The notes under the pieces were generated by a model, which searched no databases, was not told the DNA's origin, and saw nothing but the letters and a program-made list of their open reading frames with translations. Made by a program: the position numbers and the translations under genes. From positions 134,716-198,715 of the forward strand of contig CAZSJW010000001.1 in assembly GCA_964607285.1 (NCBI GenBank): a stretch of 64,000 nucleotides of DNA. The letters run 5' to 3'. Numbering within the stretch: the stretch's first letter is position 1; each line of letters begins with the position of its first letter. Below, piece by piece: positions 1 to 64,000 of this stretch. Origin of the DNA: an uncultured Pseudomonadales bacterium. GTDB lineage: Bacteria > Patescibacteriota > Microgenomatia > UBA1400 > PJMF01.

Positions 1-1231
1 GAAGACTTTTTCGCCATCTTGTTTTGAAAGTCTCAATCGGTAACAAATATTCTTAGCAATGCGTGAACCCACAACTTCGTGGTTGTAAAAGGTGGGTTTG
101 CCATTACCATACCGAACTGTTTCAGGCTTTCCAATATCGTGAATCAGTGTGGCTAGTCGAACAATTGGGTCAGGTGATGGGCATGCAGCTAAAGCATCGA
201 GGCTATGTGTCCAAACATCAGTGGTGTGGTGCCCACCTTGGAAAACAGATTTTCCTTGAAGCAGCTCTGGTAAAATATGATCCAATAGTCTAGCTTCATC
301 TAGTAGTTCTATAGCCCTTTTTGGTTGTGTGCTGCTGAGCATTTTCAAAAACTCATCTCGTACCCTTTCACCACTGACATGTGTTATGAGTTTTGATTGG
401 TCTATGATTGCTTGCCAGGTGGCTGGTTCGATGCTCATGTCCAGTTGTACGCTAAATCTGATTGCTCGCAGTAGTCTCAGTGCATCTTCTTCAAATCGCT
501 TATGTGGGTTGCCCACTGTGCGGATAATACCTGCTGCTAAATCAGGTAGTCCCCGTTCAGTGTCGTACAAAAATATATCCTGTTCAAGCTTGAGCGGATA
601 GAGGGGTGGTAAAGCGGTAGTTTGCGCTGCTGAAAAAATAGATGCTAGTGATTTCTGACTGATTCGCAGGGCAATCGCATTTATAGTAAAGTCTCTCCGC
701 TGTAGGTCTTCAGCAATAGTTGTTCCCCAAAGCATTGAACTAGGGGTTCGATGGTTATCGTACAGTTCTTTACTCCTATAGGTGGTTATTTCAAATTTTT
801 CATGTGTTGCTGGTTTGGTTGCTTGTCGAGCAGATGCGGTCAAGGAAGCATGAATTTTTGTAGCGGCCGCCAAGTCAATGAGTCGATTGGACACAGGGTA
901 AGTTTGTTCAGGAAATGATAGGATAGACCAATCCATCCCTGGTTGCTTATTGAGCTGCTCAGTTGTGATTGTAACTGTGCCAAAACTATTTTCATAGAAA
1001 CTTTCAGGGAAAATTGCTTGAATTTCTTCTGGTTTTGCGTTGGTGGCAAAATCATAATCCATGGTGGGAAAGGTGGGTTTCTGATCTTCAGACAGAAGTG
1101 AGAATCGGAGTGTATCACGCACGGCTCCACCTACGATAAACACTTCAAACCCTTCTTGTTGCAGCCTAAACACAATAAATAAACTTTCAGTACGGAGTGG
1201 TAAGAGTGTGCCAGATTGCATAGGTTTTACT
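1..1231 (-). CDS. cca: CCA-adding tRNA nucleotidyltransferase (class II NTase, poly(A) polymerase head domain). The 3' end is cut by the window start.
   Basis: The reverse-strand translation starts MQSGTLLPLRTESLFIVFRLQQEGFEVFIVGGAVRDTL at the ATG at 1229-1231, just after an in-frame TGA. It contains the hallmark GGAVRD motif, and further downstream DYDFATNA and RRDFTINA motifs. There is no stop inside the window, so it is absent from the ORF track. Confidence 0.85.
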
Positions 1232-1340
1232 CAGGTAAGTGTACCATAGTTTGCATTGTCCGATGGCGGTATTTATCACTGAGTACATGTAAAATTGGTT
1301 AGGTATAGGGTAAACTACGTAAAGTACAAAAAGGGACAGT

Positions 1341-2048
1341 ATGGCACCACAACACGCACAAAAAATTGGTAGCATAATTTTCTTACTCATTGGAGGCATC
1401 TTCGCAGTGATCGGTACTTTGTTTATGTATCAGTCAGTGCAGCTTGCAGTCACTGGCATCAAAACAACGGGAGAAGTACTGGAAGTCCTTCGTTCCAGGG
1501 ATAGTGACGGAGACACCTCTTACAAGCCAGTTGTGCGTTTTAAAACTAAAACCGGTGAAACCGTTACTTTTACGAGTAAAGTGTCATCGAGTTCATTTAA
1601 TTATTCTGCAGGAAAAACGGTCAATGTTGTGTACCCAGCAGCAGATCCAGATTCTGCTGCAATCGACTCTGCCTTTACTGTGTGGCTGTTTCCTGGCATA
1701 TTCATGGCTTTTGGGTATGGTTTTATGGGTATTGGTGGATATATGTTGTACCGAGACCGTGCGCGAAAGGCTATGATAGAACGACTAAAGGTTTCTGGAC
1801 AGCGGATTGACGCGCAGGTCACAGAGGTTGGACAAAACACAAGCTACAAAGTGAACGGCCGAAGTCCGTTCTGTATTTTTGCGCAAGCCGAAATCAATGG
1901 TGGAATCGAGATTTTTGAAAGTGACAACTTATGGTTTAATCCTGAGCAGTTTGTAAAAGTTGGGCAGACTGTGCAGGTTTTGTATGATCCGGCTAGTCCT
2001 AAGAATTACTACCTCGACACTTCGTTTTTACCTAAGTTGAATGGCTAG
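1341..2048 (+). CDS. DUF3592-family membrane protein: two transmembrane helices, each followed by a small beta-rich module.
   Basis: 235 aa ORF. An N-terminal TM helix is followed by TGEVLEV...KPVVRFKT..G..V.F.S.....VNVVYPAADP. A second TM helix is followed by a second module ending QTVQVLYDPASPKNYYLD. Confidence 0.55.
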   Translation: MAPQHAQKIGSIIFLLIGGIFAVIGTLFMYQSVQLAVTGIKTTGEVLEVLRSRDSDGDTSYKPVVRFKTKTGETVTFTSKVSSSSFNYSAGKTVNVVYPAADPDSAAIDSAFTVWLFPGIFMAFGYGFMGIGGYMLYRDRARKAMIERLKVSGQRIDAQVTEVGQNTSYKVNGRSPFCIFAQAEINGGIEIFESDNLWFNPEQFVKVGQTVQVLYDPASPKNYYLDTSFLPKLNG

Positions 2049-2069
2049 TGGACTGTATAATGGGATCCT

Positions 2070-3704
2070 ATGGTTTCGTGGCAACTACATTCAGATGTGA
2101 TTCCAGACTCAGTGGATGAGTTAGTGAAGGTGGTGCTGGCATCTCGTAATATCGAAAGTATATCTGAGTTTGTGCATCCACCCAGCCCACTAGACCTCAC
2201 CCCAAAGGCTGTTGGTATTTCCGAAAAACCTTTAGCAAAAGCCATCAGTCTAATCAAAAAAATCGGTGCAGCAGGTGGTGACATCTGTATAGTAGGCGAC
2301 TACGACGCAGATGGCATCTGTGCCACTGCCATTGCCTGGTCCGTGATGCACGTATTGGGGTACAAGGTTAGACCGTTTATTCCTAGTCGTGAGAAACATG
2401 GATATGGTCTAAATAGCAAAGTGCTAGCAGATGTTCTCGCTGACGGCAAGCCTGATCTTATTATTACCGTAGATAACGGAATTGTTGCACATGCGCCTGT
2501 CGCTGAGGTAAAGGCCTTGGGTATCAAAGTGATAGTGACAGACCACCATCAACCAGAGAATACTTTGCCAGAGGCAGATGCTATTGTGCATACAACAAAG
2601 CTCTGTGGTGCTACTGTGTCATGGATGTTGATGCAGGCACTAGCGCCTGAGTTGGTCGCACAGCAGCTTGAATTGGCAGGTATTGCCACAATAGCTGATC
2701 AGGTGCCTTTGGTTGGTGCCAATCGTCAGTTTGCGGTACATGGGGTGGCAGCGCTTCGCACTTCCCAGAGAGTGGGGTTACAGGCACTTTTTGAGCAAAT
2801 GGGCAGTGTCCAAGCAGAAGCGAATAGCCATACTGTTGGATATGGAATTGCCCCAAGAATTAACGCAATGGGTAGATTGGCGCATGGTATGGATGCGTTG
2901 CGATTGCTGTGTACTCGCAACAAACAGCGGGCATCCGAGTTGGCTCAGGTGTTAGGCAACACCAACACCAGTCGGCAGTCTCTAACTGAGGACTTGATGG
3001 ACAGTGCTCGCGTGCAGGCTAAAGCGCAGGCTGATCAGAGAATTTTGATTGTACTTTCTGCTGAGTTTCATGAAGGAGTTTTGGGATTGTTGGCAGGTAA
3101 ACTTACCGAGGAGTTCGGTAAGCCAACAGTTGCAATAAAAGTTGGCGAACATACTAGTAAAGGTTCAGCCAGAAGCATTTTGGGTATCAGTGTTGTAGAG
3201 TTACTACGGCTTGTTCGCTCGGAGCTTTTGGAAGTTGGTGGACATCCGATGGCAGCTGGATTCGGGTTGGAGAGTGGGAGGATGGTAGTATTTACGGAAA
3301 AATTGCATGCTCTTGCTTTGGAGAAAATATCAGTGGAACAGCTGGAGCCAAAGTTAGATATTGTTTGTGAGTTACCTCATTCGCTGCTGACACTGGAAGC
3401 CGCTAGTGCGATTGAAGCGCTGCAGCCATTTGGTCAGGGTAATCCCGAGCCAGTGTTTGCTATTAAGAATCTTAGGCTCATACATAGTAAAGTGATCGGG
3501 AAGGATGGACGCCATTTGAAGTTGCAGTTTGGGACTGATGATCCACTATATCCCAGTGTTGAGGCTGTGTGGTGGGGTGGGGCTGATGGTTGGAAATCTC
3601 AGTTAGGTGCGCAAATTCAGATTGCTGGATGTCTAGCAGTGGATAAGTGGAAACCAAATAGCCATAAAATTTCAATAGTCATTGCAGATGTGATAGCTAA
3701 CTAG
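2070..3704 (+). CDS. recJ: Single-stranded-DNA-specific exonuclease RecJ (DHH/DHHA1 phosphoesterase).
   Basis: 544 aa. It has the GDYDADG and VTDHHQP (DHH) motifs and C-terminal DHHA1/OB-like regions. Confidence 0.85.
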   Translation: MVSWQLHSDVIPDSVDELVKVVLASRNIESISEFVHPPSPLDLTPKAVGISEKPLAKAISLIKKIGAAGGDICIVGDYDADGICATAIAWSVMHVLGYKVRPFIPSREKHGYGLNSKVLADVLADGKPDLIITVDNGIVAHAPVAEVKALGIKVIVTDHHQPENTLPEADAIVHTTKLCGATVSWMLMQALAPELVAQQLELAGIATIADQVPLVGANRQFAVHGVAALRTSQRVGLQALFEQMGSVQAEANSHTVGYGIAPRINAMGRLAHGMDALRLLCTRNKQRASELAQVLGNTNTSRQSLTEDLMDSARVQAKAQADQRILIVLSAEFHEGVLGLLAGKLTEEFGKPTVAIKVGEHTSKGSARSILGISVVELLRLVRSELLEVGGHPMAAGFGLESGRMVVFTEKLHALALEKISVEQLEPKLDIVCELPHSLLTLEAASAIEALQPFGQGNPEPVFAIKNLRLIHSKVIGKDGRHLKLQFGTDDPLYPSVEAVWWGGADGWKSQLGAQIQIAGCLAVDKWKPNSHKISIVIADVIAN

Positions 3705-3742
3705 TCAGTTAACTGAAATGCTAGATAAATGGGAAGTCTAAT

Positions 3743-4975
3743 TTAGTTTTCAACTTCAGATAACGAAGAAATTCTAGGCATGATTCTACATTTAGGTTTA
3801 AAAACTTCGCTTCTTCTGCCAGTGTAGCTTGCATTACGCTCTTTGGAGAATGCAGAAATATACTTCTGTACCATCTCATCTTCCTCAATGAGGGCAAAAA
3901 TTCTTTGGAAGGGTAAAACTTCATCACCAGCAACTGTATACCTATCTGAGGACAAGTTGTATATTTTTGACAAAGCTATAATAACCTCAACAATCTTTTT
4001 TTCATCACCAGTAATCTCTTCACCTTCAGCAAACATTCCTTTTAATTTGGTTATAAGTCTGTACAACAGCTTGCTACTCTCAAAAGCGAGACGTTTCCTA
4101 GCTAAAGGGTCTTTTTTTATGTCATCTGGCATGCAGTTGCTCAGAATAGAAACGATATACTCATCAAGTTCATATCCTTCTTGATATGCAATATCGAAAC
4201 CCTCAAAAAGAGCAATTATGTATGTAAGTTCGTCTGTAAACTGAAACTCAATACTTCCAGATAAGAGTTTCCATGCCACATTTTTTTCTGCTGTCGATAG
4301 CAAACGACTTACATTTCGTGCCCAATCATCCCGATTATGAAATCGTTTTCTCAGTTCATATAGATCTATAAAATACCTTGTCTTAAACTCTCTGCACAAT
4401 ACATGCAACTTGGTTATTGCTTCAAAGTCATTAGTGTTCTCTTCACCTAACCAATGAACAGAGTTGAAATTCACTTCTTTAAAGTGCTCTAGCATCTTCT
4501 GTGATTTCAAAACTCTCCTGCGATGAAATTTTCTTGTAAACCAGTTTGAGCCAGCTAAATTAAGCTCATGCTTCATTAGGTTTTCAATTAATGTTGTATG
4601 TTGAGATAAAGTTTCAAGTGAAAACTTTTCGGACTTGAAAGGGTGTCGTTGTTCTGTGTGCTCTGACTGATTAGAAGTGTCACGCGATGTATCAATATTT
4701 TCTGTGTCGTCATAATCTGAAGCTGCAGCACTTGTGGCTTTAATTTCTGGAGCAGTTGGAGATAGGTTCATAAATAGCGTTTTACCTAGGGCAAGTGAGT
4801 CAATTAGATTTAAGAGGGATATAGCACTATCAAATGTGCTGGGCCTTTTTCCTAAATATGGGTGTGGAACGGTACCGTCTCCTGTAAGTGTTCTGCGAAC
4901 TGTAGAAATGAACACAGACCAACTTGAGCGTAAATCAACTGTCTCTGCGAAAATATCATCAAACATTGTTTGCAT
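3743..4975 (-). CDS. Hypothetical protein. This is the 410-aa ATG-initiated part of a longer reading frame that continues upstream to about 5475 but is interrupted there.
   Basis: Long intact ORF of mostly alpha-helical character with no motif I can assign. The same frame stays open upstream to an in-frame TGA at 5142-5144. Confidence 0.5.
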   Translation of the reverse strand: MQTMFDDIFAETVDLRSSWSVFISTVRRTLTGDGTVPHPYLGKRPSTFDSAISLLNLIDSLALGKTLFMNLSPTAPEIKATSAAASDYDDTENIDTSRDTSNQSEHTEQRHPFKSEKFSLETLSQHTTLIENLMKHELNLAGSNWFTRKFHRRRVLKSQKMLEHFKEVNFNSVHWLGEENTNDFEAITKLHVLCREFKTRYFIDLYELRKRFHNRDDWARNVSRLLSTAEKNVAWKLLSGSIEFQFTDELTYIIALFEGFDIAYQEGYELDEYIVSILSNCMPDDIKKDPLARKRLAFESSKLLYRLITKLKGMFAEGEEITGDEKKIVEVIIALSKIYNLSSDRYTVAGDEVLPFQRIFALIEEDEMVQKYISAFSKERNASYTGRRSEVFKPKCRIMPRISSLSEVEN

Positions 4976-5475
4976 TATTTTTAGAAACGTGGCTTCATAC
5001 CACTTTGTAGCGTTGATGCCATCTACATCTGTAAACTGGAAAGTATACTCACCAAACTTTACGACAATGTGATGTGGGACTACTCGATTATCTTCGAGGT
5101 GTGAATGGCTGGCTTTTTGTAATAAGTCATATCAGGTAGCTTGAGAGAGCAGTGCTCCGGCAAACTGAATTGCTGAACCAAGATTTATTAGTTCTCCCGT
5201 TTCTTGACCACTAACTATTTCCCGAAAAAACAACTGAAACCCCTGATCTGGGTTTGTTTGATCTTCAATTACAGCAAAGTTTTGTGTACCGACTCCACTA
5301 AAAAAATGTTTTTCATCAGCCTTATCGTTTTCGATTGCTCAAGTTCACCCAATGAATCATCATGCTGTGCTAATCTATCAAAACGTTTTGTTTGATCCGA
5401 CTTTGTTGTAGGTTCTCTAAACGATACATGGCTATTCTGTGCATTGAGTGCTGCCTCATTCAGTGTTGAGTGCAT
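4976..5475 (-). pseudogene. Disrupted 5' portion of the 3743-4975 gene. It carries a frameshift at an A7/T5 homopolymer near 5300-5314 and an in-frame TGA at 5142-5144.
   Basis: The 5475-5269 frame (MHSTLNEAAL...KNIF) reads coherently into a second frame at the poly-A run (..FSGVGTQNFAVIEDQTNPDQGFQLFFREIVSGQETGELINLGSAIQFAGALLSQAT). After a TGA it continues YDLLQKASHSHLEDNRVVPHHIVVKFGEYTFQFTDVDGINATKWYEATFLKIMQTMF, which is the 410-aa ORF. Confidence 0.4.
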
Positions 5476-5589
5476 AGTTGAAAATTGGCATCAATTTTTC
5501 TTAAAAAAAATATTTGTTGGTAAGTAACAATATACAATATTTTCACAAGTCGTGTGTACATTAAAAACTGTAGTACAATACTAGTATCA

Positions 5590-5820
5590 ACCCCACAGCT
5601 TGCCGACACCAAGCAATGTGTAGCGATGCACAGGGTTGTGTGCAAAGTATCTGCCTGAGGTAGACAAAAGCACACCGGGTAAGCCCGTAACCGCTGGAAT
5701 CAAGCCCCGCTTTGGCGGGGGCGAAAGAGGTGGCACCGCCGCTCCAAGTTATACTAAACTGGAAGGCCCTCTTGTGTATCAGTTACTGGTATGCAAGAGG
5801 GTTTTTCTTGTATATCAACA
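5590..5820 (+). promoter_or_regulatory. T-box riboswitch leader for aspS. A likely GAC (Asp) specifier is present, and the element ends in an intrinsic terminator.
   Basis: GAGGTGGCACCGCCG at 5737-5751 matches the T-box consensus AGGGUGGNACCGCG, with UGGC able to pair with NCCA and a G discriminator. Upstream, ...GGTAGACAAAAG... fits an Asp-codon specifier loop. Downstream there is a hairpin, CCCTCTTG (5767-5774) paired with CAAGAGGG (5804-5811), followed by TTTTTCTTG. Confidence 0.6.
5767..5820 (+). terminator. Rho-independent terminator hairpin plus T-tract. This is the terminator arm of the aspS T-box.
   Basis: An 8-bp GC-rich stem, ccctcttg...caagaggg, is followed by tttttcttg immediately upstream of the aspS ATG. 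Confidence 0.6.
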
Positions 5821-5833
5821 CCCGAAAGGCGCT

Positions 5834-7258
5834 ATGCAAACCGCATGCACCACACAAGAAGTACAGAGAACTATGGTTGTCAATTCCTTGGATCATGTTG
5901 GCGAGTCGATCAGGCTTGACGGCTGGGTTGGGAGTAAGCGCGACCATGGCAAGCTCACCTTTATTGATCTGCGCGATCGTACGGGTTCTGTACAATGCGT
6001 TGGGTTTCAGAAAATGGGAGAGCTCACTCCAGAGTCAGTTATCTCAATAGTAGGCAAAGTTAAACAACGCCCAGAGCGGATGGTGAATAAGGAGTCACTC
6101 ACGGGAACAGTCGAAGTAGACGTGGAAAGTTACACGGTACTCAATAAATCACGCGAATTACCAATCCCAATTGATGGTGATGGCTACGAAATCAACGAGG
6201 AGTCACGATTGCGGTATCGCTATCTTGACTTGCGTCGCGAGCGAATGCGCAATATTTTTAACCTGCGTTCCAAGTTTATCCAAGCGCTCAGAGTTGAGTT
6301 GTTTAAGGACGATTTTGTAGAAATCGAGACACCACTTTTGACTAAATCAACCAAAGAAGGTGCTCGGGACTTTATTGTACCTTCCCGCTTCAATCCCGGG
6401 AAGTTTTATGCGCTTCCACAGAGTCCACAACAGTACAAACAACTGCTTATGACCGCTGGTATGGAGCGTTACTTCCAGGTTGCCAAGTGTATTCGAGATG
6501 AGGACTTGCGTGCAGACCGTGGGTTTGAGTTTACCCAGTTGGACGTAGAGATGAGTTTTGTGACACAACAAGATGTGATGCAAACTATCGAGAGGACCGT
6601 AAAATCAGCTGTCAAAGCAGTTGGAGGCAAGTTGCAGCAGGAAGAGTTTCCTGTGTACACGTATGAAGAGGCCATTAAACAGTTCGGCGCCGATAAATTT
6701 GATTTACGGACAGATTCGGAGAAAAAAGAGGGTGTGCTAGCCTTTGCTTGGGTTGTTCGCTTCCCTTTCTTCAAAAAAGTTGACGTCAAAGACGCGGCTG
6801 AGGTAGAAGATGGCAAGAGTGGCTGGACGTTCACGCACAACCCATTCAGCGCACCACTGGAAGAACATCTGCAGTGGCACTTAGCTGGAGAACACCAAGG
6901 CGAAATTTTGACCAGTCAATATGATTTGGTCTGCAATGGCTTTGAGGCGGGCGGTGGCAGCATTAGAGCCCACAACCCCGAAGTGCTGAAAGCAACTTTC
7001 AAAATCATGGGTTACTCCGATGAGCAGATCCAAGAAAATGTCGGGCATATGCTCGAGGCATTTGAGGTTGGCACACCACCACATGGTGGCATTGCGTTGG
7101 GGTTGGATCGTTTGGTGATGCTGTTGGCTGGTGAAGAGTCACTGCGCGAAGTGATTGCATTTCCAATGTCGTCTAGTGGTCGGACTGCAGTGATGGATGC
7201 TCCGAGTGCGATTGGTCCGGCGTTGTTGAAGGAGTTGCGGCTATCTGTGACTAAGTGA
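5834..7258 (+). CDS. aspS: Aspartyl-tRNA synthetase.
   Basis: Motifs FIDLRDRTG, QSPQQYKQLLM, FQVAKCIRDEDLRADRGFEFTQLD and the class II motif 3 [14 protein letters not shown] are all present. The start is set at the ATG at 5834 (MQTACTTQEV...), downstream of the leader; the track's 5636 start lies inside the T-box. Confidence 0.9.
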   Translation: MQTACTTQEVQRTMVVNSLDHVGESIRLDGWVGSKRDHGKLTFIDLRDRTGSVQCVGFQKMGELTPESVISIVGKVKQRPERMVNKESLTGTVEVDVESYTVLNKSRELPIPIDGDGYEINEESRLRYRYLDLRRERMRNIFNLRSKFIQALRVELFKDDFVEIETPLLTKSTKEGARDFIVPSRFNPGKFYALPQSPQQYKQLLMTAGMERYFQVAKCIRDEDLRADRGFEFTQLDVEMSFVTQQDVMQTIERTVKSAVKAVGGKLQQEEFPVYTYEEAIKQFGADKFDLRTDSEKKEGVLAFAWVVRFPFFKKVDVKDAAEVEDGKSGWTFTHNPFSAPLEEHLQWHLAGEHQGEILTSQYDLVCNGFEAGGGSIRAHNPEVLKATFKIMGYSDEQIQENVGHMLEAFEVGTPPHGGIALGLDRLVMLLAGEESLREVIAFPMSSSGRTAVMDAPSAIGPALLKELRLSVTK

Positions 7259-7339
7259 TGAGAGTATTATGACAACTTGACTAGAGATATGATCCTGATC
7301 ATACTCCTGTGAGGACATGCTTATTTTGTATGATAGCTT

Positions 7340-8395
7340 ATGGTCCATGAGAGAAAACTAAAACTCGAGCAACAACCCACGATTCAACTAATGGAGGAGC
7401 ATGAAACCGCATTGAGCTTAGTGTTCTCTTCGCTAAATGGTTTAGTACGGCAACTATCAAATTACTCGCAATTAAGTACGCGACAGTACGACGAGTACGT
7501 TGTCCAAGTTGATTTAGATCAGCAGATAAAAGCATTTGAAGAACATAGAGCTAGCTTTGGCTAGTAGATCACTTACAATTCATGACACGCTGCGATTCGC
7601 ACAAATGCGAAATAATTCGGCACGCCTCGATGCCATGAGAAATGAGTGCAACGACTCTATCGACAAGATGTATGTGCAAACTCAAAGACACATTTTGGAT
7701 GGGTTTAAATATGTTAGCAAGGCGAATGCCGCATCTGTACGGACAATAGAGTCCAAGCTCAGTGTATTGAAAACTGCAACTACAGTGGGGGAAGTTCTTG
7801 CAGTCGATGTATTAATCAGCAGGTCGTAGAATATAAGCATGAATTGCCATTCAGACACGTAGTGAGTAATTGGGTCTCTCCTATTCTAAAAGGAATCCAA
7901 AGCATTTTGATAGAGCATTACTCTTTAACTGCTGTGATATCTAATGCGGTTTTTTCATCCGAGACGAATAGTGAACTAGTAGGTGTGTTGGAATCACAGG
8001 TGATTGTGCCAGATGATGCGAGCTTGCAGCAGGGTATGCCATTTCTTGATACCAAAGAAATGTTTCGTAGACTGGGACCTGCATTTTTGCAGATAAAGGA
8101 GGAGGTTGTTGCAGAAGTTTTAGAGGCACAAGTTATTCTCAAAAGAATGCATTCTGCTGATGCATCTGATGATGTTTTGCCAATGATCTTATTGCTTACA
8201 CAAAAATTTAAAATTCAAGAGACAGCATTTAAAAACTATGTTAACGCTTTACCGCCACATGAGTTGCTTTTTAAGGTGCCTAGAATTGAGCTGTTTGGGA
8301 ACCGAAAAGACGATTCATTTGGTATGCTGTATGAGAAATTTGTTTCCATTCCTAGAAAAGTGAAGCTTGAGCATAAGTATAGTACGAAGCTTTGA
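7340..8395 (+). pseudogene. Decayed paralog (X') of the intact 409-aa gene at 15737-16966. It is split into three ORFs by a frameshift and an internal deletion with premature stop.
   Basis: ORFs 7340-7564, 7536-7829 and 7844-8395 align in order to the N-terminal, middle and C-terminal parts of the 15737 protein. Examples are LSTRQYDEY vs LSTRQYDEF and LPFRHVVSNWV..KFKIQETAFKNYVN..IELFGNRKDD vs LPFRHLMSDWV..KFKIQETAFKNYVN..IELFGNRKDD. The segment ...TELERLGWEFPGAVV... of the intact copy is missing. Confidence 0.65.
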
Positions 8396-8478
8396 AAGTA
8401 TTACTAGTTAAGCCTATTGCGCAACAAAGTTGTATGCAGTACGCTCACATATAACACTTATGCGAATGAGGGGGACAT

Positions 8479-9009
8479 ATGGGGGGCGAAGGACTAACTG
8501 CTAGTTATCAATTTGTTTGGCAACACCTAAAGCAAGGCATCATGAATGAGTTAGTGAAATATAGGATTCCACATACTGATTTATTATATGATCTTGGGCA
8601 TAAAGGAAGATCTTTTGATGATTTTAAGATAGATGCAGATTTCTTTGAGGGACAAGAAGAGATAGCATTAGATGCTTTTTTTGATTCGCAAGCTAGTAAG
8701 ATTGAAGACTATGTCGTCAATCGATCAAAGGAGTGGGAGCAAATTGGGATAGACAAGCTGCTCAAACTTGCCTCAAATGATCCAGATAAGGATTCCAAAA
8801 GCTACGTAGCAATGAGCGAACTACTAATAAATGAGTATCAAAAAAAAGAAATATCTGGTAGTCAAAAAATTTCACTCCCACCTTCAGACATACTAAGCAA
8901 GCTGTTTATGTTTGCAGAGTTAACAGCGCAGCTTAGATTTACCGCATCAGCTCACCGAGAGTATAAATTGAGCGAAAAAATTAATTTTAAGAAGTTTGAT
9001 GAAGTGTAA
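8479..9009 (+). CDS. Hypothetical protein (ORFan). First gene of the AT-rich island.
   Basis: 176-aa ORF preceded by a GAGGGGGA RBS-like sequence. No recognisable motif. Confidence 0.45.
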   Translation: MGGEGLTASYQFVWQHLKQGIMNELVKYRIPHTDLLYDLGHKGRSFDDFKIDADFFEGQEEIALDAFFDSQASKIEDYVVNRSKEWEQIGIDKLLKLASNDPDKDSKSYVAMSELLINEYQKKEISGSQKISLPPSDILSKLFMFAELTAQLRFTASAHREYKLSEKINFKKFDEV

Positions 9010-9044
9010 TGAACTCATAAACATCAAAAGCAAGAAATGAACAT

Positions 9045-10349
9045 ATGGCAAGTGAAAATGCAGGTCATACTAGCATAGGTTTTCAGAAACAGGATTTACC
9101 AGATTTCGATATTCCCAAGGACAATCTATTTGTCGTTCGACAGACCGACGCAGGGTCATATCTTAGTGGTTCTGAATCTGTATTGAATTTATCAAACAAA
9201 GCAGCTGTTGAGAATTTGATGTCTTGTTATTCTTCACTTTTTGATGAGAATGTGCAAGTTGATACGACAGACCTTTCGGTATTTGTAGATTCAGCCAACG
9301 AAAACGGCTGCACAGTTAGATTTATAGAAGCTGGAAATGATAAAGCGATTGTGTATTTTAACAAGAATTATGCTGAGATAATTGCATCAGATCAAAAATT
9401 GTTTAGCAAGATTAGCAGTAGAGACAGACATAGAGTTTCAAATTTGAATAGGGGTATCACTGCAAAAAATTGGAAAGAATTCGGTAATGAGAAGTTGTCA
9501 TTCTCAGAGTCTGAGATAGCATCACTTGCAGAAGAAGTTGTCAAACAATTAGACCGAAATTCTGACCCCGAGTTAAGCGAGGAACGATTGTTGATTCATG
9601 AGCAAAGTCATTTAGTGGATAGAAATAGAAATGTTCGTGGAATTTCTGTTGTTGCAAAAATCAATAGTTTAAATGCCGAGCTTGACCAGATTAAAACAGC
9701 TTTGCTTGATTCAACCTCTGATGAATCAAATTTAAATTATGAAAAACAAGAGGTGATATCGCGAATTCGGGAAATTATGAGACACATGATGCTAATGCTT
9801 TCCATGATGGAAGCAGAATCCATGCTACATGAAACTTTTGGTAGGGTTGTAGAGTCGCCAAACACATATTTCCATGGACAAATGTTGCTGAGAATTGGGG
9901 AAGTTCTGGGCGAGCTGAAATCAAAAGAGGGTCAGGTATCCGATTTTGAGTATGACATTCGCAATCTTTTTTACGGCGAAAACGATGGATTTGCTTCTAG
10001 TCAGCATGCATTAGGAGCCGTAATTCTTATCTTGGGAGAAAAAGTATTTAAGAGGGATGGGAGCGGTGAAATTGATTTCGAATCCTTACTCCCGGAAGAT
10101 ATGAGAGCACATTCAGTAATGGAAAAGGCGAACTACATTGGTGCAGTTGTTCTCAAAAAAATTGCGGAAATAACTATTCACCACGATGAGTATGTTAACG
10201 AAGTAATCAGTAGTGATTTCAAGTCAAAGCTTGTAGAACAAATTGGTTTATTGCGAGCTTCTACTTTAAAAAAGATTGCTGAACTAAAGCATGGTTATGC
10301 TGAAATACTAAGTAGTCAACATTTTTCGAAGGATGACCAACTTATTTAA
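9045..10349 (+). CDS. Hypothetical protein (ORFan), 434 aa, predicted helical.
   Basis: Intact long ORF 36 bp after the preceding gene. No catalytic motif recognised. Confidence 0.45.
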   Translation: MASENAGHTSIGFQKQDLPDFDIPKDNLFVVRQTDAGSYLSGSESVLNLSNKAAVENLMSCYSSLFDENVQVDTTDLSVFVDSANENGCTVRFIEAGNDKAIVYFNKNYAEIIASDQKLFSKISSRDRHRVSNLNRGITAKNWKEFGNEKLSFSESEIASLAEEVVKQLDRNSDPELSEERLLIHEQSHLVDRNRNVRGISVVAKINSLNAELDQIKTALLDSTSDESNLNYEKQEVISRIREIMRHMMLMLSMMEAESMLHETFGRVVESPNTYFHGQMLLRIGEVLGELKSKEGQVSDFEYDIRNLFYGENDGFASSQHALGAVILILGEKVFKRDGSGEIDFESLLPEDMRAHSVMEKANYIGAVVLKKIAEITIHHDEYVNEVISSDFKSKLVEQIGLLRASTLKKIAELKHGYAEILSSQHFSKDDQLI

Positions 10350-10577
10350 AGAGTCTCAAATTCGTGCTATTGATTCGCTGTTAAGTAACAGTCTTGGAAC
10401 TCATAGTGCCACCATGCAACCTGAAGATTTTATGAAACAGTTTATTTCAGCCTTCTCAGAATAATATTGCATTCCCATTTAGCAGTCGCAAAGTTGTGAT
10501 AACATTTTTCGATATGTACAGAAAAAAAGTAATTTCTCTCGTTGCATTGGATTTCGTTTCACTGCTATTATCAAATA

Positions 10578-11207
10578 ATGACTAACGAACTTGTGAATTC
10601 AGCAACGTCGGCTTTAGACACATCAACTAGAACAATTAATACACTAACCAGAACAGTAGGAAGCACACTTGCGGTGCCTATGAATCGGTTTTTAGTTCAG
10701 TTAGATGAGAATGAAGCTAGACAACTCGAGATTGCTACTACGCACGCGCACGCGGTGAGACAAACTGCGCAGCGTTCGCTATTGAATACGGACGGCGGAT
10801 TTTCAGAAGTTACTCAAACTGCACAACAGCAGCGATTTAATTCTACTACTTTTACATTGTCGGATATTCTGACACAGGGTGATGAAAAAACTGAAACAAC
10901 AAAAACGGATAAGATGTGGGGATTCTTCGTAACGCACCGCCGTTCAACTCAATCAGGAAATAAAATTTTTAATCAAATGCAGAATGAGACTCAACGAGCG
11001 GAATCTTCAAGTAACCTTGCAGGTACAACAGGGTCTACTAAAGACCGTTTTGCCAAAATGGGTAGATCTCTAACACCGGAGTCGGTTGCTCAGGTATGTC
11101 GTTCATATGAAATTGCATTAGATCAAGGGGCTTCGTTTAACCCATTCGAGACAAAGAAATTGATGTCAGAAAGACTTAGTTTTTTGCAGTCGGTTCGCAG
11201 TAGCTAG
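10578..11207 (+). CDS. Hypothetical Thr/Ser/Gln-rich protein (ORFan).
   Basis: ORF in the same orientation as its neighbours. The start is taken at the ATG at 10578 (MTNELVNS...). The composition is low-complexity. Confidence 0.4.
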   Translation: MTNELVNSATSALDTSTRTINTLTRTVGSTLAVPMNRFLVQLDENEARQLEIATTHAHAVRQTAQRSLLNTDGGFSEVTQTAQQQRFNSTTFTLSDILTQGDEKTETTKTDKMWGFFVTHRRSTQSGNKIFNQMQNETQRAESSSNLAGTTGSTKDRFAKMGRSLTPESVAQVCRSYEIALDQGASFNPFETKKLMSERLSFLQSVRSS

Positions 11208-11220
11208 TAGTGCTTATGAG

Positions 11221-13056
11221 ATGTCGACAATTGGTCTTCAAAGGATGCAAGAGGGATTACCAGAAGAAACGCTGAATAGAGCTGAAGTAGATAGGCAGCA
11301 GCTGGTTTTACTCTACATGGAGATTGGTCTCCAAGAATTCATACAGGGCTTTGATTTGTTACTCGAAAGTGCTTCAGTACATGATTCAGCACAGCAATTG
11401 ATGACTTTAGTCAACTTGGCTTATGAATTTAATCAGGAGTTTGGTAAAAAATTGTTGACACGCTGGGCTGAAAAGTTGCCAGATCAACTTCCAGAGGTTA
11501 ACTGCGCATTTTTTATTGCTTACTCTCAGATGTTTAAGAATGGAGTTTCGAGCAATTGGTTGCCAGAGACACAGAGAGAATTTCTTGATGGAATGAGTTT
11601 CATACTTCCCACATTGCTGAATCATGATGCTCCAGCAATTGTTATAAGTACACTAAAAAAATTTCTCCTCGATATTTTCATGAGTGATGGAAATAATGCA
11701 GCCAAAGTGAGACTTTATGAGGTATATGTTGAACAACATGCAGAAGAATTGGGAGCTGTAATTAAATTAATATTTGATACACAAGTTAAGTTGCCCAGTG
11801 AAGTTGTACATAAATTGTTACCGACAGTTTCAACAGAACTATCAGCAAAGAACTCATCTACAGAAAAGGCAGCATTACTGATTGGAAACACAAAAGATGC
11901 AGTAGATATTGTGAATTATTTGAGGAATCTAGTAACAGATTCTCAAGAGTTGGCTTCAGTGGAATATCAATTGATTGTGGCTCTTGTGAAGCGATTTGGT
12001 GAGAATGAGTGGAAAATTCCAAATACTCGATTTTATCGAGCTGGATTCTCAACCGATGAAGCACCAGTGCTAATGAAACTTGTCAAAGAAGGTTTTTCGC
12101 CGATTCTTTTAACTGTAAAGGGATATACTAATATTGCAAACGAGTTGAGCTGGATTAAAGAAAGTTTCATATTACAAAATCAATCTGTACAATTGACTCT
12201 TGATCCTCGGTTGCCCCAATCGTATGAATCATTTCGCGAGACCGGATATGCAAGACAAGTGTTTCCTGATTTACATTGGCTAGAAGAGTTTATAAAATGC
12301 TATGAATTAATTGAACAAGATCCAGTTCAAGTAGAGAATAATCTTTCTGAGGCTATTCAAATATTGACTGAGTGGTGGGGTTCAAGGAGTGCTGCACTCA
12401 TGTTTGATATATATTTGAGAAGTGTGAATGCTGATGCACTGAGCAGCTTTAAGCGTATTGTAGCAGGATTGCGGCAGATACATGGTCAAGAGTTGCAGCG
12501 TGGACTAATTGAAGCAATCGATAAAAGATTTTTAGCAGATCAGTTGCAAGAACTATCACATTTTGAAGCTCTTTTAGTTCAATCAGTTTCAGAACTTAAG
12601 AGCATCAAACTTGGATTTCTTGAACGAAGAATGCGCAAACAGATTGATGCAATTGTCGTACAAGCTGAAGGTATTATTTCTGAGATAAATGATTTAAAAA
12701 ATAACATCGATAATACAACAGTATCGCTTGAAGGAGCATATGCTCTGTGGAAAAATGTTGTAAAGATGAGCAGAGAATTTAAACAGATATTTGTTGATCG
12801 TTCTTCTAGGCTGCATAGCATGCGAGAAGTATTAACAGCTAGTAGACTCACGACAGAAAACCGAGAACGTCTTTATACTGCATATCAGAGAATTTCTCAG
12901 CTTGCTAGTTACGAAGCAGATAGAACTGAAGTTGGTGCAATAACTGGATATAAAATAACCAAGTTACCCGCACCATTGACTTTTTTTCAAAAAATGACCG
13001 AAGGTAGAATCCATATTCTACAACACCTCACAGCAAGTACGAATCCTACGATCTAA
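11221..13056 (+). CDS. Hypothetical large protein (ORFan), 611 aa.
   Basis: Intact ORF starting 14 bp after the previous gene. No Walker, HEPN or nuclease motif recognised. Confidence 0.45.
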   Translation: MSTIGLQRMQEGLPEETLNRAEVDRQQLVLLYMEIGLQEFIQGFDLLLESASVHDSAQQLMTLVNLAYEFNQEFGKKLLTRWAEKLPDQLPEVNCAFFIAYSQMFKNGVSSNWLPETQREFLDGMSFILPTLLNHDAPAIVISTLKKFLLDIFMSDGNNAAKVRLYEVYVEQHAEELGAVIKLIFDTQVKLPSEVVHKLLPTVSTELSAKNSSTEKAALLIGNTKDAVDIVNYLRNLVTDSQELASVEYQLIVALVKRFGENEWKIPNTRFYRAGFSTDEAPVLMKLVKEGFSPILLTVKGYTNIANELSWIKESFILQNQSVQLTLDPRLPQSYESFRETGYARQVFPDLHWLEEFIKCYELIEQDPVQVENNLSEAIQILTEWWGSRSAALMFDIYLRSVNADALSSFKRIVAGLRQIHGQELQRGLIEAIDKRFLADQLQELSHFEALLVQSVSELKSIKLGFLERRMRKQIDAIVVQAEGIISEINDLKNNIDNTTVSLEGAYALWKNVVKMSREFKQIFVDRSSRLHSMREVLTASRLTTENRERLYTAYQRISQLASYEADRTEVGAITGYKITKLPAPLTFFQKMTEGRIHILQHLTASTNPTI

Positions 13057-13095
13057 GAAAATGTGTATTAGCTAAAATCCTAATAGGATATTACA

Positions 13096-13587
13096 ATGAT
13101 TTCACAGGAACCTCTGTCTAATCCTCTCAAAGAATCCGATATAACTAATAGAGCTGAATTGCAGTCCATATTGAGAATTTTACCTCCAGATTTATCAGAA
13201 CGCATTCAGATAACTTTTCCGCAACCCGAACTATTTGTTTCACAAATTATTATTGGAATGAGGAAAATTATTCGTTTCTATGAATCGAAGGAAGACGTTA
13301 ATAATGCTCGTTTATCAGCTGCATTGCTAGACTCTTTGAAAAAGGAGTTCAGGACTCTCTCACCTCGAGAGTTTAGAGACAACTTATTTTTAAGGAGCAC
13401 TATAGCAGTTGCAACAATTTCCTTCATCTTCGCTTTGATTTCTGGTGATGTAAGTGATTTAGAAACAAAAGTTCTGGGAGTTGAATTACTTGTGCTTGCT
13501 ATTTCGTATTTTAATTTTATTTATAATAAGCCACGCTCAGTAAGTGCTGTCACACTTTTCAGAAATGCACTGCAAAATAATGAATAG
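13096..13587 (+). CDS. Hypothetical protein with a C-terminal transmembrane segment (ORFan). Last gene of the island.
   Basis: 163-aa ORF with a hydrophobic stretch, IAVATISFIFALISG...LLVLAISYFNFIY. Confidence 0.4.
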   Translation: MISQEPLSNPLKESDITNRAELQSILRILPPDLSERIQITFPQPELFVSQIIIGMRKIIRFYESKEDVNNARLSAALLDSLKKEFRTLSPREFRDNLFLRSTIAVATISFIFALISGDVSDLETKVLGVELLVLAISYFNFIYNKPRSVSAVTLFRNALQNNE

Positions 13588-13721
13588 GATGTAAGCGAAA
13601 GAAATCTAATATTTGCTGTTTATGCAATCTTATAATTAGTGGCAGCAACTGCAATAATTCCTTGGAATCGAATTTGCAATTGTTGAAAACTCTGGCGAAA
13701 TGGATCCTCTAAGAGATTGCT

Positions 13722-13755
13722 TAAGAATGTCTGATTATTAAGAATGTCTGATTAT
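13722..13755 (+). repeat. Perfect tandem duplication of a 17-bp unit.
   Basis: TAAGAATGTCTGATTAT occurs twice back to back (13722-13738 and 13739-13755) in the non-coding stretch between the island and the dacA remnant. Confidence 0.8.
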
Positions 13756-13968
13756 AAGGAAAATTATAGTGCTTTGTATGAAAATGACAAAACAGGATTG
13801 ATAATCATGGTCAGTTCCCGACAGATATTTGAAACCCTGAGCACTGGTCAAGCAAAAAAATAGGTGAAGAATTATCCAAAACTTCCATACTTGGTATTCC
13901 AGAGTGGGTGCTGCCACAACAGGCCTAGCCTATAGGCAACATTAAATTCAACTAGTACAATTTCAGGT

Positions 13969-14700
13969 GTGCAACTTCGCTTCGATCAGTATGTAAGTCT
14001 TACCCTACTTTGTGGCGCCCTACTGCTTTCTGGCCTAAGCCAGCCAATAAGTGCATCGCAAGAACCCGGTTCAGTATTTCTGTTGGAAAAACCAGAAATC
14101 ACGATCCCAATCACCGACTCAACCGTGGCAGAACCAGAAATAACCGCCACCTCTGCAATCGTCATAGACGAACAATCTGCAGTAACGCTCTTTGATAAAA
14201 ACTCTCAACAGCAATTTTCCCCAGCCTCCACCACCAAACTAATGACCGCCTTAGTCGCCAGGTCAATTTTTGAGCTAGACATGGCGTTATCAGTTCCCAG
14301 CATTGTCAGCGCCCTTGACGGCACCCGCATGGGGTTAGTCCCAGGTGAGCGACTATCTGTGCAAGCACTGCTCAAAGGAGCGTTAATGCAGTCTGGAAAC
14401 GATGCAGCTATAACGCTAGCTAGTGCACACCCCGCAGGTATAGACGGTTTTATCTTAGATATGAACTTATTAGCAAAGATCTATCATCTAGATCACACCT
14501 CATTCAAAAACCCAATAGGCTACGATGCACCAGAGAATTTTTCGACAGCAAGAGATCTTGCATTGTTAGCCAGATAAACAATGCAAGATCCAGTACTGCG
14601 CAAGATCGTTGGCACAACCGAAGAAGCGGGTGAAGTTCTCATAACTCAATTTATGCTAGGAAATCAATCTATTTTGGTTTTAGTCATGGGAAGTAAAGAT
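13969..14700 (+). pseudogene. Truncated and decayed copy of D-alanyl-D-alanine carboxypeptidase (dacA'). The N-terminal two-thirds are present, followed by a deleted C-terminal remnant fused to an aspS fragment.
   Basis: The 202-aa ORF is about 70% identical to the 17036 DacA over the SxxK motif (PASTTKLMTALVAR) and the SGN motif (QSGND). After the stop, the frame-shifted remnant [32 protein letters not shown] matches the DacA C-terminus with internal deletions. Confidence 0.65.
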
Positions 14701-14897
14701 TTGAAGTTGGCACTCCCCCACACGGTGGTATTGCTCTAGGTCTAGATCGATTGGTGATGCTTTTGGCTGGTGAAACCTCGCTGCGAGAAGTTATTGCGTT
14801 TCCAATGTCCTCTAGTGGTCGGACTGCGGTGATGGACGCGCCGAGTCTGGTTAGTTCGGCGTTGCTGAAGGAGTTGCATTTATCGATCAAGCAGTAA
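14701..14897 (+). pseudogene. Orphan 3'-terminal fragment of aspS (last ~65 codons plus stop), duplicated from 7062-7258.
   Basis: It translates to ..[62 protein letters not shown], against the aspS end ..[62 protein letters not shown]. Nucleotide identity is about 85%. Confidence 0.75.
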
Positions 14898-14968
14898 CTT
14901 ATTCAGTCTATAGCAATTATTAAACGTGATCCAGTAATCTACCTCTAATCTAGCGTTGCAAAATTGGG

Positions 14969-15656
14969 GTGAAACAAATAATGCCCAAGGAGACAAATCG
15001 TTACTATGAAAAATACTTGTGGACAGTACAGATAGTAATTGTTATGTTTTGGGTTTATACTATTCTTAATGCAGTAAATTTTTGGAAAAAGGACAAAATG
15101 AACAATCCAGATACTGATTTAAGTCCTGACATAGAAACAATATTGCACCAGTATCAAGAAATGAGCCAACTTGGTGAGAGAAAAAAAATTTGTGGATTTC
15201 TTCAGTCAAGCTGAAGAAGGGCTCAAAGAGAAACTGACTGCACATTTAGAAGAATCAGACCCAAGAGAAACTGCGGTGATTACATTCATGTCCACATTAG
15301 TTCAGTTCGTGAAAAAAACAGGACTAACAGTCAGTTTCCCAGGGACTGGTAGCCGCTTTTACGAAAATAATCACCAACCAGAGGATGATGATTTATGGGA
15401 AGAGGCAGTGAAACCTTTTCTCAATAAACAAACCTTTTTAGACATGGAATATATTGTAGTAAATAGAAAAAGTGCTGCTAAAATGAAGGATCAAGTATCT
15501 GGGAATAGGAGCTTTACATTTTTGTCAGCCGATGTCGACTTGTTTATACTGTTCCCAACAGGTAGAATTTCTGGTGTATTGAGCACAGAACAAACAAGTA
15601 AGCTCTATGTCTTGCTCACGTCTGCAGGTATTGTGGGAGCAAGTGCTTGGTACTAG
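14969..15656 (+). CDS. Hypothetical protein with an N-terminal TM helix. It is probably a single gene interrupted by a frameshift in an A8 run at about 15181-15188.
   Basis: ORF 14969-15214 (..EMSQLGERKKICGF) and ORF 15171-15656 (MVREKKFVDFF..) overlap by 44 bp across GAGAGAAAAAAAATTTG. Joining them there gives one continuous ~228-aa protein. Confidence 0.35.
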
Positions 15657-15736
15657 AGCAGCAAGTTTCTGTGTTGAAATAATCAACAATTCTTTCCTCA
15701 GCTTGACTTGAGAACTCTGCCAAATCATACTCCACT

Positions 15737-16966
15737 GTGGACACACATTTTGTGTGCGTGATTATGGAGTCCGAACAACAGCTAAAACAAGAACAAAAAT
15801 CTGCATATAGCCTCTTGGAGCAGTATGCGAGTGAGATGCGTTCTATGCTTTTCTCGCTGAAGCATGTAGCACGGCAACTTGGCATTTTTTCAAAATTAAG
15901 CACCCGACAATACGATGAGTTCACCAGGGATGTGCAACCAACTCAGCAACTAGAAAAAGTACGAGATCTTCAGCAGATTCTTGCAGGTAAAACCTTGACA
16001 ATTAATGAGGAACTGCGTTTTTCACAATTGAGGATCGAGTTGTTTCGACTTGAATCAGCACTGCAGGATTGTAGAGATATCATCAACCAAAAGTATTTAC
16101 AGTCTCAGACTGCTATTGTGCAGGGGTTTAGGTATGTGAGAAAGGCTGATGCGGTTTCTGTACGTGCTACTGAGTCTCAGCTTGTCACTTTGCGTTCTGC
16201 AGCAACTGTCGGCGCAGTTTTTGAAGTGATGACAGAGTTGGAGCGGCTTGGTTGGGAGTTTCCTGGTGCTGTTGTGTCTGCAAGAACAGTAGATGGAGAT
16301 GGGTTGCTACGGCTCAGTTCAGAAAAACCAGCGTCAGTCCAAACTGAATGCTCACAGTTTGTTACAGGATGCATAAATCAAACTGTGACTGGATATCAGC
16401 ATGAACTGCCATTTAGACATCTAATGAGCGATTGGGTTCGTACTTATTTTAAAAAAATTCAAAGCGTTCTGATCGAGCATTATGCAGCAGTAAACTCAAT
16501 ATCAGGCACTGTTTTTGCGTCTGAGACTAACAGAGAGTTACTGACAGTGTTGGAATCACAGATAGTAGTGCCAGATGATGCAGGGTTGCAGAAGGGTACA
16601 CCCTTTCTTGAAACCAAAGAAATGTTGCAGAGATTGGGACCTACATTTTCGAAGCTGAGAGAGGAGATCATAGCAGAAGTTCTTGAAGCGCAGCAAATAC
16701 TTTCAAGAATACAATACGCAGACTCAACGGAGAATATATTGCAGCATATCTTGCTGCTTACACCAAAATTTAAAATTCAAGAAACTGCTTTTAAAAACTA
16801 TGTTAATGGTTTGCAGCCACATGAGTTACTGTTAAAGGTTTCCCGAATAGAGTTGTTTGGAAACCGTAAAGACGATGCGTTTGGTGTGCTCTATGAAAAA
16901 TATGTTTCTGTCCCTAAAAAAGAGAGAAGCTTAAACGAACATGCCAAGTTACTAAAATCTTACTGA
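15737..16966 (+). CDS. Hypothetical protein X, the intact member of a duplicated family. Function unknown.
   Basis: 409-aa intact ORF. It is the paralog of the fragmented 7340-8395 locus. No known domain recognised. Confidence 0.5.
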   Translation: MDTHFVCVIMESEQQLKQEQKSAYSLLEQYASEMRSMLFSLKHVARQLGIFSKLSTRQYDEFTRDVQPTQQLEKVRDLQQILAGKTLTINEELRFSQLRIELFRLESALQDCRDIINQKYLQSQTAIVQGFRYVRKADAVSVRATESQLVTLRSAATVGAVFEVMTELERLGWEFPGAVVSARTVDGDGLLRLSSEKPASVQTECSQFVTGCINQTVTGYQHELPFRHLMSDWVRTYFKKIQSVLIEHYAAVNSISGTVFASETNRELLTVLESQIVVPDDAGLQKGTPFLETKEMLQRLGPTFSKLREEIIAEVLEAQQILSRIQYADSTENILQHILLLTPKFKIQETAFKNYVNGLQPHELLLKVSRIELFGNRKDDAFGVLYEKYVSVPKKERSLNEHAKLLKSY

Positions 16967-17035
16967 TTGTGGAACATAAACCAGCACAGATGTAGTATTA
17001 TGAGAACAAACGTACATATCAACTAGATAAACAGT

Positions 17036-17962
17036 GTGTCACTTCGGCCAGATCAATATATTTCCATTGCTGCCATTAGCGTTGTCTTAGTGGTAGTGGG
17101 AGTTATCAGGCCAGTTGGAGCAGCTGATACATCTAGGACGTTTCTGTTGATCGAGAAATCTGAATTTGTGTTGCCTGTTATTGACCCAACAGTTGTGCAG
17201 CCACAAGTAAGTGCTGCTGCAGCGATTGTAATCGATGAGCAATCTGCCGTTACTTTGTACGAAAAAAATGCTACTGTCCAGTTTCCACCAGCTTCGACAA
17301 CCAAGTTACTAACAGCACTTGTAGCTCGATCAATGTATGAATTGGACGCTGTACTCACTGTCCCAACACTGGTAACCGCACTGGATGGAACAAGAATGGG
17401 ACTTGTTCCAGGAGAAAAACTTCCCGTTTCAGCACTGCTGCAGGGAGCACTCATTCAGTCTGGTAATGATGCAGCCTTAACACTGGCAGCAGCACATCCA
17501 GCTGGTGTTGGAGGGTTTGTATCAGAAATGAACTCGAAGGCAGATTTTCTACATCTCACTCAATCAAATTTTACTAACCCAATTGGGTATGATGCACCTG
17601 GACAGTTGGTTACGCCAAGAGATCTGGCATTGTTAGCCAGAGAAGTAATGAAAGACCCTGTGCTCAGAAAAATAGTTGGCACTGCTAAGGTTCAGGTATC
17701 AGATACTAAAGGGGCGATTACCCATGACCTTGTGACTACACACAAACTTTTAGGTGTAGATCCCACTGTGATTGGTATAAAAACAGGTACAACTGAAGAA
17801 GCTGGAGAGGTATTGATCACTCAGTTCAAGAGAGATGCTCAATCCATATTGATTGTGATTATGGGTAGTGATGACCGCTACAAAGATACACAAGAGCTAA
17901 TTGAGTATGTAAGAACTGCGGTACATTGGGAAACAGTATTTAGCGTACCAGAAGCCCGATAG
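17036..17962 (+). CDS. dacA: D-alanyl-D-alanine carboxypeptidase (serine-type, PBP5/DacA family) with an N-terminal signal or TM segment.
   Basis: GTG start followed by a TM helix. Motifs SxxK (PASTTKLLTALVAR), SGN (QSGNDAA) and KTG (GIKTGTT) are present. Confidence 0.8.
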   Translation: MSLRPDQYISIAAISVVLVVVGVIRPVGAADTSRTFLLIEKSEFVLPVIDPTVVQPQVSAAAAIVIDEQSAVTLYEKNATVQFPPASTTKLLTALVARSMYELDAVLTVPTLVTALDGTRMGLVPGEKLPVSALLQGALIQSGNDAALTLAAAHPAGVGGFVSEMNSKADFLHLTQSNFTNPIGYDAPGQLVTPRDLALLAREVMKDPVLRKIVGTAKVQVSDTKGAITHDLVTTHKLLGVDPTVIGIKTGTTEEAGEVLITQFKRDAQSILIVIMGSDDRYKDTQELIEYVRTAVHWETVFSVPEAR

Positions 17963-17995
17963 TTTGGGTACTTGTGTGATACCATAAAGGGACAT

Positions 17996-19291
17996 ATGCA
18001 GATAACAGTTATAGGTACGGGGTTTGTTGGTGTAGTTTCAGCAGCTGTCTATGCTTCATTTGGTAATACTGTATACGGAATAGATATTGATGCTCAGAAA
18101 ATTGAGTCACTTCGTGCTAGCACTGTGCCATTTTATGAACCAGGCCTGCAAGAGTTATTACTTGAACAGCAAAAATCGGGTAATTTATCATTTACCACAA
18201 AGTATGAAGAGGCAGTACCTGCTTCTGAAGTCATTATCATTGCGGTTGGTACCCCATCTGCTGCTGATGGTGGCGCAGACTTGAAGTTTGTGTTGTCCGC
18301 AGCGCAATCAGCTGCAGAGCACTTACAAGAGAACGCAATTGTAGTGATTAAGTCGACTGTTCCCCCTGGCACACTACAAATAGTCGCTGCAGAACTTGCA
18401 AAGCACACACAAAAGAAATTCTTCATTGCTTCTTTGCCTGAGTTTTTACGTGAAGGGACAGCAGTTCACGATACGCTTCATCCAGATAGAATAGTGATCG
18501 GTACAGATGCACCTGAAGTTGCCGAAAAGCTATCAGAACTTCACAAGCAGCTAGCTGCACCAATTGTCATAACTAAACCCCAGTCTGCACAAATGGCAAA
18601 GTACGCTGCAAATGCTTACTTGGCATTACGTATCACCTTTATTAACCAGATAGCTGATTTATGCGAAAAAAATGGCGCAGATGTTGAGGAAGTTGTATCC
18701 GCTATTGGGTATGATAAAAGGATTGGCTCACATTACTGGTATCCAGGTCTTGGGTACGGTGGGTCATGTTTCCCTAAAGATGTGAAAGAACTCGCGCACT
18801 ACTCCAAACAGGTTGGTGAAAATGATAACTTGTTCATTAAGGTCAATGAACTGAACACAGATAGAATTCCCAGGTTGATGGACAGTTTTGGCAAAGAAGT
18901 TGGTGGATGGGAAGGAAAACAAGTTGCAGTCCTTGGTCTATCATTCAAGCCAAATACTGATGATATGAGGGAAGCACCTAGTCTTTCAGTTGTTCCAGCG
19001 CTACTGGCTGCGGGTGCAGTTGTTCGTGCCACAGATCCTAAAGCAATCGATGTAGCACGAGCTCAACTTCCTCCGTCGGATAGGCTCACTTTCTTGCAAA
19101 CTGTTTCAGAAGCGTGTATGGGAGCTGATGTGATCTTGCTTTTGATCGAGTGGCCCGAATATGTGACGCATGAGTATGGTAAGTATCGTTCAAACACAAC
19201 ACAGTGGTTTATTGACACAAGAAATCAGCTAGATCCAAAGGTTGTCACTGAGTGGGGTTACACCCACCGTGGAATAGGCAGAGGTGCATGA
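17996..19291 (+). CDS. ugd: UDP-glucose 6-dehydrogenase (nucleotide-sugar dehydrogenase family).
   Basis: MQITVIGTGFVGVVSA (Rossmann fold), the catalytic GGSCFPKD and a C-terminal UDP-binding domain. Confidence 0.85.
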   Translation: MQITVIGTGFVGVVSAAVYASFGNTVYGIDIDAQKIESLRASTVPFYEPGLQELLLEQQKSGNLSFTTKYEEAVPASEVIIIAVGTPSAADGGADLKFVLSAAQSAAEHLQENAIVVIKSTVPPGTLQIVAAELAKHTQKKFFIASLPEFLREGTAVHDTLHPDRIVIGTDAPEVAEKLSELHKQLAAPIVITKPQSAQMAKYAANAYLALRITFINQIADLCEKNGADVEEVVSAIGYDKRIGSHYWYPGLGYGGSCFPKDVKELAHYSKQVGENDNLFIKVNELNTDRIPRLMDSFGKEVGGWEGKQVAVLGLSFKPNTDDMREAPSLSVVPALLAAGAVVRATDPKAIDVARAQLPPSDRLTFLQTVSEACMGADVILLLIEWPEYVTHEYGKYRSNTTQWFIDTRNQLDPKVVTEWGYTHRGIGRGA

Positions 19292-20219
19292 GGTCATACT
19301 AATAACGGGTGGCACTGGGTTTGTGGGCACACACCTGATGCAGTTACTCGCCAAAAGGCAGAATGAGATTCACGTGACATCACTAAGTGGTGAGTCAGTT
19401 TCTGTCGGAGAAGTACAAGTACATCAAATTGATCTTTGTGACTCAGAAGCTACTAGAAGTTTGTTTGCCAAAATACAGCCAACTCAGGTGTATCACTTGG
19501 CATCTCTGGCTGCAGTTGGTTCGAGTTTTGGGCAGGCTGAAACCGTTCTTTCACAAAACACGAAGCTGCAGCTGTCTGTACTGGATGCGGTAGTAGCAGA
19601 GGCGAAGGAAGCACGGTTCCTTCACGTCAGTTCTGCAGAAGTATATGGTACAAGCTTGCCTGATGAATTGCCTATAACAGAACAGCATCCGTTTAGACCA
19701 TCAAACCCCTATGGTGTGTCTAAAGCCACTCAGGATTTATTGACAGGGTGCTATGCACAGATGTATGGTGTACAAGCGATTCGAGTTCGGCCGTTTAATC
19801 ATATCGGTGCAGGACAAAGTGCTGCATTTGCAGTACCAGCATTTGCTAAACAGTTAGTTGCTATTGAACGTGGAGCAGAACCAGTTTTGCAGGTGGGCAA
19901 TTTGCATGCTATTCGTGACTTTACTGATGTGGAAGATATTACTCGTGCATATGAGTTGCTCATGCAGGTAGGCGTACCTGGGGAGGTATACAATCTTGGT
20001 TCAGGCACAGGATATAGTATGCAAGATGTTTTAAACCAAATGATTGAAGTACTAGACATACCATTAGATATGCAAGTTGATCCAAAAAGACTGAGACCAC
20101 TTGATATTCCAGTCATGGTAGCAAATAATGCTAGGATGAGGGAACTGGGTTGGGAGCCAACTATTTCACTTTCAGAGTCACTTAGGCGTATTATTGAGTA
20201 TTGGAGATCACGACCATGA
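19284..20219 (+). CDS. NAD-dependent nucleotide-sugar epimerase/reductase, best guess GDP-4-keto-6-deoxy-D-mannose reductase (Rmd) or GDP-fucose synthase-like.
   Basis: [14 protein letters not shown] Rossmann fold and a [11 protein letters not shown] (YxxxK) motif. It lies immediately upstream of gmd, with a 4-bp overlap. Confidence 0.55.
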
Positions 20220-21193
20220 AAAAAGCATTTATAACAGGCATTACTGGACAAGATGGTTCATACCTGGCTGAGTTGTTGCTCGAGAAAGGCTATCAGGTGT
20301 TTGGTTTGACTCGTAGAACCAGCACTCAGAACTACGCCCGCATCGAGCACATTATGCGTGACCCAAACCTTGAGCTCATTTCAGGTGATCTGATTGATCA
20401 GCATTCAATTACTTTTGCTATACAGGACATACAGCCTGACGAGGTCTATAACCTTGCAGCACAGTCGTTCGTGCAAGCCAGCTGGGATCAACCAGTACTG
20501 ACTGGCGAGTTCACAGCTCTTGGTGTAGTTCGTGTCCTCGAGGCACTTAGACTTGCTTGCCCTGATGCAAAGTTTTATCAGGCTAGTTCAAGTGAGATGT
20601 TTGGCAAAGTTCAGGAAGTGCCACAAACCGAGCAGACCCCATTTTACCCAAGGTCTCCTTACGGTGTTGCTAAAGTGTATGGACACTGGATAACAGTGAA
20701 TTATAGGGAGTCTTTTGATATGTTTGCAGTTTCAGGCATACTGTTTAATCATGAATCTCCTAGACGAGGACTTGAGTTTGTGACTAGAAAAATTGCGAAT
20801 GCTGTTGCTCGGGTTAAGCTCAAAAAACAATCACACGTAGAACTGGGGAACCTCGATGCAAAACGAGACTGGGGGTATGCAAAAGATTATGTTGAAGCTA
20901 TGTGGATGATGTTGCAGCAAGATACTCCAGAGGACTTTGTAATTGCTACTGGGGAGACACACTCAGTAAAGGAATTTTTGCAACTGGCATGTGCTGCTGC
21001 TGGAATTCCTGATTGGGAGGCAATCTATAAGCATAATCCAAAGTATGATCGTCCTGCAGAAGTAGATTTACTGATAGGTGATCCCAGCAAAGCTAAGAAG
21101 ATGTTAGGTTGGCAGCCAACGGTGTCTTTCCAAGATCTAGTTACTCTAATGGTACAAGCCGAGCTTGAGTTAGAAAGCCAATCAGTCTCATGA
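20216..21193 (+). CDS. gmd: GDP-mannose 4,6-dehydratase.
   Basis: [31 protein letters not shown] plus the [10 protein letters not shown] and NHESPRRG motifs, all characteristic of Gmd. Confidence 0.9.
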
Positions 21194-22368
21194 GTTCCCA
21201 AAAAAAAGCAATCATTATCATCCCAACCTTCAACGAGCGGGAAAACATTGGAAAAGTAATTCCACTACTTTTGGAAGAACGAGAACATGTAGCTAAGGAT
21301 TGGAATCTACAGGTACTAGTTGTTGACGACACTTCGCCAGATAAGACTTATGAAGTGGTTGAGGAATTGACTAAGAAATATAAGGGAGTACTGCACTTGT
21401 TAGTGAATCCAAAAAAATCAGGTTTGGGTGGTGCGTATCTTAAGGGTATGGCAATGGCATTTGATGAATTGGGTGCAGACGCTGTTTTTGAGTTTGATGC
21501 TGATTTATCCCATGATCCAACAAAAATTCCACTATTTTTGCAGGCTTTGGATCAAGGTGCTGATATGGTACTTGGTTCTCGATACATACCAGGTGGATCT
21601 ATTCCTCAAGATTGGGGATTACACCGAAAGTTTCTAAGTGTGGTAGGGAACATCGTGATTGCAATTGTTTTTACTAACTTTTCTGTTCGTGACTGGACAA
21701 GCGGGTATCGTGCTATCACTAAGGAAGTGTACGATGCTGTGCACCCAGAGTTGCATTCTGAAAGATTCTCTGGGTATACTTTCCAAATTGGTTTCTTACA
21801 TACTGCCATCAGAAAAGGTTTTAAGGTTTTTGAAGTTCCGTTTCATTTTATTGATCGAACTATAGGTACTTCAAAAATCGGACCAGAGTATATAAAAAAC
21901 AATCTTATGTATATTTTTAAAGTACGGGCAAAAGAGATATATCAGCACCGTGTTTTTCGATTTGCCTTTGTGGGCGGAATTGGTGCCGTAATCCAGTTGT
22001 TGTCATTGGCACTGTATAGAATGATATTGCCAGATTTTGCAGTTTCTGTCCTGACAAGCTTTATGCTGGCTACATTTCTGAGTATTGAGACAGCAATAGT
22101 ATCAAATTTCTTGATCAACAATGTTTGGACGTTTAGCGATAAGAAGCTTTCAGGTGCAGCACTGCCTTGGAAATTTCTGCAGTTCAACCTGGCTTCGTTT
22201 GGTTCAATTCTGATTCAACTAGTAGTTGCGGCACTCGGAGAGTTACTTATAGGTATTAGACCTCTTTTTATTATTGATACTGGGACTATCTTTGCAGTTG
22301 TAGGAATATTGATCGGGATGTTTTGGAACTTTTTTGCTTATACCCGATTGATATGGAAAACCAAGTAA
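21190..22368 (+). CDS. GT2 polyprenyl-phosphate sugar synthase (Dpm1/Ppm1-like) fused to a C-terminal GtrA-like four-TM domain.
   Basis: [12 protein letters not shown]...[10 protein letters not shown]...DADLSHDP (GT-A fold, DXD) is followed by four hydrophobic helices typical of GtrA. Confidence 0.7.
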
Positions 22369-22372
22369 GGGT

Positions 22373-23941
22373 ATGCTGTTATTTAGTCACTGGCTCTCAG
22401 AGAGTAAAAAAACAATCAGACTCTGGCGATTTCAAGACTGGGCAGTGCTGATTACGATTCTATTTGGTTCATTTTTTCGTTTATATAATCTTGCTGACTC
22501 TTTGCAGTTTTTAGGCGACCAGGGAAGAGACGCCTTAGTTGTGGCGAGAATTTTTAAAGAGTTTGATCCTGTCTTTATTGGACCTGTAACGTCTGTTGGG
22601 AACATGTACTTGGGTCCATTGTATTACTACTTCATGGTACCTTGGCTTTGGCTCAGCTATCCAAGTCCTCTGGGTCCGCAATATGCTATCGCATTTGTGG
22701 GCATTTTGACAAATTGGTTAGTGTGGGTATTGGGAAAACGGATGGTAGGAAAAGTTCCTGCTGCTATTGCTGCTGCTTTATTTGCGTTTTCGCATGTTGT
22801 TGTAGAGTACACAAGGTTCAGCTGGAATCCTAATCCTATTCCCTTGGTTTCCTTACTAATGATGTACAGTACGTTCCGCGCATACAAAGGCGCGTATTGG
22901 CATTGGGCATTGGTTGGGCTGTACGGAAGTGTGATTTTGCAACTACACTACATGGCTGCTTTGACGGGAATAGCTGCTCTGTTAGTTTGGTTGTACCAGT
23001 TTTGGAAAGCCCGTACTGATCGAAAGGCCGTAAATGAAATGGTGAAGTATGCCGTATTAGCAGGATTTATTTTGGTTTTATCATTCACGCCACTTGCCTT
23101 GTTCGATTATAGAAATGGGTGGATAAATACTAAAGCGTTCAGTGAATTAGTAACTGGCTCTGAGAATTTTGGTGCAGCTGTAGAGTCTGATCAAGTGAGT
23201 GAAATCATACAGACTTTGAAGGAGTCACACGGTCGGAGTATGCACATTTTATTTGAAGTGTTCATTGGGAAGCAGAGAACTCTCAACACTGCACTTGTGG
23301 CATTATACCTATTCATAACTTCAGGAGTACTATTGTCTAAAAAAGGCAGAACTGTGCTCAAAGATGCTCCTGGTTTGCTGATTGTGTTAGTGTGGTTTTT
23401 TATTGGTGTGTTTGGAACAAGTGTGTATAAACATACGGTCTTTGATCACTACATAGGATTTGAGTACCCAGTTGCAGCACTGCTCTCAGGTTTTGTCTTG
23501 TACCAGCTAGTTAAGCTGCATAGAGTTATGGTTGCTTTAGTGTTGGCTGGGCTTTGTATGTTTGTTGTTTACAATGTTCCAAAGATGCCACTGAATAGTG
23601 CAGGATGGTCAATATATGATATGGAGCATGTCTCAATGGCAATTGCTGACAAAGTTGCTTTAGGTGAAAAATACAACATCGTGCTTTTCTCACACTCAAA
23701 AGATTTGTATGGCATGAACTATAGATATTATTTGGAGACTACAAAAAAGCAGCCAGTTAGAGAGCAGAACTGGACAGAAGCCGATACTCTTTTTGTCATT
23801 GATGAGGAACGAACTGGTCGTGATGTGTTATCAGCCCCTGTCCACGAAATTGTGACATTTCCTAGCAAACAGCCTGTAGATATGTTTGAGATTGATGGAG
23901 TACAAGTTTGGGTTTTGCGCGCACCAAAAACTCAAGATTAA
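22373..23941 (+). CDS. GT-C superfamily membrane glycosyltransferase, ArnT/PMT-like (COG1807-type).
   Basis: About 11 predicted TM helices. The first-loop acidic motif LGDQGRDALVVAR sits in the position of the ArnT/PMT DE motif. Confidence 0.5.
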   Translation: MLLFSHWLSESKKTIRLWRFQDWAVLITILFGSFFRLYNLADSLQFLGDQGRDALVVARIFKEFDPVFIGPVTSVGNMYLGPLYYYFMVPWLWLSYPSPLGPQYAIAFVGILTNWLVWVLGKRMVGKVPAAIAAALFAFSHVVVEYTRFSWNPNPIPLVSLLMMYSTFRAYKGAYWHWALVGLYGSVILQLHYMAALTGIAALLVWLYQFWKARTDRKAVNEMVKYAVLAGFILVLSFTPLALFDYRNGWINTKAFSELVTGSENFGAAVESDQVSEIIQTLKESHGRSMHILFEVFIGKQRTLNTALVALYLFITSGVLLSKKGRTVLKDAPGLLIVLVWFFIGVFGTSVYKHTVFDHYIGFEYPVAALLSGFVLYQLVKLHRVMVALVLAGLCMFVVYNVPKMPLNSAGWSIYDMEHVSMAIADKVALGEKYNIVLFSHSKDLYGMNYRYYLETTKKQPVREQNWTEADTLFVIDEERTGRDVLSAPVHEIVTFPSKQPVDMFEIDGVQVWVLRAPKTQD

Positions 23942-23960
23942 TTTGGTGTATGATACTGTT

Positions 23961-24716
23961 ATGCAACCATTTCTCTCTGTAGTAATACCTTCTTACAACG
24001 AATCAAAAAACATGGAGTCAGGTGCCCTGAATGAAGTTGTAGAGTATTTGGCAAAACAAAAGTACAGTTGGGAGCTGATATTGAGTGATGATGGATCTAC
24101 TGATGGTACGCTGGTGCTCCTGCAGCAATTTTCACAAAAACATGCCCATATAAAGGTACTGCATAACAAGCACGCAGGGAAAGCGCCAACTGTTCGTAGT
24201 GGCATGTTGCTGGCTAAGGGTAAGTGGCGATTATTCACTGACTTTGATCAATCCACGCCAATTTCTGAAGTTGAAAAGCTGTTTGAGGGAACTAAAGAGG
24301 GATATGACGTTATTATTGGATCTCGAGAGATGGTGGGGGCATTGCGGGATGCCGAGCCGTGGTATAGAAGGTTAATGGGCAGAGGTTTCAATATTCTTGT
24401 ACAAATAATTGCGGTACCAGGAATTCTTGATACACAATGTGGGTTCAAGTTGTTCTCACAAGAGGCCACGGAAACGCTGTTTAATCACTTGGTGGTGTAT
24501 GGAACTGATTCAGAGAGATCAGATGCATTTACAGGTGCTTTTGATGTCGAACTGCTTTTTTTGGCAATTAGACATGGTTTTAAGATCAAGGAAGTGCCAA
24601 TTCTTTGGAAGCATGCGGAGTCAAACAGAGTGAGTCCAATTAAGGACTCACTACGGATGTTTAGAGATATCCTGAGAATTCGTTTTGCTGCTACTCGAGG
24701 AGAGTACCATGGATAA
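23961..24716 (+). CDS. GT2 glycosyltransferase, GtrB/Dpg1-like polyprenyl-phosphate glycosyltransferase.
   Basis: LSVVIPSYNESKNM...ILSDDGSTDGT...FTDFDQS. Confidence 0.7.
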   Translation: MQPFLSVVIPSYNESKNMESGALNEVVEYLAKQKYSWELILSDDGSTDGTLVLLQQFSQKHAHIKVLHNKHAGKAPTVRSGMLLAKGKWRLFTDFDQSTPISEVEKLFEGTKEGYDVIIGSREMVGALRDAEPWYRRLMGRGFNILVQIIAVPGILDTQCGFKLFSQEATETLFNHLVVYGTDSERSDAFTGAFDVELLFLAIRHGFKIKEVPILWKHAESNRVSPIKDSLRMFRDILRIRFAATRGEYHG

Positions 24717-26010
24717 ACTGCAGCTAAGGATTCTTTGGTTGCTGCTGAGTGTACTGTTTGTTTTGTATAGTTTTTACGCAGTGTGGAGTTATAGTCTTAC
24801 CGATCCTAATTTAGTTTTTACTAGCTGGCAACCGTACTGGCAGGCACAGCAGTGGTTGTGGCAGTCCATATATGCAAATGCTCAATTGCAATCGGCTTTG
24901 TATGTAGTCTTGCTGTTAGGAATATGGGTAGTCTATGGATTAATTGTGCACCAGCTGGCATCTCATTTTCGCAGTGTGCTCATGCAACCCAAGCATTGGT
25001 TAGTAATTTTGGCTGTTGCAACTCCCTTGGTCATATCCTACAACGCTCTTTCACATGATATTTTTAATTACATCTTTAATGCCCGCATGATTATCCAGTA
25101 TGGTGCTGATCCACATGTACAGACTGCGCTCAAGTTTGTTTCTGATCCATGGGTACGGTTTATGCATAACACGCACACAGTTGCTCCGTATGGGTATGGC
25201 TGGACAGCAATAACTATTATTCCCTACTTGCTTGGGTTTGGTAAGTTCACAGTAACTTGGATTCTGTTCAAACTTTCTGCGGCACTCAGTTTACTCTTGT
25301 TAGCTGCAAGTACGAATTGGCTCTCAGTTCAGGTTCGTAAGCAACCACTAAGTTGGCCAGAAGTTGGTTTGCTTTTTCTGAATCCATTACTTTTGATTGA
25401 AGTGCTAGGTAATGCGCATAATGATCTGTGGATGATGGCCCCTGCACTAGTAGCAGTGGGAATAGCACTGCGTTTTGGGACAAAGAAACTTGGTTGGTTA
25501 TTTGGACTAATTTTGACTTCAGTGAGTGTCAAGTACGCTACTTTGGTACTTCTTCCAGCGTTTATTCTTATCTTATATGCAGAGAACATTTGGGAGAGAC
25601 TTCGTAGTAGATTACTGCTTCGCTTACCAATGCAGCTGCTTGTTCCACTTATCGAAAGATTGATCGGTGATAGGGTACGCAAAAATATTGTGGGAATAAC
25701 TGCAACTGCTGCTGCAATTTTACTTTTGTTGCCACTGCTCACGAGTAGATCTCAGCAATTTCATCCTTGGTACTTACTTTGGAGTTTGGTTTGGTTACCA
25801 TTTATTTCAGTGCGATTTGTAAAAGTTTTATTAGTTTCTTTCAGTATTAGTTCTTTGTTTAGGTACGTGCCTTGGATATATACTGGTGGTTTTGCGGGTG
25901 AAACAGTATCGCAACAACAGCTTGTCACTTTGGTAGGAGGAATGGTTGGAATGTTGCTTTGGTTTGCTTGGAGTAGTGTACGAATGAGGAGTAAGAGGTC
26001 AATTATTTAG
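24708..26010 (+). CDS. Polytopic membrane protein, putative GT-C (DUF2029/GT87-like) glycosyltransferase.
   Basis: At least 10 TM helices. Sits inside the glycosylation cluster. No soluble domain. Confidence 0.4.
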
Positions 26011-26014
26011 CAGT

Positions 26015-27580
26015 ATGAAAAAAATGCAGGTATTTGTACTACTATTTCTTCTTGGGTATGCTGCCACGCATTTGTATGGTTTGACAGCATTGCCGATTTT
26101 TGCAGATGAGGCAATATACATCCGATGGTCACAGTTGATTATTGATGATTGGCAACAGTATGTATTCTTTCCACTAAATGATGGTAAAACACCATTGCTT
26201 ATGTGGTTACAGGTGCCTTTTCTATTGGTAATTCGAGATCAACTACTGGCAGCTAGGTTATTGTCAGTACTAGTTGGTTTGTTGCAGGCAGGCGTTCTTT
26301 TTGCCTTTACTAGAAGAATTGGTGGTGGACGAATAGCTGCTGCACTTAGCGCAGTGCAAGTTGCTATTTTGCCGTACTGGTATTTTCATCATCGCATGGC
26401 ATTGATAGATGGACTTCTCACCTTGTTGGTCTCAGTTGTGGTGTGGCTTACTTGGGAAGCATTTATAAGAGTTTATATAGTTACTCCAAGCTCGCTTAGT
26501 TGGCACCAGCTGAAAAAGCTCTCCAAAGACAAATTGTTTTTGTTCACTACACTTGCTGCTGGTTTAAGTTTTGCTGCTGCATTGTTGACTAAATTACCGG
26601 CTGTGTTGCTAATTCCATCTCTGCTTTTATTTGCGGTTATTTCGGGAAAGAGTACTGTAGAGAAACTAGTGCAACTCGGAACGATAGTGGCCATTACGGT
26701 TCTTGGGTATGGCGTCTTCCTCACTCAAGCGCTGCACCCCGCTTTTCCACAGCTATTTTCTAGGGGTGGTGACTTTCTCTTTCCCATTTCACAGTTTTTG
26801 TCTGGTGGCGTTCTTCAGCAGACTCTTCCGAGTGTGCCAAACTACGTCTCGTACTTTGTTCAGTATGCTACGGCACCATTCTTGATTTTTCTAGCACTTG
26901 GTCTGTTCTATGGAAAACACAAACGGTGGGTGCACACCCTATTTTGGTTGGGTGTTGTATTTTTAGCACCGATGCTAGTGTTGGGAAAAGTGGTCTACCC
27001 CAGGTATTTGCTACCTGCAATGCTCTTTTTTACACCTGCCGTAAGTTTAGCGATAGAAGGCAGTATAGTTGTGCTTAGAAAGAAAGCGTTGCAGCCTGTC
27101 ACCATCTTTTTTGTTGTTTCAGTTGTTTTACTCTGTGCGAACATTGCAAACCTTTCAGCACAGTTTATGCTGCCTGCACTGTTTCAGCCAAACCAAATAC
27201 CGTTTGTTTCTTCTGATAAAGAACAATACTTACTTGAATGGTCATCTGGACATGGCATACTGGAAACTGTAGAGCTTGTTGCTTCAGCTGCACAGAGTAA
27301 ACGTATTGCAGTAGCCACAGAGGGTTACTTTGGTACGCTGCCAGATGCTCTACTAGTCTACTTTTTCACGAGGTCAGTAGAGAACATTTCAATTGACGGC
27401 ATTGGTCAGCCTGTACAAGAAATTCCTCAAGAGTTTTTACAAAAAAGCCAGTCTGCAGATGAACGCTGGCTGGTGGTAAACAGTCATCGATTGCAACTGG
27501 CCAATCCAGGTACCCTCTTGGCTGAGTACTGCAGACCATTCGGTGCTCCTTGTTTGCAAGTATGGCGACTCAATGAGTAA
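26015..27580 (+). CDS. GT-C membrane glycosyltransferase, ArnT/PMT-like.
   Basis: Multi-TM protein with the first-loop motif PIFADEAIYIRWSQ (DE motif) and a C-terminal soluble domain. Confidence 0.5.
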   Translation: MKKMQVFVLLFLLGYAATHLYGLTALPIFADEAIYIRWSQLIIDDWQQYVFFPLNDGKTPLLMWLQVPFLLVIRDQLLAARLLSVLVGLLQAGVLFAFTRRIGGGRIAAALSAVQVAILPYWYFHHRMALIDGLLTLLVSVVVWLTWEAFIRVYIVTPSSLSWHQLKKLSKDKLFLFTTLAAGLSFAAALLTKLPAVLLIPSLLLFAVISGKSTVEKLVQLGTIVAITVLGYGVFLTQALHPAFPQLFSRGGDFLFPISQFLSGGVLQQTLPSVPNYVSYFVQYATAPFLIFLALGLFYGKHKRWVHTLFWLGVVFLAPMLVLGKVVYPRYLLPAMLFFTPAVSLAIEGSIVVLRKKALQPVTIFFVVSVVLLCANIANLSAQFMLPALFQPNQIPFVSSDKEQYLLEWSSGHGILETVELVASAAQSKRIAVATEGYFGTLPDALLVYFFTRSVENISIDGIGQPVQEIPQEFLQKSQSADERWLVVNSHRLQLANPGTLLAEYCRPFGAPCLQVWRLNE

Positions 27581-27628
27581 TGATGACACATTTCACCGTT
27601 ACTTTTTACTCTATACAATGCAGCTGTT

Positions 27629-28366
27629 GTGCAAAGAATTGTGTTGATTATACTGCACCTGCCCATATTTCAGTCGCTTCGAGTGCTTTTGGGTTTTAGT
27701 GTTCAAGAGTTAGTGTGGTTACCTAGCTACACTTTGATGAGAGGTGAGTTCTTTCGGCATGCCATGAGTACTCCAATAACAGTTTTAGCTGGTTGCATTG
27801 ACGCCTCGATTCAGAGTACACCTCAAAACAAATCAACACTTTTGCAGGCAAGGGAAGTGTGCAGATCTGTGGAACGGCTGGTAAAAAAACTGACAGTGCC
27901 AGCAGAGCAAGATGAAGCATTTGAGGTACATTCAGCAACCAAAGAATGCATCCGTGTCTGCAAAGTACTGCACCCAGAAGCAATTATAACTTTACAGTCC
28001 GCACACTCCACCGCTCTGACTCTGAGTGGTAGCGCAATTCATTGGCAAGAGGCACTAAGTTGTGCCATTACTAATGCGTTAGAAGCATATGGGTATACTG
28101 CAACATTTCGGCCTGTCACAGTGCTTGTGTATCAGGATGCTGAAACACTGCGTCTTGAAATTATTGATTGTGCCTCAGGTATGTCAGCACTGAGGAGAAT
28201 GATAGTAAGACTTCCTGGAATTACGGCAAAACGAGCTGGCTCTGGTTTGGGTTTACCATTCGTACAGTATGTGGTCTGTGATTTGTTTAGTGGATTAGTA
28301 GAAATAGAGAGTAGCCCAGGGCGGGGGACAAGAATGAGGTGGGTTATCCCAATTATTGATCAGTGA
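27629..28366 (+). CDS. Histidine-kinase-like ATPase (HATPase_c). It is cytoplasmic, with no TM or sensor region and a degenerate phosphoacceptor region.
   Basis: N box ITNALEAY, G1 IIDCASGM and G2 GSGLGL are present. No hydrophobic segment. Confidence 0.55.
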   Translation: MQRIVLIILHLPIFQSLRVLLGFSVQELVWLPSYTLMRGEFFRHAMSTPITVLAGCIDASIQSTPQNKSTLLQAREVCRSVERLVKKLTVPAEQDEAFEVHSATKECIRVCKVLHPEAIITLQSAHSTALTLSGSAIHWQEALSCAITNALEAYGYTATFRPVTVLVYQDAETLRLEIIDCASGMSALRRMIVRLPGITAKRAGSGLGLPFVQYVVCDLFSGLVEIESSPGRGTRMRWVIPIIDQ

Positions 28367-29060
28367 TGCTATACCCAAAGCCACGAGATGTTTTGATTAA
28401 ACCTGAATGTGCACCAAGTTTACTCCTGATTCGGCGAATGTAAACATCAAGGGTACTTGTGGTAGGCTGATCAGATTGGCCTTGCCAGACGTAATTTATA
28501 ATATTCGTACGAGAGATAACTTGATTCTTGTGACGGCAGAGACACTGCAGTATTGCAGCTTCCATTTTTCTGAGTTTTATAGCTGTGTGTTCGTATACTA
28601 TCGTGCCGCTTTCTGGAAAGTATCGAATTGGACCACAGACAGTACTTTCTTGCTCCAGTACCTTTTCGCTGTATAAAAGACGTTTTATTTTGAGTTCAAG
28701 CTCTTTTAATGAAAATGGCTTTGGTAGATAATCGTCAATACCTACAGATAGTCCTTGGATACGGTCAGGAGTTGTCCCGAGAGTGCTAATACAGAGTGTG
28801 CGCATGGTAAAAAAGGCTTCATGAACATATGTAGCTAATTCAAGACCGTCACCGTCAGGTAAGAGCCGATCAAGTATGATGAGATCGGGCCTTTTTCTCT
28901 CAAGAAGTAAGTAGCCATCAGTTAGTGAAGTTGCTAGATAACAGTTGCACTTAAGGGATTTCACCAGTTGCTCTAGCTGATGCAGTAACTGTTTGTCATT
29001 TTCAAGTATTAATATTGATTTCATTTGAGTAGTATCTACCCTCAAAATCATGAAAACCAT
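28353..29060 (-). CDS. OmpR/PhoB-family response regulator (REC domain plus winged-helix DNA-binding domain).
   Basis: ILILENDKQLL...DLIILDRLLPDGDGLEL...LPKPFSLKELELKIKRLL, followed by the wHTH VYIRRIRSKLG...GFGY. Confidence 0.8.
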   Translation of the reverse strand: MVFMILRVDTTQMKSILILENDKQLLHQLEQLVKSLKCNCYLATSLTDGYLLLERKRPDLIILDRLLPDGDGLELATYVHEAFFTMRTLCISTLGTTPDRIQGLSVGIDDYLPKPFSLKELELKIKRLLYSEKVLEQESTVCGPIRYFPESGTIVYEHTAIKLRKMEAAILQCLCRHKNQVISRTNIINYVWQGQSDQPTTSTLDVYIRRIRSKLGAHSGLIKTSRGFGYSITDQ

Positions 29061-29162
29061 GTGTCACTGTGATGTATTGTTTTGTGATTTCTGATTCACT
29101 CTAGCTTGGAAGTGCTCTGATTCATCTAGTAAAAATAAGCCAGATATAGGTATACTCATACT

Positions 29163-30842
29163 ATGGAAATATTTTTCGAATTATCTATGGTGTTACTGCT
29201 CACAACTGTCATCAGTTTTTTGATGCGGTGGTTAAAACAGCCCTTAGTGGTAGGGTATATTCTGACTGGAATAGTAGCGGGACCGAGTGTGCTAAACGTT
29301 ATTCATTCTACAGAAACACTTGAGCTGTTCTCTAAGTTGGGGATTGCTCTGTTGCTGTTTATTGTTGGACTAAGTCTCAACCCTAAAGTAATTAAAGAAG
29401 TTGGGAGTGTTTCACTTGCCACCGGCGTTGGACAAGTTCTTTTTACTGCAATAATTGGTTTTGTCATAGCATTGCTGCTTAAACTTGACGCAGTAGCAGC
29501 TCTGTACGTCAGCATCGCATTGACTTTTAGTAGTACCATTATTATTTTGAAGTTACTGTCAGATAAAGGTGAGCTGCAAACATTGTATGGGAAGATTGCC
29601 ATCGGCATGTTGTTAGTTCAAGACTTGATAGCTACAATTATATTGATTGTCGTTTCGTCTATTGGGAATGCAGATGGTGGATCGATAGGAGTTGTGATAG
29701 CAGCAACAATCGGGAAGGGGTTGTTGTTATCTGTAGGGGTTTTTGCAAGCATGCGCTGGGCGATTCCTGCAATTACTCGTGCAGCTAGCAAAAGTACTGA
29801 GCTGCTCTTTATTTTCGCGCTTACTTGGGGGCTTGGGCTTGCAAGTGTCTTTCAATATGTTGGATTCTCGGTAGAGATAGGAGCATTGATCGCTGGTGTA
29901 GTTCTGTCTGGAACGGTAGTTGCAGAAGAAATTGGATCTAGAATGCGACCTCTGAGAGACTTTTTCATTATTCTGTTTTTTGTTCTGTTAGGATCGAGTT
30001 TGGTGTTGGATTTATCTGCGCACATTCTTGTACCTGTCATTGTTTTCTCACTGTTTGTACTGCTTGGAAACCCAATCATCGTTGTGGTTCTTATGAACTT
30101 ACTCGGGTATCACAAAAAAATTGGTTTCTTTACTGGTTTGACGGTCGCGCAAATCAGTGAGTTCTCGCTTATTTTAGCTACACTCGGGTTTCAGGTTGGC
30201 CATCTATCTCAGGATACGCTAACAATTATTACCCTGGTAGGGCTGATTACAATTGCTGGTTCCACGTATTTAATTTTGTATAGTCAAAAGTTGTATCCAC
30301 TGGTGCAAAATATTTTGCAGTATTTGGAACTGAGAAAAAGTGAAACCAAAACTCAGTCAAGAGGTTCGCGGTATGATGTGGTAATATTTGGTTTCAACAG
30401 ATCTGGACATGAGTTTTTGCAATTGGCTGAGGAACTTGGGTACTCTGTGGCTGTAGTAGATTTTGATCCTGAAACTGCAGATCGTTTACCAAACAAAAAA
30501 ATTCCTCTATTGTTTGGTGATGCGGGTAGTACTGAGTTTCTTGAGTCATTGCCTTTAACAAAATCAAAGTTGGTTATTACAACGCTGCCAGCTCACGATA
30601 CAAATATTTTGGTGACCAAGCATTTAGCATCTTTGAAGGGAAATCCTGTCGTGATTGCCTTTGCTCAGCATAAGTCGGAAGCATTGAGTCTCTATGATGC
30701 TGGTGCATCCTATGTTGTTTTGCCACAGCATGTTGGAGCACAGCACGTGCTGGGGATGGTGAAGCGGCTTGGGTTTAACTTAGAGAGTTTCTTGCGCAAG
30801 AAAGATGGCCATTTGCGAGAGTTGGCTGGGCGAGTGGCTTAG
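29163..30842 (+). CDS. CPA2-family monovalent cation:proton antiporter with a C-terminal TrkA-N/RCK domain (KefB-like).
   Basis: About 12 TM helices. The RCK Rossmann motif VVIFGFNRSGHEFLQ is present. Confidence 0.75.
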   Translation: MEIFFELSMVLLLTTVISFLMRWLKQPLVVGYILTGIVAGPSVLNVIHSTETLELFSKLGIALLLFIVGLSLNPKVIKEVGSVSLATGVGQVLFTAIIGFVIALLLKLDAVAALYVSIALTFSSTIIILKLLSDKGELQTLYGKIAIGMLLVQDLIATIILIVVSSIGNADGGSIGVVIAATIGKGLLLSVGVFASMRWAIPAITRAASKSTELLFIFALTWGLGLASVFQYVGFSVEIGALIAGVVLSGTVVAEEIGSRMRPLRDFFIILFFVLLGSSLVLDLSAHILVPVIVFSLFVLLGNPIIVVVLMNLLGYHKKIGFFTGLTVAQISEFSLILATLGFQVGHLSQDTLTIITLVGLITIAGSTYLILYSQKLYPLVQNILQYLELRKSETKTQSRGSRYDVVIFGFNRSGHEFLQLAEELGYSVAVVDFDPETADRLPNKKIPLLFGDAGSTEFLESLPLTKSKLVITTLPAHDTNILVTKHLASLKGNPVVIAFAQHKSEALSLYDAGASYVVLPQHVGAQHVLGMVKRLGFNLESFLRKKDGHLRELAGRVA

Positions 30843-30858
30843 TTAGCTACTGCACTGA

Positions 30859-30929
30859 TCCCGAACTAGGATTCGAACCTAGGATAACAGAGTCAGAATC
30901 TGTTGTGATGCCACTTCACTATTCGGGAA
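30859..30929 (-). tRNA. tRNA-Gln (anticodon CUG). The 3' CCA is not encoded.
   Basis: The minus-strand sequence TCCCGAATAGTGAAGTGGCATCACAACAGATTCTGACTCTGTTATCCTAGGTTCGAATCCTAGTTCGGGAT folds as a cloverleaf. The 7-bp acceptor stem is tcccgaa/ttcggga, the D arm is gtga/tcac, the anticodon loop is TTCTGAC and the T loop is TTCGAAT. The tRNA is followed by CAG rather than CCA. Confidence 0.8.
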
Positions 30930-31389
30930 TGAACAGATAGGATTATAGCCCATTCAAAACGAACACACTACTCCAAATTTAATGCTGGGTAACTATACAG
31001 AGAATACTCTTAGAGAGTGCATTGTACTGCGCTTGTAAAATATTCAACTCGAGAATTATGAGTTGTCTTTCATCGTAAATTTTGTCCATCTGATCTAAAA
31101 TATGAAGTTGCTCATCTTTCGAAGAGGGTTTTGGCATATCAAAATATCCAGTGAATACCGCACTCTATAGGTTTGCTTAAGCCACCAACTCTGCAATTTT
31201 CTGAGCAATCTGTTCTTTCGTAGATTCTGGGGTTATGGTAAGGTCTAGTTTTTCGATAACTGCTGTTGGGGTGTTGGACTGAAATTCTGACATACATATT
31301 CCATTATATTTCTATAAAGATACTGTCCATAATTTATCATACTAGGACAATTATCAATCGATATCGGTGCTGATTCACTTTGCACCAAA

Positions 31390-31689
31390 CTACTTCTTCT
31401 TCACCCCAACCAGCTCAATCTGACTAAACCGTTTCTTAATTTCCTCCCAAAACTTCTCCGCCACCCGATTTGAGTACTGCGCATGCACACCTCGCTCCAT
31501 ACCCGCACACAGCTTGCGCTCCCAAAATCTCATTACGTCTACCACATCGCGGCCAAAGGTGTGAAACTTATCACTCCACTGGTCGGGATCAACCACAAAA
31601 CCGTCATGGATTACTTGGAAGGTGTCGAACAACGCAACATTCTGTTCGGACATTAACTGATAATATTTTTTGTATTTTTGTGGTGGCAT
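31390..31689 (-). CDS. Hypothetical small protein (99 aa), 19 bp downstream of glgP on the same strand.
   Basis: ORF with Trp/His-rich sequence and no known motif. Probably co-transcribed with glgP. Confidence 0.35.
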   Translation of the reverse strand: MPPQKYKKYYQLMSEQNVALFDTFQVIHDGFVVDPDQWSDKFHTFGRDVVDVMRFWERKLCAGMERGVHAQYSNRVAEKFWEEIKKRFSQIELVGVKKK

Positions 31690-31707
31690 GAGTGCTGATT
31701 GTAAGGA

Positions 31708-33357
31708 CTAACTATATAGTTTGTCAATGTACTCTGTGAGCATTCGCTCAGCACTGAATTGTTTAGAAAGCTCAACTGATCGTTGCATCATCTGGATCCA
31801 GCCCGTAGGTAGATTGTTAGTGTCTCGCTCATAATACAGTGGCACAATATTTTGTTCAAAAGTTTGATAGGTGTTTTCCGAGATATTCATGTGGTCGAGC
31901 ACCCAGCCAGTGTCTGACCACTCGACTTCGGCTGCCCAACCATCGGCTACTGTGCACTGCAGAACACCGTTACTAATAGCTTTCATGCCCGAAGTCCCAC
32001 AGGCCTCTCGACCATACACAGGCGTATTGAGCCAAACATCCGAGCCACGGGTCAACATTTGAGCGACTTCGATAGAGTAGTTTGGCACAAACAGTGCCTG
32101 GCCGCATAACTCGTTTTGCATGTACTTGATTATCTCTTGCAGTTTGGCTTTAGCACCTGTGTCGCCCGCGTGCGCTTTGCCAGCAATAAGTAACTGGACG
32201 GGTTTTGTGCTGTGCTTCAAAATGTTGGTCAATCGGGCAATGTCAGCAAACAACAGAGGGAGCTGCTTGTAGTCGGCCAGACGACGTGCCCAGCTGATCA
32301 CCAAATGATCAGGATTAAAGCTGTACCCCGTCTTTTGACTAACAAAATCCGACAGCTGACGCTTGAGCTGCATGTGCCGATCCCACAGCTGAACAGGTTC
32401 TGAAACAACCAAGGGAATCTGCGAATCCTGCCAAGTAGGCATGTGTACCCCGTTGGTAATAGAAGTCCAGTGAAACTCTGGCCATGCTTCGGCCGATAAT
32501 TTGCTGTGTAGTTCACTGACCCCATTTGCTCGGGATGATGCGCTGAGGGCAAAAGGAGTAATGCCAAATGCACCCGGCTCTGGCGTTGCACCATCAGCTA
32601 GAAGCGTGTCAATACTGATTTTCATTTTGTCCGAGTAGTAGCGTCCAAAAACCCGCAGCAAATCCATGGAATATCCTTGGTTTCCAGCAGCGACCAAGGT
32701 ATGATTTGTGTAGACAGTTTTTTCTTTAGCCAGTTTTTTAGCAGAGTAGTAATCAATGCCATGTGTGTCCATGAGTTCTCTAATCAACTGCCAATGCAAA
32801 AATGCAGGCCGACCTTCATTGAGATGATATTTGAATGGTCTAATTCCCAGCGAATGCAGTAGTTTGACCCCTCCAATACCCAAGATCAATTGTTGTTTGA
32901 TCTGGCTTTCCTGCGTTCCCGAGTACAGCAACTGTGTAATAGAGCGTTCAGACAGCTGATTTTGATCAGTCTCGGCATCAAGTAGAAATAAGGTGACATT
33001 TGGTGAGTACGTTTTTTTCCAACAGCGCAACCAAACATCAACTTCGGTCATGTGGACTCGCACAAAAACTGGTTGCTCGTCCTGATACACATGCTCGAGG
33101 CCTGCTTCTAGTGGATCATACGGCATGTCTCTCTCAGTCTGCATACCATCTTCCGAAATGTCCTGAATTGCCTGATACCCACGATAGAGGAGTCCTACAG
33201 CAACAAATGGCATATCGCTGTCAGCAGCTTGTTTCACCGTATCACCAGCCAAAATGCCCAGCCCACCCGCGTACATTGGCAAGCGCTGCTCAAGCCCATA
33301 CTCGGCACAGAAGTAGGCAATAGGATTGCTAGCGGATAGTTGCGAACGGATGCTCAT
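31708..33357 (-). CDS. glgP: Alpha-glucan (glycogen/maltodextrin) phosphorylase, GT35 family.
   Basis: N-terminal YFCAEYGLEQRLPMYAGGLGILAGD, and the PLP-lysine region EACGTSGMKAISNGVLQ. Confidence 0.8.
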   Translation of the reverse strand: MSIRSQLSASNPIAYFCAEYGLEQRLPMYAGGLGILAGDTVKQAADSDMPFVAVGLLYRGYQAIQDISEDGMQTERDMPYDPLEAGLEHVYQDEQPVFVRVHMTEVDVWLRCWKKTYSPNVTLFLLDAETDQNQLSERSITQLLYSGTQESQIKQQLILGIGGVKLLHSLGIRPFKYHLNEGRPAFLHWQLIRELMDTHGIDYYSAKKLAKEKTVYTNHTLVAAGNQGYSMDLLRVFGRYYSDKMKISIDTLLADGATPEPGAFGITPFALSASSRANGVSELHSKLSAEAWPEFHWTSITNGVHMPTWQDSQIPLVVSEPVQLWDRHMQLKRQLSDFVSQKTGYSFNPDHLVISWARRLADYKQLPLLFADIARLTNILKHSTKPVQLLIAGKAHAGDTGAKAKLQEIIKYMQNELCGQALFVPNYSIEVAQMLTRGSDVWLNTPVYGREACGTSGMKAISNGVLQCTVADGWAAEVEWSDTGWVLDHMNISENTYQTFEQNIVPLYYERDTNNLPTGWIQMMQRSVELSKQFSAERMLTEYIDKLYS

Positions 33358-33440
33358 GGTGGGCAGGCTGCATGGATCTAGAACTAATAGCTGAAACTTG
33401 CTACAGTAATACTACTATAGTCGCACAGAGAAGGAAACCT

Positions 33441-34499
33441 ATGCAATACGAAGATATTGTCAACTTGCTTGGTGATGAGGCAGAAAGCCTGCTGAACCAT
33501 GTTTGTGAGAAGATACCTTCGTCAACTATCCATCATACTGGTAGACACCACGTAGAAGAGATTTTTGCCGTTTCTGATCGAACACCTGCCGTGTTGGATA
33601 GCCTGCACAGGTTGTATGGAAGTGGTAAATTAGCAGATACCGGGTATGTGTCAATTTTTCCTGTGGATCAGGGAATGGAGCATACTGCAGCCTACTCGTT
33701 TTATCAAAATCCCGCATTCTTTGATCCTGAAACAATTATTCGTCTTGCAGTTGAAGCACAGTGTTCGGGTGTTGCCTCAAACTTGGGAGTATTAGCGTTA
33801 TTCTCCAAAAAATATGCGCAAAGCATACCATTTATTGTAAAGCTAAATCATAGCGAACACCTTACATTGCCAGAAAAAGTCGACCAAATTCAGTTTGCGA
33901 GCGTAAAGCAAGCAAAAGAATTGGGTGCTGTTGCAGTTGGAGCGACAGTCTATTTTGGCTCTCCAGAGTCACATAGGCAAATTCATGAAATTTCTATAGC
34001 ATTTGCTCAAGCTCACGAACTGGGTATGGCTACCATTTTATGGTGCTATCCCAGAAATGATCGATACAAATCGGGAACAACGGATTACTCTGATTCTGTT
34101 GATATCACCTCACAAGCAATTCATATCGGTGCTACTATGGGTGCTGACATAGTAAAACAAAAACTTCCCACTGCTGCACATGGATTCCAAAACCTAAAGT
34201 TCAGCAAGTTCACAGATGCGATGTACGAAAAACTTCTTACTGATCACCCTATAGACTTGGTTCGCTACCAAGTTGCTCATGCATACATGGGAAGAATTGG
34301 GCTGATAAATTCTGGGGGAGAAAGTGGTGGTGAGAAAGACTTACAGGAGGCTGTGCGTACTGCTGTCATAAATAAACGTGGTGGTGGAAGTGGTCTTATT
34401 ATTGGAAGAAAAGTATTCAAAAGGCCATTTGCGGAAGGGGTAGAGTTGTTGACAGCCGTTCAAGATGTGTACTTGAGTGAGAGAATATCTATAGCATAG
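33441..34499 (+). CDS. fbaB: Class I fructose-bisphosphate aldolase (DhnA/FbaB type).
   Basis: It is collinear and highly similar along its whole length to E. coli FbaB. Examples are GYVSIFPVDQGMEHTAAYSF vs GYLSILPVDQGVEHSA, IPFIVKLNHSEH, GADIVKQK, LVRYQVAHAYMGRIGLINSGG and VINKRGGGSGLIIGRKVFKRP. Confidence 0.85.
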   Translation: MQYEDIVNLLGDEAESLLNHVCEKIPSSTIHHTGRHHVEEIFAVSDRTPAVLDSLHRLYGSGKLADTGYVSIFPVDQGMEHTAAYSFYQNPAFFDPETIIRLAVEAQCSGVASNLGVLALFSKKYAQSIPFIVKLNHSEHLTLPEKVDQIQFASVKQAKELGAVAVGATVYFGSPESHRQIHEISIAFAQAHELGMATILWCYPRNDRYKSGTTDYSDSVDITSQAIHIGATMGADIVKQKLPTAAHGFQNLKFSKFTDAMYEKLLTDHPIDLVRYQVAHAYMGRIGLINSGGESGGEKDLQEAVRTAVINKRGGGSGLIIGRKVFKRPFAEGVELLTAVQDVYLSERISIA

Positions 34500-34510
34500 A
34501 CTAGGAGCAT

Positions 34511-35704
34511 ATGAGTGAAATAGATTCGTTAGTGCCCGCAAGACACAAAGAACTCGGTTTTACAAGTAAAGAGTTGTCAGCAGAACACGGTTTGGAAATT
34601 GATACACGAGAGAAACCCTTGGTTGCTGTCATTCAGCGTGACGTGGGTGTTCCGGATGTAGCCACTCCTGTGTTTCAGTTTGTTTTTCAGGATAAACAGC
34701 AAGATGAACCAAGACATATTTCGCTTTGGGTAGAGTGGGTCGCTTTACATGAGGCACTTTCTCTGATTACAGATCTTAGTAAAAAACCTGATGAATTGAT
34801 GCTCACTGACTTATATGGTTGGCCTGTAAATGTTGTCTTAGACGATCTAACTTGGCAACAGATTCAGCAGCAGTGGGAGATTGATCAAACAGAGTCAAGT
34901 GCGGATCTTAGCCGCCAAATGCAACCAAAAATAAAGTTTGCGGCGGGCAAAGAGTCAGAATTTTCTCAAACTAAGCGTGTTGAAGTATCTATAGAGCAAC
35001 TTGAATTGAATGGTGAAACAGCATTTTTCTTCACGTACATGTCTGGTGCTGATAAAAAGGTTTTACGTAAAATCGGCAATCCTGGAGAAGTTGAGTTTGA
35101 ACTGATGGTTGGGGCAAGTTCATTTGCGGATTTTATGCTGAATCAGCCAGTTGCGCCAGAAATTTTTATTAGTGGTGAGACTCTGATACATGGAGGAGCA
35201 ATCTCTTCGACAGATTACTTTTTGCCAATTGCTACATTACGAGGTCTACACTCTGCACTCAAGGAGCAAGCTAAAGGACTAAAAACTGAAACAGTGGATG
35301 TAGAAACACTTTCAGCAGAGGTATCGGAATTAATAGACAAGTGGGCTCAGTTCCAAGCACGAGCCATTGCACAGAAAATTGAGAATAAGAAAATACTTGT
35401 GCCGCTGGTTGCCTTTTTTGGTGCTCTGAGTGTGGATGCGTATCTTTTGATACGATTGGCGATTGGATTTGTAAAACCAATTGAAAACTTTGACGTACTG
35501 TGTTGCATGGGTTTACCCTCATTCGCAACAACTGTTGCAACGTTTTCATGGATGATGAACTCTATAGACACTGCAAAGTCTGCTGTGAACGCGTCTGCAG
35601 CTGAGCAAAGCCAAGTGTGGACTGAAATTGATCAAAAAATGAAAGAATCCGTTCGCAGAGAAGTAGCAGTAATCAAAGCAACATTGAGAGGAAAAAATGG
35701 CTAA
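34511..35704 (+). CDS. Hypothetical protein with C-terminal transmembrane helices.
   Basis: 397-aa ORF. Two hydrophobic helices lie near the C-terminus (ILVPLVAFFGALSVDAYLLIRLAIGF; LCCMGLPSFATTVATFSWMM). Its stop overlaps the next ORF's start. Confidence 0.45.
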   Translation: MSEIDSLVPARHKELGFTSKELSAEHGLEIDTREKPLVAVIQRDVGVPDVATPVFQFVFQDKQQDEPRHISLWVEWVALHEALSLITDLSKKPDELMLTDLYGWPVNVVLDDLTWQQIQQQWEIDQTESSADLSRQMQPKIKFAAGKESEFSQTKRVEVSIEQLELNGETAFFFTYMSGADKKVLRKIGNPGEVEFELMVGASSFADFMLNQPVAPEIFISGETLIHGGAISSTDYFLPIATLRGLHSALKEQAKGLKTETVDVETLSAEVSELIDKWAQFQARAIAQKIENKKILVPLVAFFGALSVDAYLLIRLAIGFVKPIENFDVLCCMGLPSFATTVATFSWMMNSIDTAKSAVNASAAEQSQVWTEIDQKMKESVRREVAVIKATLRGKNG

Positions 35705-36011
35705 CGTACCTGAACTTGAAACCATTATTGACTCTCTTTTTTTATCAATGGATGTAGATCAAACCGTGGTTGAAAAAGCTAAGACTGCCATACATACGGC
35801 GATTATCCATGAGTTGCTGTATACGCTGAGTGTTCGTTTGCCAAAACAGGAGCAAGCAAAATATCTCTCAGGTGATGGAGCTCGCACCTCTTCAATTATT
35901 ACAGATTTATTTGAATATTTTGGTGAAGAGGAAGTAAAGAAGCAGTATAGAAAAATTGCCTTACTGAAAATTACAGATTTTCTTTCACACCTCAAACGGG
36001 CAAATTTGTAA
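35697..36011 (+). CDS. Hypothetical small protein (104 aa), translationally coupled to 34511-35704.
   Basis: The ATG overlaps the upstream stop (ATGGCTAA). No known motif. Confidence 0.4.
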   Translation: MANVPELETIIDSLFLSMDVDQTVVEKAKTAIHTAIIHELLYTLSVRLPKQEQAKYLSGDGARTSSIITDLFEYFGEEEVKKQYRKIALLKITDFLSHLKRANL

Positions 36012-36115
36012 TGACTGCTCGTATTTCTAGTAGCTTTCTGGTATAATTCATACTTCGTTACTTAGCGTTTTTTGCCGTACGCTTCACTAGTACACTTCAG
36101 GCTCAGAAAACATAC

Positions 36116-37934
36116 CATGCAGATCAGAAATATTGCTATTATTGCGCACGTTGACCACGGTAAAACTACCTTGGTGGATGGTATGCTCAAACAAACCCAT
36201 ACATTTCGAGACAACCAAGCAGAGATGACCCAAACAACGATCTTGGATAGCAACGATCTAGAGCGAGAACGGGGTATCACTATTCTTTCAAAAAATACTG
36301 TTGTTTTTTACAACGACTATAAAATAAACATTATTGACACACCAGGTCATGCCGATTTTAGTGGTGAGGTAGAGCGTGTTATCAGTATGGCTGATGGTGC
36401 GTTACTGATTGTTGATGCTGCTGAGGGACCTCTCCCACAGACAAGATTTGTTTTAGAGCAAGCACTAAAACAAGCCATGCCAATCATTGTCGTAGTTAAT
36501 AAAATTGACAGAAAAGATGCTGAACCAGAGAGGGTTTTACAAGAGGTAGAAGACTTATTTCTGCAAGTGGCTGAAGACGCAAGTCATTTAGACTTTCCAG
36601 TCATTTATGCAATTGGTCGTGAAGGCAAGGCATGGAATCATTTACCTGCAGATTGGAACGAGGACGCGACTCTTGAGCCTGTTTTTCAGCAAATTATCGA
36701 AACAGTGCCTGCACCCAAAGGTGATCCAAGCAAGCCTTTTAAAATGCAAATTTCCAATTTGGACTTTGACTCCTACAAAGGGATCTTTGCGGTTGGAAAA
36801 ATTTCCCAAGGCACAGTCAAACCTGGTCAACGTATAAGCTTGGTTCTCGAAAACACCGTACAAGGCACAGGCACCGTCCAGGAAGTGTTGACAAGCAAGG
36901 GACTTAGTCGAGTAAATACACCTGAAGCATTTGCTGGTGACATTGTGGCATTAACTGGACTAACGGACATCGCGATTGGTTTGACAGTCACTGATCCATC
37001 AGATCCAACTGGATACCCAGCTATATTTATAACTGAGCCAACATTGAGCATTCAAATCAATACCAATACCTCACCATTTAGTGGTCGCGAAGGTGAGTTT
37101 GTAACCATTCGTCAAATTGGTGATCGTTTACAACGCGAGCAAAAAACTAACATTGGTTTGCGCGTTACCGAAAATCAGCGAGGAAGTGGATTCATCGTAG
37201 CAGGTCGTGGAGAGTTGCACTTGGCCATCTTGATTGAAACAATGCGGCGTGAGGGCTATGAGTTTGAAGTCAGTAAGCCTGAGGTTATTATTAAAGAAAT
37301 AAATGGAGTAAAGTCGGAGCCAAGAGAAGAGCTGACTGTTGAAATAAGTCAGGATTATACAGGCGTCATCATGGAAGAACTATCGAAGCGAAGAGCGGAG
37401 CTTAAAGACTCCAGAACTGATGATAAAGGTGTGGTTCGTATGATTTTTGAACTGAGTAGTAAAAACTTACTAGGATTTCGCTCAGAAATTGTTTCCAAAA
37501 CTAGAGGAAATGGCTTATTCGCTAGTCGATTCCTGGGTTTTTTCCCAGTTTCAGCGGACATTATAGGTGTATTGCGTAATGGAGCTATTATTGCTTCAGA
37601 TACAGGGACTGCCACAGCGTACGCTTTAGAGTCTATTCAACAGAGAGGTTCAACATTTGTGGCACCTGGAGTAAACGTGTATGAAGGGCAAGTCATTGGA
37701 TTGCATAAGCGACAAGAAGATCTTGAGATGAATGCAGCAAAAGGAAAGAAACTGACTAACATGAGAGCTGCTAGTGCTGACCAGATGATTCAGCTCGCTC
37801 CCCCTGTAGATTTAAGCTTGGAGCAGTGTATTGACTTTATCCAGGATGATGAGTTACTTGAAGTTACACCACTGAGTTTACGTGTGCGCAAAAAGCACTT
37901 GAACAAAAATGAGCGGAACAAAGCTCGGAAGTAG
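36116..37934 (+). CDS. typA: Translational GTPase TypA/BipA.
   Basis: MQIRNIAIIAHVDHGKTTLVD (G1), DTPGHADF (G3) and NKIDR (G4), with an EF-G-like domain arrangement. Confidence 0.9.
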
Positions 37935-38006
37935 TGCAGGCTTCTTTCAGTATATGTAACATACACATTGATCAAAAAGTGTGTAATAAGTTATAATATA
38001 AGACTT

Positions 38007-39042
38007 ATGAACACCTATACCTCAGAGTATGAGCTGTTAGCGGGCAGGCTAGATATATTTCCTCAGCAGGAGTATCCACAGCTTGATCATGACACAGTAG
38101 ACTTGCTTAACATTCGATTAACAGAAATCGAAATGAGATCAAATAGAGTTCTCGGGACACCTGAAAGGCAAGCTGACTGGGCTACACTGACCATACTGGC
38201 AGGCAATGTTCGCAGGCTAGAGGCTGAGTTTGCGCAACAAACTGAGTACACAGATTTTTATGAGTATGCACAATCTGTGCTTGGCGAGGGTGTAACTGTG
38301 GTATTGAGTACCAATCAAATTGTTACTGTTTTAACAGTTTCAGAGCATCTGGATGCACTGCTGCAAACTCGTGCCAGCGATCCCAACTTTGGGTTTTTAC
38401 AGCTGGCAACTGAGATGATTCTTGGTCGAGCAGTACAGAATGCCTCGAGAAATGTTCGTGATTTTGCCACAGCTCAAACACTTTTCACACAAATGTTGGT
38501 AGAGCAAATGGATTCTGGTGATACATATGATGAGGCACTCGCTGCGGTTTGCGCGGACCTTGGTTTGTCTGTAGAACTTGGACAAGCGACAATTCAGTTT
38601 CTTGATCAATATTTAGAACATGTTGTAACAACAGGAGATACTACAGCTGCAGCGATTAAGCACGATATGGTTGAACAAGCAACATTAGCGGATTCATTTC
38701 CTGATGATCAGTCTCGAAACACTAGGGGTGTTTTTGATACCCCAAGAGGCTTACAATGAGCTCGTTGAGCAGTACAAACCAGTTACAGTAGCCAGTCCCA
38801 GGCACGAATCTGTGGAAGGTGTATCTCCTGGAATGGTAGCAGTTAAAGGTACTTCATTGATGCCTCCAGCACAAGCCGTTCAGCAAGAAGGGCATATACT
38901 CAAACGAATAGAAGAGATACTAGCTGGCACGTCAAATGGCACATACTTAGAAGGTGCCGCATCAGCAGTTCCGCTTTTAAGTGTTGCTGCTTGTGTATTC
39001 ATCTTCGCCATGTTTATCAAAGCGAAGCGCAGATTCCAGTAG
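38007..39042 (+). CDS. Hypothetical protein with a C-terminal TM anchor. It is probably one gene interrupted by a frameshift near a G4/T5 run at about 38725-38735.
   Basis: ORFs 37968-38759 and 38704-39042 overlap by 56 bp. The second ends in VPLLSVAACVFIFAMFIKAKRRFQ, a tail-anchor-like helix. Confidence 0.35.
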
Positions 39043-39054
39043 AGTTCCGCACCG

Positions 39055-40275
39055 CTATACTACAAACTCACCATCCCTGTAAATTACCCGCTTTTCCCCA
39101 CTTGTCAGCGTAGCTGTTACAGTACGATCCGTGGTAGAAATCATATCTGTATGTTCTGCAGAGTCATTAAACCCCATAGCGCGCCACTCTTGTTGGCTAA
39201 CATTTGCAGGGTTTCCTCTGTAGCAATCATGGTAGGAATTACCGATTGCCAAATGAGTGTTGCCAAATGGACCACCAATGTTTTCATCAAACAAAATTTC
39301 AGCCATAGGGTGGGTAATACGTGACATGCGTTTGTCAGTCAATGAGTACTCACCAATCTTATTAGCGTTCTCAGTTTTAAGCATTTCATCTAGCAAACCT
39401 TGGCCTTTCTCAGCCTTTGCTTCTGTAACAAGTCCTTTGTGAAATCGCAAAAACGGCTTTTCAAGCACTGCGCCATATCGGTATACTGGCTGATTGAACT
39501 GTACCCATCCTTCAGTACCTCTCCAGTCTGGTGATGTGAATAACTCGAAACTTGGTATGTTTCTACCACTGCCTCCATTCCAAATTCTATTTTCACCAAG
39601 TTGCACTCTTAGTTCAATATCCGAACCTTCAATATCAAGCCAGTCTATTCGCAGTGCATTTAGTGACTCTTTGATATGCTGTTGGAGTTGGTACAACATT
39701 TTCCATTCGGCTATTGGATTGTCTGTATCTAGAAAACAGGCTTGAATGATTTGTTGCCAGTACTCTTCTATATTCAAGCCCACAATGGAAGCTTTAGCTT
39801 CAACTCCCCATAAAGCTAGTGTCCACGTATACTGGCCACGGTTCTCTTTGGCTATCATGAGATCTCTAAAGGGTTTTCTAGCTGTGCGTGGTAGCATGAT
39901 TTTTTCTGGAGAAATTCCTGCTAGCTCTTCTGGATATACATCAGCGATAATGCTAACGGAGTGGTGTAGTAGCTTGGAACGTGCTTCGTAGTAACGCTCT
40001 GGGAAAAAGGCTAGTTGCTTGGGGGTAGCAAGGGAATAATAATCTTTATCAAAACCAGTAGGCATCAAGCGCATAAGGGGAATTCCACCTGCCTTTAACA
40101 CCATGTTCTGTAAATGTAACGCCAATGGCTTGGCTACATCTGGCACAACTAGTTCAACAACTTCGTCTGCTTGTAGGCCATGGCCTGAATTCAGAGCAAA
40201 ATTGATTAAGACATCTGCATATTTTTCTAGTACTTCCTCTGAAGGAATGTATGTGTTCTGAGATTGTTGTACCAT
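39055..40275 (-). CDS. M29-family aminopeptidase (AmpS/AmpT/PepS-like).
   Basis: About 406 aa. The C-terminal LFDENIGGPFGNTHLAIGNSY and EHTDMISTTDRTV match the M29 metal-binding region. Confidence 0.75.
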   Translation of the reverse strand: MVQQSQNTYIPSEEVLEKYADVLINFALNSGHGLQADEVVELVVPDVAKPLALHLQNMVLKAGGIPLMRLMPTGFDKDYYSLATPKQLAFFPERYYEARSKLLHHSVSIIADVYPEELAGISPEKIMLPRTARKPFRDLMIAKENRGQYTWTLALWGVEAKASIVGLNIEEYWQQIIQACFLDTDNPIAEWKMLYQLQQHIKESLNALRIDWLDIEGSDIELRVQLGENRIWNGGSGRNIPSFELFTSPDWRGTEGWVQFNQPVYRYGAVLEKPFLRFHKGLVTEAKAEKGQGLLDEMLKTENANKIGEYSLTDKRMSRITHPMAEILFDENIGGPFGNTHLAIGNSYHDCYRGNPANVSQQEWRAMGFNDSAEHTDMISTTDRTVTATLTSGEKRVIYRDGEFVV

Positions 40276-40279
40276 ATAA

Positions 40280-40879
40280 TTAAAGTGTCTTTAGTGCTGC
40301 TATTACTTGGATAAAAGCTCGGGCTCTGTGCGATACAGTCTGTTTCTCGGTTGGGTCAAGTTCACCGAATGTTTGTGAATAACCATCTGGGACAAAAAGT
40401 GGATCATACCCAAAACCTTGAACGCCTCTTGATATTGTGCTGATTTGCCCAGTAACACATCCTCTAAATAGCAATGGCTCGCTGTCTGAGTGTACTAGAA
40501 GACATGCAACCGTGGTAAACTGAGCACTTCTGTTATTCTCTGTTTTTAGTCGTTCGAGTAGAGCCTCATTTCTGTCAGTATAACTTCCTGGATGCCATCT
40601 GTTGGAGTGCACCCCAGGTTGTCCGTTTAAAGCCAAAACCTCTAATCCTGTATCGTCTGCAATTACTGGTAGGCTGCATGCAAGTTGATATGCTTTAGCT
40701 TTTAGGATTGCATTTTCTGCAAATGTACTGCCTGTCTCTGCCACTTCAGGTACAAAAATGCCCATGTCTTGTGGTAAAATTGGTTGCCATGACGATTCTG
40801 CAAATAACGGAACGATCTCGGCAAACTTGTGTGCATTGCTTGTTGCTATGACAACTCGCTGATCGGTCGTCATACTCAA
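40280..40879 (-). CDS. rdgB: Non-canonical purine NTP pyrophosphatase (RdgB/Ham1).
   Basis: VVIATSNAHKFAEI...ADDTGLEV...GFGYDPLFVP...SHRARAF. Confidence 0.85.
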   Translation of the reverse strand: MSMTTDQRVVIATSNAHKFAEIVPLFAESSWQPILPQDMGIFVPEVAETGSTFAENAILKAKAYQLACSLPVIADDTGLEVLALNGQPGVHSNRWHPGSYTDRNEALLERLKTENNRSAQFTTVACLLVHSDSEPLLFRGCVTGQISTISRGVQGFGYDPLFVPDGYSQTFGELDPTEKQTVSHRARAFIQVIAALKTL

Positions 40880-41166
40880 TCCGCACCCCCACCAAGTCCA
40901 CCAAACCCACCAAGTGTAGCTTGCAGTTTCTTTGCTGCCATTTCCTGAGACTTCTTGATAGCTTTGTTAAGTACATCTACTACTGGTTGGCTGCTCACAC
41001 CCTGTACTGAAAGCTGCACAATAGTTTGATCTCCGCGGATTACTACGACAATATCACCTTCTTCAATGCGAATTTCCTCTCCTGCAAGATCTTGTTGCAT
41101 TTGTTTTGCTTGTTTTCTGAGATTATTTAAATCTCCAAGTGCTTTGAGTGGGTTACCCATTGCCAT
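40876..41166 (-). CDS. ybaB: Nucleoid-associated protein YbaB/EbfC.
   Basis: 96 aa: MAMGNPLKALGDLNNLRKQAKQMQQDL... This is the classic dnaX-adjacent partner and overlaps rdgB by 4 bp. Confidence 0.75.
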   Translation of the reverse strand: MAMGNPLKALGDLNNLRKQAKQMQQDLAGEEIRIEEGDIVVVIRGDQTIVQLSVQGVSSQPVVDVLNKAIKKSQEMAAKKLQATLGGFGGLGGGAD

Positions 41167-41204
41167 ATGTGCTCCTTTTCGTACGTTTGTACGGTCAAAT
41201 TGTA

Positions 41205-42783
41205 CTACATCAGTGCCGATGTCGCTAGCTCTGTAAGCTTTGATGGCAATGCGTCATGAAGTGTTTCTGAGTCATCACTCGAGTGCTCTAGTACTTCGAT
41301 ACTAATATCAAGTGTCCCTCCACAAAGCTGTTGAATACAGTTCTGAATGACTGCTTGTGACTTCGAGTTCAGTAACTGATCCTTATGAAATGAGTAAAAC
41401 ACTCTAATGACAAGTTTTCCCAGAGTGCCTTCTATTGGCTTGGCCGACTGCAGAAACGCTCCAAGTGTTGCATTTGCGCTTATTACTAGACCCACAAACT
41501 CATTCCACTGAGAGCATACCGTGTTTCCATCTGCAGTTTTAGAAAAACTGCCAGCGCTACTAGATTTTTTTTCGGGCTTGTTGGCTGTGTTGCCAGAACT
41601 GGAAAAGGCAGCAAGTTTTTCTAATTTGGTGCCTGATGACTTTTTTGTTACAGTTTGTTTTTGACTTTCTGATTTACTTTCAGAATTTTTTTTTTTGAGA
41701 GCGCGAAATAATGTCTAGACATTTAAGTTCAAGAGCAAGGTACGGTATTGGACACATTTGTGTGACCTCAATAGTACTAAACTCAGCAAGTAAAAACTGT
41801 ATTATCGGTGCTGACCACTCAACGTGTGCATTTGTACCAAGCAACGTTGAGACTAAAAGGGAATGTAGTCTAGTGAGCAACTGCGTATACAAAACTTTTT
41901 CTGGAATAGCAGATTTACGGAAGTCTGAAAAAATTGCCACAACGGTATTAGCTTCTTTACTGATGATAGAACGCAATAACGAGTCTATTTCTTTAGAAAT
42001 GTTTGCTACCCCTAGTTGTTCAGATACTGCCAGTAGTGTGAGCTTCTTCTCTTTGACTGAAACACTCTCAGCTAGCTTGACGGCATCCCTAAAACTACCG
42101 TCTGCAAGCGCGATGATTGCTTGTAGTGCATCTAGCTCATAGGTAAGCTTCTCAGCATCCATGATTGTGGTTAGTGCAGACAATATCTCAGAGTCTGATG
42201 CTTTTGAAAACTCAACTGTATAGCATCTTGAAATGATTGTAGGTAGAATCTTGTGCAGTTCTGTTGTGGCTAGTATAAATACAACGTGTGCAGGAGGTTC
42301 TTCTAGAATTTTGAGGAGTGCATTACTTGCTTCTGTCGTTAGCATGTGTGCCTCGTCAAGAATAAACACAGAAACAACGCCTTCCTGTGGAGGTAAAAAG
42401 ACTCTTTCTTTTAAGTTTCGGATATCATCTATGCCTCTATTACTAGCAGCGTCAAGCTCATGAACAACATAAGACTTACCTTCAAGGATTCTAGAAATAA
42501 AATCATCATCTAAGCTTGGCTCGAGCAAAACAGACTGTGGGCTTTGGTTCTGCGAAGTGGATTGAATACGCTCTAGTACGCCCTTAGTATTTTTTGGGTC
42601 ATTCAGTACAGCTGCTAAAATTCTAGATGCGGATGTTTTACCTGTTCCTTTCGGTCCAGCAAATAAAAACGCTTGTGGCAGCGCACTTTGCTTTAGTAAT
42701 CCCGACAATCTTTCCCTAACTTTGACAAGATGCAGTTGGGCAATCGTTTTGGGACGGTATGTTCTATTCCAGGTCATAATCAC
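41205..42783 (-). CDS. dnaX: DNA polymerase III subunit gamma/tau (dnaX). The zero frame stops at 41680, immediately after an A11 run, giving a gamma-length product. The tau C-terminal extension continues in the other frame to 41205.
   Basis: AAA+ motifs LFAGPKGTGKTSASRIL (Walker A), FILDEAHMLT (Walker B) and SRC. The track ORF ends ..SQKKKF*. In the shifted frame, KKNSESKSESQKQTV.. (a Ser/Lys-rich linker) ..WNEFVGLVISANATLGAFLQSAKPIEG.. continues into the separate 96-aa ORF at 41205-41495. Confidence 0.8.
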
Positions 42784-43169
42784 TCATGATGGTAGCCTAA
42801 AACATGTAGTAAGCCGTGTTCTAGATAAAAACAAATCTGATCATCAACTAGCTTACCATACCTTTTAGCCATCACAACAGCTTCTGGAAAACTGATTACA
42901 ATGTCTCCCAAATGTGGGGGATAGCCAGGCGGCATTGGGAAATCTGTGAGCTGGTGCCTTTCATGCTGGGGAAACGACAGTACATCAGTAGTACCTTGAT
43001 GATGTAGTTTTGACTCATTTAACTCTTTTATCTTTCTGGTGCCAACAATAGATATATCGAGTTGTGCATGATCTACGTTATGTTCTTTCAGAACACGCTC
43101 TACAGTTTTTCTGAGTTTTTTCCGATTGACGGGGTATCGTGAACCAACATTCAATGTGACCAATATCAT
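42780..43169 (-). CDS. ybeY: Endoribonuclease YbeY (rRNA maturation factor).
   Basis: 129 aa. Contains the H3xH5xH zinc motif HGLLHVLGYHHE. Confidence 0.85.
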   Translation of the reverse strand: MILVTLNVGSRYPVNRKKLRKTVERVLKEHNVDHAQLDISIVGTRKIKELNESKLHHQGTTDVLSFPQHERHQLTDFPMPPGYPPHLGDIVISFPEAVVMAKRYGKLVDDQICFYLEHGLLHVLGYHHE

Positions 43170-43211
43170 ATGCAGTATCCTAGCAGGTTGTTATCTGACA
43201 GTCGAGACAAA

Positions 43212-43535
43212 CTATGCCAGTGCAAGTAGTGCACGATCAAGTTTTTCTGAAAGTAATTCCTGAATTGTTCCTATATCAATATTATGGAGTGTAGTGAGCA
43301 AATCGGGAGACTGAAAGTTTTTTGAGTACGCATTGAGAAACGCTATTCTTTCACCTTTAGTAGGAATAGAATGCAACACTGTTGTTATGGCAACTATATC
43401 TAGTAAGTAAACTAACTGATGCCAAATGTGATTTCTACTCTCAGATGACTCTAATGGCCCGTGTGCCTCAATAACTGACTCAAAAATTGTATTATTGATT
43501 AACTCAGCATAGTATCGAGGCGGCAGTGGTTTCAT
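43212..43535 (-). CDS. Hypothetical protein (107 aa).
   Basis: ORF whose start overlaps the upstream gene's stop by 4 bp. Confidence 0.35.
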   Translation of the reverse strand: MKPLPPRYYAELINNTIFESVIEAHGPLESSESRNHIWHQLVYLLDIVAITTVLHSIPTKGERIAFLNAYSKNFQSPDLLTTLHNIDIGTIQELLSEKLDRALLALA

Positions 43536-44401
43536 TGTTGCATGCCATTCATTGTTGAAAACGCTAACGGAACAGGGCCGAGCGGAATTTGATTAGACTC
43601 ATCTTCTACAAAAAAAATAAGTACTTTGCCAAATGAGCCTGGATTCCAGCAATTGAGTGAGCGAATCAGTTCAGGAGATCCTAAAAATTGACGTGAAGGA
43701 GTGTCCACAAGTCTATCTGCAATGCACGCGACGACAAACGATTGAGATGAAGGATTGATAACTAACACTTTTCGGTACTTAAACCATTGTATAGTGCCTT
43801 GAATATCTTGAAACGTATTGGTTGAAGCAGATACAGGCACTCCAACCCAAAATTGCTCTCTTAGTTCTGTAAGTTCATCTACTGGTGACTGTGAGGAGAG
43901 CCAACCATATGCTGACCTATAAGGTGACAATCCAGCTTCTTTAACAGCACTGTGTTGATCCAAATGGTCATTTGGGTGACGTTTAAGATGCTGACCTGCT
44001 CCTATTGTTCCTGAGTTACTCTGTAATCTATAACCATCCAATTCTGTAGTTACAGAGAATCCGAGCAAATCACTGAGTTGTTGCTCAATGTACAACAGTT
44101 CCTCTGGAGACACTTGCGTAGCATTCGTGTGCATGATTTCGGTTAGCTTTTCAATTACAACAAAATATTCTTCATGGGAAATTTGCTGGATGTACTCAGC
44201 TGCAGATTTTTCGCTAAGCAAAGATTGTGTGACCTTCTGCGACACGCTTGTGGAACTAGGGCTACTGTTTGCTAGTGCATGTATGGCTTCGTATTGATCG
44301 ATCCAATCGCGAGCTTCTGGGTAGATGTCAGTCAACTCAGTCAATTGAAGTTCAATAGTTTCTTGAAGAATTTGGCTAGTGGTGTTCGTCGGGGCAGACA
44401 T
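43532..44401 (-). CDS. Hypothetical protein (289 aa).
   Basis: Intact ORF between gltX and ybeY. No Walker or PhoH motif. Confidence 0.4.
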   Translation of the reverse strand: MSAPTNTTSQILQETIELQLTELTDIYPEARDWIDQYEAIHALANSSPSSTSVSQKVTQSLLSEKSAAEYIQQISHEEYFVVIEKLTEIMHTNATQVSPEELLYIEQQLSDLLGFSVTTELDGYRLQSNSGTIGAGQHLKRHPNDHLDQHSAVKEAGLSPYRSAYGWLSSQSPVDELTELREQFWVGVPVSASTNTFQDIQGTIQWFKYRKVLVINPSSQSFVVACIADRLVDTPSRQFLGSPELIRSLNCWNPGSFGKVLIFFVEDESNQIPLGPVPLAFSTMNGMQQ

Positions 44402-44411
44402 ATTTTTATTA

Positions 44412-45848
44412 TTAGTGTGAAACCGCTATTATTGCTTCCTGCAATCGTGTTAGCACTTCTGATCTTTCAACAGCTGCTATGGTGTCAAAGAGCGGAGGTG
44501 TTGCGGTTTTACCAGTAACTGCAACTCGCAACATCATAAAAAATTGACCTGGTTGCCAACCCCATTTTTCTTGCATAAGGCGTACCTGCTGCTCAAGTTC
44601 ATCGGCTTTCCAGGTAACTCCCTTAAAAAGTTCAGCTGTTTTCTGGAGTTGATCAATAACTATTGTATTTGTGGATTTTTTTGTGAGTAATTCAGTTTGT
44701 GGCTGTGGTCTTACAAAGAAATACTCAGTGAGTGGAACGATATCTGCTAGTGTGACTAATCTCTCAGCAACCAGAGGAAGCAGTACAGGTAGTTTGTCTT
44801 TTCCAAAGTACTCTGGCAGGAATGGTTCACATCTAACAGCTAATTCATCTAGACTAAGGTTTCGAATATACACACCATTTAACCATTGCAATTTTTTAAC
44901 ATCAAAGACTACGGATTTTGGACTTATATCCTTTGGTTCAAACTCTGCAATGTATTCATTCAGTGTTATCACTTCTCTTTGATCCTTAGGAGTCCAACCT
45001 AGGATCATAAAAAAATTAAGAAGTGCCTCAGGTAAGTATCCTGACTCTAAAAATGAAACTGCTGAAACAGTTCCTTTTCGTTTGCTCATCTTGCCTTTGC
45101 CATCAGGATTAAGAAAAACTGGAATATGAGCATATACAGGCTTTTCCCAACCAAATGCTTCATACAGCAAAATATGTTTGGGCGTAGAGCTAATCCATTC
45201 CTCACCACGAAAAATATGGGTAATATTCATTTCATGATCGTCAACAACTACAGCCAGGTGATAAGTAGGGAAACCATCAGATTTTAGTAGCACCTGGTCA
45301 TCAACACTTTCAGAGTTTATGGTGATAGTTCCACGGATTAGGTCTATGAAAGTGATATCCACTGCATCTGGTGATTTTAAACGTATAACGAATGCCTGAC
45401 CATCAGCGATTGCTTTTAAAACCTCTGTTTGTTTTTTCAGGCAATGTCTATCGTATTTAGGGGGTATTTTTTCAGCAATAGATTTTTCTCTAACTTGTGC
45501 GAGTCTCTCACTGCTGCAAGTACAGTAGTATGCATGACCACTCTGAACTAGCTTTTGTGCCATGCTTGCATACAGGGGCAATCGTTCAGATTGTGTATAC
45601 GGTCCATAGGGACCACCTTTGTCTGGTCCTTCATCCCAATCCAATCCATATTGATGAATTACGGAAAGAATCTTTTCCACTGCACCATCTACTTTTCTGA
45701 CTTGGTCAGTATCTTCAATTCTAAGCACAAACTGGCCACCATGTTTTTTTGCAAAAGCATAGTTTTTTAGCAGTGTTGAAATGTGGCCTACATGATACTC
45801 ACCTGTGGGACTAGGGGCCATTCTGGTTCTAACTATTTGAGTGCTCAT
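44412..45848 (-). CDS. gltX: Glutamyl-tRNA synthetase.
   Basis: RMAPSPTGEYHVGH (HIGH) and KMSKRKG (KMSKS). Confidence 0.9.
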   Translation of the reverse strand: MSTQIVRTRMAPSPTGEYHVGHISTLLKNYAFAKKHGGQFVLRIEDTDQVRKVDGAVEKILSVIHQYGLDWDEGPDKGGPYGPYTQSERLPLYASMAQKLVQSGHAYYCTCSSERLAQVREKSIAEKIPPKYDRHCLKKQTEVLKAIADGQAFVIRLKSPDAVDITFIDLIRGTITINSESVDDQVLLKSDGFPTYHLAVVVDDHEMNITHIFRGEEWISSTPKHILLYEAFGWEKPVYAHIPVFLNPDGKGKMSKRKGTVSAVSFLESGYLPEALLNFFMILGWTPKDQREVITLNEYIAEFEPKDISPKSVVFDVKKLQWLNGVYIRNLSLDELAVRCEPFLPEYFGKDKLPVLLPLVAERLVTLADIVPLTEYFFVRPQPQTELLTKKSTNTIVIDQLQKTAELFKGVTWKADELEQQVRLMQEKWGWQPGQFFMMLRVAVTGKTATPPLFDTIAAVERSEVLTRLQEAIIAVSH

Positions 45849-45872
45849 AAGGTTTGCATTATACTCTATTAC

Positions 45873-47003
45873 TTACTGCACTGGGGACTGCACAAAAGTT
45901 GGATCGAGCGCACTAACAAATGCTAGGAATCCTGAATCAACATTTTCAAAAACATATATTGGTTGTAAATAGTCTTGTTCATCGTATGAGTCGTAGTACG
46001 CCATGCTGACCGACCGAACTACAGCAACATCTGCGTCACCCTTTTGCGCTATAAACCCCTCACCCGCTTGTAGTAGTTGCCATGCAGTCCGTGCTGAGCG
46101 AAGTGGATAGGTATGCATCTGAGAGTAATCCACAGCATTGTACGCATATTGTAAGTCAACGATTGTATTGTTATTTTGCAGACCTCCACTGATTATGGCA
46201 CTGATAACGCCAGTGTACCCATCAGGCGTGTACATTCTATAAACGGTATCAATGGGATTTCTGTTTAAATCAACTTGAATAAAATCTGCATCTGATAAAG
46301 AAACTGCTGGAGCGAGTTCACCTCCTAAAGATTTCAGATACAGAACTTCTCCCGCTGCAGTGGCTACATCATCTGGGAGTAGATCAGCTGACTTTAAGTA
46401 GTTTTTCACAGAGTCGACTGCCTGAAAATTGTTTGGGAGCACTGTATTCGCAACCAATTCTGGTCGTGCTAAAAAATCAGACTGTAAATCAAAGTGGAGA
46501 GTCCTTGTATTGATATCTATAGTAGTCTCAAGGGGTTGCGATTTTTTGAACCTATAGCGTTCGGTGCTAAGAATTGATGGTTCAAATAAAAAACCATATG
46601 TAGCAGCTATAGATTTTGCTTTTTGGTCTGCTAGAAGGTTAGCGGTCATTTTAGGCATAAAGTAAACTTTGCCTCGGTCTCCATATTCAGGTAAAGACCC
46701 AGTGGGTGTTTCTAGCTTGTATTCTAAGGGGACTTCCTCAGAGTTCCTCTCAGGAAACTGCAGTTGAGGTAATTTGCCAAACCCGACAGTTGGAGGAGGT
46801 GGCGGAGCAGGGTGTGTTGCTTTCCAATAGGCAACAAAACTATTGAAAGTCACGCGGCCAACCATCAGCAGGAGCAGGACCACTAAACCGTATTTGACGA
46901 TTAAACGACCACCATAGGTGATATTTGTTAATGTAGGGCCTGTGCTGACAGTCTGTGGCATAGATGACTCTATCATATATACTATCATCATGTGGATCAA
47001 CAT
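45873..47003 (-). CDS. Hypothetical membrane-anchored protein with a poly-Pro linker and a large extracytoplasmic domain.
   Basis: An N-terminal TM helix (LVVLLLLMVGRVTF), HPAPPPPPTV, and then about 300 aa with no motif. The 5' end overlaps the trmD start, so the true start is probably at an internal Met. Confidence 0.4.
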   Translation of the reverse strand: MLIHMMIVYMIESSMPQTVSTGPTLTNITYGGRLIVKYGLVVLLLLMVGRVTFNSFVAYWKATHPAPPPPPTVGFGKLPQLQFPERNSEEVPLEYKLETPTGSLPEYGDRGKVYFMPKMTANLLADQKAKSIAATYGFLFEPSILSTERYRFKKSQPLETTIDINTRTLHFDLQSDFLARPELVANTVLPNNFQAVDSVKNYLKSADLLPDDVATAAGEVLYLKSLGGELAPAVSLSDADFIQVDLNRNPIDTVYRMYTPDGYTGVISAIISGGLQNNNTIVDLQYAYNAVDYSQMHTYPLRSARTAWQLLQAGEGFIAQKGDADVAVVRSVSMAYYDSYDEQDYLQPIYVFENVDSGFLAFVSALDPTFVQSPVQ

Positions 47004-47649
47004 CCTAACTCTGTTTCCCGACTATTTTTCCTCAGTGTTCTCTAGTTCTATTCTCAAACGAGCCAATACGACAGGTACCGTAGAGTACAGAATTATTAAT
47101 TTGAGAGACTTTACCCAAGACAAACACAGGGTGACCGATGACAGACCGTTTGGCGGTGGACCAGGAATGGTCATGAAAGTTGAACCGATTGATCTAGCTT
47201 TACGAAAAATTCGATCAGAAAGTCCTAAGGCATGCACGCATAGAGTTGTATTACTCTCAGCGCAAGGTGAAAAATATACTCAGGGTAAGGCAAGAGAGTT
47301 TGCAGCTTTGGATATGCTTACAATCATTTGCGGTCACTACGAAGGGGTTGACGAACGAGTGGCACTACATTTAGCAGATGAAGAAATTAGAATTGGTGAG
47401 TATGTGCTCACAGGTGGTGAACCTGCTGCCGCTGTTATTGCAGACAGTGTAGTACGGTTATTGCCAGGAGTTCTGGGGAACTCATGCAGCACACATGATG
47501 AGTCACATGATGTCCCTGGTCAGCTGGGGTATCCCCAATACACTAGGCCAGCAATTTATAATGGTTGGGAAGTGCCTGCCGTTCTGCTTAGTGGTGATCA
47601 TAAACTCATCATGAAATGGCGACGAACCCAGCGAAAAAAAGATTCCTAG
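46990..47649 (+). CDS. trmD: tRNA (guanine37-N1)-methyltransferase.
   Basis: MWINILTLFPDYF...DDRPFGGGPGMVMK...LLSAQGEKYTQ...IICGHYEGVDERV. Confidence 0.9.
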   Translation: MWINILTLFPDYFSSVFSSSILKRANTTGTVEYRIINLRDFTQDKHRVTDDRPFGGGPGMVMKVEPIDLALRKIRSESPKACTHRVVLLSAQGEKYTQGKAREFAALDMLTIICGHYEGVDERVALHLADEEIRIGEYVLTGGEPAAAVIADSVVRLLPGVLGNSCSTHDESHDVPGQLGYPQYTRPAIYNGWEVPAVLLSGDHKLIMKWRRTQRKKDS

Positions 47650-48533
47650 AGATTGTTTGCTGCACGTACAAGTTCTAACGCTTCTTTGATAGATTTTTGT
47701 GGACCGTATGCCCGCCTCAACTTTTCTGTACTCATAGCTGTGTTCTTTTGGTATGGTCGATTGCTTTGTGCTAGATAAGTGGCCAATGTGCCCTCATGAA
47801 CTGTACCAGGCAATGCAAAAATTGATTTGACCACTTCAGCAAAAGCAAAGTCAGTCCATTGTTCGCCACTTGTAGCATTGAAAATACCTTTAACATGTTC
47901 TTTCGCAGCCCACTGTAAGACATGGGAAAAGTCATCTAAAAAGGTGGGTCCAAAGGTATGATCGATAAACTGTGGTGGAAGTGTGTCTGTCTGCAAACCA
48001 GTCACTATTCTCCTAACCGTATCTGGTCGGGAAAAAGGGAGACTCCGAAATGGTTGGTCAATTCTAAATATAGTCCAGCTTGCACTTGATCCTGTTATAA
48101 CCTGTTCTGCTTCTGCCTTTGTATATCCATACCACTCAATAGGTGATGCTGGTTGTAATTCTGAATATAGGCCGTCAAGTGAGCCATCAAATATGTAGGG
48201 TGTTGAAATATGGATGAGATGTTTTTTAGTTTCTGTGGCTGCTTGAACAACATTTTTTGTACCGATTACATTAACTTGATAAGCAGTACCAAGTTGATTG
48301 TTTTCTTGTTTCCATGCTTCTGAAACATTTGTAAAAGCTGCACAATGAATAATAGCTTGTGCATTGCTGTCAGAAACGGCTTTTTTTACCTGTTCTAACT
48401 GAGTGATGTCCACTGGTTTCTCAGTGTTTGATAGATCTATTGTGTCAAATATGTACTCGTTTTGGTACTGTGCCATAAACTGTGAGGCAACAAGACCGTT
48501 ACTACCAGTGATAAGAAGGTGAGGTTTTGCCAT
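47646..48533 (-). CDS. rmlD: dTDP-4-dehydrorhamnose reductase.
   Basis: Rossmann motif LLITGSNGLVASQ and a YGYTKAEAE (YxxxK) motif. It sits directly downstream of rmlC and rmlB. Confidence 0.7.
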   Translation of the reverse strand: MAKPHLLITGSNGLVASQFMAQYQNEYIFDTIDLSNTEKPVDITQLEQVKKAVSDSNAQAIIHCAAFTNVSEAWKQENNQLGTAYQVNVIGTKNVVQAATETKKHLIHISTPYIFDGSLDGLYSELQPASPIEWYGYTKAEAEQVITGSSASWTIFRIDQPFRSLPFSRPDTVRRIVTGLQTDTLPPQFIDHTFGPTFLDDFSHVLQWAAKEHVKGIFNATSGEQWTDFAFAEVVKSIFALPGTVHEGTLATYLAQSNRPYQKNTAMSTEKLRRAYGPQKSIKEALELVRAANNL

Positions 48534-48551
48534 GATGATCAGAGTACTCGT

Positions 48552-49085
48552 CTATCCTTTTGTTAGTTCCCATACATCTGTGCCAAATTGATCCCAAGGC
48601 AACCTGTGTTCATCTGGAGCATGCATCAAAAATTGTTCACTTGTTGCGTATACCAAAGTCATGGGTTTCTCATAAATATTTGCGACGCCGTGTGCCACAC
48701 CTGAAGGAATTCTAAGCATGCGGTGCTTACCTGCTCCAAGTACTATTCTTTGGTGTACATCGAAAGTAGGAGAGTCTTGTCTGATGTCATGTAAATTTAC
48801 TAAAAGTCTGTCAAATGGTGAGCAAAACCACAAATCTTCCTGTTTGAAGTGAACATGATAGGCTTTGATGGTGTTTGGAACCATGACGGAAAAGCTTACT
48901 TGCTTAACTGTAAAGGCTGGTTCCAACTTTTCTACCTGAGCGTTGTCAAGTCTAAATAGCTCAGCAAAATTTCCTCCGTCATCAGTAAAAAACTGACATT
49001 CGGTAATTGAAACGCCCTCAATAGTTGGCATACTTTGATATGATTGAATAGTTACGTTCTCTCTATATTTTTGGTCGATATGCAT
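48552..49085 (-). CDS. rmlC: dTDP-4-dehydrorhamnose 3,5-epimerase (cupin fold).
   Basis: ..VHFKQEDLWFCSPFDRLLVNLHDIRQDSPTFD...RIPSGVAHGVANI. The start is taken at the internal MHIDQKY to avoid a 100-bp overlap with rmlB. Confidence 0.7.
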   Translation of the reverse strand: MHIDQKYRENVTIQSYQSMPTIEGVSITECQFFTDDGGNFAELFRLDNAQVEKLEPAFTVKQVSFSVMVPNTIKAYHVHFKQEDLWFCSPFDRLLVNLHDIRQDSPTFDVHQRIVLGAGKHRMLRIPSGVAHGVANIYEKPMTLVYATSEQFLMHAPDEHRLPWDQFGTDVWELTKG

Positions 49086-49096
49086 GAGAAAATCCT

Positions 49097-50143
49097 TTAG
49101 CCAGTCGTGGCTGTGGTGGTACGATTTTGATATTGTGCAGTGAAGAAACTTGATTCCTTTGTCTTTAGCGGTTGCCACCAAGAAGTGTTGTTCCTGTACC
49201 AATCAATTGTCATTTGTAAGCCTTCTTCAAATGAAACTGCTGGCTTCCATCCCAGTTCTGTGGAAATTTTTGACCAATTTACACTGTATCTGCGATCGTG
49301 TCCAGCACGATCTTCAACATGCTCAAACATATCAGTTGGGTTACCCGTTAATGTAAGTATGCGTTGAACAACTTCAATGTTAGTTATATCTTCAGTTAGT
49401 CCCCCAACAACATACGTCTCCTGTGCAGCACCTTGCAGTAAAACAGCTTCAATAGCAGTACAATGATCTTGCACATACAACCAGTCTCGAATTTGCTTGC
49501 CATCTCCATAGATAGGAACTGGTTTTCCTTGCATACAATTCGTTATAGCTAAAGGTATGAGTTTTTCAGGAAACTGATATTCTCCATAATTGTTTGAACA
49601 ATTAGTTATTGTGTAAGGAACACCATAAGTTTCACCGTATGCTCTTACTAAATGATCCGAACTAGCCTTACTTGCTGAGTAAGGACTTCGTGGATCGTAC
49701 GGCGTAGTTTCAGAGAATTGTGCATGGGAGTCAAGTGGTAGTGTACCAAATACTTCATCCGTAGAAATGTGATGGAAGCGTTTCAATTTAGTTCGTCTGG
49801 CTGCTTCAAGTAGTTCGTAGGTACCAAGGACGTTCGTTTGCAAGAAAATGCCTGGGCCAGAAATCGAACGGTCTACATGTGTTTCCGCCGCGAAGTGAAC
49901 AATCATGTCACAATCTGCCACTAATGAAGAGACCAGCTGAGAATCATTTATTGATCCATGAACAAATGTGTAGTTTGAATGGTCAGAAATTGACCTAAGT
50001 GTTTCAACATTTCCGGCGTAGGTCAATGCGTCTAGATTGATAATTACATCATCTGGGTGTTGCTTGAGCCAATATAAAATAAAATTAGCACCGATAAAAC
50101 CTGCACCGCCAGTGACTAAAAGTGTTTGATGTGCCATTTCCAT
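49097..50143 (-). CDS. rmlB: dTDP-glucose 4,6-dehydratase.
   Basis: LLVTGGAGFIGANF...YSASKASSDHLVRAY...signature of RmlB (348 aa). Confidence 0.85.
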   Translation of the reverse strand: MEMAHQTLLVTGGAGFIGANFILYWLKQHPDDVIINLDALTYAGNVETLRSISDHSNYTFVHGSINDSQLVSSLVADCDMIVHFAAETHVDRSISGPGIFLQTNVLGTYELLEAARRTKLKRFHHISTDEVFGTLPLDSHAQFSETTPYDPRSPYSASKASSDHLVRAYGETYGVPYTITNCSNNYGEYQFPEKLIPLAITNCMQGKPVPIYGDGKQIRDWLYVQDHCTAIEAVLLQGAAQETYVVGGLTEDITNIEVVQRILTLTGNPTDMFEHVEDRAGHDRRYSVNWSKISTELGWKPAVSFEEGLQMTIDWYRNNTSWWQPLKTKESSFFTAQYQNRTTTATTG

Positions 50144-50221
50144 TCCTATCTAATGTTTATGATTTTGTCCTTCGTTCAGCTCTGATTATAGAAGGCAATA
50201 CCCCATAAGTGCAAGTTGGTA

Positions 50222-50422
50222 TCACTCAGTTTTTGGGCAGAATAATGAAAGATCTAGTATCTTAGCTGACAATTGTGAGTTTTTTCTGAGTGCTTGTTGG
50301 TATAACTCATGGTAGTACCCCGCAGTGATTGCTGTGAGTACTATGGATATGGAGAGAAACAAAACAATTAATTTTGGGGGAAGTGGCTGTAGTGCATTGC
50401 TCGTTTCCACAGTTTTTATCAT
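50222..50422 (-). CDS. Hypothetical small membrane protein (66 aa).
   Basis: A single hydrophobic helix. The ORF is coupled to the upstream LCP gene by a 4-bp overlap. Confidence 0.3.
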   Translation of the reverse strand: MIKTVETSNALQPLPPKLIVLFLSISIVLTAITAGYYHELYQQALRKNSQLSAKILDLSLFCPKTE

Positions 50423-51507
50423 GGAGAGTATCCCAAAATGGCCCTCACTTCATTTTTAAATAAGGGTATATCTCTAACTATATAGACCCATTGACCATTG
50501 TATGCATACTCAGGCGGGTGTACTAACACACCTGAAAGAGAATCAGGATAGATTGATAAAATACCTCTGGAAAATGTGATTGGCTTGTGAACAGTCACGC
50601 TTTGCACTACCAATGCAGTCAGTTCAGAGAGCGGTATTTCGTGCTCAAACTGATGTTTGTATACTTGACCAAGTTGAACAAGTATCTCTGGCTGCTGTAA
50701 GGTGTCAGCAGACAAAAGTTTTTCTGCAATGGCTGTAAGTAATTTTTGTTGCCTGGCTGAACGAGCTAAGTCTGTACCTTCTGATCCCGACGCATGCCGA
50801 CTGCGCGCGAACTGCAATGCACGAGTTCCATCAAGTGTTTGCGTTCCTTGTTCAAAGATCACAGTTTCATACAACTCATTTGGATCAGAAACTATAGTGA
50901 CATCCACATTTGATTTCGGAAATTGGCTGTCGGTAAATGATTGGTCTACATGGACCTGGACTCCACCTAGTGAATCAACTAGCTCTGCAACAGTGTCTAA
51001 AGTAACAACTACAGTATGATGAACCTCGATGTCAGTGAGGTTCTCGATTTCTGCTTCAACAAATCCAGCTGGTTCAAGATTTTTTTCTAAGGCACTGCTA
51101 AATAGTGCGTTGATACGAACGTCTAAATCCTCTATCCAGAGATCTCTAGGAAGTGAAATCATTGAAACAGTGTTAGTGTTTGTATCTAAAGAGACAATCA
51201 AAATAGTGTCAGTAAGAGGTTTGCTTCCAGGTCTTGTATCTAATACATCTAACCCAAGCACGAGAAAATTTTTATGACCAGCCGAGTCAACTGTTGGAGT
51301 TGTTTGCAGACCAGTTTGTACTGATTCAGAAACACTGCTCCAAGAGAATCCAGACTTAGTAAGAATACTTGTGGCTGAAGCAAGCCCAATTGTTGCCAAG
51401 ATAAGACCTGAGAGTGCAAGTAACAATACTGCAGAGAAAATAGACAGAAGTAAAGTAGTTATAAGAGTATTATTAAATGAAAAAATCGATGATTCTGTAG
51501 TTTTCAT
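50419..51507 (-). CDS. LytR-CpsA-Psr (LCP) family cell-wall glycopolymer ligase.
   Basis: N-terminal TM helix, then FLVLGLDVLDTRPGSKPLTDTILIVSLDTNTNTVSMISLPRDLWIE (the LCP core). Confidence 0.8.
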   Translation of the reverse strand: MKTTESSIFSFNNTLITTLLLSIFSAVLLLALSGLILATIGLASATSILTKSGFSWSSVSESVQTGLQTTPTVDSAGHKNFLVLGLDVLDTRPGSKPLTDTILIVSLDTNTNTVSMISLPRDLWIEDLDVRINALFSSALEKNLEPAGFVEAEIENLTDIEVHHTVVVTLDTVAELVDSLGGVQVHVDQSFTDSQFPKSNVDVTIVSDPNELYETVIFEQGTQTLDGTRALQFARSRHASGSEGTDLARSARQQKLLTAIAEKLLSADTLQQPEILVQLGQVYKHQFEHEIPLSELTALVVQSVTVHKPITFSRGILSIYPDSLSGVLVHPPEYAYNGQWVYIVRDIPLFKNEVRAILGYSP

Positions 51508-51563
51508 GGACAGATGTATCTTACCACTGCTGTGTAAGCAAGAGTACGCTACAATAATACCGT

Positions 51564-53264
51564 ATGTTTTATCGTGTTGGTATATCACTTCTATTGCTAT
51601 GTATTGTTGCTTCTGGCACCTGGTCTTTGTTAGCTAGTGGTTTTTATCGAGGACATGATTTTGTCCATGCCTCACGAATTGTGGAAATGAGCGCAGCCTT
51701 GCATGATGGCCATATTCCACCCAGATGGAGTGCTAACTTTGGATACGGATATGGCATGCCACTTTTTAATTTTTATGCACCGCTACCATATATACTTGGA
51801 GCTTTTCTCTATCAATATGTTTCTGTAATTACAGCCATAAAGTTGTTGATTGTGTGTGCCACTGTTGGTACGACTTTTGGTATGTACAAGCTCTCGAGAG
51901 ATTTTACAGGTCATATGGCAAGTATTGTTGCAGCACTAGCAGCGACAGTTGCGCCTTACAGGGCTGTAAATATTTTTGTGCGTGGTGCGCTTAGTGAAGC
52001 TTGGGGAATTGCATGGATTCCTTGGCTTTTTTTGGCATCCGCAAGAGTTGTCAGAAACAGAGGGGGTTTTCTACTTCTTAGTGTTGTTGTAGCAGGTATG
52101 GCTCTCAGTCATAATTTGGTTACGCTCATGGCAATTGTCAGTTCAGGAATTTGGGCAGCATTATTACTAGTGGGTGAGCGTTGGTATCACAAGCGCACGT
52201 ATCCTGAGCTTTTGCGCCGACTGGCGACACTCTTTACTGGGTATAGTGTGGGTTTTGGGTTGTCTGCTTGGTATGTTGTGCCCTCATTGATTGAAAAAAA
52301 TTATACGCAGATAGACCAAAAAATTTTGACGGGGTACTTCGATTTTCGATTGCATTTCTTGTACATACGCCAGCTGGTGATAAATAATTGGGGCTATGGT
52401 GGTTCAGAGTGGGGACCCGATGATGGTATTTCTTTCTTTCTTGGGTATGGTCAGTTGCTTGCATTAGCAGTATTTATAGGATATTTAGCATGGGGTTTTT
52501 CTGCAGCTATGCAAGGTAAAAAATTAAAAGACACTCAACAATATTATATTGCTTTTGCAACCATGATTACTTTGTTTGTAACGCTTGCTTTAACACTGTC
52601 ACATGCGCAGCCAGTTTGGGAGTATGTGCAGTATCTGAAATACCTCCAGTTTCCCTGGCGTTGGTTGAGCGTAAGCACTGTTTTGCTTGCTTTACTTGTA
52701 GGTTTTTCTATAGAGATTTTTACCTCAAAATATGTGCGTGCTGCTTTTGCGATTTTTATGAGTTGTGTGCTGCTGCTGTCTGCTACTCACTTTAGACCAG
52801 AGTCATTATTAGATGATACGGATTCCTTGTACTACACGGATCCCGCAAGAATTCGCACACACATGAGTGAGATACTTCCTGACTATATTCCCATTGATTT
52901 AGCAATCAATGATCTCAAGCCTGCAACTGTTATTTTAGAATCAAAGGGGGGAACAGAGTTACAAGAACATATTATTTCTAGAACGCATGAGCACTTAGTC
53001 CGTATTGATCAAGAAGCAACTGGTCCTGTTGAGTTCGCAATTGCCTATTTTCTTGGGTGGAGCGCGGAGGTTGATGGTAAACCATCATTAGTTGAACCTA
53101 ATGAGTTCGGTTTGATATCTATCACGATACCAGAAGGGAAACATGTCGTGGGCCTCTTTTTTTCGGAATCACCAATTAGGAGAGTAGCAAACACAATATC
53201 AGTGATTAGTGCGGTTATGCTAGTTGCATTTGGTTTCCAGAGAACCACTTTCCCGAAGAAATAA
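51564..53264 (+). CDS. Large polytopic membrane protein, putative GT-C glycosyltransferase. Family uncertain.
   Basis: 566 aa with at least 12 TM helices. The N-terminal loop is GHDFVHASRIVEMSAALHDGHIPPRWSANFGYGYGMPLFNFYAPLPY. Confidence 0.4.
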   Translation: MFYRVGISLLLLCIVASGTWSLLASGFYRGHDFVHASRIVEMSAALHDGHIPPRWSANFGYGYGMPLFNFYAPLPYILGAFLYQYVSVITAIKLLIVCATVGTTFGMYKLSRDFTGHMASIVAALAATVAPYRAVNIFVRGALSEAWGIAWIPWLFLASARVVRNRGGFLLLSVVVAGMALSHNLVTLMAIVSSGIWAALLLVGERWYHKRTYPELLRRLATLFTGYSVGFGLSAWYVVPSLIEKNYTQIDQKILTGYFDFRLHFLYIRQLVINNWGYGGSEWGPDDGISFFLGYGQLLALAVFIGYLAWGFSAAMQGKKLKDTQQYYIAFATMITLFVTLALTLSHAQPVWEYVQYLKYLQFPWRWLSVSTVLLALLVGFSIEIFTSKYVRAAFAIFMSCVLLLSATHFRPESLLDDTDSLYYTDPARIRTHMSEILPDYIPIDLAINDLKPATVILESKGGTELQEHIISRTHEHLVRIDQEATGPVEFAIAYFLGWSAEVDGKPSLVEPNEFGLISITIPEGKHVVGLFFSESPIRRVANTISVISAVMLVAFGFQRTTFPKK

Positions 53265-53286
53265 AACCTTTACATATATACATACT

Positions 53287-54771
53287 ATGGAATCTAAACA
53301 ACAATCTAGCTCAGAGTCACAACACTCCATCGCCGTACTTAAGAAAAAAACTGTATCTGGTGCAGTTTCGTACTTCGGTCGAACACTTTTTTTGCAAGGC
53401 ATTGGGCTTGGTTCGGCAGTTATATTGAGTTGGCTATTAGAACCTGAAGATTTTGGTGTATACGGGTTTGTAATTCAAATTATTGGGCTACTTACTTTTG
53501 TGTCTGATATTGGTTTTGCTGCGGCTCTTGTACAGAAAAAACAAGAGCCGACAAATACGGATTACAGAACTACCTTTACAGTGCAGCAAGTTTTGTCATG
53601 GATAATAGTATTTGTGGTGCTTGCACTTATCTCGACTGGATTTGTTTCTAATAAAGCGGGTGTGAGTGCTGATTGGATATTACTAAGTTTAGCGATTTCA
53701 TTTCCTTTGGCCAGTTTTAAGACAATTTCCTCAGTAATTCTTGAGCGAAAACTAGAGTTTTCCAGATTAGTTATTCCCCAAATTGTAGAACAAATATTGT
53801 TTCACGGCATATTGATATGGCTTGCCTGGAAAGGATTTGGCGCGCTTTCTTATGCCTATGCGATCCTTGTGAGGTCAGTTGCGGGAACGGTAGTTATGTT
53901 GCTCATTGCGCCCTGGAGTGTTGGGCTTGCTCTAAATAAGGCTTCTTTCAAGGAATTATTTGGGTATGGAGTAAAGTTTCAACTAAATGATTTTTTAGCT
54001 AGAATAAAAGATCAACTGTTTTTTTTAGCACTTGGCCTGGTTATGCCTCTTAGGGAGTTTGGCTACATACAGTGGGCAAAAAATTGGTCACTGTACCCAT
54101 ACTTGCTGACTGTCCAAAATGTTATGGCGATTACTTTTCCAACATTTGCACGCTTGCAACATGACAAGAAACTTTTGGGAAGAGCAATTGAAAAAACTTT
54201 GTACTTTATTAGTCTAATTGTTTTCCCAATGTTAGTGGGAATGATTATTTTTATCAATCCAACACTCTCTTTAATTCCAGGATATGCTAAATGGCAACCT
54301 GCATCATATGCCTTCATATGGTTTACAGCAAGTGTTTTTTGGAGTGCTATCTCCACCCCACTTACAAATACTTTAAATGCGATTGGTAAAATTAACTCTA
54401 CATTGCGTCTTATGATTATGTGGACAACCATAACTTGGATTTTTGCTCCAATTTCTCTATGGATTTGGGGATACACAGGAGTTGCATTTGCAGCATTTCT
54501 TATGAGTTGTACTTCGTTTATTACTGTATATATGGTACAGAAAGAGATCTCATTTGGCTTCTTGAAATCAGTGGGGAAGCAGACGCTTGCAGCAGCGATC
54601 ATGCTCAGTGTTGGATTACTTGGTTTGGAAGTGTGGTACAAAGGCCCCTGGCACCTGATGGGTGGTATGATTATTTCTGCCAGTGTATACATGATCGCTT
54701 TCTTAACTCTTGGATGGAGGCAGTTTATTGTTGAAGTTGTGAGTTTGCGGACAGCAAAGGAAGTCAGATGA
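53287..54771 (+). CDS. wzx: Wzx-type oligosaccharide flippase (MOP/Polysacc_synt family).
   Basis: About 14 TM helices, with GRTLFLQGIGLGSAVILSWLLEPEDFGVYGFVIQIIGLLTFVSDIGFAAALVQ. Confidence 0.7.
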   Translation: MESKQQSSSESQHSIAVLKKKTVSGAVSYFGRTLFLQGIGLGSAVILSWLLEPEDFGVYGFVIQIIGLLTFVSDIGFAAALVQKKQEPTNTDYRTTFTVQQVLSWIIVFVVLALISTGFVSNKAGVSADWILLSLAISFPLASFKTISSVILERKLEFSRLVIPQIVEQILFHGILIWLAWKGFGALSYAYAILVRSVAGTVVMLLIAPWSVGLALNKASFKELFGYGVKFQLNDFLARIKDQLFFLALGLVMPLREFGYIQWAKNWSLYPYLLTVQNVMAITFPTFARLQHDKKLLGRAIEKTLYFISLIVFPMLVGMIIFINPTLSLIPGYAKWQPASYAFIWFTASVFWSAISTPLTNTLNAIGKINSTLRLMIMWTTITWIFAPISLWIWGYTGVAFAAFLMSCTSFITVYMVQKEISFGFLKSVGKQTLAAAIMLSVGLLGLEVWYKGPWHLMGGMIISASVYMIAFLTLGWRQFIVEVVSLRTAKEVR

Positions 54772-54772
54772 T

Positions 54773-55678
54773 ATGGGACTATCAGTTATAATTAACACTA
54801 AAAACGCAGTGAATACACTTGAGAGAGCAATTAGTTCCGTGCTATTTGCTGATGAAATTGTAGTTGTTGACATGCAGAGTACGGATGGAACAGTGGAACA
54901 TGCTAGGAAACTTGGTGCAACTGTTTTTACTCATAAGGATGTGGGATATGTAGAGCCAGCTCGGCAATTTGCTATCGAAAAAGCATTGCATGATTGGGTA
55001 TTGGTGCTTGATGCAGATGAAGTTATTCCTAAAAAACTTGCAGATGTTTTGCAGAACATCATAAGTAAACCAAGCGATGGTGAAATAGTCGCGTATGCAC
55101 TGCCCAGAAAAAATCGAATATTTGGGGAGTGGATATTGTTTGCAGGATGGTGGCCAGATTATCAAATTCGTCTTTTTCGTCGAGGTAAAGTGCAATGGTC
55201 CGAAGAAATTCACTCTGTACCCACAATCATGGGGAAAACAAGCGAACTTCCTGCAAATGCAAATGTGGCTATCGAGCACTACAACTATGAAACAGTTTCA
55301 GAATTTTTACAAAGGCTTGACAGGTACACAACCATTCAGGCTACATCTGATGGTATAAAGCAATCAGGTGTTACAGATGCATCAGTGGTTTCAGTGTTTC
55401 GTTCTGAGTTTCTCTCCAGACTTTTCGCTCAAGGAGGAATTAGTGGTGGAACTCACGGAATGTCATTAGTTTTTTTACAATCATTTTCTGAAGTTATTCG
55501 CCACGTAAAACAATGGGAACTAAGCGGCTTTACACCAAAGAAGGAGACACCAGAAAATCTCGTTGCTATACAGAGGTTCCAGTCTGAATTGGCGTACTGG
55601 ATAGCAGATAGACAAGTTAGACAATCATCGGGACTGAGCAAACTCTGGTGGAAATTAAGACGAAAACTTCAGGTATAA
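54773..55678 (+). CDS. GT2 glycosyltransferase.
   Basis: LSVIINTKNAVNTLERAI...VVVDMQSTDGT...LDADE. Confidence 0.7.
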   Translation: MGLSVIINTKNAVNTLERAISSVLFADEIVVVDMQSTDGTVEHARKLGATVFTHKDVGYVEPARQFAIEKALHDWVLVLDADEVIPKKLADVLQNIISKPSDGEIVAYALPRKNRIFGEWILFAGWWPDYQIRLFRRGKVQWSEEIHSVPTIMGKTSELPANANVAIEHYNYETVSEFLQRLDRYTTIQATSDGIKQSGVTDASVVSVFRSEFLSRLFAQGGISGGTHGMSLVFLQSFSEVIRHVKQWELSGFTPKKETPENLVAIQRFQSELAYWIADRQVRQSSGLSKLWWKLRRKLQV

Positions 55679-55690
55679 TAAAATCACACT

Positions 55691-56605
55691 GTGATACACG
55701 TATCTATTGTTATACTGCACTACAACACACCTAGAGAAACTCATTCCTGCCTGAGATCTCTAAAAGACGTAGTACTTACTAAGGGTAAGTGCTCGGTCAT
55801 TGTAGTTGATAATGCCTCTAGAGAGACTTTTCAGTTGACACAAACTGAGATTGCACAAGGAGTACAACTGATAAGAAGTAATAGCAACCTTGGCTTTACA
55901 GGTGGCAACAACTTGGGAATGCAGTATGCAGTTGAACAGTTCAACTCTGACTTTGTTTGTTTGCTCAATTCCGATACATTGGTAGCACCTACATTTTTGC
56001 AAAAGATGATCGTGTTTCTTGAGAATAATGCAAAAATTGGCGCTGTTTCACCTTTGATATATTTTGAAAAGAATCATGAGTACCATGCCAGTAGTTACAC
56101 TAAGGATGATAGAGGAAAAGTGATTTGGTTTGGTGGAGGAAGCATAGATTGGCATAATCTGCTTGCATTTCACAAACATGTAGATGAAGTGGATCGAGGA
56201 CAGGTTCGAGATTCAGTTCTTGAAGATTACCTAACAGGATGTTGTATGCTTATCCGTCGAGAAGTATTGGAAAAAGTAAATGGATTTGATAATCGGTATT
56301 TTCTTTATTTAGAAGACGTAGATTTGAGCATTAGAATACAGGAAGCTGGGTATAGTTTGGGGTTGTGTGCTGAATCAATCGTGTGGCACGCAAACGCTGG
56401 CTCGAGTGGCGGTTCTGGCTCATCTATTCACCAATACTACCAGACAAGAAATCGCGCTTTATTTTTTTGGAGCTACGGGACGATCAGACAAAAACTGACA
56501 ATCATGCGTTGGGCTGCTCGAGTACTTGCCACAGGAAAGTCTGTTGAGCGAAAAGCAGTGCTACATGTAATACTACAAAGATATGGAAAAGAAACAGCAA
56601 TCTGA
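55691..56605 (+). CDS. GT2 glycosyltransferase, rhamnosyltransferase-like (WbbL/RfbF type).
   Basis: VSIVILHYNTPRETHSCL...VVDNAS...CLLNSD...YLEDVDLSIRIQEAGY. Confidence 0.7.
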   Translation: MIHVSIVILHYNTPRETHSCLRSLKDVVLTKGKCSVIVVDNASRETFQLTQTEIAQGVQLIRSNSNLGFTGGNNLGMQYAVEQFNSDFVCLLNSDTLVAPTFLQKMIVFLENNAKIGAVSPLIYFEKNHEYHASSYTKDDRGKVIWFGGGSIDWHNLLAFHKHVDEVDRGQVRDSVLEDYLTGCCMLIRREVLEKVNGFDNRYFLYLEDVDLSIRIQEAGYSLGLCAESIVWHANAGSSGGSGSSIHQYYQTRNRALFFWSYGTIRQKLTIMRWAARVLATGKSVERKAVLHVILQRYGKETAI

Positions 56606-57413
56606 AGAACCTACCATTAGTGCTTTGATACTGGCAAAAGACGAACAGGATATGTTGGAATCGTGTCTTTCATGTTTGAAATGGTGTGATGAGATTGTGT
56701 TGTTAGACACTGGTTCAAGCGACGACACAGTGCAAATAGCAGAACGTTTCGGCGCGCGTGTTATTAGATTCAAACATTCTTCATTTGCAAGATTACGAGA
56801 AGAGCTGCAAAAGCACGCTAGATCAGAATGGGTTTTTTTTGTAGATGCAGATGAGCGAGTTCTGCCAAAGCTTGCTAAGGAAATACAAGTACACATTGAA
56901 ACAAGTTCCGTTGCAGCGGTAAGTATGAAACGAGCTAACATTTTTTTTGGTAAGACACTCTCGTACGGTGGATGGGGTACTGAAATTGTGACTCGTGTTT
57001 TTAAGTCATCTGCACTAACTGGCTGGAAAGGTGATATTCACGAGAGTCCTGTGTTTGAAGGAGCTGTATCCACTGTAACAACGCCACTTGTTCACTTGAC
57101 TCACCGCAATACCAGGAGTGGTTTACTCAAGAGTGCAGCTTGGACTTGGATGGAAGCGCAAGCTTTACATCACTCAGGGATAGCAACGGTCACAATGTGG
57201 ACACTTTTAAGAAAAGGATGCATGGAGTTCATAAGAAGGATTTTTTTAAAAAAAGGTTATAAAGATGGAATGGAAGGTATTATTGAGGCGATTATTCAGT
57301 CATGGAATCGTGTTATTGTGTACATTCAAGTATGGGAGTTGCAACAAAAGCCAACTTTACCGCAACGGTACTCGTCCATTGAGTCTGAAATTGCTGAAAG
57401 CTGGAAGAAATAA
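56583..57413 (+). CDS. GT2 glycosyltransferase.
   Basis: ISALILAKDEQDMLESCL...VLLDTGSSDDT...FFVDADE. Confidence 0.65.
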   Translation: MEKKQQSEEPTISALILAKDEQDMLESCLSCLKWCDEIVLLDTGSSDDTVQIAERFGARVIRFKHSSFARLREELQKHARSEWVFFVDADERVLPKLAKEIQVHIETSSVAAVSMKRANIFFGKTLSYGGWGTEIVTRVFKSSALTGWKGDIHESPVFEGAVSTVTTPLVHLTHRNTRSGLLKSAAWTWMEAQALHHSGIATVTMWTLLRKGCMEFIRRIFLKKGYKDGMEGIIEAIIQSWNRVIVYIQVWELQQKPTLPQRYSSIESEIAESWKK

Positions 57414-58510
57414 TGTTAGTCGCAGTGTACTCACCCTATTTATCAGCACAAGTTATTGGTGGAGGAGAAAAGCACATTCTAGAGTTTGCCAGAGTCGTTG
57501 CCTTAAAGCACACTGTACACATAGCTTTGAGCAAAAATCCAACTGAGCCATTTACTCATCAAATAAAGAGGCTTTCAGATGCACTTCACTCATTCCTGGG
57601 GTGGTCCACAGATATGTTTACATTTGTCGAAACACCATTAGGTACATCGGCGGGAGCAATAGAAAAATTACTTTGGACTCAGCGATATGACTACTTGTAC
57701 TCTGTGACAGATGGTAGTTTGCATTTTAGTTTAGCTAAGAAAAACAATTTGCATATTCAGATACCTTTTACCAACTCGCATTCTTCAGTCATTGATAGGT
57801 TAAAATTGTTAAACTGGACTGTAAAAAATACAAACTCAGAATTTACCAAAAATATTGTAGAGAAAAGTTGGCAAACAAAGATACCATTTGTTCACCATCC
57901 CCTTGTGCAATTGGCTGAGTTTGCTCCAAGTACTAAAAAAAGCAATGTCATACTAAGTGTAGGCAGATTTTTTACACATTTGCATAGTAAACGTCAAGAT
58001 ATACTTATCGAGGCATTCAAAAAATTAGTGCTAACCTACCCTAAAACATTTTCGAGCTGGAAACTGGTGCTTGTAGGTCCTAATGATGATGAGCAATTCG
58101 TTCGTAGTTTACAGAAGCAGGCACGGGGATTGGCAGTTGAATTTTTCCACAATATAGAAAGAAAAACATTGGTAAAACTGTATAATTCATCACGATTGTA
58201 CTGGCATGCTTCAGGATATCAGCGTGATCCAATATCCAGTCCTGAAGCTGTGGAACACTTTGGTATTAGCATAGTTGAGGCGATGGCAAGTGGAGCAGTA
58301 CCCATTGTTGTAGGTTCTGGTGGACCTGCCGAGATTTTATCTGGAGATTTACGTGTACTGCAATGGCAGAGCATAGATGAGTGTGTAGCAATCACTTCAT
58401 CACTCATACATGAGAGTCAGGATGAAACTAAGCTAAGAACAGCATGCATACATCGAGCAAAGGATTTTTCAGAAAAAGTATTTGAATCTAAAGTTTGGCA
58501 AATGATATGA
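57413..58510 (+). CDS. GT4 (GT-B fold) glycosyltransferase.
   Basis: C-terminal EHFGISIVEAMASGAVPIVVGSGGPAEIL (the EX7E region). Confidence 0.7.
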   Translation: MLVAVYSPYLSAQVIGGGEKHILEFARVVALKHTVHIALSKNPTEPFTHQIKRLSDALHSFLGWSTDMFTFVETPLGTSAGAIEKLLWTQRYDYLYSVTDGSLHFSLAKKNNLHIQIPFTNSHSSVIDRLKLLNWTVKNTNSEFTKNIVEKSWQTKIPFVHHPLVQLAEFAPSTKKSNVILSVGRFFTHLHSKRQDILIEAFKKLVLTYPKTFSSWKLVLVGPNDDEQFVRSLQKQARGLAVEFFHNIERKTLVKLYNSSRLYWHASGYQRDPISSPEAVEHFGISIVEAMASGAVPIVVGSGGPAEILSGDLRVLQWQSIDECVAITSSLIHESQDETKLRTACIHRAKDFSEKVFESKVWQMI

Positions 58511-59370
58511 AAAAGCAGCCAATCAGTGTCATAATACCGAATTATTCTGGCTATACGTTGTTGCAAAAGCACTTGCCAGATGTATTTACAAGTTTGCAGA
58601 GTGGTGACGAAGTTATTATTGTTGATGATGCAAGCCCTGATAAAAGTGTAGCCTGGCTCAAAAAAAAATTTGTTCTGAAAATGGTTTCGTTAGATGAATA
58701 CAGGGGTCAGTGGCAGTTGGGCAAAAAGAAAGGTGATTTACGACTTCTGATAAACGGATCAAACTTGCGATTTGCCGCAACATCCAATAAAGGTGTCTCT
58801 GCTGCTCGTAATGATCTTATATTTCTGATAAATACAGATGTCTCTCCAGTTGGTGAATGCAGGAATACTTTAGTATCATGGTTTGATGACCTTTCGATTT
58901 TTGCTGTAGGTTGTTTGGAGTATGAAGAATATATAGGAGGAACTGAAAGCGGTAAGAATGTGCTCTGGTTTGAAAAAGGACTTTTTTTTCATGCTAAAGC
59001 GAACAACATGAACACTGGACCAACTGCATGGGTAAGTGGGGGTAGCGGCATGTTTAGAAAAAAGATATGGAAAAAGCTGCACGGCTTTGATATACAATTT
59101 GCTCCTGCATATTGGGAAGACATAGATTTAAGCGTTCGAGCAGGTGATTTGGGATATTCCGTTATTTTTGATAGATCAGCTGTTGTATTACATCAACATG
59201 AGAGCACAAATGCTCATACCTTTGGTAGCAAGACTTTATTGAAAATGAGTTGGAAGAGTGCTGACCTTTTTACCCGAAAACACGCATCAGTATCTCAGAT
59301 GGTCTCCTACTATTTTTGGAGACCACTTTGGTGGTGGCAACGATTTAAAGTTATACGACTAAGCAGCTAA
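58495..59370 (+). CDS. GT2 glycosyltransferase.
   Basis: ISVIIPNYSGYTLL...VIIVDDASPD...NTDV. Confidence 0.65.
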   Translation: MANDMKKQPISVIIPNYSGYTLLQKHLPDVFTSLQSGDEVIIVDDASPDKSVAWLKKKFVLKMVSLDEYRGQWQLGKKKGDLRLLINGSNLRFAATSNKGVSAARNDLIFLINTDVSPVGECRNTLVSWFDDLSIFAVGCLEYEEYIGGTESGKNVLWFEKGLFFHAKANNMNTGPTAWVSGGSGMFRKKIWKKLHGFDIQFAPAYWEDIDLSVRAGDLGYSVIFDRSAVVLHQHESTNAHTFGSKTLLKMSWKSADLFTRKHASVSQMVSYYFWRPLWWWQRFKVIRLSS

Positions 59371-59465
59371 ACTCTCCAGAGAGTCTGGCTTTGCATTGGT
59401 GAAGTCCATACGGTACAGTAAGATAAGGAGCAGAAAGCTGTAACAATTTGGTCTGAAAGTACTGT

Positions 59466-61103
59466 ATGAAGCAGTCACGTGCATTGTACGCATTAAGCAT
59501 TGTTATTGTTTTGGGCGGATTGTTGCGCTTGTATGCTTTAGGCAGCGTTCCACATGGCTTGGCATGGGATGAGGCAGCAATTGGATATAATGGTTTTGCT
59601 ATTGTAAAAACTAGGCGTGACGAATGGTTGCAACGGCTACCTGTTTCTTTTCGCTCATTTGGAGATTATAAAGCTCCCCTTGCTATCTATATAAACGGTC
59701 TTAGTACAAAAATTTTGGGTTTACATCCCCTTGGAGTACGACTTCCATTTGCAGTTGCAGGAACAGTATCAATCGGTGTTTTCGCAGCGGTACTCTTTGA
59801 GCTCTGGAGAAATGAAAAGGAACAATCAGCCGCAATGCTTGTTGCCGCTACAGCATTGATGACATCGCCGTGGCATACACACTATTCTAGAGTTGCATTT
59901 GAGTCAGGCATTGCATTGTTTTTACTTCTCTGCGCAGTTTTTAGTTTTCTGAGGTTTTGCATAGATTCTAGAATTACTAGACAGCTGTTTTGGGTCAGTA
60001 TATCTGCAGTTTCAGCATCTCTATCTTTGTATACCTACCACAGTTCTAAAATCACCACACTTGTTTTACTGTTTGGCATGATGATTATGTTCAGAGAGAA
60101 CATGAAAAAAAGAGTTTGGGCTGTGCTGCTTGGTGCTTTGCTTTTCTTCATTACTATACTTCCATTACTTCGAGATTCAATTTTTGGAGACGGATTGACC
60201 AGAGCGAATGTTACTATATTTTCAAAAACACAAGACGTATGGACAGCGATTGCCACCATGCTACAACAGTTGTTGACACATCTTGATCATAGATTTTTAG
60301 TGCTTGGGCAAACAACATCACTTCGTCATGGTGATGGGATGTGGGGTGTTCTTCTTCCAACCACATATTTCTTTGCTCTGCTTGCTGTTATGTACTTTGC
60401 TGTTCGTATATACACTGCTGCCACATCGACTCAAGTGTTCTTAACAAGTCCGTCAGAGAGAAGAACAATGATTGCCTTTCTTTGGATAATTGCAGGACTG
60501 TTGCCAGCAGCTATAGGCACAGAAGTTCCTCACAGTAACCGTGCTTTATTAGCCTTGCCAGGATTCTTGTTACTAGCAGTTGAAGGGGTATTTTTATCCT
60601 GGCACACATTGAAGAAACTTGCTATTAACCAAAGTGTATTAGGTTCACACGGTGAAAAGAACCTTGTTCCTAAGCTTGTGCTGGGCACTCTATTCATGGC
60701 TCACAGCTTTATTGCTATTTCCTACATAAGTGACTACTTTACTCATTTCCCAAAGAATTCCACTGCCGCTTTTTCTGATGGGTATCTTGAGGCAATGTCA
60801 ATAGCTGCGCAATACGAAAAAGGCACTCATGGAAGACCTGAAGTTGATACAATTTTGTTTAGTGATGCTTACGGTCAGCCGTATATTTATGCTTTGTTTG
60901 TGAGAAGAACCGACCCTATCTGGTATCAAGGTGGATCGTTGATCAAGTACCAATTTTCATCAATCAAACCATCAGATTTACTACGTGAGAAAACTTTGGT
61001 GGTTGCAACACCTGGTGATGGTCTGCCAGTTGCTTCTGCAGACCACGTGGTATACGGAAGTGATGGATCCATACGATTTTTACTATTTACAACACCCAAA
61101 TGA
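59466..61103 (+). CDS. GT-C membrane glycosyltransferase, ArnT/PMT-like (COG1807). Paralog 1 of 3.
   Basis: TM1, then LAWDEAAIGYNGFAI...RRDEW (loop-1 DE motif), followed by multiple TM helices and a C-terminal soluble domain. Confidence 0.55.
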   Translation: MKQSRALYALSIVIVLGGLLRLYALGSVPHGLAWDEAAIGYNGFAIVKTRRDEWLQRLPVSFRSFGDYKAPLAIYINGLSTKILGLHPLGVRLPFAVAGTVSIGVFAAVLFELWRNEKEQSAAMLVAATALMTSPWHTHYSRVAFESGIALFLLLCAVFSFLRFCIDSRITRQLFWVSISAVSASLSLYTYHSSKITTLVLLFGMMIMFRENMKKRVWAVLLGALLFFITILPLLRDSIFGDGLTRANVTIFSKTQDVWTAIATMLQQLLTHLDHRFLVLGQTTSLRHGDGMWGVLLPTTYFFALLAVMYFAVRIYTAATSTQVFLTSPSERRTMIAFLWIIAGLLPAAIGTEVPHSNRALLALPGFLLLAVEGVFLSWHTLKKLAINQSVLGSHGEKNLVPKLVLGTLFMAHSFIAISYISDYFTHFPKNSTAAFSDGYLEAMSIAAQYEKGTHGRPEVDTILFSDAYGQPYIYALFVRRTDPIWYQGGSLIKYQFSSIKPSDLLREKTLVVATPGDGLPVASADHVVYGSDGSIRFLLFTTPK

Positions 61104-62815
61104 GCAATCGTATTTTCAGAAATCATATCGCTATTATTCTAGCAATTCTATTTGTAGCAGTAGTGTTGCGTGTTTACTCCCTTGCCAGTTTACCTATAAG
61201 TCCATATTGGGAGGAGGTGGCAGTTGCGTATGATGCATACTCATTACTACAGACAGGTCATGATCATCATGGAAATTTTTTGCCAGTTGTAGCCCTTGAG
61301 TCGTTTGGCGATTGGAAACCATCTGGCTATGCGTATGCACAGATACCTAGTATAGCCGTTTTTGGTCTTCACACATTCGCGCTAAGACTCCCTGCAGCAA
61401 TTTCAGGGGTATCCCTAGTAATATTGGCAGGGTATGTTAGTTGGAAGCTCACCCAAAGTATGACTGTCCTGACGCTTGCGATGGCTCTCACTGCAATTTC
61501 CCCTTGGCAGATTATATTTTCTAGGGCTGGTTGGGAAGTTATGCTCGCAACAGCACTTTTTTCTTGGGGGGCTGCAATCGTAACACGTGCTTTGTTAGAA
61601 ATGCCTAAGAAATCTGAACTGTTGTTAATTCTTGGTTGTCTATCGCTATCATTCTCTGCTTACACCTATCATGCCATGCGACTACTGGTCCCATTGTTTT
61701 TGGTTAGTATAGCTTTGTTTGCTATTGCAACAGCTCATAAAAATAACAAGAATGAAGTAAAAGTGGTTTTTAAAAACTGCATCATTCTCGCGCTTGTAAG
61801 TTTTCTCACATTTATACCATTTTTACGTGTTTGGGGTTCCCCTGAACTTGGACAACGGTTTGCTGAAACTAGCATTTTTTCTGACATTGAAATCATCCAT
61901 CGAAGTAACGAAGCAATTAAACTAAGCGATAACTCTTTTTTTGCCAGAGTAGCACATCATAGGTACGTAGAGTACTCCTCAGTACTTTTCACTAACTATC
62001 TTAGCCATTTTAGTCCGAAGTTCTTATTTATCACTGGCGATGTAAACCCAAGACATGCAACAGGATATGGAGGTCATTTATACGGGCTAGACTCCATATT
62101 GCTAATTGCTGGTGTCCTTGCAGGTCTCTCGAGAGTTACACACTCAAAATCTTCAAGACCTTGGGCATTTTTTATATGTTGCTTAGTATTTCTATCTCCA
62201 ATACCAGCAAGTGTAACCAACGCGACCCCTCACGCTTTACGAACACTACCAATGAGCTTGGGACTACTTATTTTAGTATCTGTTGGTGCTCAACAGTTAC
62301 TTGCAGTGACTACAAAAAAGTTTGAACGCTTTTTCTCTCAAGCAATTATACTCACTGTAGCAGTTCTACTTTACAGCTTGCAACCAATAGCCTGGTGGAG
62401 ACACTATACAGCGGTCTATTCTATTACTTCCGCTTCTCAGTGGCAGTACGGATATAGGCAATTATATGAGGAGTTGGCTCGTCTTAGTGAAACTAGTCCT
62501 GTATCAGAGATCTATGTGAGTAGAGTGTATGGTAGACCTGCCATGTACTTATGGTTTTATAGACAAACACCACCTTCTGCTGTTCAAGAAGTTAATTCAA
62601 TAGCTAACAAAGATCAAGGAGAGTATCTTGAGTTTGACCGTTATAAGTTTTTCACTAAAGTATCGGAAATACCCATCAAACCAATGATACTTGCAGTTTC
62701 TCCAAATCAATTGCATGATGTAGTTTCTCTGAATAAGTCTTTGCAAGTTTCAAGCATACTACGTAATCCTCAAGGAGAAGAAATCTGGTACATTCTTACG
62801 CAATTTGCAGAGTAA
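61100..62815 (+). CDS. GT-C membrane glycosyltransferase, ArnT/PMT-like. Paralog 2 of 3.
   Basis: PYWEEVAVAYDAYSLLQTGHDHHGNFLP. The architecture matches paralog 1, and its start overlaps the upstream stop. Confidence 0.55.
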   Translation: MSNRIFRNHIAIILAILFVAVVLRVYSLASLPISPYWEEVAVAYDAYSLLQTGHDHHGNFLPVVALESFGDWKPSGYAYAQIPSIAVFGLHTFALRLPAAISGVSLVILAGYVSWKLTQSMTVLTLAMALTAISPWQIIFSRAGWEVMLATALFSWGAAIVTRALLEMPKKSELLLILGCLSLSFSAYTYHAMRLLVPLFLVSIALFAIATAHKNNKNEVKVVFKNCIILALVSFLTFIPFLRVWGSPELGQRFAETSIFSDIEIIHRSNEAIKLSDNSFFARVAHHRYVEYSSVLFTNYLSHFSPKFLFITGDVNPRHATGYGGHLYGLDSILLIAGVLAGLSRVTHSKSSRPWAFFICCLVFLSPIPASVTNATPHALRTLPMSLGLLILVSVGAQQLLAVTTKKFERFFSQAIILTVAVLLYSLQPIAWWRHYTAVYSITSASQWQYGYRQLYEELARLSETSPVSEIYVSRVYGRPAMYLWFYRQTPPSAVQEVNSIANKDQGEYLEFDRYKFFTKVSEIPIKPMILAVSPNQLHDVVSLNKSLQVSSILRNPQGEEIWYILTQFAE

Positions 62816-62844
62816 TATAGTATATATATGTTGGCCTAAATACC

Positions 62845-64000
62845 GTGTTTACGCTATTAAAATCAATCACCTCCTTTCAAATATATGTACTTCTAGTACT
62901 ATCAGTTTTTTTGACTGGTGGGGTGGTTGTTAGATTGTATCTACTAGGTTCCATACCGTCTGCTTTGTACTGGGATGAGGTAGCTATGTTGGCTGATGCT
63001 CGTATGTTGCTCCAACATGGTACAGACTTGCACGGTAAGTCTTGGCTGCAAAGTACATTTGTATCTTACGGTGACTACAAACTACCTGTGTACATCTGGA
63101 TGACTACTATCAGTGCAAAACTTGTTGGTATTACACCTCTCGCAGTACGGTTACCCAGTATGATTGCAGGGTTGCTTACTGTGTTGAATGCCTCTTTAAT
63201 TACTGGATTGATCATGCAGACTTTGCATGTACCAATTAGTAAAAACCAAAAAACAATTGCAGTTGCAGCAACTGCTGCACTTGCTGCTGTAACGCCATGG
63301 TCTATTTTTTTCTCCCGAACAGGATTTGAAGCACATCTTAGTCAGGCAATTGCGGGATGCTCTGTTGTTTTACTTTTATATAGCTTGAAAGCCACTGTAC
63401 GTCCTGTTTTACAGATGTTAGGTGTATGTATAGCAACTTTGATTGCAGCATTAGGAGTGTATACATACTACTCAACAAGGTATGTCATACCAATTTTGTT
63501 TTGTGTGGTTATTATCGCAGTTTTGAGCCAGAGTTCTTATGGGTTACAAAAACGAATAAAACAGACTGTATTGCTTTTAGCTATGTTTATACTGACTTTT
63601 TGGATCAGCCTACAACCGATACTACACTCACCGACATATGTCGCCAGTAACCAGTACAGACTCTCTACACCATCAGTGTTACAAATGGAACCATTTGTTA
63701 GCACATCCAACGAGTGGAGAGCTATGGCAGGAAACACCGTTATAGATCGTGTGATTTTTCATCGAAGAGTGTTTCAAGTGCTGCAGTTAGCAAAACATAT
63801 AGCTAATCACTTAGATCCTACGTTTTTGTTCTTTTCTGGAGATGCTAATCTTCGGCATGGAACGGGGCGGCACGGCATACTGCTTTTTACCACTCTTCCA
63901 GCTGTGCTAGCGGGATGGGGTTGGCTATTACTCAGATCAAAGCTTTCGGCCAGCATATTTGGTATATGGTGGTTCGCTGCTTTACTGCCCGCTTCTGTAC
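62845..64000 (+). CDS. GT-C membrane glycosyltransferase, ArnT/PMT-like. Paralog 3 of 3; the 3' end is cut by the window end.
   Basis: The frame is open from the stop at 62812-62814 to the window end. It reads ..VRLYLLGSIPSALYWDEVAMLADARMLLQHGTDLHGKSW.. with the same loop-1 motif. It is missing from the ORF track because there is no stop in the window. Confidence 0.5.
   Translation, partial: MFTLLKSITSFQIYVLLVLSVFLTGGVVVRLYLLGSIPSALYWDEVAMLADARMLLQHGTDLHGKSWLQSTFVSYGDYKLPVYIWMTTISAKLVGITPLAVRLPSMIAGLLTVLNASLITGLIMQTLHVPISKNQKTIAVAATAALAAVTPWSIFFSRTGFEAHLSQAIAGCSVVLLLYSLKATVRPVLQMLGVCIATLIAALGVYTYYSTRYVIPILFCVVIIAVLSQSSYGLQKRIKQTVLLLAMFILTFWISLQPILHSPTYVASNQYRLSTPSVLQMEPFVSTSNEWRAMAGNTVIDRVIFHRRVFQVLQLAKHIANHLDPTFLFFSGDANLRHGTGRHGILLFTTLPAVLAGWGWLLLRSKLSASIFGIWWFAALLPASV

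Follow-up and report, generated by a model that had tools for sequence, protein, structure and literature searches.

Structural classes of T-box leaders

ileS T-boxes with an ultrashort Stem I were reportedly described in Actinobacteria by Sherwood in 2015. T-box leaders of class I contain a long Stem I and Stem II, those of class II, the glyQS type, are without Stem II, those of class III have an ultrashort Stem I that lacks an elbow platform and carries the specifier in its apical loop, and those of class IV have a Stem I of intermediate length (PMC10482949). Class III ileS examples are the leaders of Mycobacterium tuberculosis, M. smegmatis and Nocardia farcinica, with structures under PDB codes 6UFG and 6UFM (PMC7583486, PMC10482949). 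Transcriptional T-boxes generally need a long Stem I with an elbow platform for kinetic reasons, and an ultrashort Stem I belongs to translational T-boxes, which are found mostly in Actinobacteria; specifier triplets show a preference for C at the end (PMC7583486). The short-Stem-I model of TBDB has been applied only to Actinobacteria and to class I hits with a truncated Stem I (PMC7778990). The aspS leader described here is a member of the T-box superfamily that lies outside RF00230/class I and whose regulatory output is unlike that of class III.

Organization of the aspS leader

The window, which is the whole stretch of 64,000 nucleotides that was analysed, contains an open reading frame encoding aspartate–tRNA ligase (NCBIfam, E = 3e-173), the start codon of which was picked by N-terminal similarity to homologues. 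The closest relatives of this AspRS, with at most 73% identity, are from MAGs labelled Patescibacteria group, Dojkabacteria, Saccharibacteria and similar, and therefore the window derives from a CPR/Patescibacteria genome. A preliminary description of this DNA had taken T-box control of synthetase genes, as a trait of Firmicutes, Actinobacteria and a few other lineages, to be of help in placing the organism, which falls outside the lineages named there. The region from ~5586 to 5809 is very probably a tRNA-Asp-sensing T-box leader that would control aspS by transcription attenuation, the binding of tRNA being predicted from sequence (Table 1). The leader is a GC-rich island of 53–62% GC in a surrounding region of 29–44% GC, and the fold of 5580–5835 is more stable than those of all 200 shuffled sequences (z = -3.6). 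The nearest upstream gene (3743–4975) is on the opposite strand, and no convergent gene end is present at the leader.

If the candidate -10 hexamer is used, it would place the 5' end of the RNA near 5586–5588. TGnTAnAAT-like hexamers are present 20–35 nt 5' of Stem I in related leaders. A consensus scan of the window did not list the TACAAT at 5574–5579.

Table 1. Features of the aspS leader (window coordinates)
Feature	Positions	Strand	Sequence and remarks	Basis
Candidate -10 hexamer	5574–5579	+	TACAAT; putative	Read from sequence
T-box leader	5598–5809 (RNA from ~5586)	+	Directly 5' of the aspS ATG at 5834
Ultrashort Stem I	5598–5614 (5598–5602 / 5610–5614)	+	GCUUG/CAAGC, 5 bp; 7-nt apical Specifier loop CCGACAC at 5603–5609
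Specifier	5605–5607	+	GAC; 3' purine A5608
Extra hairpin	5617–5632	+	UGUGU-AGCGAU-GCACA; between Stem I and Stem II; lineage-specific insertion	Fold
Linker and Stem II	5635–5674	+	Conserved GUUG linker 5635–5638; UGUGC 5639–5643 / GCACA 5670–5674	R2 alignment
Stem IIA/B pseudoknot and F-box	5676–5699	+	CGG GUA AGC CCG UAACC GCU at 5676–5695
IIA	5676–5678 / 5685–5687	+	CGG/CCG
IIB	5682–5684 / 5693–5695	+	AGC/GCU
F-box	5685–5690	+	CCGUAA	F-box definition from PMC7583486
Conserved GGAA	5696–5699	+	After IIA/B
Stem III hairpin	5705–5720 (5705–5710 / 5715–5720)	+	CCCCGC/UUUG/GCGGGG	Folds
Antiterminator (discriminator)	5725–5773	+		Minimum-energy fold of 5590–5775
A1	5725–5730 / 5768–5773	+	AAGAGG/CCUCUU, 6 bp
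T-box bulge	5731–5737	+	UGGCACC, 7 nt; between A1 and A2
A2	5738–5740 / 5765–5767	+	GCC/GGC, 3 bp, and inner hairpin
Intrinsic terminator	5761–5809	+	Hairpin 5761–5807, loop UUA 5783–5785, then U-tract UUUUUCUU 5802–5809	Terminator scan
aspS (regulated gene)	5825–7258	+	SD-like AAAGG 5825–5829; ATG 5834; stop 7256–7258

Comparison with described T-box classes

The leader resembles the class III ileS T-boxes in that the specifier and the following purine lie in the apical loop of a short Stem I, an elbow-binding distal platform (IDTM) is absent, the Stem II region is followed by a compact IIA/B with an F-box that reads CCGUAA here and CCGUCA in N. farcinica, Stem III is optional, and the UGGNACC bulge lies between A1 and A2. 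Furthermore, the high-GC actinobacterial-type ileS leader L109 is caught by the same sequence pattern. Unlike the described class III members, which are ileS leaders only, come from Actinobacteria only and sequester the SD sequence, the window leader is predicted to sense Asp, and its relatives Ser and Ile, and it belongs to Patescibacteria, contains an intrinsic terminator and leaves the SD sequence free. It also differs from them in that a further hairpin follows Stem I and a canonical S-turn is not clearly recognizable, and many of its relatives have a Stem II of only 5 bp with a GGUNNNAA loop.

The terminator/antiterminator logic with the A1 3' strand inside the terminator, the T-box sequence, Stem IIA/B, Stem III, the association with an aminoacyl-tRNA synthetase gene and a specifier ending in C are shared with class I (Bacillus subtilis tyrS type; RF00230), whereas the specifier hairpin of the window is only 17 nt long (5598–5614), there is no long Stem I, internal Specifier Loop, AG bulge or distal loop between the candidate promoter and Stem II, and RF00230 scores the canonical valS leader L105 (94.7 bits) but not the window leader. 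Class II glyQS leaders are likewise compact transcriptional T-boxes, but their Stem I is long and bears the elbow platform, and Stem II and IIA/B are missing (PMC10482949); the window leader is the reverse, with a minimal Stem I and IIA/B kept.

Related leaders

Of 80 Patescibacteria genome loci, nine carry the sequence GGUGGCACC(G/A)C 5' of aspS, the N base being C in every case, and in these nine loci GGTGGCACC(G/A)C lies 85–230 nt ahead of aspS. An additional aspS locus, L037, which has the variant bulge UGGCACA, was found by the covariance model R2 described below. The window leader and all nine genome aspS leaders can be folded into an A1 helix, the 7-nt bulge UGGCACC and an A2 helix in an arrangement that overlaps a terminator. 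The window leader and the L001, L003 and L026 leaders share a common order consisting of a short hairpin with a GAC-purine loop, a GUUG linker and a second hairpin, followed downstream by CGGGUAAGCCCG, 8 nt, GGAA, an optional hairpin, the T-box and the terminator.

A metagenome scan with the pattern GGGTARGCCCR-N8-GGAA-N(8-38)-GGTGGNACCRC yielded 32 loci. This pattern imposes nothing on the discriminator-pairing base, Stem I, Stem II or the downstream gene, and it fixes the IIA/B and T-box sequences, for which the metagenome set is thus preselected. The downstream genes were identified by NCBIfam for representatives and by N-terminal sequence for the remainder. Of 30 distinct short-Stem-I leaders, 23 have a terminator in which the A1 3' strand takes part and which ends with at least five U residues; among the others, four have U-runs with the hairpin placed differently, L081 is truncated, and a U-run is lacking only from L107 and L109.

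Twenty-nine leaders other than that of the window were realigned as alignment A5, which was fitted to a model, so that its pair counts lean towards the structure; 93.3% of its cells are paired as compared with 71.8% after shuffling and 25–45% with slid partners. Changes on both sides are seen in 16 of the 23 pairs of A5, and shuffled alignments never reach the observed value on four of five measures. Two of the four A1 pairs covary and the other two are invariant, and two of the three A2 pairs covary, with 99% and 95% of the cells paired, respectively, in the 29 relatives. Compensatory variants of A1 include AAGAGG/CCUCUU in the window, GUGAGG/CCUUAC in L021, GAAAGG/CCUUUC in L079, GGGG/CCCC in L010 and L016, and CAAGG/CCUUG in L008.

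Stem I and the specifier

The hairpin at 5598–5614 is aligned by MAFFT to the GAC hairpins of other aspS leaders, and its assignment as Stem I is based on this alignment and on the conservation of GAC. In a gapless alignment of 19 homologous hairpins, which had been selected from several candidates, all five pairs of Stem I show compensatory changes, and 94.7% of the cells are paired, compared with 58% after shuffling and 25–47% when the partner is slid. The third position of the specifier is an invariant C in all 19 aligned triplets. The loop CCGACAC of the window is nearly identical to the CUGACAC loop of L026 and L107.

The triplet in the apical loop follows the regulated synthetase gene among the ~40 related leaders. 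The aspS leaders have the loops CCGACAC, CUGACAC, UUGACAA and GUGACG with the triplet GAC, and the serS leaders have CUAGCCC, CUAGCAC and UUAGCCC with AGC. The ileS leaders have CUAUCAA, UUAUCAC and CCAUCAA, and UCAUCAG in the high-GC actinobacterial-type L109, all with AUC. The leader of the nudix-serS operon in L084, and that of L097, have CAUCCAA and CUUCCAA with UCC. The nudix open reading frame of L097 is the same as that of L084, and the L097 contig ends before any serS. The lone exception to the match between triplet and gene is L021, which has AAC 5' of aspS.

Because of the MAFFT alignment, the covariation of Stem I, the invariant C and the lack of conservation of GAC in the Stem II loop, GAC at 5605–5607 is assigned as the specifier. 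The preliminary description had instead looked for the Asp specifier in GGTAGACAAAAG, namely GAC at 5663–5665; however, the counterpart of GGUAGACAA in relatives is the apical loop of Stem II, which reads GGUAGCAA, GGUGAUAA or GGUUGUAA there and contains no GAC, and so this assignment had to be abandoned. In several other aspS leaders, an additional 15–45 nt separate Stem I from Stem II, without a hairpin like that at 5617–5632.

Stem II, Stem IIA/B and Stem III

All five pairs of the Stem II helix covary among the 29 relatives. The apical part of Stem II in the window is 26 nt long, includes GGTAGACAAAAG at 5659–5670 and contains AAAGUA and GUAGAC, with no clean canonical S-turn evident. In class III, Stem II is expected to contain an S-turn (GAA/AGUAGAA) by which the codon–anticodon helix is held. 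The GUAGA of this part resembles the S-turn strand AGUAGAA of ileS leaders, and the canonical S-turn AAGAAC...AGUAGAAC is present in the ileS relatives. In many asp/ser relatives, Stem II is cut to a 5-bp hairpin with an 8-nt GGUNNNAA loop, and given such a short Stem II, many relatives would be without both the elbow platform and the canonical S-turn.

The outer pair of IIA changes from C-G to U-A in three sequences among the 29 relatives, and the support for the IIB pair is weak, with A-U in four, G-C in two and no pairing in 23 of them. The IIA/B element is also present in the valS T-box L105, which RF00230 recognizes, and in the high-GC actinobacterial-type ileS leader L109. Since two canonical long-Stem-I valS leaders were caught by the metagenome scan, the IIA/B of the window is regarded as the ordinary T-box pseudoknot. 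An optional hairpin equivalent to Stem III is found at the same place in L001, L081, L101 and L109.

Antiterminator and terminator

The T-box string GAGGTGGCACCGCCG lies at 5727–5741, ~100 nt 5' of aspS, and the motif RGGTGGNACCRC occurs only once in the 64 kb, where 0.04 occurrences are expected by chance. The strings quoted in the preliminary description all exist, but the T-box string had been put at 5737–5751, and the gap between it and the hairpin arm ccctcttg (5767–5774) is 25 nt, not 16 nt. The other arm, caagaggg, is located at 5794–5801 and is followed by TTTTTCTT at 5802–5809. The terminator hairpin at 5761–5807 contains at least 20 pairs and has an energy of -29.8 kcal/mol.

The 3' strands of A1 and A2 (5765–5773) are inside the 5' arm of the terminator (5761–5782), and so the two folds are mutually exclusive. 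The proposal of a T-box leader with alternative terminator and antiterminator structures in front of aspS is thus borne out by the motif, by these folds, in which A1 (5725–5730 / 5768–5773) takes up part of the terminator 5' arm, and by the comparative data. In the region 5700–5812, the terminator conformer has an energy of -43.2 kcal/mol and the antiterminator conformer -29.3 kcal/mol. Because the complete terminator fold is ~14 kcal/mol more stable than the antiterminator, the default state of the leader is predicted to be OFF. The SD-like AAAGG at 5825–5829 and the ATG at 5834 are unsequestered, 18–27 nt past the hairpin, and since the SD lies outside the terminator hairpin, the control of aspS is taken to be transcriptional. 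All aspS leaders have C as the N of UGGN, in agreement with G73 in bacterial tRNA-Asp, as previously supposed.

Covariance model searches

The Rfam 15 model RF00230 has no match in the whole window at the gathering score (93 bits) or in 5450–5900 at E <= 10, and none in the nine related aspS leaders. When the same model was run on twelve loci as a control, it recognized just one of them, the canonical valS leader L105 with its long Stem I, which scored 94.7 bits against the threshold of 93, and missed L109, the high-GC actinobacterial-type ileS leader, as well as every short leader. Because L109 and the short leaders are also missed, the negative result with RF00230 indicates that the leader is not class I rather than that it is not a T-box; the match expected from the preliminary description did not materialize, but its T-box call stands unrefuted, because the model overlooks a leader of known type as well. 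The Rfam scans otherwise gave weak chance matches to microRNAs only.

The model R1 was built only from five gapless serS leaders, the MAFFT alignments of full leaders having split Stem I or displaced the A2 gaps. R1 matches the window only at 5615–5712 with E = 6e-4 in a 593-kb search. The 29 leaders other than that of the window were realigned to R1 to give alignment A5, from which the model R2 was built. R2 finds exactly one site in the window, at 5616–5773, with 39.1 bits and E = 7.9e-8, the E-values of both models being rough. R2 puts its own Stem I on the hairpin at 5617–5632 and not on the GAC hairpin, a placement that is treated as a probable artefact of the insertion.

Alternative interpretations

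The specifier may be sought elsewhere in the same T-box. The triplet GAU at 5625–5627, in the loop AGCGAU of the second hairpin at 5617–5632, is also an Asp codon, the Stem I of R2 is aligned to this hairpin, and the hairpin adjoins the GUUG–Stem II junction with a spacing as in the shortest relatives. However, the loop is only 6 nt long and has GAU at its 3' edge with no unpaired purine after it, all 19 aligned triplets end in C, in line with the known preference for C (PMC7583486), in several other aspS leaders in which additional nucleotides separate Stem I from Stem II the GAC hairpin is retained upstream of them, and the window loop is close to that of L026 and L107, making a GAU specifier very unlikely. 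A canonical class I-like T-box, in which the hairpin at 5638–5675 would be Stem I and GAC at 5663–5665 in GGUAGACAAAAG the Asp specifier of an internal loop, draws on the presence of GAC followed by A and on the AGUA on the 5' side of the internal loop of this hairpin. Against it, L001, L003 and L026 read GGUAGCAA, GGUGAUAA or GGUUGUAA, without GAC, at the homologous position and all keep GAC in the upstream apical loop, and it is the upstream loop that changes to AGC or AUC in the serS and ileS leaders. Moreover, the G and A of GAC at 5663–5665 are paired in the minimum-energy fold, neither an AG bulge nor a distal loop nor a K-turn is apparent, and there is no RF00230 match, so that we consider this arrangement highly improbable.

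The output of the leader may also be read differently. Every described ultrashort-Stem-I T-box is translational (PMC7583486, PMC10482949), and L109 and possibly L107 are without a U-tract, as would be expected if the window leader acted through a sequestrator and an anti-sequestrator like the ultrashort ileS T-boxes of Actinobacteria. But the hairpin at 5761–5807 runs straight into UUUUUCUU and scores as an intrinsic terminator, the SD-like AAAGG and the ATG at 5834 are unsequestered beyond it, and the design of a hairpin with a U-run recurs in 23 of 30 relatives, and hence a translational switch is hardly to be expected here. No tRNA would be involved if the region were a structured 5' UTR whose attenuator is constitutive or under protein control, or if it terminated a transcript arriving from upstream, the T-box-like string then being fortuitous; the missing RF00230 match and the chance of ~4% that a lone 12-nt motif occurs somewhere in the window speak for such an arrangement. 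The motif, the bulge geometry, IIA/B with the F-box and the triplet that tracks the gene nevertheless recur in ~40 leaders with covariation, independent covariance models match this site alone, and there is no convergent gene end, the nearest upstream gene being on the other strand. The absence of any tRNA switch is therefore extremely improbable.

Proposed mechanism

Bacterial tRNA-Asp has the anticodon GUC and the discriminator base G73. These two features are those of tRNA-Asp in general, as neither the window nor the 40 related loci contain a tRNA-Asp gene; tRNA-Ser and tRNA-Ile genes are likewise absent from them. In the preferred reading, that of a tRNA-Asp-sensing transcriptional T-box, the anticodon GUC would pair with the specifier GAC in the 7-nt apical loop of the ultrashort Stem I. 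By analogy with the structures of actinobacterial ileS T-boxes (PMC7583486, PMC10482949), tRNA would bind with its elbow free of any distal platform, and Stem II and IIA/B (5635–5699) may support the codon–anticodon helix. When the tRNA is uncharged, its 3' end G73-C-C-A would pair with UGGC at 5731–5734 and stabilize the antiterminator (A1 and A2), allowing read-through into aspS. When the tRNA is charged or absent, the more stable terminator with its U-tract would form, drawing on the A1 and A2 3' strands, and transcription would end ~25 nt ahead of the aspS start codon.

Implications for T-box classification and annotation

Literature searches on T-boxes together with Patescibacteria, candidate phyla radiation, CPR, Saccharibacteria or Parcubacteria returned nothing relevant, within incomplete coverage, and T-box switches in Patescibacteria are probably without earlier description. 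The chances seem evenly balanced that Patescibacteria (CPR) carry an undescribed T-box class that has no elbow platform, has the specifier in an apical loop, spans ~105–180 nt from Stem I to the antiterminator, is often without the canonical Stem II S-turn, acts co-transcriptionally through an intrinsic terminator and regulates aspS, serS and ileS at the least. In that case, both the requirement of a long Stem I for fast tRNA capture by transcriptional T-boxes and the confinement of the ultrashort Stem I to translational actinobacterial ileS leaders would be incomplete views, and searches of the Rfam and TBDB type would overlook such T-boxes. Because RF00230 misses them and the scope of the TBDB short-Stem-I model is narrow (PMC7778990), short-Stem-I T-boxes go unannotated. 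Leaders that join a class III decoding module to a transcription terminator would be natural counter-examples to the elbow-platform rule (PMC7583486). The mechanism itself is familiar, and it is the combination and the host lineage that bear on the stated generalization and on database coverage.

For CPR, which are uncultured, have reduced genomes and have scarcely any characterized regulation, these leaders would offer a testable feedback of tRNA charging on synthetase genes. The shortest relatives, such as L026 and L100, are ~105–110 nt long, would rank among the smallest natural T-boxes and may be attractive for structural work and for the engineering of tRNA sensors.

Specifier and discriminator bases

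The apical loop of the ultrashort Stem I in the aspS leader of L021 (L numbers denote related loci from genomes and metagenomes) reads AAC, an Asn triplet, in place of GAC (GCCG-AUAACA-CGGC), and Stem II of this leader is of the canonical S-turn type. This suggests that L021 AspRS is non-discriminating and is under tRNA-Asn control in its organism.

Since tRNA-Ile normally has A73 as its discriminator, the C of the T-box bulge is unexpected in six leaders with the AUC (Ile) specifier (L090, L092, L098, L104, L106 and L081), which carry UGGC, not UGGU. Either G73 is present in the tRNA-Ile of these organisms, or a mismatch at this pair is tolerated; both are possibilities. A similar division exists among the serS leaders, some having UGGU and others UGGC.

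Terminator and Stem II variants

The terminators of L086, L097, L102 and L084 seem to follow the pattern CCACGC...GCGUGG-U6, with a 5' arm formed by the ACC of the bulge and the 5' strand of helix A2, not mainly by the 3' strand of A1. Such a layout is another route to mutual exclusion of the two folds. In L026, L095, L096, L100, L103, L108 and L112, the leader is about 107-110 nt long. A conserved RAGYUG linker leads into Stem II, which consists of no more than a 5-bp hairpin capped by the conserved 8-nt loop GGUNNNAA and lacks the S-turn internal loop.

Genes downstream of related T-boxes

A short-Stem-I T-box with a UCC (Ser) specifier lies upstream of a small Nudix-family ORF in L084 and L097, and serS follows this ORF in L084. 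The ORF would encode a Nudix hydrolase that is co-regulated through tRNA-Ser charging. The L037 T-box, with GAC in the apical loop AUGACA and the variant bulge UGGCACA, is followed by a 170-aa asparaginase/GatD-like ORF and then by an AspRS that, at 621 aa, is unusually long and is extended at its C-terminus. The T-box-controlled IleRS of L085 (1162 aa) has an internal insertion at about residues 502-596 that matches histidine-phosphatase/phosphoglycerate-mutase-type families; L099 is similar.

AspRS of the window and its surroundings

The window AspRS is only 474 aa long and aligns to the 590-aa bacterial profile as two segments, indicating that most of the bacterial insertion domain is missing. 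The AT-rich region of about 600 nt between the aspS leader and a divergent 410-aa ORF contains no convincing ORF and has no Rfam match, and the divergent ORF has no NCBIfam match. AspRS proteins 60-71% identical to this Patescibacteria enzyme occur in several MAGs titled 'uncultured Pseudomonadales' or 'Gammaproteobacteria' (L004, L006, L007, L009, L011-L015, L025, L052 and others), which are probably mislabelled bins.

Positions of features in the window and in related loci
Feature	Source	Position	Strand
Divergent ORF	window	3743-4975	-
AT-rich region	window	4976-5573	
aspS	window	5834-7258	
tRNA-Gln(CUG), sole tRNA gene in the 64-kb window	window	30857-30928	-
aspS leader	L021	2780-2900	
aspS	L021	2965-4365	
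UCC T-box/Nudix/serS	L084	5128-6984	
GAC T-box/AspRS	L037	2234-4854	
T-box-controlled IleRS	L085	1736-5221

Follow-up and report, generated by a model that had tools for sequence, protein, structure and literature searches.

An aspS/dacA array resembling a tandem duplication probably arose by recombination between two diverged Patescibacteria lineages

Surface-polysaccharide (O-antigen or capsule) loci switch by recombination in conserved flanking genes. Homology-facilitated illegitimate recombination (HFIR), in which homology anchors one end of linear foreign DNA and the other end is joined illegitimately, has been defined and described in Acinetobacter, S. pneumoniae and P. stutzeri, as well as in E. 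coli conjugation (PMC3240628). HFIR has also been suggested as the origin of displaced remnants, and in the T6SS effector-immunity, Rhs and CDI displacement arrays of V. cholerae orphan 3' ends and immunity genes lie downstream of the incoming module (PMC5361080). A demonstration of natural competence in Saccharibacteria is reported in PMC10187176.

Here we describe a locus with likenesses to each of these systems and to in-place tandem duplication. It lies in a 64-kb window, the whole stretch of DNA that we analysed, in which the 3' end of aspS, an ORFan called X, and dacA occur twice. Copy 1 consists of the 3' end of the working aspS, X' and dacA'; copy 2 consists of a stranded aspS 3' end (aspS'), X and an intact dacA. 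Related loci are designated L081 to L086. The features are as follows.

1..1221, minus strand: CCA-adding enzyme gene, partial, running off the window edge; left flank, treated as "backbone"
1300..14699, plus strand: block of ~13.4 kb with affinity to L081 and L083; left limit approximate (1222-1350)
1341..2048, plus strand: DUF3592-family gene, intact; 89.8% amino acid identity to L081 and 68.5% to L084; Pfam label taken from the L081 orthologue
2070..3704, plus strand: recJ, intact; 82.7% amino acid identity to L081 and 64.1% to L084; DHH/DHHA1/RecJ_OB label taken from the orthologue
3743..4975, minus strand: ORFan of 410 aa in the recJ-aspS slot; GC3 low, at 0.309
5636..7258, plus strand: working aspS, as maximal ORF, with repeat copy 1 as its 3' end (7060-7258)
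7273-7329, plus strand: conserved stretch 5' of X' (repeat search family D4; 57 nt, 70% identical to 15699-15755, 5' of X)
7340..8395, plus strand: X' pseudogene, from tblastn (frames 2/3/2) and nucleotide alignment
8479..13587, plus strand: five intact same-strand ORFans of 176, 434, 221, 611 and 163 aa, cargo that separates X' from dacA'
13969..14699, plus strand: dacA' pseudogene (PF00768), orthologue of the relatives' single-copy dacA
14699..14700, no strand: illegitimate, out-of-frame junction of dacA' codon 280 with aspS' codon ~476
14700..14897, plus strand: aspS', stranded 3' end of a second aspS allele; 65 codons and stop, lesion-free
15099..15656, plus strand: ins2, homologue of a 200-aa ORF in the aspS-dacA slot of L084 and L085
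15764..16966, plus strand: X, intact ORFan of 400 aa, as in public protein P0001
17036..17962, plus strand: intact dacA, S11 D-Ala-D-Ala carboxypeptidase (Pfam PF00768, 151 bits, cutoff 27.6)
17972..27580, plus strand: surface-glycan locus, right flank (ugd, two epimerases, GT2, PMT_2, GT2, MptA, PMT)

On balance we think it probable that the array is a pseudo-duplication, produced when two diverged lineages within one Patescibacteria clade recombined, with the block as the imported part. That the copies come from different lineages, whichever of them was resident, is very likely. Like HFIR, such an event would involve linear foreign DNA with a homology anchor at one end and an illegitimate joint at the other, and would bring a net gain of non-resident DNA with some resident loss, the joint falling within genes at non-homologous positions. 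It differs in being read from a natural footprint, in that the homologous end is not seen and in a microhomology of just 1-2 nt, which is shorter than usual for reported HFIR joints. Unlike in HFIR, the "foreign" DNA here would be a homeologous version of the same locus, so that the product mimics a tandem duplication. With the V. cholerae arrays the locus shares a conserved upstream anchor, a resident 3' part pushed downstream and an orphan remnant, here aspS'; however, the genes concerned are housekeeping genes (aspS, recJ and dacA) and not toxin or immunity genes, a single event and no array would be involved, and there is no sign of selection keeping the aspS' remnant. As at polysaccharide loci that switch, a hypervariable glycan locus (ugd, epimerases, glycosyltransferases and PMT) adjoins conserved genes, and allele relationships are discordant with those of the neighbours, but under the favoured polarity the event would have left the glycan locus unswapped. 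In-place tandem duplication likewise gives co-linear head-to-tail units and a chimeric junction of unit end and unit start; the copies here, in contrast, are non-sister, and the truncated fragment has a history of purifying selection.

Self-BLASTN of the window paired 7060-7238 with 14699-14877 (the aspS 3' end; 83.2% identity, gapless, E = 6e-48), 7831-8368 with 16393-16932 (X' and X; 73.6%, E = 4e-88) and 14155-14615 with 17222-17682 (dacA' and dacA; 66.7%, E = 2e-28), and returned no further repeats anywhere in the 64 kb. The three pairs are co-linear, far above chance expectation. At the protein level, X residues 4-395 match 7322-8359 in frames 2/3/2 (tblastn), dacA residues 1-280 match 13969-14700 at 54% identity, and aspS residues ~476-538 match 14700-14888. 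Self-BLASTN, repeat search and protein alignments thus bear out the ordered recurrence described in the initial annotation, the aspS-like and dacA-like segments both aligning significantly by BLASTN, and a complete aspS does stand at the left of the array and a complete dacA at the right. In a three-way nucleotide alignment homology switches sharply from dacA to aspS at 14699/14700, with 1-2 nt of microhomology and an in-frame stop at 14694-14696 just 5' of aspS', so the proposed dacA'::aspS' junction in head-to-tail units is also real. As in a tandem duplication, therefore, the units repeat in order and orientation and a novel end-to-start junction is present. The longest exact k-mer common to both copies is 18 nt.

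Copy 1 has degenerated, as had been noticed. X' is frameshifted by +1 nt near 7545 and has lost 139 nt at 7805; the pair of stops read in it lies upstream of its ATG at 7340. In dacA' we mapped a TAA stop (14575-14577), truncation after codon 280 and, between 14610 and 14611, an in-frame loss of 108 nt that takes out the KTG box but spares ASTTK and SGN. The decay is not reciprocal, as the initial annotation had it, since the inactivating lesions are those of X' and dacA' in copy 1, and what copy 2 has is the aspS' remnant and perhaps a frameshift in ins2. The intact dacA carries the ASTTK, SGN and KTG motifs and belongs to Peptidase S11. The working aspS scores 577 bits against the NCBIfam aspartate--tRNA ligase model NF001750 (cutoff 443) and 507 against TIGR00459 (cutoff 374), which identifies it at equivalog level; Pfam gave no match to a GAD domain in it, and its true start probably lies ~60 codons inside the maximal ORF.

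Relatives carry this locus in single copy. In 68 of 80 Patescibacteria loci aspS is followed by one same-strand dacA, and a second aspS or dacA within 10 kb was seen in none of the 85 related loci. In L081 and L082 dacA directly follows aspS (annotated gaps of 24 and 63 nt) and X is absent; it is also missing from L083 and L084. The ancestral order is thus aspS-dacA, and not the single-copy aspS-X-dacA that had been envisaged.

The two copies are not sisters. In 500 bootstraps of the dacA tree, dacA' grouped with its closest relatives, L083 and L081, in 100% and with L083 in 83%, and with the intact dacA in 0%. Against full-length dacA proteins, dacA' is 84% identical to that of L083 (P0005) and 76% to that of L081 (P0006). 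The intact dacA is 61-68% identical to that of every relative, and a search of 5.8 billion proteins gave nothing closer; it falls outside the relatives' dacA clade and is not orthologous to it. Synonymous divergence between dacA and dacA' is high (pS 0.79), and three-way site patterns, here and below scored among the window (W), L081 and L084, are 45:17:14 for dacA' against 27:30:35 for the intact gene (p = 4e-4). Apart from a mild excess on its terminal branch (25 synonymous and 14 nonsynonymous changes, versus 30 and 5 for L083; Fisher p = 0.06), dacA' has evolved no faster than its orthologues. For aspS, the working copy is 94.8% identical in amino acids to L081 and 95.4% to L083, and its last 189 nt are 87.8% identical to L083. 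In the tree of aspS 3' ends it joined L083 in 88% of bootstrap replicates and aspS' in 0.8%.

For almost the whole of its divergence the stranded aspS' was constrained at the protein level. It differs from the working aspS almost only at synonymous sites (pS 0.51, pN 0.09, omega 0.11), retains the stop codon, and has neither a premature stop nor an indel. All 12 differences in its first 17 codons, 5' of any possible start codon, are synonymous. Simulated fragments evolving neutrally since the split reached a pN of 0.23-0.33, none of 2,191 runs attaining the observed 0.09, and 68-79% of runs gained a stop; with the omega of 0.11 and the lack of stops and indels, this rules out neutral evolution of aspS' since a duplication. 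Its pN to working aspS genes (0.076-0.104) compares with 0.047-0.104 among working pairs, and it stands as near to 80 working aspS genes (74.3% identity on average) as the working copy does (72.2%). It is also no further from L081 than the working copy (pS 0.45 versus 0.535), which fits a distant resident backbone less well. Because the copies are non-sister and aspS' was constrained, each must have diverged as a working gene of its own, most simply in different genomes, and the junction must be young. X and X' agree with this: dS is saturated, at about 1.6 (omega about 0.2), yet X' has two lesions and dacA' two and a truncation, a combination that we counted in favour of separate lineages.

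Upstream, the affinity of dacA' and the working aspS to L081 and L083 extends through the block, outside which there is no strong similarity to these two relatives. Site patterns are 56:6:3 for the DUF3592 gene, 123:23:19 for recJ, 41:6:8 for aspS and 45:17:14 for dacA'. The CCA gene, by contrast, is star-like (31:25:32; 74.6/73.2/74.9% amino acid identity in tblastn with the L081 gene) and differs from the adjoining DUF3592 gene at p = 1.8e-9 (chi-square). Nucleotide identity between W and L081 climbs from ~68% to ~79% at ~1351, and the phylogenetic signal shifts within 1222-~1350, where there is no remnant or duplication; the crossover itself would be invisible without the resident allele. 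With GC3 values of 0.415-0.50 in its conserved genes, where the window background is 0.349 ± 0.047, the block is an outlier relative to 43 other window ORFs, a contrast that is modest once gene-specific expectations are weighed; the intact dacA (0.317) matches the background. On the right, the glycan locus is star-like among W, L081, L083 and L084, with a mild W-L081 excess in pmt2 (61:42:43), gt2b (26:11:13) and mptA (70:32:58). The neighbourhood is mosaic elsewhere too, in that L086 resembles L081 in CCA, DUF3592 and recJ and differs from it in aspS and dacA, and ugd is star-like in four relatives, so the division into "backbone" and "import" draws on few genes. Set against HFIR, the discordance of block and flank topologies and the GC3 contrast point to incoming DNA of another lineage than the resident, and one end, at 14699/14700, is joined at non-homologous positions with little homology.

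The history that we favour would have begun with a resident locus CCA(-)/DUF3592-recJ-aspS-ins2-X-dacA-ugd and a linear fragment from an L083/L081-like donor, carrying DUF3592-recJ-(ORFan)-aspS-X'-five ORFans-dacA (codons 1-280). This DNA may have entered by natural transformation, by analogy with Saccharibacteria. Its left end would have recombined homologously near the CCA/DUF3592 boundary, and its right end would have been joined illegitimately to resident aspS codon ~476, the present 14699/14700. Donor alleles would thus have replaced the resident DUF3592 gene, recJ and aspS codons 1-475, and a redundant X' and a truncated dacA' would have been gained, which have since acquired few inactivating lesions and are now pseudogenes. 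The resident aspS 3' end would have been stranded, almost undamaged, while the resident X and dacA remained intact. This polarity seems likely: the intact genes are those of copy 2, ins2 has a homologue in the same slot of L084, GC3 sets off the block, and a single import with both ends within the window explains both flanks. Counting against it, neither a donor-lineage nor a pre-import genome is among the sampled genomes, and as X has no homologue elsewhere, two unsampled lineages must both have carried it in the same slot.

The reverse polarity is rather unlikely. Under it the genome would be natively L083/L081-like, with aspS-X'-island-dacA' resident, and the import would start at codon ~476 of a more distant relative's aspS, take in ins2-X-dacA and reach the glycan locus, with an illegitimate joint in resident dacA codon 280 and homologous recombination somewhere downstream; the resident X' and cut dacA' would then have decayed because working copies had come in. 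It would suit the relationships that dacA' and the working aspS share with DUF3592 and recJ, an incoming dacA would have been useful at once with dacA' cut, and the hypervariability of the downstream glycan locus among relatives is expected of an often-swapped surface-polysaccharide locus, in which the W-L081 excess of pmt2, gt2b and mptA might show where native sequence resumes, near 22.8 kb. However, nothing in the 10.5 kb rightward shows the block's roughly 6:1 pattern, the GC3 outlier is the block and not copy 2, and a further, separate explanation must be found for the star-like CCA gene on the left. An ancient in-genome tandem duplication of a unit from inside aspS to inside dacA, with slow divergence and decay of copy 1, was the origin first proposed, and it predicts exactly the co-linear repeats and head-to-tail novel junction seen. 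It is nonetheless very improbable, as the copies are not sisters in either tree (0/500 for dacA, 0.8% for aspS), relatives of the dacA' lineage are single-copy, and aspS', which would have been dead on arrival, has an omega of 0.11 with no stop or indel; nor, the mild terminal excess aside, is dacA' accelerated relative to its orthologues, and the discordance of DUF3592 and recJ with CCA is left unexplained.

Duplication or acquisition of a complete aspS-X-dacA unit long ago would account both for the young junction and for aspS' having a low omega, if both aspS genes stayed functional until DNA from dacA1 codon 281 through aspS2 codon 475 was recently deleted, creating the junction, and if relatives lost the second unit independently. 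Tandem repeats collapse by recombination, so parallel loss is mechanistically easy, but this reading is improbable: small genomes must have kept a redundant essential gene through two or more speciation events, three or more independent losses must each have spared the copy-1 type, two aspS or dacA within 10 kb occur in 0 of 85 related loci, and the block limit at ~1300 and the GC3 contrast go unexplained. It is equally improbable that an assembly or amplification chimera joined contigs of two co-occurring related populations at 14699/14700. The source is probably a metagenome-assembled genome, as are all relatives, and the junction 30-mer is absent from JGI metagenome contigs, so that the junction is known from a single assembly, with no independent confirmation. 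On the other hand, a non-homologous join with 1-2 nt shared and no common k-mer above 18 nt offers a graph assembler no path, and the threefold inactivation of dacA', which relatives carry intact in single copy, and twofold inactivation of X' are expected only with working copies in the same cell. At first sight, a direct repeat of a gene 3' end on either side of ~7.4 kb of DNA, most of it ORFan, resembles an island, as if an integrative mobile element targeting the aspS 3' end had carried a replacement end, with attL and attR as the repeats. This is hardly credible, given that the ORFs between the repeats encode neither integrase nor recombinase and match nothing in PHROG or PADLOC, that there is no tRNA gene, that the right end lies within dacA and is not an att-like core, and that att sites do not explain homologous X and dacA after the repeat; we found segment 7259-14699 neither as an excised circle nor at aspS in unrelated genomes.

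Much of the remaining DNA is ORFan. For X, a word-index search returned X alone, with no metagenome locus, and phmmer against 1.84 billion representatives returned only X and two X' fragments; its product is predicted to be all-helical (AlphaFold2, pLDDT 40.8). The gene is intact in copy 2, as annotated, with a start most likely at ATG 15764, which gives 400 and not 409 aa. The five cargo ORFs have no Pfam, NCBIfam, PHROG or PADLOC match and none in the 85 related loci, and the two searched against PDB and viral contigs (434 and 611 aa) had no match there. The 410-aa ORFan between recJ and aspS likewise matched nothing in PHROG, PADLOC or L081-L085. Both large insertions that had been noted are present, at 8396-13968, with the five intact ORFs, and at 14898-15698, but the latter, of ~0.8 kb, is a gene with a homologue in the same slot of L084: ins2 matches the L084 ORF at 40% identity over 164 aa (tblastn) and is interrupted by a frameshift within the A8 run at 15181-15188.

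We found exactly three internal repeat pairs in the window by self-BLASTN, all of them direct and co-linear, and a repeat finder agreed. Together with protein-level alignments of the copies, these results show that the initial annotation was correct in its essentials: the end of aspS, the ORFan X and dacA recur in one order, with significant matches for all three pairs, and a chimeric junction joins a dacA pseudogene (dacA') to an aspS remnant (aspS'). Copy 1 consists of the aspS end, X' and dacA', and copy 2 of aspS', the gene ins2, X and dacA.

Features of the array and its repeat pairs
5636-7258: working aspS, aspartate--tRNA ligase (NF001750, score 577 bits, cutoff 443)
7340-8395, plus strand: X', pseudogene copy of X
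8479-13587: island of five ORFans
13969-14699: dacA', pseudogene (S11 D-Ala-D-Ala carboxypeptidase, PF00768, at 13969-14577)
14700-14897: aspS', 3' remnant of aspS
15099-15656: ins2
15764-16966, plus strand: X, intact ORFan
17036-17962: intact dacA (S11 D-Ala-D-Ala carboxypeptidase, PF00768)
7060-7238 and 14699-14877: direct repeat pair, aspS end, 83.2% identity, ungapped
7831-8368 and 16393-16932: direct repeat pair, part of X, 73.6% identity
14155-14615 and 17222-17682: direct repeat pair, part of dacA, 66.7% identity

At the protein level, 13969-14700 aligns with dacA residues 1 to 280 and 14700-14888 with the final ~65 aspS codons; the homology switches from one gene to the other at 14699/14700, where 1 to 2 bases are common to both. 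X aligns with 7322-8359 in three frame segments. The lesions that we located in X' are one extra nucleotide near 7545 and, at 7805, a deletion of 139 nt. Their total of -138 nt is a multiple of three, so that only 7545-7805 is out of frame and the frame is restored after the deletion. dacA' contains a stop codon (14575-14577), has lost its KTG box through a 108-nt deletion and is cut at codon 280. X' and dacA' thus carry few lesions each, and aspS' carries none. On its terminal branch dacA' has 25 synonymous and 14 nonsynonymous unique changes, compared to 30 and 5 in the related locus L083 (GCA_964493195.1; Fisher P = 0.06), which suggests relaxed constraint. The 0.8-kb insert noted earlier in copy 2 is ins2, a homologue of the 200-aa ORF that lies between aspS and dacA in the related loci L084 (SRR29109023) and L085. 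A frameshift in an A8 homopolymer (15181-15188) divides it into two ORFs, and this could reflect a pseudogene, a slippage site or a sequencing error.

The initial annotation attributed this structure to an ancient tandem duplication in place. An aspS fragment severed by such a duplication would have been dead from the outset, so the omega of the pair would be expected near 0.5. Over the 65 codons shared by the aspS 3' end and aspS', we instead obtained a pS of 0.51, a pN of 0.09 and an omega of 0.11 (Nei-Gojobori). In simulations with one constrained and one neutral branch, matched to the observed pS, pN ranged from 0.23 to 0.33; none of 2,191 matching runs gave a pN as low as that observed, and the neutral fragment acquired a stop codon in 68 to 79% of runs. 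The first 17 codons of aspS' contain 12 differences, every one of them synonymous. This stretch directly follows an in-frame stop (14694-14696) and precedes every possible start codon, so a small ORF cannot account for the constraint. Mean identity to 80 working aspS genes was 74.3% for aspS' and 72.2% for the working copy, and the pN of aspS' to working genes (0.076 to 0.104) falls inside the range among working genes themselves (0.047 to 0.104). These tests imply that aspS' sat within a functional aspS through almost the entire divergence of the copies, and they indicate that, measured against that divergence, the junction is young. For the other two pairs, omega was ~0.2 and dS ~1.6 between X and X', and pS was 0.79 (saturated) and pN 0.25 between dacA and dacA'.

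Phylogeny also separated the copies. In a neighbor-joining tree of the dacA clade (500 bootstraps), dacA' grouped with L083 and L081 (JGI 3300005126) in 100% of replicates and with L083 in 83%, and the two copies were sisters in 0%. An earlier tree without these close relatives had misleadingly paired the copies, showing that sampling matters here. In the 189 nt of the aspS 3' end, the working copy joined L083 in 88% of replicates and aspS' in 0.8%. Three-way site patterns, given as this genome = L081 : this genome = L084 : L081 = L084, were 45:17:14 for dacA' versus 27:30:35 for dacA (P = 4e-4). A protein search with dacA' returned close full-length orthologues (public proteins P0005, 84%; P0006 and P0007, 76%; P0008, 63%); its identity to the intact dacA of the window is only 59%, and the latter had no match above 68% among 5.8 billion proteins. 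Taken as phylogenetic signal, these data indicate that the copies descend from different lineages and are homeologs of each other. The array had the look of a textbook tandem duplication, and we rejected that origin because dacA' groups with L083 and L081, aspS' is constrained and no neutral run fits. What stood of the earlier interpretation was the structure; its origin is better described as a footprint of recombination between diverged lineages.

The relatives bear on the ancestral arrangement. The organism itself belongs to the Patescibacteria. Of 80 related loci, 68 have one same-strand dacA after aspS, usually within 300 nt and often with ugd next. Neither X nor the island genes occur in any of the 80, and no locus has aspS or dacA twice within 10 kb. 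Their contigs are syntenic with the window over a long range (secDF-CCA(-)-DUF3592-recJ-...-aspS-dacA-ugd-epimerases-GT2-PMT_2-GT2-MptA-PMT). dacA directly follows aspS in L081 and L082 (annotated gaps of 24 and 63 nt), L083 has two minus-strand ORFans in the gap, and L084 and L085 have a 314-aa ORF and the 200-aa ORF, to which ins2 is 40% identical in amino acids in the same slot of L084. The relatives thus point to aspS-dacA without X as the ancestral state, and not to a single-copy aspS-X-dacA order.

We then delimited the discordant block. The signal uniting this genome with L081 is strong in DUF3592 (56:6:3), recJ (123:23:19) and aspS (41:6:8), as well as in dacA', and it is gone on the left flank, in the CCA-adding enzyme gene at 1-1221 (31:25:32; P = 1.8e-9 versus DUF3592). 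Nucleotide identity to L081 steps from ~68% to ~79% at ~1351. To the right of the block, dacA, ugd, epi1, pmt and the HATPase gene at 27629 are star-like. GC3 is 0.415 to 0.50 in the conserved genes of the block and 0.40 to 0.55 in L081 genes, compared to a mean of 0.349 ± 0.047 across the window's 48 large ORFs. With values of 0.317 and 0.339, the intact dacA and ugd fit this background, and copy 2 does not stand out as foreign by base composition alone. We regard as most economical a single import of ~1300-14699 from an L083/L081-like donor into a genome with its own aspS-ins2-X-dacA-ugd.

The opposite polarity, with an import comprising copy 2 plus some of the glycan locus, we consider unlikely, though it has points in its favor. 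The glycan locus is star-like among four relatives, with L083 and L081 only 72.5% identical in ugd despite 96% in aspS; pmt2, gt2b and mptA show a mild excess of L081-like sites; and L086 (GCA_018062735.1) indicates that other lineages are mosaic in this neighborhood too. Across positions 3038-10924 of its own contig, L086 is 85 to 91% identical to L081 in CCA, DUF3592 and recJ, only 86.7% in aspS and only 55.6% in dacA, a drop implying that other lineages of the clade have a further recombination breakpoint, located between recJ and aspS. On the right, no limit could be set to the discordance, as star-like patterns extend through the entire glycan locus in all relatives. This locus (17972-27580) and its syntenic parts in L081, L083 and L084 are about equally divergent among all four; ugd is 70 to 76% identical in every pair, while aspS is 95 to 96% identical between three of them. 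From these divergences, the ugd-epimerase-glycosyltransferase-PMT segment behaves like a hypervariable surface-glycan locus.

An import of the block would proceed as follows. The incoming allele would insert, displacing the resident 3' portion of aspS downstream as an orphan, after which X' and the truncated dacA' would be redundant and begin to decay. One end of the event is a non-homologous join of dacA codon 280 to aspS codon ~476, and the other is without a scar. This anatomy resembles that of homology-facilitated illegitimate recombination as defined in PMC3240628. A similar fate of the resident 3' part, pushed downstream as an orphan, has been proposed for displacement arrays at T6SS and Rhs loci (PMC5361080). 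That the 14699/14700 junction is instead an assembly chimera seems highly improbable: the longest exact k-mer common to the copies is 18 nt and the junction microhomology 1 to 2 nt, leaving a graph assembler no route to join them, and dacA, single-copy and intact in relatives, is here inactivated three ways, as expected only beside a coexisting working copy. The junction 30-mer had no match in JGI metagenome contigs, which thus gave no independent confirmation. To our knowledge, experimental recombination and DNA uptake in Patescibacteria are limited to cultivated Saccharibacteria. For these, PMC10187176 and PMC10633639 document natural competence and recombination-based gene replacement. The process is a known one in a little-studied phylum and no new kind of system. 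Its value lies in a clear footprint of homeologous plus illegitimate recombination, a clean natural case of additive gene replacement in Patescibacteria in which the displaced aspS remnant and the freshly dying dacA' and X' are still visible. It also corrects a plausible misreading, as an apparent tandem duplication becomes a trace of exchange between diverged lineages, and flags the aspS-dacA neighborhood as mosaic in several of them.

X (15737/15764-16966) and the five island ORFs, which are intact, had no match in Pfam, NCBIfam, PHROGs or PADLOC; X and the 434-aa and 611-aa ORFs had none in PDB sequences, nor the latter two in IMG/VR. Searches for X homologues with a word index, with phmmer against 1.84 billion representatives and in JGI metagenomes recovered nothing beyond the copies in this genome, phmmer returning X itself and two X' fragments. 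Among ~15 billion public proteins, X is confined to this genome. Its AlphaFold2 model (4-row alignment) was all-helical with a pLDDT of 40.8 and unusable. The omega of ~0.2 nevertheless identifies X as a real gene that evolved under constraint, although seen in one genome only, and from the divergence of its copies two or more unsampled lineages must carry it in the same slot.

We also entertain, as a doubtful proposal, that the aspS-dacA gap, and the recJ-aspS gap, is an exchange slot of this Patescibacteria clade, where ORFan operons specific to single lineages are swapped between diverged lineages by homeologous recombination through flanking housekeeping genes. If so, the five ORFan genes at 8479-13587 may have been the cargo for which the event was kept, and X would be restricted to the clade and subject to purifying selection. 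In these ultra-small genomes, which are poor in integrases, housekeeping flanks would then be the landing pads of gene flux. In 20 other Patescibacteria loci, the genes carried between aspS and dacA were unrelated to X and the island genes. More distant Patescibacteria hold unrelated ordinary genes there, and insertions accrue repeatedly; by eye, we take those in L064 (~11400-13400), L078, L039, L073 and L072 to be TrkH/TrkA-like, YbaK-like and FemAB-like.

The aspS gene at 5636-7258 has anticodon-binding and class-II core domains only, and the NCBIfam bacterial model matches it in two stretches, so that it appears to lack the GAD insertion domain (~120 aa) found in AspRS of the bacterial type; aspS in the relatives is likewise short (474 to 489 aa). 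A second slot of variable content lies between recJ and aspS. In the window it holds a 410-aa ORFan on the minus strand (3743-4975) without a homologue. L083, whose short contig lacks recJ, has a 120-aa ORF upstream of aspS, L086 has a 176-aa ORF (7613-8143), and L081 and L082 have both a 176-aa and a 120-aa ORF (7324-8250 in L081).

Follow-up and report, generated by a model that had tools for sequence, protein, structure and literature searches.

The window, a stretch of 64,000 nucleotides, contains a segment (about 8396 to 13947) that is probably a horizontally acquired flexible-genome island, lodged in the aspS-dacA spacer of a Pacebacteria-like CPR bacterium. The original prediction of a horizontally acquired cassette thus stands as far as an acquired accessory insert is concerned, but not as a functional unit, the homologues of three of its genes occurring one by one in three genomes.

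Organization of the aspS-dacA region

The region carries two copies of an aspS-X-dacA locus, the first one interrupted by the island, with the following features (+ strand unless indicated):

5834 to 7258, + strand: aspS, left conserved flank, bacterial-type AspRS without GAD insertion
7322 to about 8359-8395, + strand: X', decayed copy of X in three pieces (frames 2, 3 and 2)
about 8396 to 13947, + strand: inserted segment (island proper), found in copy 1 but not in copy 2
8479 to 9009, + strand: ORF1, 176 aa, acidic, soluble
9045 to 10349, + strand: ORF2, 434 aa, candidate zinc metallopeptidase
9597 to 9611, + strand: HExxH codons of ORF2 (H185-E186-Q-S-H189), invariant in P0126/P0128
10542 or 10578 to 11207, + strand: ORF3, 221 or 209 aa, N-terminal part of the split ORF3/4 gene
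11180 to 11185, + strand: T6 homopolymer, site of the frame change between ORF3 and ORF4
11221 to 13056, + strand: ORF4, 611 aa, predicted all-alpha, C-terminal part of the split gene
13096 to 13587, + strand: ORF5, 163 aa, soluble N-terminal half and C-terminal hydrophobic hairpin
13721 to 13754, no strand: perfect tandem repeat (two units of 17 bp) in the spacer between ORF5 and dacA'
13969 to 14700, + strand: dacA', truncated and decayed D-Ala-D-Ala carboxypeptidase gene
14701 to 14884, + strand: aspS' remnant, final 180-200 nt or so of an aspS (homology over 174-186 nt)
15171 to 15656, + strand: o161, 161-aa orphan, copy 2 only
15737 to 16966, + strand: X, intact 409-aa gene, found in none of the relatives examined
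17036 to 17962, + strand: dacA, full length, right conserved flank

Homology between the two copies starts again at position 13948, which sets the extra segment at about 8396-13947; copy 2 has about 52 nt in its place. The gap between X and dacA in copy 2, predicted at 70 bp, measures 69 nt. All five ORFs of the island are on the + strand within 8479-13587 (176, 434, 209, 611 and 163 aa), and the public annotation of the contig agrees on all five and places the ORF3 start at 10578. The co-orientation, coordinates and lengths originally proposed are therefore correct, but the number of genes falls to four, as ORF3 and ORF4 are a single frameshifted gene (see below). A chance origin of these ORFs is excluded at 37% GC, where about 0.068 stops per codon are expected and 611 open codons would have a probability near e^-43. 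Their codon positions show the pattern common to the other genes (GC1 higher than GC2, with GC2 and GC3 about equal).

Composition of the island

The GC content of the island is 37.3%, against 41.8 ± 1.1% in 44 other 5.1-kb windows of the stretch, i.e., 4 SD lower, the reference genes being at 42.2 ± 2.3% (n = 39). The island is thus AT-rich as predicted, but the comparison with aspS on which the prediction relied exaggerates the contrast, since this gene, at 48.4%, is the GC-richest of the window. The dinucleotide and tetranucleotide signatures lie well beyond those of any other 5-kb window: delta* reaches 117.6, compared with 30.3 ± 8.2 (maximum 54.7) in other 5-kb windows, a difference of more than 10 SD, and the tetranucleotide correlation is 0.816 versus 0.945 ± 0.009. 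All four sub-parts of the island are shifted (delta* 110-151 versus 34-59 in control genes). The synonymous codon choice does not fall outside the range of the host, and codon positions 1 and 2 account for much of the drop in GC, so that the shift could partly reflect amino-acid content rather than foreign origin.

Taxonomic setting and comparison with relatives

The genome belongs to Patescibacteria (CPR, Pacebacteria-like): among the top AspRS matches (70-95% identity) are entries to which their sources give the name Patescibacteria or Pacebacteria, and the AspRS of the window, whose probable start is M67 of the ORF beginning at 5636, shows 95% identity to P0001 and 88% to P0002. In Patescibacteria, genomic islands are common and individual gene transfers take place mostly within the phylum (PMC12455944).

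In four out of six related lineages, dacA lies directly 3' of aspS, at a distance of 25 nt in L003 (the lineage with 95% AspRS identity), 40 nt in L007/8 and 293 nt in L011/12, and with an overlap in L009/10. In the two others, small unrelated ORFs are present between the two genes, one (116 aa) in L006 and two in L004/5. In the window, 9.8 kb separate aspS from the full-length dacA. We found no match to the island proteins (by tblastn), X or o410 at the aspS-dacA loci of the six lineages. Hence, no syntenic orthologues of the island exist in these relatives and its signature differs from that of the host, the two checks on which the original prediction could have failed. The absence from six relatives combined with the outlying signature supports horizontal acquisition at a variable site and the view that, in this lineage, the aspS-dacA spacer acts as a hot spot of recombination.

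One could alternatively consider that the island is an ancestral, fast-evolving and lineage-specific part of the aspS-dacA locus, lost independently in the sampled relatives and never transferred. Orphan genes of CPR bacteria do evolve fast, members of the X family are present in both alleles of the locus and the synonymous codon usage of the island is host-like. Such a history seems very improbable to us, as it would require six independent losses, including one in the relative with the 95% identical AspRS and the 25-nt spacer, and would have to accommodate both the dinucleotide deviation and the absence of the island from copy 2 of the same locus.

The island could also have been carried by an integrative mobile element, now degraded, or by a CPR prophage, considering its foreign composition, its tightly spaced orphan genes on the same strand and its insertion between conserved genes. 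However, searches in Pfam, NCBIfam and PHROGs yielded no integrase, recombinase, transposase or phage family in the island; neither direct or inverted repeats flanking it nor an adjoining tRNA target were found; and no relatives were detected among IMG/VR viral contigs, INPHARED phages and PLSDB plasmids. The 17-bp tandem repeat, previously put forward as a possible insertion scar, has no partner at the left island boundary. Together with the ordinary chromosomal contexts in which the homologues of the island genes reside, these results weakly refute the hypothesis, to which we attach little likelihood.

Two diverged alleles rather than a tandem duplication

The two copies noticed in the original prediction are real, but they do not result from a simple duplication. 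The dacA' gene, open for 202 codons (13969-14577) and homologous at the nucleotide level up to about nt 840 of 924, is only 59% (aa) and 67% (nt) identical to the full dacA of the window, compared with 76% and 83% to the dacA of L003. A simple intragenomic tandem duplication of aspS-X-dacA was rejected on this ground, and the differing phylogenetic affinities of the flanks also argue against it: DUF3592, recJ, aspS and dacA' are 90, 83, 95 and 76% identical to their L003 counterparts versus 69, 64, 88 and 63% for L004, whereas the full dacA, together with the sugar genes downstream of it (ugd, epi, gmd, gt2 and pmt2), is as distant from one lineage as from the other. The o161 protein of copy 2 is 40% identical to a 200-aa protein encoded just upstream of dacA in L004/L005.

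The first copy contains several decayed genes. The three pieces of X' are colinear with residues 4-73, 75-164 and 203-395 of X, residues 165-202 being unmatched; the intact X obtained no functional assignment from Pfam or NCBIfam searches. The tail of aspS (7060-7238) is 83% identical (nt) to positions 14699-14877, and dacA' is joined to the aspS' remnant at 14700/14701, with a 2-nt (AT) microhomology. As judged from these alignments, the apparent duplication corresponds to two diverged alleles of the locus lying side by side, connected by the illegitimate dacA'-aspS' junction.

We propose that DNA from related Pacebacteria would have been incorporated by recombination, with the conserved flanks as anchors. 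At least one of these events would have been imprecise, joining a dacA truncated at about nt 840 illegitimately to a 3' fragment of aspS and leaving the two diverged alleles adjacent to each other; the redundant X', dacA' and aspS' would now be decaying.

Rarity of the island protein families

An exhaustive HMMER search against 1.84 billion representatives, with ORF2, ORF4 and ORF5 as queries, retrieved besides self matches only P0124 (E = 1e-26), P0125 (3.5e-13) and P0126 (2.7e-6). Two word-index protein searches count as weak negatives, because they missed proteins known to be in the collection. For ORF1, Pfam, NCBIfam and word-index searches found no homologue. The predicted ORFans are therefore better described as near-orphans, ORF2, ORF3/4 and ORF5 each having a single remote family; all these families form tiny clusters, each island protein being a singleton cluster. 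The three belong to very rare families known from few uncultured bacteria. Their homologues are each found alone, in three different genomes and in unrelated contexts, and the island genes do not co-occur in any other genome. The island is thus not a conserved multi-gene system, but a collection of accessory genes rather than a co-inherited machine.

These data also bear on the suggestion that the island encodes a novel anti-phage defence or a toxin-antitoxin-like addiction module. Its protease, large effector and membrane protein would then act together. Defence islands are typically AT-rich, variable and filled with orphans, a description that fits this segment, and a protease, a large protein and a small membrane protein would make a plausible effector layout. 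However, PADLOC returned no match in the island, Pfam and NCBIfam searches detected no NTPase, nuclease, TIR, SIR2 or similar domain in its proteins, and ORF2-, ORF3/4- and ORF5-like genes never occur together elsewhere, each being in a different genome. We consider this module highly improbable; like the mobile-element role, the defence and addiction roles first envisaged found no backing in searches with PADLOC, PHROGs, Pfam or NCBIfam.

ORF2, a candidate zinc metallopeptidase

The original statement that no protein of the island carries an assignable motif holds for NTPases, nucleases and integrases (no match in Pfam or NCBIfam) but not for ORF2. Its only remote relatives, P0126/P0128 (370 aa), share an invariant IHExxH motif with it (IHEQSH in ORF2, IHEKAH in P0126/P0128) despite an overall identity of 22%, and E212, E256, H262 and H321 of ORF2 are likewise invariant. 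The invariant motif followed by a downstream glutamate makes ORF2 a candidate zinc metallopeptidase, based on a short motif in two independent sequences.

Zincins are metallopeptidases with an HExxH motif, among which the gluzincin type includes thermolysin-like enzymes and minimal zincins. The ORF2 family resembles gluzincins in that its hhHExxH motif lies in a predicted helix following a beta region and its invariant glutamate (E212) 23 residues past the second histidine (H189), in the next predicted helix. E212 may be the third metal ligand. The order (beta sheet, helix with HExxH, helix with E212) comes from a low-confidence model, with pLDDT values around E212 of about 50-60 or lower. Unlike known zincins, ORF2 has no sequence match in Pfam, NCBIfam or PDB, known peptidase families included, and no confident model: the structural check proposed earlier gave unusable models (AF2 pLDDT of 38.6 for ORF2) and the Foldseek matches were nothing but long-helix noise. 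Reading the N-terminus by eye revealed no signal peptide. The P0128 gene is located in an operon-like femAB-P0128-degT arrangement. With low confidence, ORF2 would be a metal-dependent peptidase, and the island proteins may have accessory roles connected with the cell envelope, in the cytoplasm or at the membrane, a suggestion based on gene neighbourhood in two loci only.

ORF3/4 and ORF5

ORF3 and ORF4 align with residues 28-216 and 241-764, respectively, of the same protein, P0124, and homology in the ORF4 frame extends 8 codons upstream of the ORF4 ATG. Deleting one T from the T6 run produces a continuous 825-aa ORF that matches P0124 in a single HSP of 662 residues (E = 9e-48). This alignment shows that ORF3 and ORF4 are halves of a single gene of about 825 aa, interrupted by an indel of 1 nt. 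Its product is predicted to combine a disordered polar N-terminus, corresponding to the T/S/Q-rich composition correctly noticed in ORF3 (T 15%, S 11%, Q 8%), with a large all-helical body. As in Rosetta-stone or split-gene pairs, the two ORFs match one fused protein (846 aa) of another genome; unlike in such pairs, they are separated by a frame change of 1 nt within a homopolymer, and some in-frame homology remains, pointing to a frameshift or an assembly error rather than to an evolved two-gene arrangement. Located in a homopolymer, the frameshift may have arisen very recently or during assembly.

The predicted transmembrane segment of ORF5 was recovered as a hydrophobic stretch at residues 96-121, with a second one at about 125-148 by eye; its remote relative, P0125 (167 aa), is 31% identical.

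The frameshift and the pseudogene neighbours mean that the island may itself be decaying and no longer functional. It could accordingly be regarded as mere recombination cargo heading for deletion, like the three decayed gene copies (X', dacA' and aspS') among which it is set, all the more so as none of the relatives has kept it and all its proteins are singletons. We nevertheless judge this unlikely, although worth keeping in mind: reading frames of 434, 611, 176 and 163 open codons are too long for neutral sequence at 37% GC, their coding periodicity is normal, ORF4 has kept an in-frame ATG, and the sole frameshift has the doubtful status just mentioned.

Significance and comparison with known systems

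If the preferred reading, a horizontally acquired island, is correct, the locus represents a clean and well-bounded case of strain-specific gene gain in ultra-small CPR genomes, in which recombination via conserved neighbours leaves two illegitimately joined alleles and duplicates in decay as a datable footprint. It would also draw attention to three extremely rare families, including what may be a new metallopeptidase, as candidates for a part in envelope remodelling or in the interaction of CPR bacteria with their hosts. Orphan-rich islands are expected and common in CPR genomes, and the case opens no long-standing question. A quite speculative extension, which we doubt, is that ORF2, ORF3/4 and ORF5 represent three undescribed families restricted to ultra-small uncultured bacteria, that ORF2 founds a new zincin clade acting with cell-wall precursor enzymes (given its femAB/degT neighbourhood) and that the island is a transferable set remodelling the envelope or host interface and differing between close CPR strains.

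Homology-facilitated illegitimate recombination during natural transformation has been described in Acinetobacter and Streptococcus pneumoniae. The aspS-dacA region is similar in having one end anchored in a homologous flank and the other joined at a 2-nt microhomology, with truncated duplicates of the flanking genes (dacA'-aspS') left behind. It differs in that the process is here read from its footprint only, and no donor was identified.

In comparison with the genomic islands of Patescibacteria (PMC12455944), the present one lacks an integrase, a tRNA target and direct repeats, its contents have almost no relatives and its surroundings are a two-allele mosaic of the locus. It shares with them the presence in one lineage, the atypical composition, the many genes without assigned function and the location between conserved flanking genes able to anchor homologous recombination.

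Gene content and coding status of the island

The island lies between X', the decayed copy of a 409-aa gene (X), and dacA'. The five forward-strand ORFs of the original prediction are all present where it placed them, and the public NCBI annotation agrees on all five:

ORF1: 8479-9009 (+), ORF call, same in the public NCBI annotation
ORF2: 9045-10349 (+), ORF call, same in the public NCBI annotation
ORF3: 10542/10578-11207 (+), ORF call, starting at 10578 in the public NCBI annotation
ORF4: 11221-13056 (+), ORF call, same in the public NCBI annotation
ORF5: 13096-13587 (+), ORF call, same in the public NCBI annotation

These ORFs are true coding sequences: at 37% GC, chance would not keep 434 or 611 codons open, and their codon-position GC (GC1 > GC2 ~ GC3) is like that of the other genes. 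Promoter and terminator scans gave counts at or under shuffle expectation.

ORF3 aligns with the N-terminal 216 residues of P0124, a remote relative of ORF4 (28% identity, E 2e-10), and the homology in the ORF4 frame runs upstream of its ATG (AVASSAYE versus AVAMSAYE). When one T is taken out of the T6 stretch at 11180-11185, the frame stays open for 825 codons, and this repaired ORF matches P0124 in one HSP (residues 23-684 versus 28-709, E 9e-48). ORF3 and ORF4 are thus halves of one gene, which reduces the predicted five genes to four. The extra T could be either a real mutation or an error of assembly; that the T6 run acts as a +1 slippage site is less likely. The AF2 model of ORF4, built from the single sequence, was unusable (pLDDT 42.1).

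Composition and comparison with related lineages

The GC content of the island is 37.3%, against 41.8 +/- 1.1% in 44 other 5.1-kb windows (minimum 39.8%). Its dinucleotide delta* (x1000) reaches 117.6 versus 30.3 +/- 8.2 in the same windows (maximum 54.7), and its tetranucleotide usage correlates at 0.816 with that of the remaining window, versus 0.945 +/- 0.009 for the other 5.1-kb windows. The shift is common to ORF1-2, ORF3, ORF4 and ORF5 plus spacer (delta* 110-151 versus 34-59 in control genes). The island is therefore AT-rich as proposed, although the comparator chosen, aspS (48.4%), is the GC-richest gene of the window. The codon-usage part of the expected deviation did not hold: synonymous codons are chosen within the range of the host, and codon positions 1 and 2 carry a sizeable share of the GC drop.

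The AspRS of the window (5834-7258) is of bacterial type and has no GAD insertion domain; its closest relatives, of about 465-482 aa, likewise all lack it. The best AspRS matches include entries given the name Patescibacteria or 'Candidatus Pacebacteria' by their sources (P0001, 95%; P0002, 88%; then about 75%), and the host is therefore a Pacebacteria-type CPR bacterium.

We compared the aspS loci fetched from six related lineages (L003-L012). In most of them aspS is directly followed by dacA, at 25 nt in L003, 40 nt in L007/8 and 293 nt in L011/12, or overlapping in L009/10. A single 116-aa ORF separates the two genes in L006, and the gap holds a 314-aa ORF on the opposite strand and a 200-aa ORF in L004/5; in the window, 9.8 kb lie between aspS and the full dacA. 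No tblastn match to the five island proteins, X or the 410-aa orphan o410 was found in the aspS loci of the six relatives. The gap between aspS and dacA is thus a variable hot spot, with all of 7259-17035 specific to this lineage. The 161-aa ORF o161 (15171-15656), present in copy 2 only, is 40% identical to a protein of 200 aa in L004/5 (L004 12552-13154); this counterpart sits just upstream of dacA in L004 and L005, and o161 is the sole gene of the variable region common to a relative.

The recJ-aspS spacer is another small flexible spot of island-like composition. It contains o410 (3743-4975, minus strand, GC 37.1%, no family match), and in the relatives it is also variable, with 0-4 called genes, mostly unrelated orphans.

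A mosaic locus around the island

X' (7322-8359) aligns colinearly with X (15737-16966) but in pieces spread over three frames, and dacA' (13969-14577) shares 59% protein identity with dacA (17036-17962). An identical promoter-like element (TTGACT-17 nt-CATACT) precedes X' (7277-7305) and X (15703-15731). The X-dacA gap of copy 2 is 69 nt (70 bp in the original prediction); since homology between the copies restarts at 13948, the extra segment of copy 1 spans about 8396-13947. Beyond its open part, dacA' can be followed in decayed form, as a pseudogene, up to 14700 (about nt 840 of 924). A second copy of the final ~180 nt of aspS lies at 14699-14884, and the junction of dacA' with this aspS' remnant, within 14690-14710, is exact and illegitimate, joining the last ~180-200 nt of an aspS gene with a 2-nt AT microhomology.

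Identity of window genes to the L003 and L004 loci
DUF3592 / recJ / aspS / dacA': 90 / 83 / 95 / 76% to L003; 69 / 64 / 88 / 63% to L004
Full dacA / ugd / epi / gmd / gt2 / pmt2: 64 / 74 / 73 / 91 / 84 / 68% to L003; 66 / 74 / 70 / 89 / 84 / 65% to L004

L003 is clearly nearest for DUF3592, recJ, aspS and dacA', and L003 and L004 are equidistant for full dacA, ugd, epi, gmd, gt2 and pmt2. At the nucleotide level, dacA' is 83% identical to the dacA of L003 versus 67% to the window's own dacA, so the two copies are not sisters, real though both copies of the proposed duplicated segment are. The phylogenetic break at aspS/dacA, with the genes of 1-7258 clearly sister to L003 and those of 17036-26400, namely dacA and the sugar-nucleotide and glycosyltransferase genes after it, equidistant from L003 and L004, suggests an exchange of the surface-glycan cluster between lineages.

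The simplest reading would be one imprecise recombination between related lineages, anchored by homology at one end and joined illegitimately at the other. It would have put a foreign allele (aspS'-o161-X-dacA plus the sugar genes that follow) beside the native one (aspS-X'-island-dacA'), with later decay of X', by then redundant, and of the truncated dacA'. The island lies within the L003-like allele yet is missing in L003 itself; presumably, therefore, either the branch of the window gained it or L003 lost it.

Two diverged paralogue pairs (25-28% identity) occur near the right end of the window, one directly adjacent (59466-61103 and 61100-62815) and the other with one gene between (54773-55678 and 56583-57413).

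Homologues of the island proteins

An exhaustive HMMER search of 1.84 billion representatives with ORF2, ORF4 and ORF5 recovered, besides self matches, just three other proteins:

P0124: 846 aa, E 1e-26, matches ORF4 residues 1-523
P0125: 167 aa, E 3.5e-13, matches ORF5
P0126: 370 aa, E 2.7e-6, matches ORF2 residues 164-405

Each belongs to a cluster of just one or two sequences, drawn from Logan assemblies, and the three differ in genome and in context. P0124 was found on a contig of 3.5 kb beside small orphan genes. P0125 is on its own directly upstream of rplJ, as one of five genes, thrS among them, that lie between rplA and rplJ. P0126 and its close relative P0128 occupy an operon-like femAB-like / P0128 / degT-like order a few genes downstream of dnaA-dnaN. 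No other island gene was found at any of these loci. With only three relatives in separate contexts, the island proteins are near-orphans and the island is no conserved block; the homologues elsewhere were not inherited as the unit that the term cassette implied.

In the genome of the ORF5 homologue (L014 4262-11262), the usually contiguous rplK-rplA-rplJ-rplL is broken by three orphans, thrS and P0125. P0126 and P0128 (L015 1715-2827 and L016 10001-11113) differ at 20 codons, 19 of them within the last 59, and codons 1-311 hold one, non-synonymous, difference; dN/dS was uninformative on this mosaic pattern, which carries no selection signal, suggesting recombination inside the gene.

Nothing rose above noise when the five ORFs were searched, along with X, o161 and o410, against Pfam, NCBIfam, PHROGs and PADLOC; matches to DUF7019, THOC7 and similar families (E about 0.01-0.07) were under their cut-offs. 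Against PDB sequences, neither single-sequence queries nor small profiles gave a match, an AcrIIA2 hit (E 0.029) reflecting noise from the low-complexity N-terminus of P0124. X retrieved just spurious 27% Bradyrhizobium matches from genome contigs. Looking up proteins of the window as exact sequences matched no record. The ORF4 and ORF2 families had no relatives in scans of JGI metagenome contigs and of viral contigs, and BLAST against phage genomes and plasmids returned none either. A word-index search with the concatenated island proteins and a concatenated two-row alignment also returned nothing, a weak negative because long concatenated queries are unreliable there: it missed the window's own proteins and P0124-P0126, all representatives in the collection.

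ORF2 as a candidate metallopeptidase

ORF2 had been described as free of any assignable motif. At 22% overall identity to P0126/P0128, it carries an I-H-E-x-x-H motif invariant in all three proteins (ORF2 H185, E186 and H189), and E212, E256, H262 and H321 are also invariant. The AF2 model, from a three-sequence alignment, is of low confidence (pLDDT 38.6) and unusable as a fold; its secondary structure places a three-stranded sheet at 90-115, the HExxH helix at 175-197 and the E212 helix at 202-222, the order expected of a gluzincin. Zincin families gave no sequence match to ORF2, and Foldseek of this model against the PDB, a check advised in the original prediction, was uninformative, returning solely BAR or coiled-coil-like noise. 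A candidate zinc metallopeptidase is thus a lead, not a demonstration.

Origin and possible role of the island

Pfam and NCBIfam detected no integrase or transposase in the island, the sole tRNA is 17 kb away, and no flanking direct or inverted repeats were found. The 17-bp x2 repeat (13721-13754) suggested as an insertion scar has no partner copy. With no relatives in viral contigs, phages or plasmids either, the idea of mobile-element cargo found no backing, and neither did that of a defence module, PADLOC giving no match. The proposal of a horizontally acquired accessory insert is supported by the absence of the island from the aspS loci of the six relatives and by its outlying composition. 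This insert comprises four genes, one frameshifted and one encoding the candidate metallopeptidase. Our best guess, of low confidence, is that its products are envelope-associated accessory proteins, as weakly hinted by dacA and glycosylation genes nearby, by the femAB- and degT-like neighbours of the ORF2 homologue and by a membrane hairpin in ORF5. Since genomic islands are frequent in Patescibacteria (PMC12455944), the island would represent a further case of a known phenomenon.

Follow-up and report, generated by a model that had tools for sequence, protein, structure and literature searches.

In the 64,000-nucleotide stretch of DNA analyzed here (the window), the dnaX gene on the minus strand changes frame, as assembled, at a run of 11 A residues that separates a gamma-length ORF from a tau-specific extension. 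The gene is the dnaX of a CPR (Patescibacteria, Microgenomates-like) bacterium and encodes the gamma/tau subunit of the clamp loader. It is firmly established that the run occupies a slippery site typical of the family, on the gamma/tau boundary, and that the tau frame is intact. To the reading that A11 is real, and that this is a two-ORF dnaX in which tau would depend on recoding at a slippage-prone tract, we give about an even chance; for the recoding itself, slippage of RNA polymerase on the T11 template appears to be the best-supported mechanism. Both subunits would be expected from the locus whether the run is A10 or A11.

At the tract the mRNA reads ..CGC TCT CAA AAA AAA AAA TTC TGA, or ..R S Q K K K F stop in the zero frame, just as the original prediction had read it from the T-run of the plus strand (Table 1). 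Deletion of one A produces a single ORF of 523 aa running from the ATG at 42777 to its end at 41205, which bears out the accompanying claim that A10 would fuse the gamma ORF to the tau extension; insertion of one A gives ..QKKKILKVNQKVKNKL and then a stop. With respect to gamma, tau lies in the +1 frame and requires the loss of one nucleotide or the gain of two. An mRNA with A10 or A13 joins the tau extension to the gamma ORF, with a product of 523-524 aa, and one with A12 or A9 adds 12 codons, ILKVNQKVKNKL, before a TAA. Short of such A10 or A13 messages, the tau extension can be read only through a ribosomal shift of +1 or -2. Past the run, the two non-tau frames meet stops after 1 and 12 codons; the tau frame runs on for 160. 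Two details of the prediction needed revision: the extension had been given as 163 codons, and the start had been placed at a GTG at 42783. The start is most likely the ATG at 42775-42777 (MTWNRTYRP..), as judged from homologues and from the deposited protein of 365 aa (P0001).

The A11 run is the longest homopolymer in the window, followed by one A9 and ten runs of 8. Long A-runs are not rare in DNA of this composition, the observed number of runs of at least 10 A in 64 kb having been reached by 28 of 100 shuffles, and the length of the run is thus by itself no argument. The non-random part is that it lies on the gamma/tau boundary with an intact and conserved frame downstream.

Table 1. Features of the dnaX locus (positions in the window)
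Feature	Position	Strand	Basis and remarks
dnaX zero-frame ORF, gamma-length, 365 aa (AAA+ domains I-III, ..SQKKKF)	41680..42777	-	TGA at 41680-41682; identical to deposited 365-aa protein P0001
A11 homopolymer (T11 on the plus strand), candidate slippage site and point of frame change	41686..41696	-	tblastn of the closest orthologue: frame switch between 41695 and 41663
tau-specific extension, +1 frame, 160 codons and stop	41205..41687	-	Translation; Ser/Lys-rich linker, then C-terminal domain
tau C-terminal domain (DnaX_C-like), 113 aa, FSKTADGN...TSALM	41205..41546	-	PF20964, E 1.3e-3; invariant residues
Third frame past the run, read from A12 or A9 mRNA, adding 12 codons	41648..41686	-	TAA at 41648-41650; slightly longer gamma-like product
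A_AAA_AAG heptamer, in phase in the tau frame (ACA AAA AAG)	41640..41646	-	14 codons past the run; significance unproven
Second A8 run in the tau linker, in frame (GAA AAA AAA TCT)	41565..41572	-	Sequence

The upstream ORF encodes domains I-III of DnaX. It scored 254.3 bits against the dnaX_nterm model TIGR02397 (cut-off 250), so that the original assignment to dnaX stands, and it matched PF13177 (E 1.1e-31) and the lid domain PF22608 as well. A Walker A motif, GPKGTGKTS, is present, and the structures of E. coli gamma/tau align to residues 5-310 (E 1e-35). The ORF ends directly past the last helix of the collar domain (..LELKCLDIISRSQKK), that is, just after domain III; it is of gamma length, as had been proposed.

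The downstream frame is a genuine tau C-terminal domain and carries no damage. In E. coli, this domain is the part of tau that binds the polymerase of the Pol III holoenzyme. Taken alone, the frame matched the DnaX_C family PF20964 weakly (E 1-2e-3; 18-19 bits, below the threshold of 26.2), and the C-domains of 13 of 18 aligned family members matched the same profile, the best with E 2.5e-8. It also matched the C-terminal parts of the NCBIfam tau equivalogs (E 2.7e-8). When aligned with 29 relatives it proved collinear with them up to the last residue; the invariant columns (W, S, V-Y-F-H-Q and A..L) are all kept, and it ends in ..ALM like most relatives. The earlier description of a Ser/Lys-rich linker followed by a domain of tau character is thereby upheld. 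Because the domain is intact down to its invariant residues, any disruption of the gene must be compensated or very recent. With A10 the junction would read RSQKKN, and the family consensus here is RSQKK[N/S/G..].

The agreement at the junction is one of several points in favor of the main rival explanation, namely that the homopolymer was miscounted, which the original prediction had itself named as the alternative. The true run would then be A10 and the gene an ordinary continuous dnaX of 523 aa with a site of the Thermus type, at which slippage would make gamma rather than tau. We consider this a serious possibility, though probably not the correct one. The break falls at the longest homopolymer in the window, where errors of long-read and of some short-read consensus sequences concentrate, and the databases searched hold a single assembly of the species. 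A protein search returned nothing closer than 53% identity and the protein itself is found on one NCBI contig only (317,779 bp), so that an independent count of the run length is not possible.

The quality of the assembly was gauged from the surrounding genes. On the minus strand the order is ybeY (42780-43169), dnaX, ybaB/ebfC (40876-41166) and a gene of the Ham1 family. The best protein matches to dnaX came from the Patescibacteria/Microgenomates group and were 500-600 aa in length, the nearest being P0002 (53% identity) and P0003 (49%); the contigs of both share with the window the gene order gltX-x-x-ybeY-dnaX-ybaB-ham1-M29-bipA. Genes called on a 21-kb stretch of the P0002 contig, from a relative at the genus or family level, were compared with the window by tblastn. 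Nineteen orthologues each gave one HSP in one frame over nearly the full length, at 40-98% identity, and dnaX was the sole gene in this comparison to change frame, from -2 to -3 between 41695 and 41663. The assembly is therefore not riddled with indels, which speaks against a miscount. However, apart from the A11 of dnaX no homopolymer in the window exceeds 9, and the control from neighboring genes is blind to errors specific to such lengths. An edit of +1 or -1 at every homopolymer of the window flagged mostly fusions at gene ends. The best candidate for a second homopolymer frameshift, and the only other site where the edit noticeably lengthened an ORF within a gene, was an A8 at 15181; it is uninformative either way, since no homologue besides the fused ORF itself spans the fusion. 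Decayed genes are also present in the window: a DD-carboxypeptidase-like ORF with an in-frame TAA, and the 3' remnant of an aminoacyl-tRNA synthetase gene at 13969-14897.

To place the tract in the context of the family, dnaX loci were sampled, blind to frame, from species-representative genomes and from metagenome contigs found via the C-terminal domain. One locus (L007) was uninformative because of a masked stretch of N. In all 79 randomly sampled loci that contained both the N- and the C-terminal parts, the two were in the same frame. In the linker (the 80 or so codons that follow domain III), the longest A-run was 9 in 16 and 10 in 11 of 68 unique genes, and no run of 11 or more was found in any of the 68. 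Over the remaining 450 or so codons, the A-run in these genes never exceeded 8. The in-frame relatives, the lack of any tract above 10, and the consensus-like QKKN of the A10 junction all count against a real split. For a miscounted run, in-frame A10 offers a common precedent (11 of 68 genes), whereas A11 offers none.

The tracts of the relatives behave in several ways like sites under selection. Runs of at least 9 A were observed in 26 of 60 genes, as compared with 16.9 +/- 2.3 and 12.9 +/- 2.5 in two kinds of shuffle in which the protein sequence was held fixed and synonymous codons were either permuted or redrawn; the observed count was reached in none of 2000 shuffles, a figure that does not control for relatedness. 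Of the 40 clusters formed at 65% identity, 15 had a run of at least 9. Run length was kept within clades of 65-80% protein identity and was uniform within clusters even where the flanks differed, as in one cluster with A10 in 4 of 4 genes and another with A9 in 6 of 7. The runs lie 0 to 35 codons past domain III, in all three phases. Past them, a stop closes the -1 frame within 7 codons in all 29 cases, against a background of 57-65%, and both alternative frames are closed that soon in 66%, against 24-30% at random positions or after runs of A6-7; relatedness is uncontrolled in both comparisons. This result is independent of whether the run in the window is A10 or A11, and it suggests that slippage is how many CPR dnaX genes produce gamma, with an anatomy like that of Thermus dnaX. 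The literature searched contained no report of slippage-made gamma in Patescibacteria.

For the window itself, the relatives gave a divided answer. The original prediction had looked to them for conservation of the run and of both frames. Long A-tracts do recur at the site (A9 or A10 in 27 of 68 genes) and the downstream frame is conserved, but neither of the two closest relatives has the exact run. The homologous codons are CAG AAA AAA CAA in P0002, an A6, and CAA AAG AAG CAA in P0003, which has no run, and nowhere in their linkers does either exceed A8 and A7, respectively. The run is thus young in the lineage of the window. In the same way, the proposal of a slippage site gains from the behavior of the tracts in relatives, which is that expected of selected slippage sites, but the tau part is in frame in 79 of 79 of the sampled genes.

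Splits at A-tracts were nevertheless encountered in other CPR dnaX genes in a targeted search. The profile of the C-domain was run against 1.8 billion representatives and yielded many short proteins consisting of the C-domain only, mostly fragments at contig edges, six of which were looked up. In L166 the sequence is ..GCA AAA AAA AAC ACA AGC CGG CTC TAA; the run is A9 and tau requires the loss of one A, so that the direction agrees with that of the window. L168 has CCA AAA AAA TAG, and tau requires one extra A or a -1 shift. L169 and L170 share AGC AAA AAA AAA GCC AAA TTG AAG TAA, with A9 and tau requiring one extra A. The others were uninformative: in L167 the frame breaks within domain III and there is no run, L171 contains a scaffold gap of N, and L172 lies at a contig edge. 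A-tract splits therefore recur in the dnaX genes of three other CPR lineages and in both directions. Two sequencing runs (SRR34068994 and SRR34069002) yielded contigs with the L169/L170 split in identical form, and the protein occurs on four contigs; such recurrence argues against dismissing the window split as a miscount.

A wider form of the same interpretation can be put forward, to which we give somewhat less than an even chance. A slippery A9-A10 tract directly behind domain III would be under selection throughout the Patescibacteria, gamma production of the Thermus type would be widespread in the phylum, and lineages would toggle between tau in frame and gamma in frame by indels of a single A; the window would carry a genuine gamma-in-frame allele. 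Such single-A switches of frame would come about because slippage is efficient. As toggling alleles go, that of the window would have the longest tract (A11), the rarer +1 direction, and tau from transcripts slipped by -1 or +2 nt only.

If the A11 run is real, the locus would work as follows. Faithful mRNA with A11 would give the 365-aa gamma-like subunit only, with a stop two codons past the tract. RNA polymerase presumably slips on the T11 template and so generates a mixed population of mRNAs, among which transcripts with A10 or A13 would give tau of 523-524 aa with the conserved C-terminal domain, and transcripts with A12 or A9 would give gamma plus about 12 residues. Ribosomes that slide on the A-tract or shift by +1 may add to the output of tau. 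The locus would have arisen from an in-frame A10 ancestor through a single added A, as a mirror image of Thermus dnaX. One consideration weighs against slippage: tau in the window needs -1 or +2 nt, and bacterial slippage on A-runs, as described, mostly adds bases (PMC5009743).

A variant of the real split would have tau arise mainly in translation, by ribosomes sliding on the lysine A-tract or shifting by +1 or -2. Precedents exist, in that sliding on iterated AAA codons is known for E. coli ribosomes (PMC4363877) and E. coli dnaX itself uses ribosomal frameshifting (PMC5009743); moreover, tRNA-Lys could re-pair perfectly after a +1 shift inside the run and would give the same QKKN.. product. 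Several results nonetheless make translation improbable as the main source of tau. A cmscan of 41100-42900 at E values up to 10 found no Rfam DnaX frameshift element, the fold of 171 nt around the run was no better than that of shuffled sequences (z = 0.31), and no Shine-Dalgarno-like motif is visible upstream of the run, so that frameshifting of the E. coli type is unsupported as the main mechanism. Beyond this, the related split genes need opposite shifts (L166 as against L168 and L169), and splits that need shifts both ways are the pattern that was used in PMC3711429 to argue for transcriptional realignment over ribosomal frameshifting. The A_AAA_AAG heptamer further downstream was considered separately. 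Its phase is right and a weak hairpin (-6.7 kcal/mol) follows at 6 nt, but it is not conserved, an in-phase heptamer being present in the linkers of just 8 of the 60 relatives, and after a -1 shift at this point about 27 codons would be read before a stop.

The arrangement as such has precedents, and on this point the original prediction was anticipated: recoding at poly-A for tau in dnaX was published in 2013 by Antonov et al. (NAR, PMC3711429), who described 17 two-ORF dnaX genes in 12 genera that require recoding for tau. Nine of these have A10 followed by a nearby stop and a few have A7-A9; Chlorobium, Flavobacterium, Cytophaga, Capnocytophaga, Coraliomargarita and Prosthecochloris are among the genera represented (supplementary Figure S3, PMC3711429). 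The window resembles them in that the zero frame encodes gamma, a stop follows a few codons past a long A-tract, and tau requires a change of frame; stimulators like those of E. coli are lacking in both cases, and transcriptional realignment was inferred for the published genes. That two-ORF dnaX genes are known there from finished genomes of cultured bacteria is a further point against a mere miscount. The differences lie in direction and distribution. The published genes have a -1 break and need one extra A, whereas the window has a +1 break at A11 and needs one A fewer or two more, a direction shared by L166; the published split is conserved across genera, whereas the nearest relatives of the window are unsplit and belong, like it, to the CPR/Patescibacteria. 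If the split is real, the phylum, the A11 length and the +1 direction would set it apart from the published genes.

Thermus thermophilus dnaX (Larsen et al. 2000), as presented in PMC1088944 and PMC5009743, slips on an A9 run and has stops in both alternative frames. As far as that account goes, the window shares with it a sense-strand poly-A tract where gamma and tau diverge and close stops in the non-tau frames, and in both cases the two subunits would come from mixed mRNA. Unlike Thermus, as described there, in which A9 templates tau and slippage makes gamma, the window as assembled templates gamma; a true A10 would restore the match. On the same description, the in-frame A9 and A10 tracts of the CPR relatives resemble Thermus more closely than the window does.

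In Blochmannia vafer and B. floridanus, the part of dnaX specific to tau contains a frameshift at a poly-A tract, and about 30% corrected transcripts have been reported for genes with poly-A frameshifts of this kind (PMC3017870). The same paper cites Buchnera for poly(A)-tract frameshifts in essential genes of a reduced genome that are rescued by polymerase slippage. Like these, the window as assembled has a single-base homopolymer indel in the tau-specific part of an otherwise intact dnaX, its organism has a small genome, and full-length product would be expected from a fraction of the transcripts. The Blochmannia frameshift differs in lying downstream of the gamma/tau site, where it is viewed as tolerated damage rather than as control of the gamma:tau ratio, and in being common to two species; the split in the window is known from one assembly. 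With the -1 frameshifting of E. coli dnaX the window has in common the gene, the position in the protein and the two-subunit outcome, as well as an A_AAA_AAG heptamer, which in the window lies 14 codons downstream in the tau frame. E. coli has that heptamer with an upstream Shine-Dalgarno sequence and a downstream stem-loop, whereas the window has no Rfam match, significant structure or Shine-Dalgarno motif and requires a shift in the other direction.

It is highly improbable that the frameshift is real and uncompensated, whether as a recent null or minority allele in the consensus of the bin or as incipient loss of the C-terminal part of tau: long A-tracts are hypermutable, this one is young and other genes of the window have decayed, but a frame of 160 codons has no second lesion and keeps every residue invariant in the family, every relative examined has the tau C-terminal domain, and an 11-nt A-tract would leak into the tau frame in any case.

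About 40% of related dnaX genes have conserved A9 or A10 tracts with off-frame stops close by, which suggests that slippage-made gamma is common in the Patescibacteria. Annotation pipelines will label dnaX genes of the kind seen in the window as truncated or split, the deposited 365-aa protein being an example. If the A11 run is real, an essential subunit of a CPR replisome would exist only through imprecise transcription, and the ratio of gamma to tau would be set by the length of the tract. The class of dnaX genes that make tau by recoding would then gain a new phylum and the opposite direction of shift.

The break in dnaX at an A-tract, with gamma encoded in the zero frame, recurs in three further CPR lineages (L169/L170, L166 and L168). 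In the first of these the same split was found in contigs from two sequencing runs. A different kind of break is seen at another CPR locus, L167 (GCA_027005525.1, JALTLM010000011.1), where the dnaX frame is interrupted within domain III at about 2240-2265 and no long homopolymer is present at the site; either a mistake in the assembly or a pseudogene is the probable cause. When window positions 29-51.5 kb were compared with the syntenic relative L165, dnaX was only 53-54% identical, far below neighboring genes such as those for YbaB (98%), YbeY (86%), BipA (84%) and the M29 peptidase (81%). The size of this disparity within a single relative indicates that dnaX is evolving unusually fast in the lineage of the window.

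The window dnaX also contains a slippery heptamer of the E. coli type, A_AAA_AAG, 14 codons downstream of the A11 run; 6 nt 3' to the heptamer is a weak hairpin (-6.7 kcal/mol). A -1 shift at this heptamer would reach a stop only after about 27 codons, and the heptamer is not conserved among relatives, being present in 8 of 60.

Further features of the window lie near 14-15 kb. The DD-carboxypeptidase-like ORF is broken by a TAA codon in frame at 14575-14577, past which it resumes in the same frame (ALLAR-stop-TMQDPVLRKIVGTTEE) for about 50 codons before ending prematurely; this gene looks to be decaying. The aminoacyl-tRNA synthetase remnant stands without the upstream portion of its gene, which suggests a deletion, rearrangement or assembly junction adjoining the broken carboxypeptidase. 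Replacement of A8 by A7 in the overlapping ORFs would fuse them into one of 228 aa; the only homolog found for the fused protein was the deposited 160-aa ORF, which is uninformative on A8 versus A7.

Features in the window and dnaX splits in related CPR loci
Feature	Location	Strand	Detail
DD-carboxypeptidase-like ORF	window 13969-14739	+	SxxK motif STTK
Class-II aminoacyl-tRNA synthetase, isolated 3' remnant	window ~14695-14897	+	AspRS-like motif 3
Pair of overlapping ORFs, 81 and 161 aa	window 14969-15656	+	A8 at 15181-15188
A_AAA_AAG heptamer	window 41640-41646	minus	in phase in tau frame
dnaX split at A-tract	L169 2463-2486		L170 has same sequence
dnaX split at A-tract	L166 336-360
dnaX split at A-tract	L168 471-482

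Among the dnaX genes of related CPR loci (L001-L008 and L085-L164), about 40% have a tract of A9 or A10 that is in frame in the linker, 0-35 codons past domain III. Thermus-type gamma production in Patescibacteria was not found described in the searchable literature. Since the tracts are kept within clades, are more frequent than in synonymous shuffles and have stop codons soon after them in the alternative frames, these sequences suggest that gamma production by Thermus-type slippage is common among Patescibacteria.
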